Part shown: positions 1 through 32,000 of the stretch, piece by piece | Layout of the letters: each line of letters opens with the position of its first letter | How positions within the stretch are numbered: the first letter of the stretch is position 1 | Position numbers and translations under genes: made by a program | Assembly: GCF_000007985.2 (NCBI RefSeq) | Contig: NC_002939.5 | Location: forward strand, 2,400,001-2,432,000 | DNA from: Geobacter sulfurreducens PCA | GTDB taxonomy: Bacteria; Desulfobacterota; Desulfuromonadia; Geobacterales; Geobacteraceae | Direction of reading: 5' to 3' | Length of the DNA: 32,000 bases | The notes under the pieces: model-generated | Seen by the model: the letters and a program-made list of their open reading frames with translations, nothing else | Databases searched by the model: none | Told to the model about the DNA's origin: nothing

Positions 1-51
1 AATATCAACTCACCCGTTGACGCAATCATGCAGAACCGCTAGAGTGGAGCG

Positions 52-1239
52 ATGCTACCGGTGGCCGACGACATGAAACACTCTCAGACCGAGACTACTC
101 CAACCAGCCATTTCGCGCCGGCCGAACGTGCCTCTGACCGCCAAGTGGCGGAGATGGGCGGACGGGTTCTCGTGGACCGCGTACTCGGTGCACTGATCGA
201 GGCATTGCCCGACTACATCCTCGTCCTGAACCGGGAACGTCAGGTCGTGGCGGCCAACCAGCGACTCCTCGAGGCCTTTGGCCTCACGGACATGGGTGCA
301 ATTATGGGCAAACGCCCCGGCGAAGCCTTCGGCTGTACGTTCGCCTCGGACGGCCCCGGCGGGTGTGGCACCGATCACCACTGCTCGGTCTGCGGAGCGG
401 TCCGGTCGATCCTGGAATGCCAGGAGAACAATGCCCCCAGCAGGCATGAGTGCCGCATTACCCTCAATCGCTCGGGTGGGCTTTCCCTTGACCTGGAAGT
501 GCTCTCCAATCCGGCCCAGGTGGACGGCATCCCCGTCACGGTCTGCATCATCCGCGACATCAGCGACCGCAAGCGGCGCACCATCCTGGAACGGGTGTTT
601 TTCCACGATGTCATCAATACGGTGGGAGGCCTGCACGGCATCGCCGCGCTGCTGGCCGAAGGGAAAGGGATCTCGCCGGAGAAGGAAGCCGAGTACAAAG
701 AATGGATGGTGCACCTGTCGAACCGTCTCATCGACGAAATCAACCACCACCGCAAGCTGCTTGCCGCCGAGAAGGGAGAATTCCGGCCCGACCTGGGCAT
801 GGTGGACGTGCAGCAACTGGCGCGCGAGGTTCAGGCCTTGTACGTGAACCACGACATTGCTCAGGGACGCAGACTTGTGCTCGGTCCCCTAGCGGAACTG
901 ACCATCGTGAGCGATCTCCAGATCCTGCGGCGCATTCTCGGCAATCTGGTCAAAAACGCCCTTGAAGCGACACCCGAGGGAGGAACCGTCACCATTGCCG
1001 CGCGCCAGGAAGGGGACGGGGTCAGCTTCACCGTTCACAATCCGGGCCTGATTCCGCCAGAGGTCCAGTTGCAGATCTTCCAGCGCTCTTTCAGCACCAA
1101 GGAGGGCACCGGCCGCGGTATCGGCACTTACAGCGTCCGCCTCTTCGGCGAACGCTACCTGAAGGGTACCATCACCTTTACGAGCACCGAGCGCGAAGGC
1201 ACCACCTTTACCGCCAGCTTCCCCAGACAGATATCCTGA
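52..1239 (+). CDS. Soluble sensor histidine kinase with Cys-rich PAS-like N-terminal domain
   Basis: 395-aa ORF with ATG at 52. H-box FFHDVINTVGGLHG, N-box NLVKNALEA, G-boxes HNPG and GTGRGIGT (HisKA plus HATPase_c). No hydrophobic TM segment. Six Cys clustered at aa 95-134. No response regulator adjacent. Confidence 0.8.
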   Translation: MLPVADDMKHSQTETTPTSHFAPAERASDRQVAEMGGRVLVDRVLGALIEALPDYILVLNRERQVVAANQRLLEAFGLTDMGAIMGKRPGEAFGCTFASDGPGGCGTDHHCSVCGAVRSILECQENNAPSRHECRITLNRSGGLSLDLEVLSNPAQVDGIPVTVCIIRDISDRKRRTILERVFFHDVINTVGGLHGIAALLAEGKGISPEKEAEYKEWMVHLSNRLIDEINHHRKLLAAEKGEFRPDLGMVDVQQLAREVQALYVNHDIAQGRRLVLGPLAELTIVSDLQILRRILGNLVKNALEATPEGGTVTIAARQEGDGVSFTVHNPGLIPPEVQLQIFQRSFSTKEGTGRGIGTYSVRLFGERYLKGTITFTSTEREGTTFTASFPRQIS

Positions 1240-1245
1240 GCCCGC

Positions 1246-2412
1246 TCACCCGAGCCGCTCTTCCAGCCGGCGAAAATATTCCCCGCGGCACCAGTTCTCC
1301 ACGGACACCAGGGCCCGGAACGCGTCGGCAAAGTCCGTCTCTCCCACCGTAAAGACCCCGTGGCCATAGACCACCGCCTTGCGCGGGCCCGCGATCGCCG
1401 GCGGCACCCTCCTGGCAAGCCCGCCGGCGCCGATCTCGCCCGCCACCACCGGCGTATCGCCGAGAAACCGCACCCGGTCGCACTCCTTCCAGCAGTCGGT
1501 AATGGCGCACCCTTCTTCCGCGCACTCCATGCTCATGATCACCGCGAACTTGGGGTGACCGTGAAGAATGGTCGCAGCGCCGGTAGCCTCGTAAATCCGC
1601 CGGTGGGCCAGGAGTTCGCTGGAGGCGGTAATGCCGAAGGTGGATGAATTGTCCGTGGGGACCGGGTCGATGCAGCCGGCCAGGGAATCCAGGCTCGCCG
1701 CGGTCTGGGAGATGTAGATCACCTCGCCGGCACGGCATGAAATGTTGCCGAAGAAGGAATCCACCAGCCCCCGTTCAACCGTGTAGCGCCCCACCGTGGC
1801 GATTTCGTCGAGGATCTCGTCCCGTTCCGCCAAGGGGCCGGACCGGAAGGCGAGCCCTTCATCCGTAAGCGGCCGGAGCCACTGGCTGCGGAACGCGGCA
1901 AATGCCTCCGCCTCCCCCGGCAGGATGAAGCCGTGGTGAAGCACATCCTGGAGATACTTCACGAAGGTCGAATGAAATACCGAGGAGTAGTTGATATAGG
2001 CCTGTTCTACGGTAAGGGCTCCGCTGGCCACGATCCCTACCCCTTCCACGACCACTCCCTTGCGGCTGCCAAGGAGGCGGGCGATAACGGGAGCGGGATC
2101 GGCGCCAAGGTCGCTGCGGCGCAGAAAGGGGATATCGTGCAGAAAGGTCCGGGTTTCCGTGTCACGGGGCACGATGCACGACTCCCCGGCCGGGGCGCGG
2201 GCCACCAGGAAATCGGCAAAGGGGAGCGATGGGCAGGCCACCACCATGCCGAGGCAGGTGAGCCGGGACAGAACGTCTCCAGCAAGCCGGGCCAGGTCAG
2301 GGGCACCCCCGGCAATGAGGACGTCGTCCTGGGCTGCTATGGCTATGCCTTGGGCATGTGCCGAGCGGTCGGCAATGAGTTTGTTCGTGTAGACAGACAC
2401 CTGGTCGCGCAT
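1246..2412 (-). CDS. Class II aldolase/adducin-domain protein (two-domain, 388 aa)
   Basis: 388-aa ORF with ATG at 2412. C-terminal half has the aldolase-II-like pattern (GNISCR..., ATILHGHPKFAVIMS with His pair). Same strand as and downstream of the AOR gene. The function call rests on family resemblance only. Confidence 0.6.
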   Translation of the reverse strand: MRDQVSVYTNKLIADRSAHAQGIAIAAQDDVLIAGGAPDLARLAGDVLSRLTCLGMVVACPSLPFADFLVARAPAGESCIVPRDTETRTFLHDIPFLRRSDLGADPAPVIARLLGSRKGVVVEGVGIVASGALTVEQAYINYSSVFHSTFVKYLQDVLHHGFILPGEAEAFAAFRSQWLRPLTDEGLAFRSGPLAERDEILDEIATVGRYTVERGLVDSFFGNISCRAGEVIYISQTAASLDSLAGCIDPVPTDNSSTFGITASSELLAHRRIYEATGAATILHGHPKFAVIMSMECAEEGCAITDCWKECDRVRFLGDTPVVAGEIGAGGLARRVPPAIAGPRKAVVYGHGVFTVGETDFADAFRALVSVENWCRGEYFRRLEERLG

Positions 2413-2527
2413 ATACTTACCCGTTTATTTCGTTGCTACCGACAATCAATGCCGGCCAGCAAAAATTGTTATTCAACAACCAGATAGATAAGCATTGCTC
2501 ACGTATCGGTTCCGGCCACGAAGGCAA

Positions 2528-4267
2528 TCAGGGTTGCGTGAGCAGAAAGTCCGGATCCGCAAAGGTCCCTGCCGGCGTGAGCCCCCGAATCCGGTAGTAC
2601 TTCTGAAGCTCCTCGTCGAACCGGCCACGGTCGATGGGGGGAATGTCGACCCCTTCGCCGCTGGAGCCGGGTTCCGCAAAAAACCTCGCGGGCAGACAAT
2701 CATCCTTCACATCAAATCCGTTCGCACAGTTGTAGAACCGTTCGGTGAGACAGATCCGCCGCCCGATCTCCTTGAGGGACTGGGGCGTGTACTCGGTGCC
2801 GGTTGCGGCGGAGAGCAGTTCGGCATACTCTTCCAGCGTTGCACCGAAAAAGGAGAACTTACAGGCGACCAGGGAGTCGATGGCGGCATTGGTGTCTTCG
2901 GCAATGGCAATGATCCGCGCCTTGCCCGAAAACGAGAAACGGTCGGTGGCCACGGGCTTGCGCAGAATCTCGTGGGAGATGGGATAGGCCCTCAGATGGC
3001 ACCCCCCGCGATTGCTCGTACAGTAGGCGAGGGCCATGCCGTAGGCGCCGCGGGGATCATATGCCGGCAACTCCAGTCCCTTTACCTCCATGGACAGCTC
3101 AGGGCGGCCCAACGCTCGGGCTGCGCGCCGCGATCCCAAGGAAAGCAGCTCCCCGTCACCCCGGCGTAATGCCGTATCGACCAGCAGCCGCTGCACCTCC
3201 TCCCCGCCAGGGAAGCGGCCTCGGACCTCGCCCCAGGCCGAGAGCGTTGCGGCTGCGGAAATGGTGTCCATGCCCAGCTCATTGCACAGGGTGTTGGACT
3301 TGACGATGACATCAAGGCTCGCGATACCGTTCAGGGCGCCGAAGTGGGAAACAGTCTCGTACTCGGGGAGATGCTCACCCCGGGGCGTGCTTTTTTTGCA
3401 CTGGATGGGACAGCCGTAGCAGCCGTCCTTTTTCGCCTGATAGGCGCTCCGGATGGCCGGCCCCGAGTAGTTTGCCGATCCCTCGAAGACCGTATGGCGG
3501 AAGTTTTCCGTAGGGGCCATGCGCCGCTGGCGCATGAGGTCCACCAGGGCGGGGGTGCCATATTCCGCAATGCCCAGCTCACCGAAGATGACGGGCGAGG
3601 CCCGGAACAGGCGCATGACGTCCTGCCGCGCCCGGTCGAACCGCTCCCGATCCGCAACCGCCACGGGAATATCGCCGTTCACCACGACCGCCTTGAGCCC
3701 CTTGGCCCCCATGACCGCACCAAGCCCTCCCCGCCCTACCGAATTCCCTTCGCCCATCATGATATTGGCAAAGAGAACCCCGTTCTCGCCGGCAGGTCCG
3801 ATAGCGGCCACGCTACCCCGCCCTGACAGGGCCGCAACGGTTTCAGGCACCGTCTGACCCCAAAGCTCGGGCACATCCACAAACTCGACCCCGCCCGCCG
3901 TCACGACCAGGGTCACCGGCGTCTCGCTCCGGCCGGACAGGCGCAGCGCATCCACACCGAGACCCTTGAGGCGCCAAGCGAACCGCCCGCCGGCAGAACA
4001 ATCGTAAATGGTGCCGGTCAGGGGCGAGCGGGACACTACCGTAAGCCGGGCCGCCGTGGGCGCAGAAGTACCGCACAGGGGCCCCACGGCGAAGATGAGG
4101 GGCATGACAGGGTCAAAGGGGTCAAGGGCATGGAAACCGCGCATGAGACGGACCCCGAGCCCTCTCCCCCCCAGGTAGGCGTGCAAGAGTTCAACCGACA
4201 GATCCTCGCGCCATGCTGCGCGGGACGACAGATCAATATTCAGAATCGTACCGGTCCAACCAAACAT
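2528..4267 (-). CDS. aor: Aldehyde:ferredoxin oxidoreductase, tungstopterin/[4Fe-4S] family
   Basis: The ORF track gives 2528..4279 (GTG). I prefer the ATG at 4267 because AOR proteins start M(F/Y)GW.G..L..(D/N)L, here MFGWTGTILNIDLS. Contains CYGCPIQCKK (C-x2-C-x3-C cluster ligands), GLGAVMGAKGLKAVVV and CHLRAYP. Confidence 0.85.
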   Translation of the reverse strand: MFGWTGTILNIDLSSRAAWREDLSVELLHAYLGGRGLGVRLMRGFHALDPFDPVMPLIFAVGPLCGTSAPTAARLTVVSRSPLTGTIYDCSAGGRFAWRLKGLGVDALRLSGRSETPVTLVVTAGGVEFVDVPELWGQTVPETVAALSGRGSVAAIGPAGENGVLFANIMMGEGNSVGRGGLGAVMGAKGLKAVVVNGDIPVAVADRERFDRARQDVMRLFRASPVIFGELGIAEYGTPALVDLMRQRRMAPTENFRHTVFEGSANYSGPAIRSAYQAKKDGCYGCPIQCKKSTPRGEHLPEYETVSHFGALNGIASLDVIVKSNTLCNELGMDTISAAATLSAWGEVRGRFPGGEEVQRLLVDTALRRGDGELLSLGSRRAARALGRPELSMEVKGLELPAYDPRGAYGMALAYCTSNRGGCHLRAYPISHEILRKPVATDRFSFSGKARIIAIAEDTNAAIDSLVACKFSFFGATLEEYAELLSAATGTEYTPQSLKEIGRRICLTERFYNCANGFDVKDDCLPARFFAEPGSSGEGVDIPPIDRGRFDEELQKYYRIRGLTPAGTFADPDFLLTQP

Positions 4268-4337
4268 ATACTTACCCACTTATTGCGGCGTCAAAAATAA
4301 AATAATCTTAGCCAGATGCATCATCCGACTCCTACGC

Positions 4338-4991
4338 TCAGACAAAGAGCGGCAGAGTCACCAGGGCACCATAGGTGTCGACCAGATAGTCGGCGTCGGC
4401 AATTTCGCTCCGTTCACCATATCCCCAGGTACACCCCACGGTGGTAACGCCCGCCCCTTTGCCGGCGGCCACGTCATTGATACTGTCGCCGATGATGACG
4501 GCCCGTTCCCGCGGCACGCCAAAGTCCGCCAACAGCTTCAGTACAGGCTCCGGTGACGGCTTGCGCGCGGGAAGCGAGTCCGCCCCCATGATCTCCTCGA
4601 ACCACTGCTCGGCCCCCAGGGCAACGAGCACGCTGCGACAGAGATCGACGTTCTTGTTGGAGATGACCGCCATCCGCTTTCCCTGTCCGCGAAACCGGGC
4701 CAGCGCCTCCAGAGCACCCGGGTAGAAGGCCGTACGCACCGCGATGTGTTCCCGGTTGTAGTCGAGAAACAGCTCCAGCCCGCGCTCGATCTCTGCCGCG
4801 GCGCCGCCGGGCATGGCGCGCTCCACCAGCCGCCGCGCCCCCTGCCCCACCATGGTGCGAACGGCATCGCGGGTGAGACGCTCCCGCCCCAGCGCGGAGA
4901 GCATATGGTTCACGGCATCGGTGAGATCGTCGAGAGAATCGATAAGGGTTCCATCAAGGTCGAAGATGATAAGATCAATTGAAGGGGGCAC
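4338..4991 (-). CDS. gph: HAD-superfamily phosphatase, phosphoglycolate phosphatase-like
   Basis: 217 aa with GTG start at 4991 and GGAG 9 nt upstream. HAD motif I FDLDGTL, motif II ISNK, motif IV GDSINDV. Confidence 0.7.
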   Translation of the reverse strand: MPPSIDLIIFDLDGTLIDSLDDLTDAVNHMLSALGRERLTRDAVRTMVGQGARRLVERAMPGGAAAEIERGLELFLDYNREHIAVRTAFYPGALEALARFRGQGKRMAVISNKNVDLCRSVLVALGAEQWFEEIMGADSLPARKPSPEPVLKLLADFGVPRERAVIIGDSINDVAAGKGAGVTTVGCTWGYGERSEIADADYLVDTYGALVTLPLFV

Positions 4992-5061
4992 GGCCGGGCT
5001 CCGTCATGTGATATCAGCTCAACATCTGACTATAATTGGTTTCCGTGCCCCACCGCAACAG

Positions 5062-5090
5062 AAAAGCCCGTCCGCAGCCGGACGGGCTTT
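5062..5090 (-). terminator. Rho-independent terminator after the ferritin-like gene
   Basis: On the minus strand AGCCCGTCCG-GCTG-CGGACGGGCT (10-bp stem) is followed by TTTTCTGTT. It lies 23 nt downstream of the stop at 5113. Confidence 0.75.
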
Positions 5091-5112
5091 GTAACGCCAC
5101 GCGCACTCTCCG

Positions 5113-5604
5113 TCAGTACTCCTTGAGGTTGCTGAATTCGCCCCAGGCCAGATAGGTCTTGGGCTCCTCAATGAACGAGTAGATATTTTCAACAATGCTC
5201 AGGTGCCTCCGCTCCTCATCGGCGAGCTTGAGCAGAATGGCGCGCGTGTCCTCCCGCTCCGCCTTGGCAGCCAGATCCTCGTAAAACTTGATGCTTTCTT
5301 CTTCCTCTTTCACCACATGCCGGTAACCGTCCGGGTCGCGCCGCAGTTCCGCCACCAGATCACGTTTGCCGAGCAGCGGCTTGAACACGCACGAGGCATC
5401 ATCCAGAGCAGTGAATGCGGTCGCGGCGGCATCGGCATCGCCAAGCATGGCGACGAGTTTGTCGTGGTGCTCCTTTTCAGCCGCGGCCAGCAGCCCGAAG
5501 ATACTCCTCAACTCTTCCACCGGCGCAGCAGCCGCCAGTTGGCTGTAATGGGCGGCTGCCTCTTCTTCCATCCTGAGAGCGCAGTCGATGAGATTCATAT
5601 TCAA
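5113..5604 (-). CDS. Ferritin-like/rubrerythrin-family di-iron protein (no rubredoxin domain)
   Basis: 163 aa. Two E...ExxH-type helices (EEEAAAHY...EKEHHDKL and EEEESIKFYEDL...DEERRHLSIVE). Confidence 0.65.
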   Translation of the reverse strand: MNMNLIDCALRMEEEAAAHYSQLAAAAPVEELRSIFGLLAAAEKEHHDKLVAMLGDADAAATAFTALDDASCVFKPLLGKRDLVAELRRDPDGYRHVVKEEEESIKFYEDLAAKAEREDTRAILLKLADEERRHLSIVENIYSFIEEPKTYLAWGEFSNLKEY

Positions 5605-5742
5605 GCCCCCTTTCCTTGGAGTGACTATTGGTACTCCTACTGAAAGGATACCAGATTACTCCGTTTTTTTCACGGGGGCCGAGCGGGAAAGAAGGGGTTG
5701 CATATGAAAAGGGCGCCGTTGCCGGCGCCCTTTGCGGTGTGT

Positions 5743-8789
<3,047 letters not shown>

Positions 8790-8853
8790 TTAGTGGTGGG
8801 TCTCAAAGTATTAACCGAAAAGAATAGTGGAGGGACAAGGATGAGTCAAGGGG

Positions 8854-8890
8854 AAAAACCGGGGCCGGAGAGTATACGTTCCCCGGCCCC
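8854..8890 (-). terminator. Rho-independent terminator after the M42 peptidase gene
   Basis: On the minus strand GGGGCCGGGGA-ACGTATAC-TCTCCGGCCCC (11-bp stem with one G.U) is followed by GGTTTTTCC. Confidence 0.75.
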
Positions 8891-8906
8891 GGTCTATGGT
8901 GCGCGG

Positions 8907-9986
8907 TCAGCGGGGAGTGAAGTCGCCCGCCATCCCCGGCAAGGCCGCCACGATCAGCCTGACCGCCTGATCAAGATCGGAGAGGGAAATCACCTCCACC
9001 GGCGTATGCATGTAGCGGAGCGGCAGCTTGACCAGGGCGGTGGCGACGCCGCCGCGGGAGATCTGCATGACGTTGGCATCGGTACCGGAAGCCCGGGGGA
9101 TACCCGTATACTGGACAGCGATCTCCTCACGCTCCGCCGTTGAGGAAAGCAGATCAAAGAGAGGCGGATTGATATTGGCCCCACGGGGCAGGATCGGCCC
9201 CTTGCCGAGCTTGACCTCGCCGTTGTGCTTCTTCTCCACGTCGGGCTGATCAGTGGCGAAGTCCACCTCGACGCAGATACCCACGTGGGGATTGACGCTG
9301 TAGGCGCTGGTTGCGCCGCCGCGCAGCCCGATCTCTTCCTGTACCGAGGAGACGCCGTACAGATCAACCGGCAGTTTCACCCCCGATTCGGCCACGGCCC
9401 GGAGCACCTCGGCCACCACGAAGCTGCCGGCCTTGTCGTCGAACGCCCGGCAGGCAACCCGATCGCCCAGCAGGCGTTCGAAGCCGGCGGCAAAGGTGAC
9501 CGGGTCACCCACACGCACGTACTCCAGGGCCTCCTTCTTGTCGGTAGCGCCTATGTCGATGTACTGGGCGTCGAGGCGAACCACCTTCCGCCGGTCTTCC
9601 TCGTCCATCAAATGGATCGGCTTCTTGCCGATGACGCCTGCCACCTCGCCCTTGGCCGTGTGGATGCGAACCCGCTTCCCCGGCGTCAGGTGGGCGTCCA
9701 CCCCGCCGATCGGCGCAAAATAGATGAAGCCGTTGTCGTCGATGTACTTGACCTGAAAGCCTATCTCATCCGAGTGGCCGACCACCATCACCCGCGGCAG
9801 GTTCTCCCCCCCGCCGCGAATGAGACCGATCACGTTGCCCATGACATCGGTCTTCACCTCCGCGAAGGGGGCTATGTAGTCGCGAAACACCCGTTGGGCC
9901 GGCTGCTCGTAGCCGGAAGGGCTGGGGGCCTCCACAAGTTTTTTGAAAAATTCCAGAGATTCCGGACGCATGAAAGAATCCTCCAC
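8907..9986 (-). CDS. M42-family metallo-aminopeptidase (FrvX/endoglucanase-like)
   Basis: 359 aa. Pattern L...PSPSGYE near the N-terminus, VMVVGHSDEIGF, AFDDKAG and VQEEIGLRG are typical of M42 peptidases. Confidence 0.8.
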   Translation of the reverse strand: MEDSFMRPESLEFFKKLVEAPSPSGYEQPAQRVFRDYIAPFAEVKTDVMGNVIGLIRGGGENLPRVMVVGHSDEIGFQVKYIDDNGFIYFAPIGGVDAHLTPGKRVRIHTAKGEVAGVIGKKPIHLMDEEDRRKVVRLDAQYIDIGATDKKEALEYVRVGDPVTFAAGFERLLGDRVACRAFDDKAGSFVVAEVLRAVAESGVKLPVDLYGVSSVQEEIGLRGGATSAYSVNPHVGICVEVDFATDQPDVEKKHNGEVKLGKGPILPRGANINPPLFDLLSSTAEREEIAVQYTGIPRASGTDANVMQISRGGVATALVKLPLRYMHTPVEVISLSDLDQAVRLIVAALPGMAGDFTPR

Positions 9987-10036
9987 GATAGCGGGTCAGG
10001 GGCACGGGCCACGGCCTGCCGGCCGCTGCCCTGATG

Positions 10037-10537
10037 TCACATGGGATACTTGCCGAGATCGGCGGGATCGAGGCCTTCGAGAAAATCGACGAAACGACGC
10101 TCGTCGGCCTCCGTGAAGTGGTCGCCCATGGTGCCGGCCGGGGCGGTCGCCTCCTCCACCAGATGGCGGGGAACCATGACCGGCAGGGCATTTTTGAGGG
10201 CGAGGACGATGGCTTCCGAAATGCGGACCGGCAGGCGCAACTCCTCTTCCCCCACCATGAGCCGGACGGAGCAGATGAACTTGCCGTCCTTGCCGCCGTC
10301 AATGGAAATATCGAGCACCTCGGCCCCCAGATGGCCGAGCAATGCCGTGAGCAGGTCCTTGCGCTCCCCCGAGGAAGAGGCGTCCCGCCTGATCAGCTCC
10401 GCCACGATATAGAGGGTGTCGGTGCCGTTGATCCAGATGGGCAGCGTTACTTCGCCGCGTTCATCCTTCAGGAGCACCACCGGCATCTGGGCGATGGAGT
10501 CAAGGGCAAAGCCGTGGATGGTCATAACGATGTGCAT
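10037..10537 (-). CDS. DUF151/bifunctional-nuclease-family protein
   Basis: 166 aa. MPVVLLKDERGEVTLPIWI...resembles the N-terminal signature of the BFN/DUF151 family as I recall it. The ATG shares one base with the miaB TAA (TAATG at 10535-10539). Confidence 0.55.
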   Translation of the reverse strand: MHIVMTIHGFALDSIAQMPVVLLKDERGEVTLPIWINGTDTLYIVAELIRRDASSSGERKDLLTALLGHLGAEVLDISIDGGKDGKFICSVRLMVGEEELRLPVRISEAIVLALKNALPVMVPRHLVEEATAPAGTMGDHFTEADERRFVDFLEGLDPADLGKYPM

Positions 10538-11877
10538 TACCGTGCGTCCCCTTTATCGGTGACGATTTCGCCCAGCAGCGAATTCTGATAGTCCTGGGTG
10601 ATGGTTACCTCTGCCATGGTTCCGATGAGCGACTGGTCGGCCGCGAAGTTGACGATCCGGTTGCCGTCGATGCGACCGTAGAGCTGATCGCCTCGCTTGC
10701 TCACCCCCTCCACCAGGACAAGCTGGCGGGTGCCGACAAAGCTGATGTTGCGCTCGCGCTTCATCTGCTGCTGGAGTGTCTGGAGCCGGTCGAGGCGCGA
10801 CTGCTTCTCCTTCCGGCTCACCGTATCCCGGATACCGGCCGCGGCCGTTTCAGGGCGCGGCGAGTAGATGAAGGAAAAGAGATCGGCGTAGCGCACTTCC
10901 TCCATGAGCGAGATGGTTGCCTGGAAGTCCTCTTCCGTCTCACCCGGGAAGCCCACGATCATGTCTCCCGTGAACTGGATACCCGGCCGGGCTGCCCTGA
11001 GGGCCTCCACCTTTTCGAGGTACCCGGCCCGGGTGTATCCCCGGTTCATGCGCGCAAGGACCGCATCGCTCCCCGACTGGGCCGGCAGATGAATGTGGCC
11101 GCACAGCTTGGGTACCTCGGCGAAGCAGGCGATGAGCTCGGGCGAGATATCCTTCGGGTGTGACGTGGTGAAACGTATCCGTTCAAGCCCCTCCACCTCG
11201 GCAATGCGACGGATGAGTCCGGCGAACGACAACTCTCCCTCGGTCTTGAGACCATAAGAGTTGACATTCTGCCCCAGAAGAGTCACTTCCTTGACACCCT
11301 CCGCAACGGACTTTCGCACCTCGTCAATTATGTCGGATGAACGGCGACTTATCTCGCGCCCCCTCACATAGGGGACAATGCAGTAGGAACAAAAATTGTC
11401 ACAACCCTGCATCACCGTCACAAAGCGGGTGACACCACCCTCTCCACCTGTCTCGGGGAACAGGTCGAGCCGGGTTTCGTTGTCGATGAACCCCACCTCG
11501 GCCCGGCGCTCGCCCCGCTCGGCCGCCCGCACAATCTCCGGCAGCAGGTGGAGATTGTGGGTGCCGAAGACCAGATCGAGCCAGGGAACCTTCTGCAGCA
11601 GGCGCTCTCCCTCCTGCTGTGCCACACACCCCCCCACGCCGAGCAGGAATCCCTTCTTCCTGCTCCGGACGCCCTTGAACCGGCCAAGGTGCCCGTATAC
11701 TTTCTGCTCGGCCTTGGCCCTCACGCTGCACGTGTTGAGAATGACCAAGTCGGCCCGTTCCGGATCGTCGGTGGGGAGATACCCCTCATCTTTCAGGAGC
11801 GTCGCGATCTTTTCGGAGTCGTTGACATTCATCTGACATCCGAATGTTTCTACATACAGATACTTGTTTTCCGTCAC
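10537..11877 (-). CDS. miaB: tRNA-2-methylthio-N6-dimethylallyladenosine synthase (radical SAM methylthiotransferase)
   Basis: The ORF track starts at a TTG (11937). I prefer the GTG at 11877, preceded by GGAAAGAGG with a 6-nt spacer, giving VTENKYLYVETFGCQMN as typical for MiaB. Radical-SAM CDNFCSYC. C-terminal TRAM-like region. Confidence 0.9.
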   Translation of the reverse strand: MTENKYLYVETFGCQMNVNDSEKIATLLKDEGYLPTDDPERADLVILNTCSVRAKAEQKVYGHLGRFKGVRSRKKGFLLGVGGCVAQQEGERLLQKVPWLDLVFGTHNLHLLPEIVRAAERGERRAEVGFIDNETRLDLFPETGGEGGVTRFVTVMQGCDNFCSYCIVPYVRGREISRRSSDIIDEVRKSVAEGVKEVTLLGQNVNSYGLKTEGELSFAGLIRRIAEVEGLERIRFTTSHPKDISPELIACFAEVPKLCGHIHLPAQSGSDAVLARMNRGYTRAGYLEKVEALRAARPGIQFTGDMIVGFPGETEEDFQATISLMEEVRYADLFSFIYSPRPETAAAGIRDTVSRKEKQSRLDRLQTLQQQMKRERNISFVGTRQLVLVEGVSKRGDQLYGRIDGNRIVNFAADQSLIGTMAEVTITQDYQNSLLGEIVTDKGDAR

Positions 11878-12081
11878 GTAGTGCCTCTTTCCAGGTAACT
11901 CCCGCCTATAGTAAGCAATCGGGGGCTCGGACGTCAACCGCTATCGCCACCGGGCATCCGTCATGGCCGCGTTACGTGATTCTGCCAATTGACCGAGGCG
12001 ATTTCGCCATGTGACGGAACCGAAACACAGGTTTTGCAACCAACATACAGAAATACAGATATTTGCATTTTATATCTTAAT

Positions 12082-12098
12082 TGGTCTTTATATTGCAT
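12082..12098 (+). promoter_or_regulatory. Candidate sigma54 (-24/-12) promoter upstream of the porin-like gene
   Basis: TGGTCTTTATATTGCAT has GG (12083-84), exactly 10 nt, then GC (12095-96). The -12 element TTGCAT is consensus and the -24 element is TGG only. It would give a leader of about 210 nt. Confidence 0.3.
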
Positions 12099-12319
12099 AG
12101 CTGGAATGTTTAAGTATCACGATTATGTGAATGCGATTGGCAAAACACGGGGGTCGCTTTAAAATTAACAAAATTTTATGTCAGGCCACCGCTCCCGACA
12201 CGAAGGAGGTGAAGACACAGCATCAATACGGCGGACTCAAACGCATCCCCCCGCCGAAGTATCAAAGCGGTTCGCGGCACGGTAGTTCACTTTTATTGTT
12301 TTATGGGAAAGGAGAGCAC

Positions 12320-13915
12320 ATGAAGCGTATGTCCAAAAAGGTTCTGGCAGCTGCCCTTCTGCTCGGTCTCAGCCAACCGTTCTCGGTTATGGCGGCCGAT
12401 ACCGACCTGCAGAAGAAGATGGAAAGCCTCGAGAAAGAACTTGAGGCCCTGAAGCAGCAGATGCAGGACACCGACAAGAAGGTCGATAAGGTTGAGCAGA
12501 AGTCCCTGGGTCGCTGGCTGACCATCAGCGGGGATTACCGGTTCAGGGTCGACTCTCTCAAGGGCAAAATTGTAGATCACGCCAGCGGTCCTGTGTTCGG
12601 ACAAACATACATGGCAAGGCTACTGGCAGGAGATACCCCCAACGTCGCACAGGCGACAGCTTTTGCCGCATCACAGCAGGCTGGTCAAGGATACAAACCC
12701 AAAAACGACTCTCTTATGACCCACCGCTTCGGGCTTAATCTTAAAGCCAAAGCCACCAAAGATGTTTCTGTCACTGCACGCCTTCTCATGTACAAAACCG
12801 CAGGCGCTCAAGATGATGATGCCGTAACCCCGGGTTACTTTGCAGATCGAACCGGCGTATTCGATGGAACACTTGGCCACATACCTTCTGACGGTCGACT
12901 CGCCGTTGACCGCGCCTACGCGACATGGAGCAACATCGGTGACGAGCCAATTTGGTTCTCAGTTGGTCGTAGGCCCTCAACTGGCGGAGTACCAACTCAC
13001 CTTAAGGAGAACAGGGAAAAACCTGACAGCAGTGGAACTCCTGCGCTTCTAGTTGATTATGCCTTTGACGGCATGACTGTAGGATGGGCGCCTGACCTTG
13101 AGGCGCTACCAGGAGCATATGCTAAGATCTGCTATGGTAGAGGTTTCGAAAACGGATTCACTGGGAAAAACGTCAACAATAGTCTCCATGACACCGACAT
13201 GCTCGGCGTGCAGATTATACCTTATGACACAGATGCACTCAGTATATTTTTCCAGTACAACAGAGGCTTCAACATTTTCGACTTTCCGAAGATGACTAGC
13301 TCAGCATTCGGCGACACGGCTCCAAGTACTGACCTAGGTGCCATCGACTGGTATGGGCTAAACTTCCTAGGCAAAGTAAAGAACATCGGCATTGGTAATT
13401 TCAATTGGTTTGTAAGTGGTGCCATAAGTGACGCTCAACCGAACAAAAATGTATCTGTCGCCGCAGGCAATCTCGGTCTTATGAACGGCACTTTCCTTGG
13501 CCAACAGGATGCAAGCAGCTTCAAGGATCGAACCGGTTGGGCCGTATACGCTGGCGGAAGGTACGACATCGAGTCAACCGGCACCAAACTCGGCTTCGAA
13601 TACAACCATGGTTCCAAAAACTGGATCACCTTTGCTCCGTCTGCCGATGATATGTGGACATCAAAGGTGGGAACCCGAGGCAACGCCTACGAGGGTTACA
13701 TAATTCAAGAACTGAAGCTGCAGCCCATCTCTTCATATCTGAGCAAAGTATTTTTCAAGCTCGGCTATCAGTATTATGATTTTGAGTACACTGGCAGTAA
13801 CAATTGGGTCGGAGCACCCCAAAAAATTGCAGACATTAAAGCTTCCGATCTCCAACTGATGGCTCCAGTTAAATACGCACAAGACATCTATGCAACCTTC
13901 GAGGTACACTTCTAG
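12320..13915 (+). CDS. Outer-membrane beta-barrel protein with N-terminal coiled coil (DUF3373-like porin)
   Basis: ATG at 12320 preceded by GGAAAGGAGAG. The ORF-track extension to 12131 has no support. Signal peptide MKRMSKKVLAAALLLGLSQPFSVMA/AD, a 35-aa heptad-like segment LQKKMESLEKELEALKQQMQDTDKKVDKVEQK, then alternating-polarity strands. The C-terminus YATFEVHF ends in Phe. GC is about 49% against about 61% in the flanks. Confidence 0.7.
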   Translation: MKRMSKKVLAAALLLGLSQPFSVMAADTDLQKKMESLEKELEALKQQMQDTDKKVDKVEQKSLGRWLTISGDYRFRVDSLKGKIVDHASGPVFGQTYMARLLAGDTPNVAQATAFAASQQAGQGYKPKNDSLMTHRFGLNLKAKATKDVSVTARLLMYKTAGAQDDDAVTPGYFADRTGVFDGTLGHIPSDGRLAVDRAYATWSNIGDEPIWFSVGRRPSTGGVPTHLKENREKPDSSGTPALLVDYAFDGMTVGWAPDLEALPGAYAKICYGRGFENGFTGKNVNNSLHDTDMLGVQIIPYDTDALSIFFQYNRGFNIFDFPKMTSSAFGDTAPSTDLGAIDWYGLNFLGKVKNIGIGNFNWFVSGAISDAQPNKNVSVAAGNLGLMNGTFLGQQDASSFKDRTGWAVYAGGRYDIESTGTKLGFEYNHGSKNWITFAPSADDMWTSKVGTRGNAYEGYIIQELKLQPISSYLSKVFFKLGYQYYDFEYTGSNNWVGAPQKIADIKASDLQLMAPVKYAQDIYATFEVHF

Positions 13916-13934
13916 GCCACAGCAGATGAACACC

Positions 13935-13963
13935 GGGAGGGAGGGCGCCAGCCCCCCTCCCCC
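13935..13963 (+). other. GC-rich intercistronic stem-loop without U-tract
   Basis: GGGAGGG(AGGG)...CCCTCCC can pair (7 bp or more), and no T-run follows. It sits between the porin-like gene stop and the small-protein RBS (AAAGGAG at about 14015). Confidence 0.3.
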
Positions 13964-14029
13964 AGCCCTACGGGGCACCATGCCACAGGCGGCCTGCTCC
14001 GCCAACAACAGTACAAAGGAGACGGAACA

Positions 14030-14341
14030 ATGAAAAAAGCAGTATCGATCGTTATGGCACTCGCACTCCTCACCATGAGCCTCGTTACCTTTAGCGGCAC
14101 GGCCAGCGCCGCCGAAGTGAAGATGATCGCCACCATCAAAAAGATTGAGATGAAGGGCAGCGCGGCAACGGTTACCCTGAAGGACACCAAGAGCGACAAG
14201 ACCGTAACCGTTACGGTCAAGGACGAGCTTACTCTCGACAAGTTCAAGGACAAGCGGATCGTTGAGGGCGACGAAATTCGCCTGAAGTATGACGATGCAA
14301 CGGGTGAGTCCAAGCTCTTCAGAAAGACCGCCGGCTGCTGA
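14030..14341 (+). CDS. Small secreted Lys-rich beta-type protein ending in Cys (unknown function)
   Basis: 103 aa, with RBS AAAGGAG 8 nt upstream. Signal peptide ...FSGTASA/AEVK. The mature protein is about 76 aa with alternating strands (VTLKDTKSDKTVTVTVKDELTL). Its only Cys is the very last residue (...KTAGC). Confidence 0.65.
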   Translation: MKKAVSIVMALALLTMSLVTFSGTASAAEVKMIATIKKIEMKGSAATVTLKDTKSDKTVTVTVKDELTLDKFKDKRIVEGDEIRLKYDDATGESKLFRKTAGC

Positions 14342-14376
14342 TGCTCCGGGGGCGCTGGAGCCCTCTGCGGAACCGT

Positions 14377-14409
14377 TGCAGCCCGGGCGCCTCGGCTGCA
14401 ATTTTCTTC
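14377..14409 (+). terminator. Probable intrinsic terminator/attenuator after the small-protein gene
   Basis: TTGCAGCC-(10-nt loop)-GGCTGCAA forms an 8-bp stem, directly followed by TTTTCTTCC. Confidence 0.5.
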
Positions 14410-14420
14410 CGTTAATTAAT

Positions 14421-14468
14421 CGTTTTATTTAGATATATCATCTATATGTATAGCCAAATAAAACGAAC
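14421..14468. promoter_or_regulatory. 11-bp perfect inverted repeat in the AT-rich region upstream of the octahaem gene
   Basis: TCGTTTTATTT (14421-14431) and AAATAAAACGA (14458-14468) are exact reverse complements separated by 26 nt. The spacer contains the palindrome GATATATC (14433-14440) and several -10-like hexamers. Confidence 0.4.
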
Positions 14469-14489
14469 AACTTACGCACGAGGTACCCA

Positions 14490-15860
14490 ATGAAGAATAC
14501 GACGTTCATCGCCACCCTCATGGCGAGCGTGGCAGTGGCGGCCCTGGTACAGGCCAAGGATCATCCGGGCAAGGAATATATCCAGAAAAACGGCTACCAG
14601 GGGCCGGCAACCTGCGAGGTCTGCCATCCCGGCGCGGCAAAGGAGTTCCTGAACTCCGTGCACTGGAAGCACGCCTCGAAGGTCGACAACGTTGAGAACA
14701 TTGACCCGAAGCAGGAATACGGCATGAAAAACCGTATCTACACCATGTGCAACGGGAACGACATCGTCAACAATCTGAAGGAGATTCCGCCCAGCCCCGA
14801 GACGGGCAAGACCAAGTACTCGGGCTGCAACTCCTGCCATCCCGGGAATCACATCCAGGACGTGGGGAGCACCGGGCCCGAAGCGGAAGCCGCAGTGGAC
14901 TGCCTTGTCTGCCACTCCTCCACCTATGATCACAGCAAGCGCAAGCCCTTCAAAGACGAGAAGGGGAACGTGGTGCTCGGCCAGGATCGCAGCACCGATG
15001 CGGCCCTTTCCATTGCCACCCCGACGGTCAAGAACTGTATGACCTGCCACGAGGCTGCAGGGGGCGGCGTGCTGGTGAAGCGCGGGTTCGCCTTCAACAA
15101 GGAGCACGATGTCCATGCGGCCAAGGGGATGGTCTGCGTCGACTGCCACAAGACGAAGAACCACAAGATCCCCACGGGCTACGATCCGAACAACTGGGCC
15201 CATGACGGCGTACGTCTCTCCTGCACCGACTGCCACACGGCAAAGCCCCACAAGGACGAGGACTACAACCGCCATACGGCGCGCATCGCCTGTCAGACCT
15301 GCCACATCCCCCGGACCGGCGGCGCCTTTGCCAAGGATTTCACGAAGTGGGAACAGCTCTCCAACAAGTTCTACGAGCCGACCACGCTCAAAAAAGAAGC
15401 AAATGAAACGGCTCCCGTCTACGCATGGTACAACCTGACCGTGGCCAACCGCCCTGACTTCATCGGGCCCAAGGGTGACCGCAAGGACGGCAAGAGCAAG
15501 ATCTACCCTTTCAAGATCTTCCAGGGCAAGGCGTACTTTAACAAGAAGGACGGCCAGCTCCTGTCCATGGACTTCGCTCCGCCCATGGCAACGGGTGACA
15601 CCCTCGCCGGCGTGGCATCAGCTGCCAAAATCCTTGGGATCAAGGATTACGAACCGGTCCCCGGCTGGCAGACCATCTACTTCGGCAGCAACCACCAGGT
15701 GGCTCCCAAGGAGAAGGCTCTTACCTGCTATAACTGCCATGCTCCCAACGGCATTCTGAACTTCCGCGAGCTCGGCTATTCGTCCGACGAGGTCAAAAAG
15801 CTCACGAGCCCCGAACTCTACTTTGAGAAAATCGCAGAGAAGATGCGGGAAGAGTGGTAA
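14490..15860 (+). CDS. Octahaem c-type cytochrome, Sec-exported
   Basis: 456 aa, with RBS GAGG 6 nt upstream. Signal peptide ...AALVQA/KD. Eight CXXCH motifs (CEVCH, CNSCH, CLVCH, CMTCH, CVDCH, CTDCH, CQTCH, CYNCH). About 145 haem-free residues separate haems 7 and 8. Confidence 0.9.
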   Translation: MKNTTFIATLMASVAVAALVQAKDHPGKEYIQKNGYQGPATCEVCHPGAAKEFLNSVHWKHASKVDNVENIDPKQEYGMKNRIYTMCNGNDIVNNLKEIPPSPETGKTKYSGCNSCHPGNHIQDVGSTGPEAEAAVDCLVCHSSTYDHSKRKPFKDEKGNVVLGQDRSTDAALSIATPTVKNCMTCHEAAGGGVLVKRGFAFNKEHDVHAAKGMVCVDCHKTKNHKIPTGYDPNNWAHDGVRLSCTDCHTAKPHKDEDYNRHTARIACQTCHIPRTGGAFAKDFTKWEQLSNKFYEPTTLKKEANETAPVYAWYNLTVANRPDFIGPKGDRKDGKSKIYPFKIFQGKAYFNKKDGQLLSMDFAPPMATGDTLAGVASAAKILGIKDYEPVPGWQTIYFGSNHQVAPKEKALTCYNCHAPNGILNFRELGYSSDEVKKLTSPELYFEKIAEKMREEW

Positions 15861-15893
15861 TCGCGACGTAATCTTCAACGTTCCCGATACAAT

Positions 15894-15924
15894 GGGAGGT
15901 GGACCCAGTCCACCTCCTTTTTTT
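15894..15924 (+). terminator. Rho-independent terminator of the octahaem gene
   Basis: GGGAGGTGGAC-CCA-GTCCACCTCC followed by TTTTTTT. Confidence 0.85.
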
Positions 15925-15943
15925 GTGCCCGCCGTCAGGGTAC

Positions 15944-15975
15944 AAAAAAGCCCGCTGCCGCAGGGGCAACGGGCT
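15944..15975 (-). terminator. Rho-independent terminator of the LysR gene
   Basis: On the minus strand AGCCCG-T-TGCC-CCTGC-GGCA-G-CGGGCT is followed by TTTTTTG. It is convergent with the previous terminator. Confidence 0.7.
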
Positions 15976-16002
15976 CCGGTCCGTCATGCACGCACACTTC
16001 TT

Positions 16003-16926
16003 TCAGGTGGGGCAGGAACTTCGGTGACACTGGTCGGTAAACACCGTGTCCAGGCACGCCAGGAAGTCGCTGACCAGCCGATCCTGCACCTTGCTCCTGC
16101 TCAGGGCGACCGTCCGCTGGCGGCTGTGGCAGAATCCCTCGACTCTGTGCTGCTTCAGCTGGCCGTTTTCCAGATATTTATTCACCAGACAGGAGGAAAC
16201 GAACGCCACCCCTCCCCCGTCAAGGACCGTATCGACCGTGAGATGCAGATCGTCATAGACCACGGTGCTCCGGAACCCCTCCAGGTCCTTGCCGATGGAG
16301 GCAAGATTGAGCCTGAGCAGTTTCTTGGAACTGCAGCCGTCCTTGCGCGTGATGAGGCGTTCCTCGAAGAGCCGCTCGATCGTCACGAGCGGAGTGGGGA
16401 TGCCGAGAGACGGCGCGCTCACGAAGACCAGTTCGTCCCGCGGCAGGGTCGCAGTATGGAAATCGGCCAGGTCCAAGTCTTCGCAGTGCTCTATGATACC
16501 GATATCGAACTCCCGTTCGGCCAGCCCCTTTACCGCCTGCTCCGGGCTGTAGAACATGAACTTGAGATCGACGATATCGGCGTTGCGCAGCATGAACCGG
16601 TTGAGAACCTTGGGCATGTGGGCGATGCCGAACGATGGCGTACAGCAGATGGAAAGGCGCTGCCTTCCGGTAAATTTCTTGAGTTCGTCCTGCAGTGTCT
16701 TCTCGATGTCGAGGATGGCCTGGGCCTTCCGTACCACGGCCTCACCTGCAGCGGTGAGCATCATGACAGGACCCGAGCGATCCAGCAACTCGCAGCCGTA
16801 ACGCTCCTCGAGGAACTTGACCCGTTGCGACACCGCAGATTGGGTGATGCACAGCTCTGCAGCGGCCTTGGAAAAACTTCCTTTCTCAGCCGTCACGATG
16901 AGCGTTTTGAGATACAGCGTCTCCAT
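16003..16926 (-). CDS. LysR-family transcriptional regulator
   Basis: The ORF track starts at a TTG (16956). I prefer the ATG at 16926, with GGGAAGG 6 nt upstream, giving METLYLKTLIVTAEKGSFSKAAAELCITQSAVSQRVKFLE, a canonical LysR wHTH. A C-terminal substrate-binding-like domain follows. Confidence 0.9.
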   Translation of the reverse strand: METLYLKTLIVTAEKGSFSKAAAELCITQSAVSQRVKFLEERYGCELLDRSGPVMMLTAAGEAVVRKAQAILDIEKTLQDELKKFTGRQRLSICCTPSFGIAHMPKVLNRFMLRNADIVDLKFMFYSPEQAVKGLAEREFDIGIIEHCEDLDLADFHTATLPRDELVFVSAPSLGIPTPLVTIERLFEERLITRKDGCSSKKLLRLNLASIGKDLEGFRSTVVYDDLHLTVDTVLDGGGVAFVSSCLVNKYLENGQLKQHRVEGFCHSRQRTVALSRSKVQDRLVSDFLACLDTVFTDQCHRSSCPT

Positions 16927-17042
16927 ACCAAACCTTCCCGAAAGAAACTTCCCCAACCATCCTCTAGATAACGACCCATCATAAATAAAATTATCGATGC
17001 CGCCGCTGAAGCCGCATTAGAACTGCGTGTTTTTTCATACCT

Positions 17043-17057
17043 ATAAGTTTTGCTTAT
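17043..17057. promoter_or_regulatory. LysR-type T-N11-A dyad (ATAAG-N5-CTTAT)
   Basis: Perfect interrupted palindrome ATAAGTTTTGCTTAT in the 314-bp lysR/decahaem divergent region. It fits the T-N11-A rule and is flanked by a second, roughly concentric dyad: CATTAGAA (17015-22) and TTCTAATG (17080-87). Confidence 0.4.
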
Positions 17058-17240
17058 ACAAACACAAATAAAATGCGGTTTCTAATGTGTGCTTTCAGAA
17101 GTACTATTTGCATTCGTGAAGACGCAATAACCTTGCCACGACCACTAACCCATGGAAGGAGGAAATAGATACCCGATTATCATTCGATATTCTGAATAGT
17201 TAGAAATTCCAAGAACAACACACCAACGAAAGGAGCAACC

Positions 17241-18332
17241 ATGCGAAACAAGCTGTATGGCGTGAAAGCGCTAAAAATGGCCGGAATGGTCGCGATTTCG
17301 CTGCTTGTCGGTGCCTGCGCCACCGGGAAGATCAGGGAACGGGTCCTGACATTGCCGACCATCGAAGGCGCTTCGTACGTCGGCGACACAGACTGTGCCC
17401 AGTGCCATGACAAGATCGCGGCACCCTTCGTCCGGAGTATTCACGGCCGGATCGCCGACTTCGAAGTGATGGGGGGAACCAGGGGATGCGAGTCATGCCA
17501 CGGTGCCGCCAGCCTTCACACCACGGAAGGAGATTCCGCCAAGATTCTTTCGTTCGCAAGCCTGTCGTCGGACCAGGCATCTGCCGTCTGCCTCAAATGC
17601 CACTCGGCCGGCACCCACATGGAGTGGGCAGGCAACGAACATGCCCTCAACGATGTGGCCTGCACCGACTGTCATAAAATCCACCAGGACAAGACCGTTG
17701 CCCCGCACAGCCTGAAAATGGCACAGCCCGAGCTCTGCTACTCCTGCCATCAGGAGTATCGCGCAAAGGCCAACTTCCCTTCCCACCATCCCATCCGAGA
17801 GGGGAAAATGACCTGCACGAGCTGCCACGAAGCCCACGGTTCCGGCCAGAAGAACCTGAAGACCGAGGAGCGGGTGAACGACCTCTGCCTTAACTGCCAC
17901 AGCCGCTACCAGGGGCCCTTCGTCTTCGAGCATGCGCCGGTCCAGGAAGACTGCACCATCTGTCATGACGCACACGGCACCGTAGCCAACAACCTGCTTC
18001 GCCAGAGCGAGCCCTTCCTCTGCCTCCAGTGCCACGAGAGCCACTTCCACATCACCCGCGAGGGAGCCACGATCCCGGCGGGCAATGTCGCCCTTGACGC
18101 CAACAAGGACGGGGGCACCACCTACCCTGCCGGCCAGACGATCAGCTCATCCAACAGCGTAACCATGCCGAACAATCTCGGCGCTGAAGGATGGCGGATG
18201 GCCTTCGGCACCAAGTGCAGCGTATGCCACACCCAGGTGCACGGCAGCGACCTTCCCTCCCAGACCGCACCCACGGTCAACAGCACCGGCACCAGGGGAT
18301 GGCCGTCCGGCGGCAAGGGATTGACCCGCTAA
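17241..18332 (+). CDS. Decahaem c-type cytochrome, MtrA/DmsE/PioA family, with lipoprotein signal
   Basis: 363 aa, with RBS AAAGGAG 6 nt upstream. Ten CXXCH motifs. Strong resemblance to the Shewanella MtrA blocks I recall (LCYSCH...SHHP....MTCTSCHEAHGS, NDLCLNCH...GPFVFEHAPV.EDCTICHDAHG, LCLQCH, C-terminal CSVCHTQVHGS). The signal peptide ends in the lipobox-like LLVGAC. Confidence 0.9.
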   Translation: MRNKLYGVKALKMAGMVAISLLVGACATGKIRERVLTLPTIEGASYVGDTDCAQCHDKIAAPFVRSIHGRIADFEVMGGTRGCESCHGAASLHTTEGDSAKILSFASLSSDQASAVCLKCHSAGTHMEWAGNEHALNDVACTDCHKIHQDKTVAPHSLKMAQPELCYSCHQEYRAKANFPSHHPIREGKMTCTSCHEAHGSGQKNLKTEERVNDLCLNCHSRYQGPFVFEHAPVQEDCTICHDAHGTVANNLLRQSEPFLCLQCHESHFHITREGATIPAGNVALDANKDGGTTYPAGQTISSSNSVTMPNNLGAEGWRMAFGTKCSVCHTQVHGSDLPSQTAPTVNSTGTRGWPSGGKGLTR

Positions 18333-18356
18333 CAACTTCTAGAGAAAGGAGCTTCT

Positions 18357-20384
18357 ATGCGACATATCGGTAAATGGCTCATGCCGTTGCCCGTACTGAT
18401 CCTCTGCGCCCCGCTTGCTCTCCTTGCCGAGGAAGGTCACAAGCCCTTCTCGGCCACCATGGAAACGGGTGGAGCGGGGCTTGCGGTCTCCGACGACATC
18501 AGCCGGGTGAACGAATATTCCTCCGTCAGAACCGAGCCCGGCATCAACCCGTACGGCAAGGTCGACATCCAAATCGACAAGGGAGGAGTCGAACTGGACC
18601 TCAACAGCCGCTACCTGGATTCCCGCGACCAGACCCACGGTGCGCGGATCGACGTGAAGCGGTTCTTCAAGAGCAGTTTCAGCTACGATGCCTTCCAGCA
18701 CTGGCTCGACCATGACAAACTCCAGTATCTGGATGCCTCGATCCCGGCTGCACCGGTGGCGGGCGCGTTCGATACCACCGGAGCCATCCTCGGCGTGCCC
18801 ACCGCTACCGGCACCACAAATCTTTACGCGTACACCGCCAACCCGATCGGACCGAACTTCGCGCCCAACTTCCTCGTTACGCGCAGATCCGACGGGGCTC
18901 GCTTCGTAACCAACGTGGCGCCGTCCGACACGGCAACCTATGCCGTTCAGCAACTCGGCCGGGCATCACTGTACGGCGAGGATATGGTTCCGAACCAGGA
19001 CTTTTCCATCGTGCGGCGGGAGTGGAAGAGCAATTCCGACTTCACCATCCCCCAACTGCCCAATCTCACCTTTCACTTCGGTTTCCGGGAGGAGACCCGT
19101 GAAGGGTGGGAGCAATCCATCGGCATGAGCAAGTGCACCTCGTGCCACATTACCGGCCAAAGCAAGCAGATCAGCGAAAGCACCCGCGACCTGACCGCGG
19201 GAGTGACCGGCAAATTCGGTCTCCTGACCATGAACTACACCTATCTGAACCGCCAGTTCCGTGAGAACGGCGCCGATCCGGTCCGCCGCTACGACCCGGC
19301 CCTCTCGCCAGGGGCAGCGCTGCCTGCAAACTACTATACCGGGGCAAACTCCCCCCCCACCTTCGACAACCGGATGCTCTACGATTACCGGGACGGCTAC
19401 CTGCCTTACGACGTGACCCCAGACTCCAACAAGGACAGCCACGTTGTCAAAGCCAAGGTTGATCTTCCCCGGGACACCACGGTCTTTGCCAGCTACGTGA
19501 AAGCAACGGTGGATAGCGACAAATCGGACGATCCCGGCTACTTCACCCTGGACAAGAAGACCCTCGAATCCGAGTATGACGCCTGGAGCGGCAAGGTCAG
19601 CACCACTCTCTGGAAACGACTGACTCTCACTCTTCGGGGCAAGCTGGAAAAACTCCAGGATGACGACGTGGCCATCACCTACACGCCCATCGCCTACAAC
19701 GACGGCAATGCCGCCAATGACATCTTCGGCTTCCCCGGCGCCACGGCTTCGGACATCCTGATGCTGCAAACCATCAACCGCCACTCCAGCGCATCGCGCG
19801 ACGTGGCGACCCTGGGGCTCGACTCGGTCTACCGCCTGGCGAAGCGAACCACCCTCCGCCTCTCCTACGAGTTCAAAAACGAGGATCGCGACGACTCCTT
19901 CTTCGGCACAACCAAGACGCACACCGTCAAGGCCGCCCTCAACGCCAGGCCCACCAATACCCTTTCGGCCCGGGCAAGCTACACCTTCAAGGCCATCGAA
20001 AACCCTTTCCAGAACCCAACCGCCGGGCTGGTCCCCTTCACCCAGTCGGCCAGCGGCTACGGCTACCTGGTGGGCAACGGCCCCACCTATGGCGTTGAGT
20101 TTTACGACCGCAGGACTGCCGACCTGACCAACCGCCCCGACACGGTCCACGAGGGGAGCCTTTCCACCACCTGGTCCCCCTCGCCGCGCTTCTCCGCCAC
20201 GGCCTTCGTGCGGGTGAAGAATGAAAGCAACGACCTGAATAAAACCACCTGGAAACAGGAGACTTACGTGCCGGGCGTATCGCTCTGGTACGCCCCCTCG
20301 GACAAGGTGAGCATGACCCTGGCATACACCTATCTCAAGCAGACGACCGAGAATTCAATGTGCCAGGGGCTTTACGACGGCTGA
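18357..20384 (+). CDS. MtrB/PioB-like outer-membrane beta-barrel, N-terminal 675 codons up to the in-frame TGA
   Basis: RBS AAAGGAG 6 nt upstream, 24 nt after the decahaem stop. Signal peptide ...APLALLA/EE. Long run of amphipathic strands. Internal CTSCH at aa 260-264. As written it ends ...CQGLYDG with no OMP beta-signal. Confidence 0.75.
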   Translation: MRHIGKWLMPLPVLILCAPLALLAEEGHKPFSATMETGGAGLAVSDDISRVNEYSSVRTEPGINPYGKVDIQIDKGGVELDLNSRYLDSRDQTHGARIDVKRFFKSSFSYDAFQHWLDHDKLQYLDASIPAAPVAGAFDTTGAILGVPTATGTTNLYAYTANPIGPNFAPNFLVTRRSDGARFVTNVAPSDTATYAVQQLGRASLYGEDMVPNQDFSIVRREWKSNSDFTIPQLPNLTFHFGFREETREGWEQSIGMSKCTSCHITGQSKQISESTRDLTAGVTGKFGLLTMNYTYLNRQFRENGADPVRRYDPALSPGAALPANYYTGANSPPTFDNRMLYDYRDGYLPYDVTPDSNKDSHVVKAKVDLPRDTTVFASYVKATVDSDKSDDPGYFTLDKKTLESEYDAWSGKVSTTLWKRLTLTLRGKLEKLQDDDVAITYTPIAYNDGNAANDIFGFPGATASDILMLQTINRHSSASRDVATLGLDSVYRLAKRTTLRLSYEFKNEDRDDSFFGTTKTHTVKAALNARPTNTLSARASYTFKAIENPFQNPTAGLVPFTQSASGYGYLVGNGPTYGVEFYDRRTADLTNRPDTVHEGSLSTTWSPSPRFSATAFVRVKNESNDLNKTTWKQETYVPGVSLWYAPSDKVSMTLAYTYLKQTTENSMCQGLYDG

Positions 20385-20822
20385 GCGGGCATCATCGTAT
20401 CGGGCCAGTTTGGCTCGACTTGTGACGAATACCAGTACGACACCGACGTCCACACGGTATCGCTCACCACAAACTATGACGCAACCGAGAAGCTCAAGCT
20501 CTTCGCCAATGCCATGTACAACGACGCCGAAGCCCGCATGAACGGCCTCTATTTCCCCTCGTTCGCGGAACTCGGCTACACGGACCCGGTCCTCACCTCC
20601 GCCTTCTACGGTCTGCAAAACCTGCCGCGCATCCAGGAGTATTCCGACCTCCGCTACCGGCAGATCGACCTGAGCGCCGGGGGAACGTACCAATTCACCC
20701 CCAATCTTTTCATGACCGCCCAGGCCGGATTCCAGCAGTTCATGGACGATGCCCCCTATGTCTACGGTGACCAGGACGGCATCACCTACACCGGGTCGGT
20801 CGGAATCGGTTATAAGTTCTAG
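20385..20822 (+). CDS. In-frame C-terminal continuation of the same barrel (145 codons) carrying the beta-signal
   Basis: Same frame as 18357..20384, with no stop between 20385 and 20820. GC3 of the 44 codons from 20385 through the first ATG (20514-20516) is about 77% (34/44), which is coding-like. No SD precedes the ATG at 20514. Ends ...YTGSVGIGYKF, a typical OMP C-terminus, and the strong terminator comes only after it. Confidence 0.6.
   Translation, partial: AGIIVSGQFGSTCDEYQYDTDVHTVSLTTNYDATEKLKLFANAMYNDAEARMNGLYFPSFAELGYTDPVLTSAFYGLQNLPRIQEYSDLRYRQIDLSAGGTYQFTPNLFMTAQAGFQQFMDDAPYVYGDQDGITYTGSVGIGYKF
20395..20428 (+). other. SECIS-like hairpin downstream of the in-frame TGA
   Basis: Apical hairpin U-CGGGCC-AGUUU-GGCUCG-A (20400-20418: 7 bp with one G.U, pentaloop containing GU, loop G 26 nt from the U of UGA). 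A 4-bp lower stem UCGU/ACGA (20395-98 with 20425-28) lies across an asymmetric internal loop. Confidence 0.3.
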
Positions 20823-20863
20823 ATCGGCGTGCCCTTCAGGGGCCTCCTTCCTGGAATGTCATC

Positions 20864-20891
20864 GGGCGGACCGAACGGTCCGCCCTTTTTT
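20864..20891 (+). terminator. Rho-independent terminator of the decahaem/barrel operon
   Basis: GGGCGGACC-GAAC-GGTCCGCCC followed by TTTTTT. Confidence 0.85.
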
Positions 20892-20936
20892 GTCCGTCGC
20901 CGAAGAGCGAGACACTGGCGAAAAGGTATTTTGGGC

Positions 20937-20966
20937 TTGACAGTATCGTCTGCTCGGTGCTATTTA
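20937..20966 (+). promoter_or_regulatory. Sigma70-type promoter of rpsT
   Basis: TTGACA (20937-42), an 18-nt spacer ending in TGC, then TATTTA (20961-66), i.e. an extended -10 TGnTATTTA. Confidence 0.5.
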
Positions 20967-21033
20967 AATACCTTTCGAAAACGAAGAAATCACTCCTCGA
21001 ACGATACTCAATAGAATTACATGGAGGTGCAGT

Positions 21034-21297
21034 TTGGCTCACCACAAATCGGCCCTGAAGAGAATCAAGCAGAACAAGAAGAAGTACCTGAGGAACAAGC
21101 ACATCCGCTCTACCCTGCGGACCTTCATAAAGCGCGTGCGCGAGGCTGTTGAGGCCAAGAATGCGGACCAGGCCCGGCAAGCCCTGCTGGCCGCCATCCC
21201 GGTCATCGACAAGGCGGCCTCCAAAGGGGTCATTCATGCCTCCAATGCTTCCCGGAACGTCTCCCGCCTGACAAAGCTCGTCAACACCCTCGGCTAG
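21034..21297 (+). CDS. rpsT: 30S ribosomal protein S20
   Basis: 87 aa with TTG start and GGAGGTG 4 nt upstream. [16 protein letters not shown]... is the canonical S20 N-terminus. Confidence 0.95.
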
Positions 21298-21322
21298 ACG
21301 TACCGCTACAGAACAGTTACAC

Positions 21323-21354
21323 AAAAAGGGGGCTCCGTCGGGAGCCCCCTTTTT
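21323..21354. terminator. Bidirectional terminator between rpsT and holA
   Basis: AAAAA-GGGGGCTCC-GTCG-GGAGCCCCC-TTTTT. Confidence 0.85.
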
Positions 21355-21373
21355 ATTGCTGTAAAGCGTTGCG

Positions 21374-22387
21374 TTACCTCTTCCGCCGTCCCATCCCGCA
21401 CACGTCCATCACCAGCCGTTCCATGACCAGCGAAGGTTTTCCGCCGCCACCGACTCCCTTGAGGGCGAGATCGGCTGCATAGAGCCCCTCGAAGACCCGG
21501 CGCAGGTCTGCCACGGTGAAGTTGCGGGCCTGATCCATGACCCCCTTGAGGAAGTAGGGATTGATGCCGGTTCTGCGGGCGACCTCCTGTTGCTGGACCT
21601 TGGCGGCCATGAGCTCGCGCACCCGCCAGAGCTGGCGGAAATGCCGCGCTATCATGGCCAGAAGCATGAGTGGGGCCTCGCCGTCCCGCAAAATAGTGGC
21701 CAGGCTCCGCAGAGACTTGCCCAGATCACGCTCTCCCAGAGCGTTGGCCAGGTCGAAAACGCTTTCCACCTTGGTATCGGATACCACTTCCCGCACATCC
21801 TCTACCGTGAGCGTCTCCCTCGTACCCACAAAGGTGGCCACCTTTTCCAGCTGGGTCGCCAGTTCCCCCAGATTGTTCCCCACGAGATAGACGAGCATTT
21901 CAACGGCAGCGCCGTCGATCCGCTTGCCGAGACTCCGGGCCTCGTCACGGATGAATACGCCGAGCTGGTTCTCGTAGGGACGCTTGAACTCGACCAGTTC
22001 TCCCTTTTTTGCCAGATCCAGGAAAAACTTCTTCCGCTTGTCGATCTTGTCGCCCACAAAGAGGAGACAGGTCTGGGGAGCGGGATCGGCAACGCAGGCG
22101 GCAAGGGTTTCGAGAGCAGCGGCCGACAGATCGCCGGCCCGCTTGACGAGCACCATGCGGCGGTCGGCGAACATGGGCAGGGTCTGGGCGGCAGTGGCGA
22201 TATCATCCCCCTTGCTCTCGTTGCCGTAGAATACGTCCAGGTTGAAATCGCGGAAATCCGCCGACACGACCCGTTCCGTGAGACGCTTGACGGCCCGCTC
22301 CATCAGATAGGGCTCGTCTCCGTAAAAATAGTAAAGGGGGGCAATCTCCCCCCTTTCAATGGCGTTATCCAGTTCGTCGGATTTCAT
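21374..22387 (-). CDS. holA: DNA polymerase III delta subunit
   Basis: 337 aa. N-terminal ...APLYYFYGDEPYLMERA is typical of HolA. Conserved leuS-lptE-holA synteny. Confidence 0.85.
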   Translation of the reverse strand: MKSDELDNAIERGEIAPLYYFYGDEPYLMERAVKRLTERVVSADFRDFNLDVFYGNESKGDDIATAAQTLPMFADRRMVLVKRAGDLSAAALETLAACVADPAPQTCLLFVGDKIDKRKKFFLDLAKKGELVEFKRPYENQLGVFIRDEARSLGKRIDGAAVEMLVYLVGNNLGELATQLEKVATFVGTRETLTVEDVREVVSDTKVESVFDLANALGERDLGKSLRSLATILRDGEAPLMLLAMIARHFRQLWRVRELMAAKVQQQEVARRTGINPYFLKGVMDQARNFTVADLRRVFEGLYAADLALKGVGGGGKPSLVMERLVMDVCGMGRRKR

Positions 22388-22390
22388 GGT

Positions 22391-22921
22391 TCAAAAGTTC
22401 TCGGACATCCTGAGGGTCAGTTCGCGCGCCAGGCGGCGGCAGATGACGGCTATGGCCTGCTCTTCACTGTTCTGCTGAAGTACCAGGTCGTCATTGGCTG
22501 GGAAGTCCTGGTAAGCGGAAAGGCTCCCCTTCCAGAGAACCTGCCCCGAGTCGGTGCGCCGGAGCGTAGCTTCCACCGTGACCGTGGCCCGGTACTCCTT
22601 CACCGTGTCGGTGGCGGTGTACGAGACCGCGGCAGTACCGTAGGAGACAACGGCACCGGACAGGGTCAACTCACCGCTGTCCTCCACGGCGCGGCTCCCC
22701 TCGCGGCGCACGAACTCGTCGATGAGGGAGTTCGTCAGCACCGCCTCCACGTTGGGCCGGTAGCTCTTGTTGGTAAAGATGTCAACGTGGACGGTCTTGT
22801 CCGCCAACGCCGACCCTTCCCCCCCGATCCTGGCCGCGCGGTAGCCGCACCCGCCCCCTGCGGCTAGCACAAGGGCCGCGAGCCCTGCGATCAGGAATCG
22901 TGTCATCAGGGAACGGGTCAC
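22391..22921 (-). CDS. lptE: LPS-assembly lipoprotein LptE (RlpB)
   Basis: 176 aa. Lipoprotein signal ...LAAGGGC/GY. Its position between leuS and holA is the classical synteny. Confidence 0.7.
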   Translation of the reverse strand: MTRSLMTRFLIAGLAALVLAAGGGCGYRAARIGGEGSALADKTVHVDIFTNKSYRPNVEAVLTNSLIDEFVRREGSRAVEDSGELTLSGAVVSYGTAAVSYTATDTVKEYRATVTVEATLRRTDSGQVLWKGSLSAYQDFPANDDLVLQQNSEEQAIAVICRRLARELTLRMSENF

Positions 22922-22924
22922 CGG

Positions 22925-25399
22925 TCACCCCACCACGATATTGAGAAGCTTGCCGGGGACATAGATGGCCTTACGGATCTGCTTCCCGTCAAGCCACGGC
23001 TTTACCTTGTCGTCGGCAAAGGCCGCGGCCTTTACCTGCTCCTCGCCGGCATCCACGGCAACCGTAACCTTGCCGCGCAGTTTGCCGTTCACCTGCACCA
23101 CAATGAGGAGTTCCTCCTCAACAGTCGCCTCGGGATCGTAGGAAGGCCAGCCGGACGCCTCCACGCCTCCCTGGTGTCCCAGGGACTCCCAAAGCTCCTC
23201 GGCCACATGAGGAACAAAGGGTGCGAGCAGTTGCACGACGCTTTCCACCGCCTCCCGGAGAACCGGGGCGTTTTCAGGAGCGTTCTTCGGCTCGAAGGAC
23301 TGGATGGCGTTCACCAATTCCATGACCGCCGAGATGGCCGTATTGAAGTGGAACCGCTCGTCCAGGTCATCGGTCACCTTACGGATGGTCTTGTGCACGG
23401 TCCGGCGCAGGTCGCGCGCTCCATCGCCCAGGGCGGCCGGGTCGGGCTTGCCCGCGGAGCCGATGAAGGGCAGAACCTCGAAGACCAGGCGCCAGACGCG
23501 ATTGAGGAATCGGAAGCTTCCCTCGACTCCCTGGTCGCTCCAGTCAAGATCCTTCTCGGGAGGCGCGGCGAACAGGGTGAACAGCCGGGCCGTGTCGGCG
23601 CCGTAGCGCTCGATCAGGGCGTCGGGGTCTACCACGTTCCCCTTGGACTTGCTCATCTTGGCCCCGTCCTTGATGACCATCCCCTGGGTGAGGAGGTTCT
23701 TGAACGGTTCGGCCACGGTCACGTACCCCAGGTCGCGCAGGGCCTTGGTGAAAAAGCGCGAGTAGAGGAGGTGAAGAACGGCGTGCTCGATGCCGCCGAT
23801 GTACTGGTCAACGGGCATCCAGTACCCGGCCCGGGCCCGGTCGATGGGGCCGCAGGCGAAATCGGGGCAGCAGTAGCGGAGAAAATACCAGGAGGACTGG
23901 ACAAAGGTGTCCATGGTGTCGGTTTCGCGCCGAGCCTCGGCACCGCACTGGGGACAGGTGACGTTGACGAACGATTCGACCCTGGCAAGGGGATTGCCCC
24001 CCTCGCCCGTGAACTCGGCGTCCATGGGGAGAACCACCGGCAGATCCTTGTCCGGCACCGGCACCACGCCGCAGATATCGCAGTTGATGACGGGAATCGG
24101 GTTCCCCCAGTAGCGCTGGCGGGAGATACCCCAATCGCGCAGCCGGTAGTTGACGGTCTTGGTGCCGACCCCTTCCTGCTCCAGGTAATCGGCAATCTTC
24201 TCCTTGGCCTCATCACTCTTCATTCCGTTGAAGGGGCCGGAGTTGACCATGGTCCCCACCTCGGTATAGGCGGCGGTCATGGCGGCAGGGTCGAGGGTTT
24301 CGCCCTCGGGCTGGATCACCACCTGGAGCGGCAGGTCGTACGTGCGGGCGAACTCGAAATCGCGCTGGTCATGGGTGGGCACCGCCATGACCGCGCCGGT
24401 GCCGTAGTCGAGCAGGACGAAGTTGGCGAGATAGACCGGCATCCGCAGATTGGTTACCGGATTGATGCAATAGGCGCCGGTGAAGACCCCTTCCTTCTCA
24501 AAATCCTCGGCGGTCCGCTTGATCTTGTCGGTCTTCTTGACCTTGTCGATGAACGCCTCCACCTCGGCGCGGCGCTCCGGCGTGGTCAGCTCCAGGGCCT
24601 GCGGGTGCTCGGGCGCCAGGGACATGAACGTGGCGCCGTAGAGGGTGTCCTGACGGGTGGTGAACACCTTGACCTTCTCGACTTTCCCCTCGACCGGGAA
24701 ATCGATCTCGCAGCCGAAGCTCTTGCCGATCCAGTTCCGCTGCATCACCAGAACCCGCTCGGGCCAGCCGGGAAGGTTCCAGGTATCCTCAAGCAGTTCC
24801 TCGGCGTAGCGGGTGATTCGGAAGAACCACTGGTCGAGCTCTTTCTGGGTCACATCGCTGTCGCAACGCCAGCAGCAGCCGTCCTCCACCTGCTCGTTGG
24901 CGAGCACCGTCTCGCAGGCGGGGCACCAGTTCACAAAGGAACTCTTCTTGTAGACGAGCCCCTTCTCATACATTTCCAGGAACATTTTCTGTTCCCACTT
25001 GTAGTAGTCGACATCGCAGGTGGCAAGTTCGCGGCCCCAGTCATAGGAAAGGCCCATCTTCTTGAGCTGGCTCCGCATGTAGTCGATGTTCTCGTAGGTC
25101 CACTTGGCCGGATGGCTGCCATGCTTGATGGCGGCGTTTTCGGCCGGCATGCCGAAGGCATCCCATCCCATGGGGTGCAGGACGTTGAAGCCGCGCATCC
25201 TCTTGAACCGGCCCACCACGTCGCCGATGGAGTAGTTGCGCACATGCCCCATGTGAATGCGGCCCGAGGGATAGGGAAACATCTCGAGCAGGTAATATTT
25301 CGGCTTCGACGGATCTTCGGTGACCGTGAAGGTTTTGTTCTCTTCCCAGATTTCCTGCCACTTCCCCTCAACGTTTTTGGGGATGTAACGCTCTTGCAC
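22925..25399 (-). CDS. leuS: Leucyl-tRNA synthetase
   Basis: The ORF track extends to 25546. I call the GTG at 25399 (GGTGGAGGTG upstream) as the start, giving (M)[21 protein letters not shown]-type motif [15 protein letters not shown] and KMSKS present (AKMSKSKGN). Confidence 0.95.
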
Positions 25400-25452
25400 G
25401 CCGGCACCTCCACCTGATTCTGACGATAGTTCGAAAGGTTTGTTATTAGCAC

Positions 25453-25493
25453 AAAAAAGCCGGCCATGCAAACAGAGAGGTTTGCCGGCCGGC
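25453..25493 (-). terminator. Rho-independent terminator after the 27-haem cytochrome gene
   Basis: On the minus strand GCCGGCC-GG-CAAAC-CTCTCT-GTTTG-CAT-GGCCGGC is followed by TTTTTTG. Confidence 0.6.
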
Positions 25494-25524
25494 GCGGGTC
25501 TGATCGGCAGTTGCGGGCTGCGGC

Positions 25525-27660
25525 TCAGTAGAGCCGCTGGTGGCACCTGACGCAGTTGACCGGATCGCTAACGGTGAAGGCCATGCTGAAGCCGTGGCAG
25601 GCACCGCAGGATTTGCCCTGCTCCATCTCCTTCATGGTGGAGGATTTCCGGCCGGCCCCGGCGGTGACGATCGTGCCGTGGCAGTCGCTGCAGGCGTATC
25701 CCTTGGCGGTGTGGTTGCGGTGGCTGAACAGAACGCTCCCCACGTCGGCGGGGAGATCGTACTTGATCCCCTTGGTGGCGGGATGGCACCTGTCGCAGCC
25801 GGCGGTGACGGGAAACGCAGCCGATCCGTCGTGACAGGCGCCGCAGGAGGTGCCCCTCTCCATCTCCGCCATGGTAACGCGCCGGTTGTCGGGACCGGGC
25901 CGGTAGAGGGCATCGTGACAGTCACCGCAGCCATGTACCTTGAGATGGACGTCATGGCTGAAGCGGGCGCCGGACGGCGTAAAGGGGATGTCTTTCACCG
26001 GGTGGCATCTGGTGCAGTTCTCCCTGACGGTGAAGGCGACCTTGCCGTCGTGGCAGGCGCCGCAGGACTCGCCCTTCTCCATGGCGGCCATAGTGACACG
26101 CCGGGCCGTGACTCCGGCGCCGACGACGGCATTGTGACAGTCCACGCAGGAATAGAGGGCCGTATGGGAGCTGTGGCTGAATCGGGTTATGCCGGTCTGT
26201 TTTACGGGGATGGCCACCTCTACGGTCTCCCGGTGGCACGCGCCGCACTTCCCGCGGACCGAGAAGGCGGATGTGCCGTCATGGCAGGCGCCGCAGGAAT
26301 TCCCCTGTTCCATCTGGGGCATGGTCCACCGGCGGTTGCCGGGGCCGGCCTTGAACAGATCGTTGTGACAGTCGCCGCAGGTGTTGGCCTCCAGATGTTT
26401 CACATGGGGAAAATACGAATTGGCCGCCATGTTCACGTCGCGCAGGGGGTGGCATCTGCTGCAGCTGTCCGCGGCCGTTGCCGGGAAGGCGCTTTTACCG
26501 TCGTGACAGGCGCCGCACGACAAGCCCTTGCCCATGTCGGCCATGGTGGCGCCCACACGGGCCGCACCGGTGGTGAAAATGCCGTTGTGGCAGTCGCCGC
26601 AGCCATACATCTGCCGGTGCGCGTCGTGACTGAAGACCACATTCCCCGCCACGGCCGTCCTGAAGCTGACATCACGGGTCTTCGGGTGACAGCGGTCACA
26701 GTTGCCGGTCACACCGAAAACGGTCTTATCCTCGTGGCAGACGCCACAGGAACGCCCCTGTTCCATATCCTTCATGGTGTAACGCCTGCTGGCGGCCCCG
26801 CCGATAAAGATGCCGCTGTGGCAGCTGTCGCAGTTGAGGAGCTGTGTGTGGAGCTTGTGGCTGAACATGGCGTCGTGGGCGGCGAAGGACACCTCCCTCA
26901 CATTGGCGTGACACCGGTCGCAATCCCCCTTGACCGAGAAGGCGGTATTGCCGTTGTGGCACCCCCCGCATGATTTTTGAGTCTCCATCTCCTGCATGGT
27001 ATAGCGCCGGCTGTCAGGGCCGGCCGTGAAAAGCCTCCCGTGGCACTCGCCACAGCCGTAGCCGGCTGCCAGATGGAGCGTGTGACTGAACGTAGCTGAT
27101 GCCGCAAAGGTGATGTCACGGACCACATGGCACCTGGTGCAGTCCCCCTTGACCGAAAAGGCAGTGCTGCCGTCATGGCAGGCGCCGCACGATTTCCCCT
27201 GCTCCATGGCCTTCATGGATACATTGGGGTTGTTGGTTGCCGCCCTGAAGACGGCATTGTGGCAATCGGCACATCCGTAGGCCCCGAGGCCCAGATGGAA
27301 GGCGTGGCTGAAGACCACTGCGCCGAAGTTGGGGATGTCGATGGGGACTTCTTTGGTCACATGACAGCGGGTGCACGCCGGCAGGCCGAAGGCGCGCTTG
27401 CCGTTGTGGCAGGCGCCGCACGAAGCACCCTGCTCCATGGCCTTCATGGTGACCGGCGCAGCCTTATCGCCAATCTTGAAGAGCGTGTTGTGGCAAAGGG
27501 TGCAGTTGTTGCCCAGGGACTTGAGGTGAACGGGGTGGCTGAAGGCAACCGTGCCCGCGGTCTCAGTGGCGAACGTGACGATCTTGTAGTCACGGGCAAA
27601 GAGAATGACGGGAAGAAACAAAAGCACGATGGCAGGGACAAGAAGGCGTAGGCGTTTCAC
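25525..27660 (-). CDS. 27-haem c-type cytochrome, polymer of nine c7-type triheme domains
   Basis: 27 CXXCH motifs counted. The ORF-track start is a TTG at 27699. I prefer the GTG at 27660 (GGGAG 5 nt upstream), giving the signal peptide (M)[23 protein letters not shown]. Matches my recollection of G. sulfurreducens GSU2210. Confidence 0.9.
25540..27591 (-). repeat. Nine tandem repeats of about 225-240 nt, each encoding one triheme c7-like domain
   Basis: Each unit reads FSH..H - CxxCH - TM..ME.G.SCG.CH - ...C.RCH. The block (T/S)M..M(E/G)....SCGxCH occurs nine times ([135 protein letters not shown]). Confidence 0.9.
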
Positions 27661-27754
27661 GGGAACTCCCGGATGAGTGAGGAGTAGACGCGCCGGCAAT
27701 CCGGCGGCGACTCATCGTTTTTTTCCCGGCATGCGGCGCGCGGATTCCAGTGGG

Positions 27755-28141
27755 TCATGGATTCGGGGATATCCCGAGCAATTCTCTTGCCACCGACAGG
27801 ACCCTGCCTGCCTGGATCGGCTTGGTAATGTAGGCGTTTGCGCCCAGGGCAAGTGCCCGCTCCCGGTCCTCGGCGGCCCCCTCGGTGGTGATGATGGCAA
27901 TGGGCAGGTGACGATGGGAGGGATCGCTCCGGACGAGGCTCACCAGCTTGAGACCGTCCATGACCGGCATATTGATATCGGTGAGGATGAGATCGATGGC
28001 ATGGGCGGAGAGCTTCTTGAGACCATCCACCCCATCGGACGCCTCCACGATGGAAATCCCCGGAATCCGCTTCAGGGCAAAGGCGATCAGTTGTCGCATG
28101 GTCGGTGAATCTTCCACGATCAGTACGGTTTTTTCCGCCAT
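27755..28141 (-). CDS. cheY: CheY-like single-domain response regulator
   Basis: ATG at 28141 with GAGGAG upstream. The track's TTG at 28165 abuts the upstream stop. VLIVEDSPTMRQL, LILTDINMPVMDG and ITKP are the REC-domain acidic pocket, phospho-Asp and Lys. Confidence 0.85.
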   Translation of the reverse strand: MAEKTVLIVEDSPTMRQLIAFALKRIPGISIVEASDGVDGLKKLSAHAIDLILTDINMPVMDGLKLVSLVRSDPSHRHLPIAIITTEGAAEDRERALALGANAYITKPIQAGRVLSVARELLGISPNP

Positions 28142-28168
28142 GATGAACGTCTCCTCAGAACACAACTG

Positions 28169-28993
28169 CTACGTGGTCAGCAGATTGATGAAGCCCTGCA
28201 TGGTGGAGAGCTTGCGCTCGGAGTCCGAATAGATGCGGGAGCTGAAAATAGCCGTGGCCGCGTGCCCCGCCAGGAGCGTGAACAACTCGTAGTCGACGCT
28301 GGCGAAGCTCTTTTTCTGGATCAGAAGCTTGTAGATGGCGATGACGCCGATGACGTGCTCCTTGATCTTCAGCGGAATGCAGACCATCGGCCGCAGCAGG
28401 TCCCGCTCGTAGGTCTCCGGCCCCTCGGCGAAGTAGTTCTCGCCGGTGCCGGCAGCGATACCGATGACGCCCTCGCCCAGGCGCACCCGGGGAAGTTCCT
28501 CCAGCGAGATCCCTTCGGCGGCGACGGCGTCCAGGCTGCCGGTCTTCTCATCGACGAGCATCACGGCGAACTCCTCGGCACCAATCAGGTTGATGATGAT
28601 CTCGGTGATTATCTGGAGCACTTCGCTAAAATCGAGGGTCGAGTGGAGCTGGTAGCTGGCAATATAGAGATTGGCCAGATTGTTGTTCTCCTCCTCGATC
28701 TCCACGTAGCGGGCGGCGAAATCGTTATTCTCCGCCTCGATCTGCCGGATCTGGCCGATGATTTCCGCTATTTCCCGCTCAAGCTCCTCTACCCGGGCGG
28801 CAAGTTTGCGGTTCTCGACGGCCAAGGCCGCCGCTACCCCCTCGCCCTTCTGGTCGGCCTCCAGTTGGAGGGTCCGGAACCGGAGACGCTCATTTTCCCG
28901 GAGCAGCTCCTGGGTGAACTCCGCCCCCTTCTTGAATGCCTGAAGAAACTCATCGGCCCGCGCCAGCAGCCCCTTTTCCTCTTCCACTGACAT
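28169..28993 (-). CDS. Coiled-coil plus GAF-domain protein
   Basis: 274 aa, with RBS AGGAG 6 nt upstream. The N-terminal 110 aa or so are heptad-rich (LRENERLRFRTLQLEADQ..., RVEELEREIAEIIGQIRQIEAEN). The C-terminal GAF-like part reads IINLIGAEEFAVMLVDEKTG...GEGVIGIAAGTGE...PLKIKEHVIGVIAIYKLL. Confidence 0.7.
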   Translation of the reverse strand: MSVEEEKGLLARADEFLQAFKKGAEFTQELLRENERLRFRTLQLEADQKGEGVAAALAVENRKLAARVEELEREIAEIIGQIRQIEAENNDFAARYVEIEEENNNLANLYIASYQLHSTLDFSEVLQIITEIIINLIGAEEFAVMLVDEKTGSLDAVAAEGISLEELPRVRLGEGVIGIAAGTGENYFAEGPETYERDLLRPMVCIPLKIKEHVIGVIAIYKLLIQKKSFASVDYELFTLLAGHAATAIFSSRIYSDSERKLSTMQGFINLLTT

Positions 28994-29038
28994 GTCTCGC
29001 TCCTATGCCCCTTCAGCACTCAGGCTAAGAGGGATCGG

Positions 29039-30154
29039 TCAATCGACGTCGCTGAGAAGACCGCACCGCTGTATAATCTCGCGGGACATGCGGTCCAATG
29101 ACACTATCTTGTCAACCACCCCGGTGGCAATGGCCTCCTTGGGCATACCGAAGACCACCGCCGTCTCTTCAGCTTCGGCCAAGGTCTGCCCCCCTGCCCG
29201 ATTGATGGCCGCGACCCCTTTGCTGCCGTCATTCCCCATACCGGTGAGCACCACGCCCAGCGTACGCGGACCAAAGACCTCGGCGCAGGAAAGGAGCATG
29301 GCATCCACGGACGGCACGTAGCGGTCATCCGTGCCCGGCTTCACGATCCGGGCACGCACCTCGCTCCCCTGACGCTCGAAGACCATATTGTGCCCGCCGG
29401 GGGCGATGAGCACCCGCCCGGCCCGCACCTCGTCACCGTCCGCTGCCTCGCATATCTCAAGGGGTGACAGCCGGTTCAGACGCTCCGCAAATGTCCGCGT
29501 GAATCCCGCCGGCATGTGTTGAGAGACCACGACCGCCTGGGGAAACGCCCCCGGCAGAGCACAGAGTATCCGCTGAAGTGCCGGCGGCCCTCCCGTGGAA
29601 GCACCGATGGCCACCACCTCCAGGCGCCCGGCGGGGCGGGGAGCGGTACTCTCGGTTCGCACGGCTGCTTTTGCATACGGCGCGGAGCCGGAGGTCCTGC
29701 GGCCGGCCGCGACAGAAGCTCGCTCCTGTTCCCGCTCGCGACGAACGATGCCCGCCAGGTTCAGGTGGATGACGCCGCGCACCTTGCGATGAAGGTCCTC
29801 GCGGATGGTGAGAATCTCCTCGGACACCCCCTTCGTGGGTTTTGCCACAAAGTCAACTGCACCCAGTTCCAACGCCCGGAACACCTTCTCGTCCTCGCTC
29901 CTGGAACTGATGACGATGACGGCGGTGGGAGAGTATTCCATCACGATCCGCAGGAGGGTGAACCCGTCCATCCTGGGCATCTCAAGATCGAGGGTCACCA
30001 GGTCCGGTTTCAAGTCGATAATTTTGCGGATACCCTCCTCGCCGTCGGTGGCATACCCGATCACCTCCACCTCGGGCATGCTTTCGAGCATCTTGGTGAT
30101 GGCGCGGCGGCTGTAGGCCGAATCGTCGATGACCACGACCCTGATCTTTCTCAT
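29039..30154 (-). CDS. cheB: Chemotaxis protein-glutamate methylesterase (REC plus CheB catalytic domain)
   Basis: 371 aa. The REC domain has VVVIDDS and [13 protein letters not shown]. The catalytic domain has [18 protein letters not shown] and GMGNDG. An ATGA overlap with cheR lies at 30151-30154. Confidence 0.9.
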
Positions 30155-31020
30155 GGCCGGCCTCCCGGAGGGAGAGGTTTCTGGTAGACCATGTCGTTCT
30201 TCAGGTGCTTGAGGGCAAACGCCGTGGATATGTTCATCAGCGATTCGGAATGGCCGAGCAACAGGTAGCCTCCGTCCCGCAGGACGCGGTGGAAGGAATC
30301 AATCACCGTCTTGCGGGCGGCCTGGTCGAAGTAGATGATGACGTTGCGGCAGAAGATAACGTCCATGCGGCCCAGAAGCGCGATGCGGTTGGTATCGAGA
30401 AGGTTGAGGTGGCTGATGGTGACCAGTTCGCGGACCCTGTCGTTGACCCGGAACATGCCGTCCTGTTCGGTGAAGTAGCGGCGGACATATCCCTCGTCGG
30501 TGACCCGGAACGATGACTTGCCGTAGACCCCCTTGCGGGCCTGCTGAATCACCCGCTGGCTGATGTCGGTTCCGATGATTTCCACGTGCCAGCCGGCAAA
30601 GCCACCCATTTCCAGCAGAAGCATGGCAATGGTGTATGGCTCCTCGCCACTGGAGCAGCCGGCGCTCCAGATCCGGAGCGTCCGGTCGCCGGCCTTGGCC
30701 TTGGCGTCGCGGATTTCAGGGATTATCTCCTGGGTGAAGGCTTTGAGCTGGAACGCCTCGCGGAAGAAATAGGTCTCGTTGGTGGTGAGGACATCCATGA
30801 TGTCCGAGAGTTCCTGGTCCTTCTTCCGGTTGTAGCGGAGGAAATGGTAGTAGTCCCGGAACCCCGACAGCTGGTGCAGTTGCACCCTCTTGGCCAGGCG
30901 CTTTTCCAGAAGATAGGCCGAGTCGCTGTCGAAGAAGAGACCGCAGTGGCTGTAAATGAGGTCCCGGATGAGGCGGAACTCCTCATCTGACATGGGTATT
31001 TCGGGCTCGAAGGTAAACAT
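30151..31020 (-). CDS. cheR: Chemotaxis protein methyltransferase
   Basis: 289 aa. CheR N-domain ([23 protein letters not shown]). SAM-binding [20 protein letters not shown] and [11 protein letters not shown]. Confidence 0.9.
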
Positions 31021-32000
31021 TAGCGCAGACCGCCGAGCAGAGTTTGGAGTTCGTCGCGCACCAGTTCATCCTGCTCTCGCTGGAGGGCGACAGTGAGGTG
31101 CGGCATCGCCTCGCGGCCCAGAAGACGGGTCATGGCCCTGGCGAAACTGATCCGGACATCCCAGTGGGAATGGCTCAGGAGGCGATCCCGATAGGCATTC
31201 ACCCAATCGCTGCCGTCGTTCGCCAGCAGATCGATCGCCACCTTGACCACCTCTTCGTCGCTGCTATCAAGCCCACGCTTCACCAGACGCACCGCCCGAT
31301 CGCCCTCGATCTCGGAGAGCGTCTCCAGGGCCGTGATCATCACCACCCCATCGGCGGAATCGATCAGCCGCTCGATAGCGTCAAGTGACCGCTCCCCGCC
31401 GATCCGGCCAAGGCTCCTCAGGGAGGCGCACCGGACCCACGGATCCTCATCATCCAGGGACAGGATCAGGGGTTCCACCGCCTCACCCCCGCCGATCTCG
31501 CCGAGGCCCGAGGCTGCCGCGATCCTCACGTCCGGGTCTTCGTCCACCAGTGCCATCACCAGATTGGACACGCTTTCTGGGAGATGCTGATCCGCCAGGG
31601 CCGACACGGCGCTGCGCCGCACCAGGGGGTCTTCATCCTTCATCAGGAGCGCCAGACGGTCCGCATCGCCCAGGGAAGCGTAAAGCCGAACCGCGTCGTG
31701 CCGCGAACCGGTGGCTGGCGAATCGGCGAGTTTACGGGCTATGGCCCTCACTCCGGCCGGCTCGGCCGGGGCAAGGCGGATGAGGCCATTAATGGCCCCT
31801 TCGCGCACATCGTGCTCCCGGTCATCAAGCAGGGCCGCGATGGACCCCATCAGGGACAAGATACCGATCTTCCCCGCCGCCACGGCAGCAGCCTTGCGCA
31901 TCATGGGCCGGGTGCTCTCCATGGCCGCACCGAGGAGATCGGCACACCCGGTGAAGCCGAGCTCACCCCAAACCTGGATGATGATCGACTTTTCCTCGTC
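31020..32000 (-). CDS. HEAT/PBS-lyase-repeat protein (5-prime end runs off the window)
   Basis: Repeated D(E/D)DP.VR..A...L(G/A)..G units (DEDPLVRRSAVSALAD, DEDPDVRIAAASGLGEIG, DEDPWVRCASLRSLGRIG). The frame stays open from 31922 to 32000, so the true start may lie outside the window. Its TAA shares one base with the cheR ATG (TAATG). Confidence 0.7.
   Translation of the reverse strand, partial: DEEKSIIIQVWGELGFTGCADLLGAAMESTRPMMRKAAAVAAGKIGILSLMGSIAALLDDREHDVREGAINGLIRLAPAEPAGVRAIARKLADSPATGSRHDAVRLYASLGDADRLALLMKDEDPLVRRSAVSALADQHLPESVSNLVMALVDEDPDVRIAAASGLGEIGGGEAVEPLILSLDDEDPWVRCASLRSLGRIGGERSLDAIERLIDSADGVVMITALETLSEIEGDRAVRLVKRGLDSSDEEVVKVAIDLLANDGSDWVNAYRDRLLSHSHWDVRISFARAMTRLLGREAMPHLTVALQREQDELVRDELQTLLGGLR

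Follow-up and report, generated by a model that had tools for sequence, protein, structure and literature searches.

Two adjacent modules in the GSU2199–2204 interval of Geobacter sulfurreducens: an octahaem cytochrome cassette and the OmcK–OmcL pair with its predicted selenocysteine-containing barrel

Do the six genes GSU2199–2204 of Geobacter sulfurreducens, which bring together two outer-membrane barrels and two exported multihaem cytochromes, form one electron-transfer system or more than one? The window analysed here (32,000 nucleotides of contig NC_002939.5) had earlier been read from its letters as harbouring a single LysR-centred island. All six open reading frames of the 9-kb interval were found where this sequence-only reading had placed them, and each of the five products other than LysR begins with a recognisable signal sequence, as it had claimed. 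The flanking housekeeping genes miaB, rpsT, holA and leuS were confirmed by family matches, whereas lptE, also proposed for the right flank, returned no family match in profile searches. The interval is laid out as follows.

11938–12319, no strand: AT-rich non-coding stretch leading into Module A, 382 bp, 46.6% GC
12320–13915, plus: DUF3373 outer-membrane porin-like barrel, Module A gene 1, with a signal peptide; coiled-coil-like segment at the N terminus
14030–14341, plus: small exported OB-fold protein, Module A gene 2, with invariant C-terminal KTAGC
14490–15860, plus: octahaem c-type cytochrome GSU2201/PpcF, Module A gene 3, 8 CXXCH
15894–15918, plus: terminator-like hairpin closing Module A, T run behind an 11-bp stem
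15951–15964, minus: terminator-like hairpin 3' of the LysR gene
16003–16926, minus: LysR-family regulator GSU2202, divergent from omcK
16927–17240, no strand: divergent promoter region, 40% GC
17241–18332, plus: OmcK (GSU2203), MtrA/DmsE-family decahaem lipoprotein, 10 CXXCH
18357–20822, plus: OmcL (GSU2204), full-length 821-residue MtrB-like barrel via UGA readthrough
20864–20885, plus: terminator-like hairpin closing omcK–omcL, T run behind a 9-bp stem that includes 8 G-C pairs

A composition count gave 60.6% GC for the window against 50.4% for the DUF3373 gene, bearing out the AT-rich leader and the low-GC gene of the earlier description, and the three hairpins agree with its view that each unit ends in a terminator. 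One sigma-70-like site lies in the leader (12137–12165). The spacing between omcK and omcL is 24 nt. A candidate LysR-type palindrome, ATAAG-N5-CTTAT, is located at 17043–17057 in the divergent promoter region, and the LysR protein probably controls the omcK–omcL operon. Of the 18 haems counted previously, the 8 of the octahaem and the 10 of the decahaem stand, while a CXXCH in the OmcL barrel had been missed, bringing the total to 19.

The interval consists of two modules

Comparison of synteny separates the left and right halves of the interval. About 50 Desulfuromonadia loci share the LysR–OmcK–OmcL trio (Module B) as the conserved unit, and most of the 58 related loci (L001–L058) have it alone; the LysR gene adjoins OmcK/OmcL in nearly all of these, and omcL and omcK are neighbours in every locus compared. 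Independently of the trio, the cassette of DUF3373 gene, small-protein gene and octahaem gene (Module A), with the DUF3373 gene in first place, was found without Module B in 5/5 loci examined outside Geobacter (L059–L063), whose hosts include Holophaga, a Syntrophobacterales bacterium and a Gemmatimonadota MAG. By this distribution, Module A is a widespread, self-contained cassette. The transcripts of the two modules moreover respond in opposite ways to hematite and magnetite, with GSU2203 and GSU2204 up 2.4–2.7-fold on hematite (PMC4070692). Since each module occurs without the other and their iron-oxide responses are opposed, the genes do not behave as one six-gene system, and the single island of the sequence-only reading falls apart into two.

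Could the six genes nevertheless make up a new outer-membrane electron-transfer machine, with both barrels sheathing cytochromes? Both modules are adjacent between housekeeping genes not only in G. sulfurreducens but also in a related Geobacter MAG (L004). No other multihaem gene was detected within 6 kb of omcKL in 29 of 34 loci; in the remaining five, the only one was an OTR-family octahaem, accompanied in four by a DUF3373 gene, the arrangement being different in Desulfuromusa. In addition, the order porin, small protein, cytochrome in Module A recalls ExtI–ExtJ–ExtKL of the ExtHIJKL cluster, where the small protein is periplasmic (PMC6148476). Against these points stand the solitary cassettes and trios, a terminator for each unit, the opposite transcript responses, and the nature of the left half, where a putative 18-strand porin is paired with an OTR homologue instead of an elongated MtrA-like wire. 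We therefore regard a six-gene machine as improbable. With moderate confidence, which applies to the explanation of both modules taken together as a whole, we favour two functionally separate modules that are adjacent by chance in G. sulfurreducens.

The OmcK–OmcL pair and the predicted selenocysteine of OmcL

Module B had been catalogued before, contrary to the suggestion that the locus was undescribed. The NCBIfam models NF041027, NF041028 and NF041036 were built on the window's own genes and are all passed well above their cut-offs: OmcL scores 645 bits against NF041027 (cut-off 350), OmcK 481 bits against NF041028 (cut-off 325), and GSU2202 519.5 bits against NF041036, 'multiheme cytochrome-associated LysR family' (cut-off 210). 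Among the cluster mates are AAR35580.1 and a 'C-type cytochrome omcL'. OmcK and OmcL have been named and proposed as a conduit (PMC10553843), and MtrA/MtrB-like operons as well as PpcF/OTR have been catalogued in Desulfuromonadia (PMC11492766). Our literature search found no genetic or biochemical test of GSU2203/GSU2204.

The likeness to MtrA–MtrB of Shewanella (6R2Q) and to PioAB/MtoAB lies in a DmsE/MtrA-type decahaem beside an MtrB/PioB-type barrel, and in this right half the earlier proposal of a trans-outer-membrane conduit finds support; the left half does not share it. OmcK passes TIGR03508 (245.2 bits, cut-off 192.2) and matches MtrA (PDB 6r2q_A, E 8.6e-45) over all ten haem motifs. 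It differs from MtrA by a 47-residue insert that separates haems 9 and 10, in a segment that is surface-exposed in MtrA, and by a lipobox, L-[GAS]-A-C-ATGAIRE, conserved in about 50 loci; MtrA is not known to have one. OmcK would be an MtrA-family decahaem chain threaded through OmcL and held by its N-terminal lipid at the inner leaflet of the outer membrane.

OmcL matches Pfam MtrB_PioB weakly but above the cut-off (PF11854; E 2e-12, 47 bits vs 23) and stays far under that of TIGR03509 (MtrB/PioB; 38 bits vs 240), and a profile search returned no PDB sequence match. An AlphaFold2 model of residues 1–675, computed haem-free, reached a pLDDT of 76.5, with values under 50 in residues 668–675 and around the tip that carries the CXXCH; its best Foldseek match was MtrB (6r2q_B, E 1.4e-13, TM 0.55). 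About 26 strands can be assigned, some 21 in the modelled part and some 5, by eye, in the C-terminal part. The latter is conserved in the same reading frame across 55 loci, and its last residues in OmcL are ...GYKF. Four features within the gene are central to what follows.

19134–19148, plus: barrel CXXCH codons (C260-T-S-C-H264), the 19th haem motif of the region
20361–20423, plus: Cys669...Sec676...Cys689 motif, C-x-G-[WL]-Y-x-G-U-A-x4-S-x-Q-F-G-S-x-C
20382–20384, plus: in-frame UGA, selenocysteine at residue 676, TGA in 55/55 related loci
20400–20418, plus: SECIS-like hairpin UCGGGCCA-GUU-UGGCUCGA, 15 nt 3' of the UGA

The frame of roughly 820 codons described earlier does exist, but its in-frame TGA had been overlooked, and because this codon lies inside the frame, 18357–20822 is one gene only if it is decoded. 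Neither TAA, TAG nor a sense codon occupies the position in any of the 55 related loci. Behind the TGA, 140–165 amino acids continue in frame as a conserved tail (35–61% identity) with no gap, no requirement for a start codon and an OMP-type terminal Phe. The Cys–Sec–Cys motif is kept across the 55 loci, the exceptions being one degraded locus and some that carry insertions; beyond its three residues, the only Cys or Sec of OmcL are a single signal-peptide Cys and the two of the haem motif. In the SECIS-like hairpin, whose loop reads GUU, 94.9% of cells are paired among 44 distinct sequences, with compensatory changes at two pairs, and none of 500 shuffles matched the observed covariation. No tRNA or sel genes were detected within the window. 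Two relatives, P0362 and P0384, carry Cys at the Sec position (EG-C-GGGII aligned to DG-U-AGII), and two others, P0399 and P0420, keep the CXXCH with neither Cys nor Sec there.

Could the TGA be a genuine stop, or OmcL a pseudogene, leaving a 675-residue truncated barrel and an untranslated downstream frame? The listed deposited G. sulfurreducens proteins are indeed 675–677 aa long, bar one 308-aa fragment, and no Rfam family matched in the window, none being modelled for the OmcL hairpin. A truncated product, on the other hand, would lack about five strands and the terminal-Phe beta-signal, which is found only in the readthrough product. The exclusive use of TGA, the gap-free conserved tail, the covarying hairpin and the existence of a full-length relative with Cys oppose truncation as well, and we consider a genuine stop extremely improbable. 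Selenocysteine is further favoured by the 105 database homologues, which are all cut off at the same C-x-G-W-Y-x-G motif, and by YedF selenium-metabolism genes beside omcL in several lineages. On this comparative evidence, the TGA at 20382–20384 encodes selenocysteine, and OmcL would be made only when UGA-676 is decoded by means of the hairpin just downstream. The curated name of NF041027, a model that stops short of the Sec codon, includes '(seleno)protein', the barrel has been listed as a selenoprotein family (PMC13188914), and G. sulfurreducens is reported to encode another predicted selenoprotein, ExtKL (PMC5877670).

In the AlphaFold2 model, an extra-long hairpin (237–258/264–287) carries the CXXCH of OmcL at its tip, and 82 homologues all keep K259, C260, C263 and H264 unchanged. 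Long loops alternate with turns of 2–6 residues around the barrel, the C-terminal strands again being assigned by eye, and the CXXCH and Sec segments are both on the long-loop side; by strand parity alone, both loops are predicted to face outward, arising about 14 strands apart. These loops would bear one covalent c-haem and the Cys669–Sec676–Cys689 centre.

Module A and its octahaem cytochrome

The first product of Module A belongs to DUF3373 (Pfam PF11853, E 2.4e-161 over residues 126–531; 537.8 bits vs a cut-off of 26.1, covering profile positions 1–409 of 409), a family of putative 18-strand porins (TCDB 1.B.62; PMC4827864). Given a putative porin family and an OTR homologue as partner in place of a wire-like cytochrome, the DUF3373 barrel is unlikely to sheath a cytochrome.

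The second product matches a hypothetical protein of G. sulfurreducens at 100% identity. It has 558 homologues, with 51–65% identity across phyla and an invariant terminal Cys. No Pfam or NCBIfam family matched it. Its AlphaFold2 model (b1–b3, helix, b4–b5) retrieved only generic OB folds with Foldseek.

In sequence, PpcF is related to, though divergent from, octahaem tetrathionate reductase (OTR; PDB 1sp3_A, E 2.4e-28). It scores 165.5 bits against TIGR04315, below the 375-bit cut-off, while the Desulfuromusa octahaem is a true member at 546.7 bits. PpcF has more than 1300 homologues, the best 120 of which are all at least 70% identical to it. With OTR of Shewanella oneidensis (1SP3) it shares eight haem motifs and the equivalent of Cys64, an invariant residue. 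It differs in that Met79 aligns with OTR Lys56 (the adjacent Lys80 with Lys57) and in that it sits in a conserved cassette with DUF3373 and a Cys-ending OB-fold protein. Lys56 is said, in work by Mowat et al. from 2004, to ligate catalytic haem 2 of OTR. With this lysine of the catalytic haem replaced by Met, enzymatic activity of PpcF is uncertain. We surmise that the DUF3373 porin lets a soluble substrate into the periplasm, where PpcF may reduce it, and that the terminal Cys of the small protein could serve as partner or carrier for PpcF.

Possible roles of OmcK and OmcL

The proposal that the locus lies outside the named Geobacter conduits (OmaB–OmbB–OmcB, ExtABCD, ExtEFG, ExtHIJKL) proved correct. 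The ExtI, ExtJ and ExtK models gave nothing above noise in the window, the only Ext-model matches being the haem motifs of ExtM, ExtN and ExtO (E 1e-5 to 3e-3, far under the cut-offs), and the five-conduit deletion of Jimenez Otero et al. 2018 did not include GSU2203/GSU2204 (PMC6148476). ExtHIJKL is likewise a Geobacter outer-membrane cluster with a selenocysteine redox protein, ExtKL (PMC5877670; PMC6148476); there, however, the selenoprotein is the cytochrome, whereas in Module B it is the barrel.

OmcL differs from MtrB by its invariant CXXCH and its selenocysteine, and the pair differs from MtrCAB in having no accompanying MtrC gene; family profile searches found no MtrC-type surface cytochrome in the window's locus, though a partner could be encoded elsewhere. 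A barrel that itself carries a single CXXCH haem motif recalls Cyc2 of iron oxidisers. Cyc2 is a fused monohaem cytochrome–porin with its haem domain N-terminal to a small barrel, and it needs no separate multihaem partner; in OmcL, the motif lies in a mid-barrel loop of a large barrel that has a decahaem partner. We infer that OmcK and OmcL together make up a two-component MtrAB-type conduit spanning the outer membrane, with no MtrC-like surface cytochrome encoded alongside, the haem and the Cys–Sec–Cys centre of OmcL forming the wire's outer terminus and trading electrons with an external partner.

The direction of electron flow may be considered from both sides. The MtrAB/PioAB/MtoAB family includes two-component electron-uptake systems without MtrC, and OmcKL might similarly work inward, with partner cells, Fe(II) or cathodes as the electron source. 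In syntrophic sulfate reducers, methane-oxidising archaea have been proposed as the electron donors of homologues, which show high expression, that of HotSeep-1 in methane-oxidising consortia (PMC10553843). The hematite/magnetite induction was, however, seen in electron-donating cultures (PMC4070692), and we hold an inward role for OmcKL to be quite improbable.

Another reading takes OmcKL for a cell-surface chalcogen redox enzyme rather than a general mineral or electrode conduit: fed by the OmcK wire, the barrel haem and Cys–Sec–Cys site would cleave or form external S–S or Se–Se bonds, for instance in elemental sulfur, polysulfide or selenium species, and the neighbouring OTR-like cassette would handle the soluble products. 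His/Cys-ligated c-haems carry out S–S chemistry in TsdA and SoxAX. The reading is consistent with the selenocysteine in 55/55 loci, flanked by a conserved Cys on either side, with the predicted outward position of both Sec motif and CXXCH, with the concentration of the GSU2204 family in the Desulfuromonas, Desulfuromusa and Geobacter lineages, and with its recurrent neighbours, OTR-family octahaems and, adjoining omcL in several lineages, YedF selenium-metabolism genes. The five-conduit deletion strain, in which the locus is still present, reduces neither Fe(III) nor Mn(IV) and shows only some residual electrode activity (PMC6148476); the same result counts against the conduit reading, as OmcKL is insufficient for metal reduction under the conditions used, or unexpressed. 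On the other side, any closeness between the haem and Sec loops, which arise about 14 strands apart, is conjectural, and P0399 and P0420 imply that Sec is not essential to the core function of the fold. The hematite/magnetite induction also points to mineral contact (PMC4070692). A chalcogen enzyme in place of a general conduit is unlikely, though we give it some weight.

As a rather unlikely elaboration, OmcL may be no passive sheath but a selenium-dependent surface catalytic site with an eleventh haem, powered by OmcK and reducing or oxidising insoluble sulfur or selenium species. If this were true, the soluble products would be handled in the periplasm by the recurring cassette of DUF3373, Cys-ending OB-fold protein and PpcF, and OmcL would amount to a terminal reductase housed in an outer-membrane beta-barrel, its active site being the first of any selenoenzyme to lie outside a bacterial cell.

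Gene content of the GSU2199-GSU2204 interval

The interval corresponds to GSU2199-GSU2204, and the six ORFs described in the sequence-only reading were all recovered at the coordinates below, with the 8 and 10 haem motifs it had counted in the two cytochromes.

Features of the locus (window positions)
12320-13915, plus strand: DUF3373 barrel
14030-14341, plus strand: small protein
14490-15860, plus strand: octahaem cytochrome PpcF (GSU2201)
16003-16926, minus strand: LysR regulator (GSU2202)
17043-17057, divergent lysR/omcK region: candidate regulator site, a perfect LysR-type palindrome, ATAAGTTTTGCTTAT
17241-18332, plus strand: decahaem cytochrome OmcK (GSU2203)
18357-20822, plus strand: barrel OmcL (GSU2204)
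20400-20418, plus strand: SECIS-like hairpin, UCGNNCCA-GUU-UGGNNCGA, 15 nt 3' of the UGA

The claimed AT-rich leader and low-GC gene were likewise recovered (46.6% GC for the leader and 50.4% for the DUF3373 gene vs 60.6% for the window), as were the terminators, with terminator-like hairpins 3' of the octahaem and barrel genes and, on the opposite strand, 3' of lysR. Among the proposed housekeeping flanks, miaB, rpsT, holA and leuS were confirmed, whereas the presumed lptE had no family match. Family searches matched DUF3373 (E 2e-161) and assigned the 18357-20822 product to MtrB_PioB and to the "GSU2204 family CXXCH-containing (seleno)protein", while the small protein had no match. The octahaem protein matched several multihaem families, the regulator LysR, and the lipoprotein cytochrome the GSU2203 and DmsE decahaem families. 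The earlier description was thus accurate in its features but omitted two, an in-frame TGA at 20382-20384 within the barrel gene and a CXXCH at residues 260-264 of the barrel. Its suggestion that the locus might be undescribed did not hold, as the genes are catalogued in NCBIfam models and named OmcK and OmcL (PMC10553843).

A megablast of the right half of the locus against plasmids gave no match, and the transposon-data supplements of PMC5585712 make no mention of these genes. Elsewhere in the window, an aldehyde:ferredoxin oxidoreductase-family gene with AFOR_N and AFOR_C domains (2528-4279, minus strand) is unrelated to the finding. Just past leuS lies a gene for a 724-aa protein with nine c7-type trihaem domains (25525-27699, minus strand; TIGR04257 x9; ~27 haems), and the same gene is also found near the locus in a Geobacter MAG (L004).

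The in-frame TGA and the barrel of OmcL

The N-terminal part of OmcL shares 99% identity with the representative of a cluster whose members include AAR35580.1 (G. sulfurreducens), ADI84963.1 and an entry called "C-type cytochrome omcL". All 105 database homologues of this part are 612-697 aa long and end at C-x-G-W-Y-x-G, the stop point set by the gene callers being identical in every genome. We fetched 58 loci from genome assemblies, mostly Desulfuromonas, Desulfuromusa, Geobacter, Geopsychrobacteraceae and Trichloromonas MAGs, and the codon following this motif is TGA in all 55 readable ones; TAA, TAG and sense codons are not seen there. A conserved segment of 140-165 aa continues in the same frame 3' of the TGA in related loci and terminates in ...YVYGDxDG...GYxF. 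A terminal aromatic residue is typical of outer-membrane barrels, and the 675-residue product would lack one.

Pairing of the SECIS-like hairpin is kept in 94.9% of cells across 44 distinct sequences, with compensatory changes at two pairs (CG/GC/UA/GU and AU/GU/UG/UA); the covariation score was reached by none of 500 shuffles and collapses in slid registers. Rfam gave no match anywhere in the window. When the C-terminal part was searched against 1.84 billion representatives, the matches were mostly short fragments, together with full-length relatives. Two of the latter (P0362 and P0384) carry Cys aligned to the UGA, and two others (P0399 and P0420) carry neither Cys nor Sec there; CXXCH is kept in all four, and P0362, P0399 and P0420 match the GSU2204 model. 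Besides, the selenium-metabolism gene yedF adjoins omcL in several lineages. On this comparative evidence, the TGA at 20382-20384 is a selenocysteine codon and OmcL a predicted selenoprotein, a status already entered in a 2026 review table (PMC13188914) and recorded in the NCBIfam model name. The listed G. sulfurreducens entries (AAR35580.1, ADI84963.1, BBA70655.1 and others) are 675-677 aa long and end at the UGA, with one exception, a 308-aa fragment, and carry no annotation for the last 145 residues.

Two of the fetched loci (L055 and L057) seem to be degraded: OmcK has only 4 haem motifs, frame stops occur in L057, and the frame 3' of the TGA stays open for just 17 and 34 codons. Pseudogenisation or assembly error could account for both loci.

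An AlphaFold2 model of OmcL residues 1-675 (pLDDT 76.5, pTM 0.73), which contains neither haem nor the last 146 residues, is a large open barrel, with MtrB as its top structural match (6r2q_B; E 1.4e-13, TM 0.55); a PDB profile search by sequence with the barrel gave no match. About 21 strands in the model and ~5 more in the C-terminal part, counted by eye, give 26, equal to the count for MtrB. Between the long loops (117-216, 304-356, 436-480 and 549-595) lie turns of 2-6 residues; in barrels such short turns are usually periplasmic and the long loops extracellular. OmcL combines an invariant haem motif, CXXCH, which in the model sits at the end of a hairpin of unusual length (237-258/264-287), with a conserved Cys-Sec-Cys motif, C669...U676...C689, in the loop after strand 21. 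Since the alternation of turns and long loops sets strand parity, we infer that both motifs would lie on the outward side, although model confidence is low at those tips.

OmcK, the left cassette and their relation

Over all ten of its haem motifs, OmcK matched MtrA from the MtrCAB structure of Shewanella baltica (E 8.6e-45), and it scored above the DmsE-family cut-off. MtrA is not known to have a lipobox, whereas OmcK carries one, L-[GAS]-A-C-ATGAIRE, which is kept in ~50 homologues; this MtrA-like partner is, by that motif, a lipoprotein. OmcK also differs in having 47 extra residues inserted between haems 9 and 10, where MtrA has its surface-exposed segment (PMC7198977). Unlike MtrCAB, the OmcKL pair has no MtrC: no other multihaem gene lies within 6 kb in 29 of the 34 loci with enough flank, thus no MtrC-type partner travels with it. 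A lysR gene, usually divergent, stands beside omcKL almost everywhere in the 58 loci, and GSU2202 passes the "multiheme cytochrome-associated LysR" model.

We were led to treat the two halves of the locus as mostly unlinked. The trans-outer-membrane electron-transfer reading proposed for the whole island suits the right half (OmcK/OmcL) but not the left. Each half occurs by itself and with its own terminator, and on hematite and magnetite GSU2203 and GSU2204 are up while GSU2201 is down (PMC4070692). One residual hint of linkage is that in the five loci with another multihaem gene near omcKL, this is always an octahaem of the octahaem tetrathionate reductase (OTR) family, with DUF3373 detected beside it in four; Desulfuromusa, among these five, has a different octahaem subfamily and arrangement. 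The Desulfuromusa operon (L038 12617-17309; also L024, L026, L036, L039, L041 and L046) comprises a monohaem cytochrome c, DUF3373 and a true OTR, and is convergent with omcL. A YedF gene (TIGR03527) lies next to this operon or directly 3' of omcL. A 10-mer, TATTTGCATT, is common to the two AT-rich leaders (12060-12069 and 17105-17114), with three matches at up to one mismatch vs 0.14 expected. As a shared regulatory motif it was rejected, and its co-occurrence is probably due to chance, because it is not conserved in L004.

The left half, DUF3373 / OB-Cys / OTR-like, is, judged by gene order, an independent and widely conserved cassette. In each of the five loci that we examined outside Geobacter, DUF3373 is followed by a 90-108 aa protein and this by the octahaem, and neither OmcK, OmcL nor LysR is found nearby. 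PpcF has more than 1300 homologues; the best 120 all share at least 70% identity and come from Geobacter, Geotalea, Geomonas, Holophaga, Syntrophales, Gemmatimonadota and others, so that conservation of the octahaem across several phyla is high. PpcF aligns with Shewanella OTR (1sp3_A; E 2.4e-28), its score lying under the OTR family cut-off. The equivalent of OTR Cys64 is invariant, whereas Lys56, the catalytic-haem ligand of OTR, is replaced by Met79, nearly invariant in the PpcF subfamily (residues 79-87 region); the active site may for this reason be unlike that of OTR. The small protein, 100% identical to a G. sulfurreducens hypothetical protein, keeps 51-65% identity across phyla and always has KTAGC at its C-terminus. 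It is modelled as an OB fold with a flexible tail, for which Foldseek gave only generic OB folds, so a SoxY-like carrier role, suggested by the terminal Cys, is only an analogy. PMC4827864 lists DUF3373 among putative porin families, with 18 strands. From this listing, the kinship with OTR and the conserved gene order, we infer a porin feeding a periplasmic redox enzyme rather than a cytochrome sheath.

OmcKL among the known conduits

Mtr-type conduits have long been reported as absent from Geobacter. Murali et al. named OmcK and OmcL and suggested that they form a conduit in organisms partnered with methane-oxidising archaea, noting that the third cytochrome is missing and treating OmcK as extracellular (PMC10553843); by its homology to MtrA, OmcK is more likely the threaded component. 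A survey of Desulfuromonadia reported MtrA-like genes with MtrB/PioB-like porins, as well as PpcF/OTR (PMC11492766), and an "Mtr pathway" with clustered mtrAB was also reported (PMC12133095); neither mentions selenocysteine. No link of OmcKL to the Desulfuromonas acetexigens "MtrAB" of the latter emerged from the supplements and cluster tables examined, in which its accessions were not found. "OMCL" in one Geobacter preprint denotes a clustering algorithm and not the gene. Our analysis adds a covarying SECIS-like hairpin, a conserved Cys-Sec-Cys motif, an invariant barrel haem motif and the predicted outward placement of these two motifs, in addition to a putative lipoprotein OmcK, a pair apparently without MtrC and a left half that reads as a separate cassette.

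The OmcKL locus lies outside the five genetically studied conduits, and a strain deleted for all five shows no Fe(III)/Mn(IV) reduction and residual electrode activity (PMC6148476). This argues against the idea that OmcKL suffices as a metal conduit under those conditions, and a role elsewhere would still fit; for the residual electrode activity OmcKL is an obvious candidate. Modelling, heterologous expression or knock-in work from the listed entries would yield a barrel short of ~5 strands and its assembly signal, and expression of OmcL would also require selenium and the Sec machinery. It is chemically unusual for an outer-membrane barrel to carry both Sec and haem, and the combination could suggest that the substrate is not iron.

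Follow-up and report, generated by a model that had tools for sequence, protein, structure and literature searches.

The three genes at 12320-15860 of the window (the whole stretch of 32,000 nucleotides of Geobacter sulfurreducens PCA DNA analysed here) form a conserved unit that travels together across several bacterial phyla. We consider it probable, on balance, that this unit is a self-contained redox-enzyme module, in which a porin and a thiol carrier feed periplasmic reductases, and not an electron conduit; its most likely task is to process a soluble compound of sulfur type in the periplasm, and not to wire electrons out of the cell. An earlier note had described three same-strand genes encoding a 531-aa outer-membrane protein, a secreted protein of 76 residues in its mature form and an eight-haem cytochrome, and all three were found where it had placed them, with the following features.

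12320-13915, + strand: DUF3373 outer-membrane porin gene, 531 aa (Pfam PF11853, AlphaFold, Foldseek)
12398-12502, + strand: helix or coiled coil of the barrel protein (aa 27-61), predicted to be periplasmic (AlphaFold)
14030-14341, + strand: small secreted OB-fold protein gene, 103 aa, 76 aa mature
14336-14338, + strand: terminal Cys codon of the small protein (tail ...FRKTAGC)
14490-15860, + strand: periplasmic octahaem c-type cytochrome gene, OTR family, 456 aa
14724-14726, + strand: octahaem Met79, in the column of OTR Lys56 (family alignment)
14748-14750, + strand: octahaem Cys87, in the column of OTR Cys64 (family alignment)
14826-14840, + strand: octahaem haem-2 motif, C113-H117

Each of the three genes has hundreds to thousands of homologues, so they are not chance ORFs. 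The order barrel, small protein, octahaem was found in 68 of the 74 judgeable octahaem-seeded genome loci (52 contiguous and 16 with one inserted gene), and all three genes were present in 71 of these 74. Loci seeded with the small protein had the barrel directly upstream (42/47) and the octahaem downstream (34/48), and barrel-seeded look-ups recovered the trio in three of three cases. The taxa concerned include Geobacterales, Holophagaceae, Anaeromyxobacter (among them Anaeromyxobacter sp. PSR-1), Bdellovibrionales and Gemmatimonadota (MAGs). In many loci only 1-60 nt separate the genes (in the Holophaga locus, 10 nt), and the gap between the small-protein and octahaem genes fell to 1 nt in some contiguous loci. 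The octahaems of Holophagaceae are 80-81% identical to that of the window, whereas MiaB is only 61-75% identical within Geobacteraceae, suggesting that the unit moves, and is constrained, as a block. The retention of order and strand in 68 of 74 loci from several phyla bears out the proposal that the trio is a functional unit, for which co-occurrence had been set beforehand as the test.

The sequences between and around the genes contain the following elements.

12082-12097, + strand: sigma-54-type promoter-like element TGGTCTTTATATTGCA (GG-N10-GC), about 225 nt upstream of the barrel ATG
14376-14409, + strand: terminator- or attenuator-like hairpin TTGCAGCC...GGCTGCAA with T-tract TTTTCTT, between the small-protein and octahaem genes
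14420-14467, + strand: AT-rich dyad TCGTTTTATTT (14420-14430) / AAATAAAACGA (14457-14467) around TAGATATATCATCTATA
15894-15928, + strand: terminator-like hairpin (11 pairs, 7 G-C) with T-run, closing the unit
16003-16956, - strand: convergent LysR gene, downstream of the unit

In 23 of 63 loci, the 420 nt before the DUF3373 gene contained a comparable sigma-54-like element (expectation, about 0.19 per 420 nt), and in a neighbourhood census of 86 loci (fetched flanks of 7-9 kb each side) a sigma-54 activator gene lay within the flanks of 15. The element in the window may be an active promoter of the barrel gene. The 79-nt hairpin stretch has a folding energy of -34.4 kcal/mol (z = -2.2); the 14376-14409 hairpin was not listed by a simple terminator scan, and in 10 Geobacteraceae loci its stem and T-tract are kept while the loop sequence varies. 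It may act as a terminator or attenuator. The AT-rich dyad sits within a 33-nt imperfect inverted repeat, its left half (ATTCGTTTAT.TGAATATAT) is found again in related Geobacteraceae loci, and it is a candidate internal promoter or operator of the octahaem gene. Both elements had been pointed out previously, and the caution then drawn from the hairpin, that it weakens the case for a single complex, is justified by its conservation in Geobacteraceae. The hairpin marks a real seam: the barrel and small-protein genes form the tighter unit, and in some loci stand beside a different reductase. It is extremely improbable that the three genes are merely co-localised, a general porin standing beside an unrelated small protein and an independent periplasmic cytochrome, with each separately expressed. 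The conserved hairpin and AT-rich region before the octahaem gene would fit such an arrangement, as would Dissulfuribacter, in which a DUF3373 protein ranks among the most abundant proteins, but the co-occurrence counts already largely refute it: linkage was seen whichever of the three genes served as seed, gene order and strand persist from phylum to phylum with short gaps in many loci, and the unit is more similar between phyla than flanking housekeeping genes are within a family. Further downstream, 1.4 kb from the trio, lies a genuine MtrB-like module (GSU2203/GSU2204 families), and a neighbouring module in the window belongs to a (seleno)protein family.

The same census identified a triple-rhodanese protein in 21 of the 86 loci, at three different positions, with active-site Cys loops retained in its three rhodanese domains. 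A PhsA-like molybdoenzyme, scoring 503 bits to thiosulfate reductase PhsA, was present with FeS and NrfD subunits in 19 loci, and in some loci the genes were arranged barrel-small-rhodanese-PhsA-NrfD and no octahaem was in view. Neither a rhodanese nor a Phs gene neighbours the trio of the window itself; only about 24% of loci have such neighbours. An ArsR/SmtB-type regulator was adjacent in nine loci, with a weak BigR match. No nitrogen-cycle genes and no efflux or ars genes recurred in the census.

The ATG of the barrel gene is preceded by a ribosome-binding site read from the sequence (GGAAAGGAGAGCAC), and its product has a 25-aa signal peptide (cleavage between MKRMSKKVLAAALLLGLSQPFSVMA and AD) and ends in ...FEVHF, as expected from the earlier description of a barrel ending in Phe. 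Its suggested assignment to DUF3373 was confirmed by Pfam (PF11853, E = 2.4e-161, 537.8 bits against a cut-off of 26.1). The AlphaFold model (pTM 0.70) contains 16 strands and a single helix at 27-61, matching the 35-residue coiled coil reported right behind the signal peptide. The best Foldseek matches of this model were 16-18-strand porins (E about 1e-10), including the diffusion porins AlgE, PorB, Omp32, OmpF, OprP, OprB and DcaP; MtrB, which has 26 strands, was absent from the top 50 structural matches, and the protein gave no MtrB/PioB HMM match. DUF3373 is placed under TCDB 1.B.62, with 18 strands (PMC4827864).

On sequence grounds, the octahaem belongs to the periplasmic, catalytic OTR family and not to an electron-conduit family. 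Its CXXCH motifs, starting at residues 42, 113, 138, 183, 216, 245, 268 and 413, are all in register with those of OTR in the family alignment, and its profile matched PDB 1SP3 (E = 8.3e-34; positions 41-436 against chain 21-435). The NCBIfam model TIGR04315 covered the full length of the protein at 165.5 bits, under the cut-off of 375. Homologues were 68-96% identical, and the whole clade fell into one cluster at 50% identity (894.6 bits); full-length single-domain relatives come next, at about 328 bits. The protein has a type-I signal peptide and no lipobox. We infer an enzyme rather than a wire because of the full-length homology to OTR/1SP3, the retained Cys64 column, the tight clade and this missing lipobox. 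The OTR Lys56 column, which holds the catalytic-haem ligand, is an invariant Met in the clade, and the adjoining Lys80 varies (GMDNR in P0361), so that haem 2 could be both six-coordinate and non-catalytic, or its chemistry could be unlike that of OTR.

The unit had been presented as a non-Mtr, non-Pcc outer-membrane cytochrome module. The negative half of that description holds, given the lack of MtrB among the structural matches and the OTR-family cytochrome, but the conduit half is not supported, the barrel being porin-like with about 16 strands, the cytochrome having no lipobox and the unit containing no extracellular multihaem lipoprotein. A new porin-cytochrome conduit, with the octahaem, alone or complexed with the small protein as plug or adaptor, in or at the DUF3373 barrel and passing electrons to extracellular acceptors, is in our judgement very improbable. 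The strongly conserved gene order and a host lineage rich in extracellular electron transfer systems, with a true MtrB-like module next door, are in its favour. Likewise, transcript or protein levels of GSU2201, probably the syntenic orthologue of the octahaem, shift with iron-oxide and Fe/Mn conditions, which could point to metal respiration; a literature search on GSU2199 and GSU2200 returned no papers. Nevertheless, it is the neighbouring barrel at 18357, and not that of the trio, that matches MtrB_PioB, the octahaem scores 43 bits with TIGR03508 (MtrA/DmsE) against a cut-off of 192, and the unit has neither a lipoprotein nor an extracellular cytochrome. In addition, the barrel and small-protein pair can accompany a molybdoenzyme where no octahaem is in view, and some hosts of the module, such as Bdellovibrionales and Gemmatimonadota MAGs, belong to lineages that are not known to respire metals.

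A periplasmic nitrogen-oxide enzyme (a detoxifying or respiratory reductase of nitrite, hydroxylamine or NO) that has a porin to itself and the small protein as an accessory or stabilising subunit is distinctly unlikely. OTR is related to the NrfA/ONR enzymes, and the Shewanella enzyme can also reduce nitrite and hydroxylamine in vitro (Atkinson et al. 2007, as cited in PMC13510729), but Lys56 is not conserved here, the recurring partners are rhodanese, PhsA-like, FeS and NrfD proteins and ArsR/BigR-like regulators rather than nitrogen-cycle proteins, and it is not obvious what an invariant terminal thiol would do with nitrogen oxides.

This thiol belongs to the small protein, which is cleaved behind ...GTASA to give the 76-aa form and has no Pfam or NCBIfam family. 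The C-terminal end F[RK]KTAGC was present in 120 of 120 listed homologues. AlphaFold predicts an OB fold (b1-b3, helix, b4-b5) with low confidence for the final residues, and the model indicates a flexible tail bearing the invariant terminal Cys; Foldseek found generic OB folds alone (best E = 3.8e-03). Most homologues have a second Cys 18 residues upstream of the terminal one, a position occupied by Leu85 in the window. We regard as unlikely a metal or metalloid module, in which the Cys-tailed protein would chaperone a soft metal or metalloid (Cu(I), As(III), Sb(III), Se) in the periplasm, either delivering a cofactor metal to the octahaem, for which MccA, with its required haem-copper site, is a precedent, or presenting a metalloid for reduction. 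In some sources homologues are named "Cu/Ag efflux protein CusF" or DUF5666, but no CusF/DUF5666 Pfam match was obtained for 57 members even at E = 1, CusF-type His/Met/Trp ligands are not conserved and the only soft ligands are Met32 and Cys103. The ArsR/SmtB-type regulator in nine loci would suit such a module, but that family includes sulfite and persulfide sensors, a weak BigR match was seen, and efflux or ars genes do not recur. The trio in Anaeromyxobacter sp. PSR-1, the neighbouring (seleno)protein-family module and the turnover of selenite by the Geobacter pentahaem selenoprotein MccSep (PMC13510729) also speak for it.

The gene linkage, family memberships, folds and conserved Cys tail could be accommodated, in the preferred porin, carrier and reductase module, as follows. 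The DUF3373 barrel (roughly 16-18 strands), probably held by its periplasmic N-terminal coiled coil, would admit a small soluble substrate to the periplasm, most likely inorganic sulfur of the polysulfide, thiosulfate or tetrathionate type, or a selenium analogue. The terminal thiol of the OB-fold protein would capture or carry it, possibly as a persulfide, polysulfide, thiosulfonate or mixed disulfide, perhaps assisted by the triple-rhodanese sulfurtransferase in about a quarter of loci, and the tail would present it to a periplasmic reductase. In the window this would be the OTR-family octahaem, with Met79 and Cys87 near its special haem 2; a PhsA/PsrA-like molybdoenzyme may be an additional or replacement reductase in other genomes. 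The electron source would be the periplasmic cytochrome pool together with inner-membrane quinol dehydrogenases. The porin and carrier genes of Geobacteraceae would constitute an apparent sigma-54-type transcription unit ending at the conserved hairpin, beyond which the reductase gene follows. A precedent is MccSep, which acts as a polysulfide reductase in the periplasm (PMC13510729); counting against a sulfur substrate, growth of G. sulfurreducens on tetrathionate, thiosulfate or related compounds is not known (PMC13510729).

Like MtrCAB/PioAB/MtoAB and the Geobacter Pcc system OmaB-OmbB-OmcB, the unit has a barrel gene adjoining a multihaem gene in a metal-reducing lineage, but its barrel has about 16 strands and it lacks both an MtrA/DmsE-type decahaem and a surface lipoprotein cytochrome. 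The substrate-specific or coiled-coil porins OprP/OprO, OprB, AlgE and DcaP are the closest structural matches of the predicted barrel fold, at only 7-13% sequence identity; DcaP, which is anion-selective, likewise carries a periplasmic coiled coil at its N-terminus. OTR of Shewanella oneidensis (SO_4144, PDB 1SP3, TIGR04315) is homologous to the octahaem end to end, with eight CXXCH motifs in the same order, a soluble periplasmic character and a C-terminal Cytochrome_cB domain; the window protein retains a Cys in the Cys64 column, has Met for the haem ligand Lys56, forms a separate, very tight clade, scores below the TIGR04315 cut-off (165.5 versus 375), and, in the loci of this clade, neighbours a DUF3373 porin and a Cys-tailed OB protein.

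Thiol-arm carriers include SoxY (C-terminal GGCGG), DsrC/TusE (...PTGCV) and Wolinella Sud, a sulfur carrier feeding polysulfide reductase. The small protein resembles them in having a conserved Cys at or near the C-terminus on a flexible tail of small residues (...KTAGC), and it is periplasmic and associated with rhodanese and Psr/Phs-type enzymes. The two Cys of DsrC are paralleled by the second Cys of most homologues, which the window copy lacks. No sequence or fold relationship to SoxY, DsrC/TusE or Sud was found, neither SoxY nor DsrC being among the 50 listed structural matches.

The Geobacter ExtHIJKL cluster, initially taken for an electron conduit, encodes a small periplasmic protein as well. 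Its case offers the precedent of a multihaem protein, MccSep, that proved to be a periplasmic sulfur-compound enzyme (PMC13510729); the porin ExtI and the rhodanese-like lipoprotein ExtH are treated in work that PMC13510729 cites. The window module is built from other protein families, namely an OTR-type octahaem without selenocysteine and a DUF3373 barrel, and its NCBIfam matches to ExtM/N/O are only weak. In contrast to MccSep, its candidate nucleophile, a Cys, would lie outside the enzyme, on the small protein.

The three genes lie on the same strand at 12320-15860, and the ORF list bore out the coordinates, the signal peptides (type I in all three proteins) and the eight CXXCH motifs of the cytochrome:

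12320-13915, forward strand: barrel gene, 531 aa, its ATG preceded by the ribosome-binding site GGAAAGGAG
14030-14341, forward strand: small-protein gene, 103 aa
14490-15860, forward strand: octahaem cytochrome gene, 456 aa, corresponding to GSU2201 by synteny

The conservation of this trio was assessed from three seeding directions. The octahaem-seeded set comprised 80 genome loci (one per species, with 7-kb flanks) and three loci from exact-protein look-ups, making 83, of which 74 had enough upstream sequence to be judged. The order barrel, small protein, octahaem was contiguous in 52 of these 74 loci and was interrupted by one extra gene between the small-protein and octahaem genes in another 16; three loci had all three genes in some other arrangement, and one or two members were missing from the last three. 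Within the small-protein-seeded set of 80 metagenome loci, the barrel gene was found directly upstream of the small-protein gene in 42/47 judgeable loci and the octahaem gene downstream of it in 34/48, the remainder including several loci in which the octahaem gene lay upstream of the barrel gene. Barrel-seeded look-ups recovered the trio in 3/3 cases. The earlier note had treated the three genes as a possible unit and had named a lack of conserved co-occurrence as the result that would speak against it; co-occurrence is clearly conserved, and the three directions agree. Given these counts, it is scarcely credible that the genes are merely coincidental neighbours.

According to record titles, the hosts of the trio include Geobacteraceae, Desulfuromonadaceae, Holophagaceae, other Acidobacteria, Anaeromyxobacter, Myxococcales, Bdellovibrionales, Desulfobulbales, Candidatus Deferrimicrobium and Gemmatimonadota. 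The gap between the small-protein and octahaem genes has a median of 78 nt, and the intergenic gaps of the Holophaga locus are 10 nt. The octahaem of a Holophagaceae member is 80-81% identical to that of the window, whereas the MiaB proteins of the same loci are 61-75% identical within Geobacteraceae. Octahaem identity across phyla thus exceeds MiaB identity within one family, which argues that the block is both mobile and strongly constrained. Two metagenome-assembled genomes labelled Actinomycetota or Trebonia (loci L039 and L077) carry trio-type octahaem and small-protein genes on short contigs in Gram-positive bins; since the module has an outer-membrane porin, this placement is more likely to reflect mis-binning than biology.

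The barrel matched DUF3373 (PF11853; TCDB 1.B.62, putative porins) over the whole Pfam profile (positions 1-409 of 409, E = 2.4e-161, 537.8 bits against a gathering cut-off of 26.1). This family had been suspected in the earlier note from a 35-residue coiled coil after the signal peptide and a terminal Phe, and both features are present: the AlphaFold model (pTM 0.70) has one helix, at residues 27-61, followed by about 16 strands, and the protein ends in ...FEVHF. Signal peptide, C-terminal aromatic residue and strand number are those of a porin-size outer-membrane barrel. The Foldseek matches in the PDB were channels of 16-18 strands (AlgE, PorB, Omp32, OmpF, OprP, OprB, DcaP and Campylobacter MOMP), with E values of about 1e-10 and sequence identities of 7-13%. 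DUF3373 has been placed in TCDB family 1.B.62, with 18 strands (PMC4827864). A literature search found DUF3373 mentioned in just three papers; a DUF3373 protein belongs to the most abundant proteins that Dissulfuribacter thermophilus makes while disproportionating thiosulfate, and the trio provides a first functional context for these porins. The G+C content of the barrel gene is 0.50-0.51, against 0.60-0.64 around it (window 12001-14000), as would fit a horizontal origin or an unusual codon usage. In Geomonas diazotrophica (locus L087), the barrel is a longer version of 660 aa, and the barrel and small-protein genes are followed by two OTR-like octahaem paralogues in tandem (488 and 463 aa; 8538-11660), OTR being the octahaem tetrathionate reductase of Shewanella oneidensis.

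The earlier note had taken the trio for an outer-membrane cytochrome module, on the pattern of a barrel gene beside a multihaem gene. In the Mtr complex, MtrA is sheathed by MtrB, a larger barrel. The trio barrel is not of this large MtrB/PioB type: it did not match the Pfam MtrB_PioB HMM, MtrB was absent from its top 50 Foldseek matches and, being only porin-size, it cannot sheathe a multihaem. The trio likewise has no MtrA/DmsE-type decahaem (TIGR03508, 43 bits; cut-off 192) and no surface lipoprotein multihaem, and none of its three proteins has a lipobox cysteine. An electron conduit across the outer membrane is therefore highly improbable here. The MtrB_PioB HMM was matched by a neighbouring barrel, at 18357. 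For genome mining of extracellular electron transfer, the lesson is that finding a barrel gene beside a multihaem gene does not in itself establish a conduit, a point already demonstrated by work on MccSep in the Ext cluster.

The neighbouring barrel belongs to a second block (16003-20822), situated between the trio and the housekeeping genes downstream and composed of a divergent LysR gene ("multiheme cytochrome-associated", 519 bits), a GSU2203-family decahaem and a GSU2204-family MtrB-like barrel. This block adjoins the trio only in the window and in two other loci (L007 and L071); the octahaem gene is directly followed by rpsT in a relative of the G. sulfurreducens group and in Geotalea uraniireducens. 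With adjacency in so few loci and related genomes running from octahaem to rpsT, the block is an insertion, and it was ruled out as the trio's partner. In itself it has the look of a true porin-cytochrome module, inserted here and self-regulated. The listed stop of its barrel gene (18357-20822, forward strand; "GSU2204 family CXXCH-containing (seleno)protein") is a TGA at 20382-20384, beyond which the frame runs for 146 codons to a TAG at 20820-20822 and ends in ...GIGYKF. This TGA is probably an in-frame selenocysteine codon, in an outer-membrane barrel that also has a CXXCH motif; the Rfam scan of the window returned no SECIS family. The remainder of the window, a chromosome segment of Geobacter type, contains guaA, guaB, an M42 peptidase gene, a bifunctional-nuclease gene and miaB upstream of the trio, and holA, leuS and the gene for a 724-aa polymer of nine c7 domains downstream. 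The latter gene (25525-27699, reverse strand, downstream of leuS; Pfam Cytochrome_C7, nine stretches, E = 2.3e-170) is syntenic with those of 709-717-aa proteins in loci L003 and L086.

The CXXCH motifs of the octahaem start at residues 42, 113, 138, 183, 216, 245, 268 and 413. Its best NCBIfam match was the OTR model TIGR04315, with 165.5 bits over the whole length against a curated cut-off of 375, and the only solved structure found for it was OTR itself (PDB 1SP3), with a single-sequence E of 2.4e-28. In the profile comparison, positions 41-436 aligned with residues 21-435 of the 1SP3 chain (E = 8.3e-34), and all eight haem motifs were in register. With eight CXXCH motifs and full-length homology, the octahaem is, judging by these alignments, a relative of OTR outside the curated TIGR04315 subfamily. 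Haem 2 of OTR, bound at C74xxC77H78, has Lys56 as an axial ligand (PMC3769277). In the alignment, the OTR residues G55-K56-K57-N58...C64 correspond to G78-M79-K80-N81...C87 of the window protein, and the haem-2 CXXCH is kept (C113-H117). Cys64 of OTR presumably lies near the active site. The column of the lysine ligand is occupied by an invariant methionine, Met79, and the octahaem can therefore be described as a Met-type OTR homologue. Among 121 sequences, conservation reaches at least 98% for Met79 and Cys87 but not for Lys80, which is replaced in the clade representative P0361 (GMDNR). Other OTR relatives have GK, GM, GV, GF or GE at the position of Lys56.

A search of 1.84 billion cluster representatives recovered the trio-type octahaem clade as one cluster at 50% identity (894.6 bits), the next best full-length single-domain relative scoring about 328 bits. 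This collapse into a single cluster is the signature of what is predicted to be a tightly constrained enzyme. GSU2201 has been named PpcF in one paper and predicted to be periplasmic, but this name is ambiguous, having also been given to a trihaem of G. metallireducens. In Desulfuromonadia, octahaems of the OTR type are common: a PpcF/OTR group, defined in a survey of the cytochromes of these bacteria, is present in at least 54% of species (PMC11492766). The octahaem clade has two partners that look obligate and, in numerous genomes, associated rhodanese and Phs/Psr genes, which offers a concrete, testable route to its function.

The small protein had no family in Pfam or NCBIfam and no match in a PADLOC scan. 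More than 3,000 relatives were matched, making this a very widespread, unannotated family in which the terminal cysteine is invariant: F[RK]KTAGC was the very C-terminus of 120/120 homologues listed. AlphaFold gave an OB fold (b1-b3, helix, b4-b5), for which Foldseek returned generic OB domains only, and a tail of low confidence; the conserved cysteine thus sits on a flexible C-terminal arm, as in thiol-arm carriers. A second cysteine (EIRCKYE), 18 residues before the terminal one, is present in at least 90% of the homologues (alignment A3, column of residue 85) and replaced by Leu in the window, Holophaga and Gemmatimonadota copies, a pattern that suggests an optional resolving cysteine or an intramolecular disulfide. 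Some sources label homologues "CusF" or "DUF5666", as would befit a metal or metalloid chaperone system. These labels were rejected, having no HMM support: the CusF and DUF5666 Pfam models did not match any of 57 family members at E values up to 1, and there is no His or Trp in the conserved columns, CusF-type metallochaperones having conserved His/Met/Trp metal ligands. We consider a chaperone role unlikely.

An accessory-gene census, in which all ORFs of 83 loci were clustered and the representatives scanned, was complemented by a targeted tblastn search of 86 loci. Of these 86, 21 encode a secreted triple-rhodanese protein, its gene lying between the small-protein and octahaem genes, after the octahaem gene or further downstream. 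The active-site Cys loops of the rhodanese are kept, and one subtype also has CXXCH; the N-terminal region of this protein showed no significant similarity to the small-protein profile (hhalign, probability 1.5%). A TAT-exported molybdoenzyme was found in 19 of the 86 loci, its best match being the thiosulfate reductase PhsA (503 bits; cut-off 694), together with FeS subunits in 16 loci and NrfD-type subunits in 12. Sigma-54 activators occurred in 15 loci and ArsR/BigR-like regulators in nine. The only other cytochromes to recur in this census were OTR paralogues and a monohaem-rhodanese protein. Some metagenome loci (L115, L116, L147 and L156 among them) have the order barrel, small protein, triple rhodanese, PhsA-like enzyme, NrfD, with the octahaem absent from the stretch fetched; in L147 (2495-9320), the cluster is preceded by mobB and a cation-diffusion-facilitator gene. 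The window's own locus has no rhodanese or Phs genes. As two kinds of periplasmic reductase can each accompany the barrel and small-protein genes, that pair forms the tightest unit. The characterised relatives of both kinds act on inorganic sulfur compounds; that the system is a nitrogen-oxide reductase appears decidedly unlikely to us.

Three candidate expression signals were located on the forward strand:

12082-12097, forward strand: GG-N10-GC element with TTGCA, upstream of the barrel gene, found by alignment of related upstream regions
14376-14409, forward strand: hairpin TTGCAGCC...GGCTGCAA followed by TTTTCTT, between the small-protein and octahaem genes
14420-14467, forward strand: AT-rich dyad, after the hairpin

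Elements like that at 12082-12097 occurred in 23/63 loci, the expectation being about 0.19 per 420 nt. In the window, this element has three mismatches in the -24 box, and the pattern TGGCAC-N5-TTGCW with up to two mismatches gave no site near the trio; alignment was the only route to finding it. The hairpin was not listed by a simple terminator scan, but is supported by repeat finding, folding and conservation: hairpin and T-tract are kept across Geobacteraceae, with a variable loop and a conserved AT-rich box after the hairpin. With Rfam's gathering thresholds, no RNA family was found anywhere in the window, and the hairpin is therefore not a described riboswitch or leader. From these elements, we infer that the porin and putative carrier genes would form a sigma-54-type transcription unit, with the reductase gene reached by attenuated read-through or expressed from a promoter of its own. 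The earlier note had described the hairpin and the dyad correctly, but had read them as weakening the case for a single complex; the putative transcription seam coincides with the modular seam of the comparative data, and is no argument against a functional link. A search for a common operator in the AT-rich regions 11938-12319 and 14342-14489 gave only shared words of 7-8 nt, which is unconvincing. Palindromes of the AGATAT/ATATCT type are present in both leaders (12056-12077 and 14430-14447): AGATATTTGCATTTTATATCT immediately precedes the sigma-54-like box, and TAGATATATCATCTATA follows the hairpin. A regulator site common to the two leaders is possible.

On balance, we consider it somewhat probable that the trio is a porin-fed periplasmic enzyme system for sulfur-type compounds. 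The substrate would enter the periplasm through the DUF3373 porin and be captured by the terminal thiol of the OB protein, helped by the rhodanese where present; the tail would then hand it to haem 2 of the octahaem, beside Cys87, or to the molybdoenzyme, with electrons supplied by the periplasmic cytochrome pool. There is more doubt about the tail acting as a carrier. Several points count against this mechanism: rhodanese and Phs genes are missing from the window's own locus, the methionine in place of Lys56 might leave haem 2 non-catalytic, iron and manganese oxide conditions affect GSU2201, and respiration of these sulfur compounds is not known from G. sulfurreducens (PMC13510729). The barrel and cytochrome families were already known, and the PpcF/OTR group had been catalogued; earlier descriptions were found neither of the trio as a conserved unit nor of its Cys-tailed OB protein, a Met-type OTR clade or the rhodanese/Phs link, and the locus tags GSU2199 and GSU2200, like two presumed Gmet/Gura tags, returned no papers.

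A recent precedent in favour of re-reading a multihaem as a periplasmic sulfur enzyme is MccSep, a pentahaem selenoprotein of G. sulfurreducens that acts as a periplasmic polysulfide reductase by means of a haem-ligating Cys and a selenocysteine (PMC13510729). According to the authors of that study, it is not known how polysulfide crosses the outer membrane, and work cited in their paper concerns the porin ExtI and the rhodanese-like ExtH (PMC13510729). For the small protein, a more tentative and rather doubtful proposal is that it could be an unrecognised periplasmic thiol carrier, feeding interchangeable reductases. Its C-terminal Cys would take up substrate admitted by a dedicated DUF3373 porin, and a Cys-bound persulfide, polysulfide or thiosulfonate would be inserted into the active site of the reductase, either an OTR-like octahaem of the Met type or a molybdoenzyme of the Psr/Phs type. 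Were this so, the real substrate of the octahaem clade would be a protein-tethered sulfur species rather than a free anion. SoxY ends in GGCGG and DsrC/TusE in PTGCV. The small protein, with its OB fold and without a Pfam or NCBIfam match, has no homology to them in sequence or fold; the likeness, a C-terminal Cys borne by a tail of small residues, is functional at most, and on this analogy the small protein might be the counterpart of SoxY and DsrC in reductive sulfur and selenium metabolism.

Follow-up and report, generated by a model that had tools for sequence, protein, structure and literature searches.

A conserved in-frame UGA, almost certainly a selenocysteine codon, divides the gene of an MtrB-like barrel with a decahaem partner in Geobacter sulfurreducens

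Introduction

The closest structurally described relative of the protein considered here is MtrB of Shewanella MtrCAB (6R2Q chain B), a large barrel with an MtrA/DmsE-type decahaem partner. MtrB has 26 strands (PMC7198977), joined by tight turns on the periplasmic side and long loops on the extracellular side, and carries neither a CXXCH motif nor selenocysteine (Sec). A second point of comparison lies within Geobacter itself. G. sulfurreducens has been reported to have at least eight selenoprotein genes (PMC5877670), and ExtKL (GSU2937-2936; NF040886), a predicted Sec protein of its extracellular electron-transfer apparatus, was first annotated as two genes divided at the UGA (PMC5877670; Table 1 of PMC13188914).

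In bacteria the Sec codon is recognized through a SECIS element, for which E. coli fdhF is the experimental prototype and which bSECISearch describes as a stem-loop in the coding region just past the UGA. The bSECIS criteria are a loop of 3-9 nt, a stem of 4-16 bp, a G among the first two nucleotides of the loop, a distance of 16-37 nt from the UGA and a minimum free energy (MFE) of -7.5 kcal/mol or lower; the four constraints of this model are quoted in PMC13188914 together with the loop pattern N1-G-[G/U]-N-N2.

The GSU2204 family is already catalogued in curated databases as a predicted selenoprotein. NCBIfam model NF041027 (GSU2204_Se_pt_1) bears the title 'GSU2204 family CXXCH-containing (seleno)protein', and a selenoproteome review of 2026 (PMC13188914) includes it in Table 1; the family is absent from the main text of PMC2398784, which the review cites as its source. 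Both GSU2203 and GSU2204 have been reported as up-regulated with haematite and magnetite (PMC4070692).

Here we examine a barrel gene interrupted by a single in-frame TGA within a 32,000-nucleotide stretch of the G. sulfurreducens genome (the window). We put at about 90% the probability that this UGA is a Sec codon, that the hairpin following it is its SECIS element and that the product is one 821-aa precursor of an MtrB-like barrel with a decahaem partner.

Results

The barrel gene begins as a 675-aa ORF (18357-20384) that stops at TGA 20382-20384, after which the same frame remains open for a further 145 codons, up to a TAG at 20820-20822 (Table 1). The sequence between this TGA and the first downstream ATG, at 20514, has a GC3 of 0.77 (20385-20513); over the whole of the second part the value is 0.81, equal to that of the first part (0.81), with 0.54 and 0.39 in its other two frames. 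On reading the sequence, no GGAGG-like or Shine-Dalgarno motif was seen before ATG 20514. The second part ends in ...GIGYKF, an OMP-type beta-signal with terminal Phe, and is followed by the sole terminator-like site on the + strand within 16900-21100 (20864-20885 plus a T run). The UGA stands in the context ...NSMCQGLYDG-U-AGIIVSGQFGSTCDEYQYDTDVHTVSLTTNYDATEK (...GLYDG-U-AGIIVSGQFGSTC...), and is flanked by cysteines at -7 and +13. The earlier note, made from the sequence alone, had described the split frame, a GC3 of about 77% ahead of an ATG lacking a Shine-Dalgarno sequence, a single terminator 3' of the second part and the two flanking cysteines, and our recomputation agrees with it throughout. 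Automatic gene callers divide the locus into ORFs of 675 and 102 aa, and in the databases the second part is present as short fragment ORFs only. A scan of the whole window for other in-frame TGAs flanked by coding-like sequence gave no further candidate: all that it turned up were neighbouring ordinary genes (leuS, lptE, holA) and antisense frames.

Table 1. Positions of the features of the barrel locus within the window.
Feature	Position	Strand	Description
LysR-family regulator	16003-16956	-	Divergent conserved neighbour; Pfam HTH_1 and LysR_substrate
Decahaem c-type cytochrome, GSU2203 (OmcK) family, MtrA/DmsE type	17241-18332	+	NF041028 and TIGR03508
Barrel gene, part 1 (675 codons)	18357-20381	+	Signal peptide and predicted strands 1-21, MtrB-like barrel
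CXXCH motif C260-T-S-C263-H264	19134-19148	+	Candidate c-type haem site; strand 7/8 hairpin tip, predicted extracellular loop 4
Cys669 codon	20361-20363	+	7 residues before Sec; no exception among 96 Sec-form sequences
In-frame UGA, interpreted as the codon of Sec676	20382-20384	+	TGA in all 62 orthologous loci
Barrel gene, part 2 (145 codons and TAG)	20385-20822	+	Rest of Sec loop, predicted strands 22-26, beta-signal
SECIS hairpin	20400-20418	+	Stem 20400-20406/20412-20418, loop AGUUU 20407-20411
Cys689 codon	20421-20423	+	13 residues after Sec; 54 of 55 aligned loci have Cys
Intrinsic terminator of the operon	20864-20893	+	9-bp stem with 8 GC pairs, then TTTTTT

Using profile searches we assigned the barrel to NF041027 (645.3 bits against a cutoff of 350, E = 1e-193), residues 13-675 aligning to positions 3-580 of the 580 in the profile. 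The end of the model corresponds to residue 675, the last before the UGA, so that it represents the pre-Sec part only. The barrel of the window is the GSU2204 family itself, with nothing structural setting it apart, and one NCBI chromosome record already calls an 821-aa product at the locus. The suggestion of the earlier note that a selenoprotein in an outer-membrane barrel would be new is therefore overtaken by the NF041027 entry, Table 1 of the 2026 review and this 821-aa call.

The fold is MtrB-like. Pfam PF11854 (MtrB_PioB) matches with 47 bits (gathering threshold 23), and the 38 bits obtained with TIGR03509 (MtrB/PioB subfamily) lie far under its cutoff of 240, which places the protein in a separate subfamily and not among the MtrB/PioB orthologues. 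A profile search of PDB sequences with the barrel gave no match, and MtrB was found by fold search only: in Foldseek the top match of the AlphaFold2 (AF2) model of part 1 was 6R2Q_B (E = 5e-13, TM 0.56). This model (pLDDT 80.3) contains 21 long strands, with turns of at most 7 aa after all the even strands and the long loops all after odd ones, and the model of part 2 alone (pLDDT 68) contains five. Taking the two separately modelled pieces together (21 + 5), the whole product would be a 26-strand barrel, as in MtrB, with the same arrangement of tight periplasmic turns and long extracellular loops. Sec676, with Cys669 and Cys689 on either side, falls in the loop that follows strand 21; this loop, of about 31 residues, is predicted by OMP topology to be extracellular, and the same topology predicts an extracellular position for the CXXCH hairpin tip. 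The residues C260, C263 and H264 of this motif are invariant in 96 aligned sequences and are kept in distant Cys and Gly forms.

The gene upstream matches NF041028 (481 bits against a cutoff of 325) and TIGR03508, the DmsE family of decahaem cytochromes (245 bits against 192). It ends 24 nt before the barrel start, and in all loci that extend far enough the gene immediately preceding the barrel is a decahaem gene; the barrel most likely sheathes this co-transcribed, MtrA-like GSU2203/OmcK homologue. The order of genes in the window is guaB-guaA ... LysR-decahaem-barrel-rpsT-holA-lptE-leuS-27-haem cytochrome, which fits the GSU2203/GSU2204 region of G. sulfurreducens. In contrast with MtrCAB, no gene for an MtrC-type outer cytochrome is conserved beside the pair. 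On the other side of the decahaem gene, an apparent second selenoprotein, a + strand ORF (15823-16971) with in-frame stops in many loci, was rejected as the antisense of the LysR-family gene, which is also called in public contigs and whose antisense translation matches in many loci.

Among 102 database homologues (protein clusters of 34-99% identity), 101 share their C-terminal end, at the column ...C-x-G-[WLFY]-Y-[DH]-G. At the nucleotide level the codon in this column is TGA in all 62 orthologous loci from Desulfuromonadales genomes (28-61% identity), and in these the frame past the TGA stays open for about 140-165 codons. Part 2 averages 42% identity to 49 orthologues and part 1 39% (r = 0.77), a G-x-x-F C-terminal end is found in 56 of 60 orthologues, and the Cys689 position is encoded by TGC in 28 loci and TGT in 26. 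In two distant homologues (P0130 and P0194; 31% identity over 633 aa, E = 3e-80) the UGA aligns, with no gap, to a Cys encoded by TGC. Both are full-length single-chain relatives that pass the NF041027 model (540-549 bits) and adjoin a decahaem-like gene, and they lack both the hairpin and Cys669. Cys is the only sense codon found at this column in relatives close enough to compare; such forms are rare, with two clusters among the 80 matches of an exhaustive search. This scarcity is atypical for selenoprotein families and counts against the Sec reading.

A conserved stop is also what a conserved gene boundary would produce, and we considered whether termination here is genuine, either in a split barrel whose 675-aa part is complemented by a separately initiated peptide of about 100-145 aa, for which ATG 20514 is available, or with a functional truncated form and the hairpin as a pause or attenuation signal. 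The column, however, contains TGA without exception, neither TAA nor TAG occurring there, whereas the true stops of these same orthologous genes are mixed (TAA in 30, TAG in 16, TGA in 14). Not only does ATG 20514 lack a Shine-Dalgarno sequence, the Met aligned to it is replaced in many orthologous loci, and the 43 codons that separate it from the TGA are conserved, including the Cys at +13. The Cys-containing relatives are single chains across this position, and the beta-signal is found on part 2 only. Taken together, these observations make genuine termination very improbable.

The hairpin (UCGGGCC-AGUUU-GGCUCGA) starts 15 nt past the UGA. Its dimensions agree with all four published bacterial SECIS criteria: the loop has 3-5 nt, the stem 7-8 bp, A-G-U-U-U fits the loop pattern and the loop lies 22 nt from the UGA. 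The MFE of the hairpin by itself is -11.4 kcal/mol, and it is -7.5 kcal/mol or lower in all 55 orthologues. It shares with the bacterial consensus the G followed by U, the small apical loop and the N1-N2 closing pair, and differs in its short stem (7-8 bp) and in having no detectable conserved lower stem or bulged U. A search of the window against Rfam at gathering thresholds matched no family.

The earlier note had cautioned that so short a hairpin could be chance. For the single sequence the caution is fair, since folding of 20382-20441 is not significant (z = -0.27; 72 of 200 shuffled sequences are at least as stable); against it, the comparison of orthologues indicates a structure far beyond chance. 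Across 55 sequences 95.3% of the cells are paired, and the compensatory changes that the note had asked for are present at two pairs: 23:33 is CG in 31, GC in 18, UA in 4 and GU in 2, with none unpaired, and 22:34 is AU in 30, GU in 20, UA in 2 and UG in 2. The observed score was reached by none of 500 shuffles. Synonymous sites within the hairpin are frozen (TCG 55/55, CAG 55/55, TTT 54/54), while those of neighbouring conserved codons vary freely, and in four loci with loop insertions the hairpin still forms, at a shifted position and with a different sequence. The hairpin overlaps the conserved peptide S-x-Q-F-G-S, so the protein sequence may account for part of its conservation. Of the extensions proposed in the earlier note, the U-A pair is retained in the hairpin; the 4-bp lower stem is not conserved and was discarded, RNAalifold keeping the upper stem only.

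The covarying hairpin bears on a further explanation, that a near-cognate or suppressor tRNA decodes the UGA as an ordinary amino acid (Trp, Cys or Gly), which would account equally well for the conserved downstream ORF. Against this, the element covaries and has the loop, spacing and stability of a bacterial SECIS, and sense replacements of the UGA would be expected to be common were an ordinary amino acid enough, yet there are none in the 62 loci. The sole sense codon in close-enough relatives encodes Cys, the classic Sec/Cys signature, and Sec use is known from this lineage (PMC5877670). We consider read-through with a standard amino acid as improbable as genuine termination. Finally, a strain-specific recent nonsense mutation leaving a pseudogene or only a truncated product, the alternative raised in the earlier note, could be imagined from one in-frame stop in an otherwise intact gene that automatic callers divide in two, but it is refuted by the conservation of the TGA across the order, at the column where 101 of the 102 protein clusters end, by a part 2 under the same constraint as part 1 and by the recurrence of the exact ORF in independent public assemblies (about 108 blocks), and its chance is practically nil.

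With regard to the Sec machinery, the 32-kb window contains none of selA, selB, selC or selD and, according to ARAGORN, no tRNA, hence no tRNA-Sec. The use of Sec reported for the lineage (PMC5877670) counts in favour of Sec at this position, and no experimental report of selenium incorporation into a protein of the GSU2204 family was found in the literature searched, the two papers there that mention GSU2204 included.

Discussion

The internal TGA is almost certainly a conserved Sec codon accompanied by an RNA signal of its own, and the barrel gene is accordingly to be considered intact. The proposal of a Sec-UGA with a SECIS hairpin in the outer-membrane barrel of an electron conduit, put forward in the earlier note, gains the support of an invariant TGA, of distant Cys forms and of compensatory changes. 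ExtKL offers the nearest parallel within Geobacter, although it is a soluble or lipoprotein multihaem cytochrome with no sequence relationship to the barrel.

In mechanistic terms, the hairpin would recruit SelB-GTP-Sec-tRNA(Sec) to the ribosome paused at the UGA, so that translation would carry on to the TAG at 20820 and yield an 821-aa precursor, of about 88.5 kDa after removal of the predicted 24-aa signal peptide. When selenium is lacking, termination at the UGA would leave a 72-kDa fragment without strands 22-26 or the beta-signal, which would be unable to assemble. Since both the Sec676 loop and the tip with the invariant CXXCH are predicted to be extracellular, Sec676 would most likely sit at the conduit's outer mouth, as a redox-active residue or as a ligand of a metal or haem.

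A bolder proposal, which we regard as unlikely, is that the barrel carries cofactors and is a redox protein in its own right, in which a c-type haem at the CXXCH of extracellular loop 4 and a near-irreplaceable selenol in extracellular loop 11 would form the terminal, surface-exposed reaction site of a two-protein conduit able to dispense with an MtrC-type outer cytochrome. Assembly of this conduit would be gated by the selenium supply, because termination at the UGA would remove the last five strands together with the beta-signal. We know of no characterised precedent for Sec acting on the external side of the outer membrane, or for Sec as a haem ligand.

For annotation, the called ORFs of 675 and 102 aa correspond to one gene of 821 aa, and where a pipeline divides it, a truncated porin and a "hypothetical protein" are reported in error. 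For the biology of the metal-reducing Desulfuromonadales, the family places Sec and a CXXCH motif in an outer-membrane barrel sheathing a decahaem electron conduit. The near-total lack of Cys variants, as judged from the sequences compared, suggests that the selenol is functionally required, and such a requirement hints that extracellular electron transfer may be tied to the supply of selenium.

Organization of the barrel locus

The barrel gene is interrupted by an in-frame TGA, and the reading frame of the segment before it (piece 1) continues open in the segment behind it (piece 2). At third codon positions the GC content (GC3) is 0.81 in piece 1 as well as in piece 2, and 0.77 across the 43 codons between the TGA and the first ATG, as against 0.54 and 0.39 in the two other frames of piece 2. 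This analysis reproduced the sequence description of the earlier note, including the terminator, the hairpin and the cysteines at -7 and +13. We consider UGA 20382 to be a predicted selenocysteine (Sec) codon, with a probability of about 90% judged from sequence comparison. The coordinates of the features are listed in the table.

Features of the barrel locus and its surroundings
Feature	Position	Strand	Remarks
DUF3373 protein	12131-13915	+	PF11853, 537 bits
Octahaem cytochrome	14490-15860	+	TIGR04315, 165 bits, below cutoff; related to tetrathionate-reductase family
LysR-family regulator	16003-16956	-	Divergent, before decahaem
GSU2203 (OmcK)-family decahaem	17241-18332		Upstream of barrel; also matches DmsE/MtrA decahaem family
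Barrel ORF, piece 1 (including TGA)	18357-20384	+	675 codons
Cys669 codon (-7 from Sec)	20361-20363	+
Internal TGA (Sec676)	20382-20384	+	Ends the 675-codon ORF in frame
Hairpin	20400-20418	+	UCGGGCC/AGUUU/GGCUCGA
Cys689 codon (+13 from Sec)	20421-20423	+
Piece 2	to TAG 20820-20822	+	145 codons, frame of piece 1 continued
Terminator-like site with T run	20864-20885	+	Sole + strand one within 16900-21100
Nine c7-type triheme domains, 724 aa	25525-27699	-	TIGR04257 'nanowire_3heme', 725 bits, 9 stretches; just after leuS

The gene order (guaB, guaA, MiaB, DUF3373, octahaem, LysR, decahaem, barrel, rpsT, holA, lptE, leuS, nine-triheme-domain protein) is consistent with the GSU2203/GSU2204 region of G. 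sulfurreducens, or with that of a close relative. The decahaem gene precedes the barrel in every orthologous locus extending far enough. An octahaem gene also adjoins this pair in locus L005, as does an octahaem-DUF3373 pair in L039, L040, L047 and L049, and the two may form an accessory module. By its domain count, the triheme-domain protein would carry 27 haems. Two other apparent recoding cases were rejected: leuS, lptE and holA share one frame on the - strand, separated only by TGA (22925 and 22391), and are normal neighbouring genes, each assigned to a family of its own (TIGR00396, PF04390 and TIGR01128); the stop-split 'homologues' of a supposed second selenoprotein upstream are antisense of the LysR regulator, as is the spurious + strand ORF 15823-16971 (382 aa).

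Conservation of the internal TGA

With the read-through protein as query, a search of 5.8 billion proteins returned 102 homologous clusters (34-99% identity, each spanning approximately 80% of the query), 101 of which terminate in a common motif, C-[QVI]-G-[WLFY]-Y-[DH]-G. From species-representative genomes we took 68 orthologous loci, 62 of them extending to the TGA column, in a sample comprising Geobacter, Desulfuromonas, Desulfuromusa (including D. kysingii DSM 7343), Trichloromonas, Geopsychrobacteraceae and related metagenome-assembled genomes (MAGs). All 62 carry TGA at this column, followed in 56 loci by approximately 140-165 open codons, and the outer-membrane protein C-terminal signal G-x-x-F closes 56 of 60 copies. 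The genuine terminal stops of the same genes are mixed (TAA 30, TAG 16, TGA 14), and therefore the internal TGA-only pattern is not a codon-usage effect. The constraint on piece 2 equals that on piece 1, with mean identities to the window of 42% and 39%, respectively (49 loci, r = 0.77). A recent or strain-specific nonsense mutation, which the earlier note had offered as its alternative, is excluded by this equal conservation, by the 62 of 62 TGA codons and by the recurrence of the identical 675-aa ORF in approximately 108 blocks of independent public assemblies.

Four loci have no long open frame, and their MAG sequence appears frameshifted or degraded; in the MAG loci L043, L060, L064 and L066 the frame breaks 17-100 codons past the TGA and the barrel or decahaem lies in several ORFs, probably through indel errors in long-read MAGs or because these are decaying copies. 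All 55 sequences have G directly 3' of the UGA (window 20385), within a codon that reads GCG in 49 of them (20385-20387, columns 4-6 of the nucleotide alignment); Sec decoding, or the avoidance of termination, may require this context.

A covarying SECIS hairpin

For the window by itself, the 60 nt that follow the UGA have a predicted fold no more stable than those of shuffled controls (z = -0.27), and the earlier caution that the hairpin might be due to chance was fair for a single sequence. When 55 distinct sequences were aligned without gaps, 95.3% of cells in the 7-bp stem (columns 19-25 with 31-37) proved to be paired. Compensatory changes are found at pair 23:33 (CG 31, GC 18, UA 4, GU 2, none unpaired) and at pair 22:34 (AU 30, GU 20, UA 2, UG 2, one unpaired); none of 500 shuffles matched the observed covariation score or percentage paired, and shifting the 3' partner by 1-3 columns left pairing at only 16-55%. 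The base in column 33, a synonymous third position of a Gly codon, follows the second base of a variable codon, so that it is the RNA that is under selection here rather than the protein. Within the hairpin, synonymous sites are frozen (Ser TCG 55/55, Gln CAG 55/55, Phe TTT 54/54, Ser TCG 48/51), and conserved codons just beyond it vary (Cys TGC 28/TGT 26, Glu GAA 30/GAG 15). The 4-bp lower stem proposed earlier shows no conservation in the alignment.

The bacterial SECIS model sets four constraints, among them a loop N1-G-[G/U]-N-N2 located 16-37 nt from the UGA (PMC13188914), and the window hairpin agrees with all four. It has a loop of 3-5 nt on a stem of 7-8 bp; the loop A-G-U-U-U fits the consensus at 22 nt from the UGA, and the minimum free energy is -11.4 kcal/mol (-7.9 to -13.1 in 55/55 orthologues). 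Four loci (L013, L016, L024 and L032) have insertions of 6-12 residues in the Sec loop, between Sec and a G-S-x-C motif, and keep the hairpin, relocated and partly different in sequence (approximately 5726-5880 of each locus), with AGUCU or GUU-containing loops in place of AGUUU; these are natural SECIS variants inside one family.

Cysteine forms in distant relatives

A word-index search with piece 2 recovered only short fragment ORFs (95-143 aa). Exhaustive phmmer against 1.84 billion representative proteins gave 80 hits, nearly all short fragments and six longer, among which P0130, P0152, P0167 and P0188 were examined as sense-codon candidates; P0152 is a 316-aa partial protein and P0194 a full-length member of its cluster. 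By BLASTP, P0130 (725 aa, metagenome) shares 31% identity over 633 residues with the window protein (E = 3e-80) and aligns without gaps at the junction with Cys at the Sec position (LYDG-U-AGIIVSG against VLEG-C-GGGIIGG). MAFFT places Cys at this column in P0130 and P0194, and Gly and Ser in the more distant P0167 and P0188. Both Cys forms pass the family profile NF041027 (540-549 bits), lie directly 3' of a gene for a 313-aa multihaem cytochrome and use TGC, and the hairpin is absent from their loci. The universal TGA, the conserved piece 2, the covarying SECIS and these rare Cys forms support the Sec interpretation of the earlier note. Sec forms are far commoner here than Cys forms, opposite to most selenoprotein families. 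The Cys forms lack Cys-7 and Cys+13, an argument for regarding the Sec/Cys residue itself as essential; CXXCH is invariant throughout. The remaining two of the six longer hits, P0131 (1041 aa) and P0176 (852 aa), match solely through repeats, with piece 2 residues ~90-141 aligning to 9 stretches of the former and 6 of the latter; they may contain a recurring beta-hairpin unit akin to the barrel's last strands.

Predicted fold and position of Sec676

The window protein scores 645 bits against NF041027 (cutoff 350), whose profile ends at residue 675, and exceeds the threshold of Pfam MtrB_PioB; its score for the MtrB/PioB subfamily TIGR03509 is far too low (38 bits, cutoff 240). The AF2 model of piece 1 (96 sequences; pLDDT 80.3, pTM 0.76) has 21 long strands, with turns of at most 7 residues after all even strands and long loops only after odd ones, and among PDB structures it most closely matches MtrB (6R2Q_B, E = 5e-13, TM 0.56). 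Piece 2 alone gave five long strands (pLDDT 68), so that the pieces, modelled separately, total 26, equal to MtrB, in which 26 strands are joined by tight turns on the periplasmic side and long loops at the surface (PMC7198977). In a topology derived from secondary structure and assuming periplasmic N and C termini, CXXCH would cap the long hairpin formed by strands 7/8 (loop 4) and Sec would fall within the ~31-residue loop that follows strand 21 (loop 11), both predicted to be extracellular. Across 13 aligned sequences there is little or no variation in the motif Y-V-Y-G-D-Q-D-G (window 20757-20780, piece 2 residues 125-132), which belongs to the last of the predicted extracellular loops.

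SelB- and SECIS-directed Sec insertion at UGA 20382, the best-supported reading, would yield an 821-aa precursor with a computed mass of 91.1 kDa, or ~88.5 kDa once the signal peptide is removed; stopping at the UGA would give a 72.2 kDa product. Without five of the strands and the beta-signal, this shortened product should not assemble, and selenium supply could therefore limit the conduit. As candidate roles, Sec676 may be a redox or ligand partner of a putative haem on CXXCH, form a selenosulfide with Cys669 or Cys689, or belong to a metal or metalloid binding site.

The barrel family is already known as a predicted selenoprotein family, and the novelty claimed earlier does not hold: the curated NCBIfam model NF041027 bears the name 'GSU2204 family CXXCH-containing (seleno)protein', MAG proteins are labelled in the same way at NCBI, the NCBI chromosome record CP072789.1 calls an 821-aa product after a decahaem gene identical to that of the window, and Table 1 of a 2026 review lists the family with one Sec (representative WP_272940843.1; PMC13188914). 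GSU2203 and GSU2204 transcripts rise approximately 2.4-2.7-fold with haematite (PMC4070692), and ExtKL, another Geobacter electron-transfer selenoprotein, has been discussed in the literature (PMC5877670). To the catalogue entry we add the universal TGA in 62 loci, the covarying SECIS with its frozen synonymous sites, the rare Cys forms and the assignment of Sec to a loop that is predicted to be extracellular in the proposed 26-strand barrel. The remaining value lies in the biochemistry of a predicted Sec together with CXXCH in an outer-membrane sheath.
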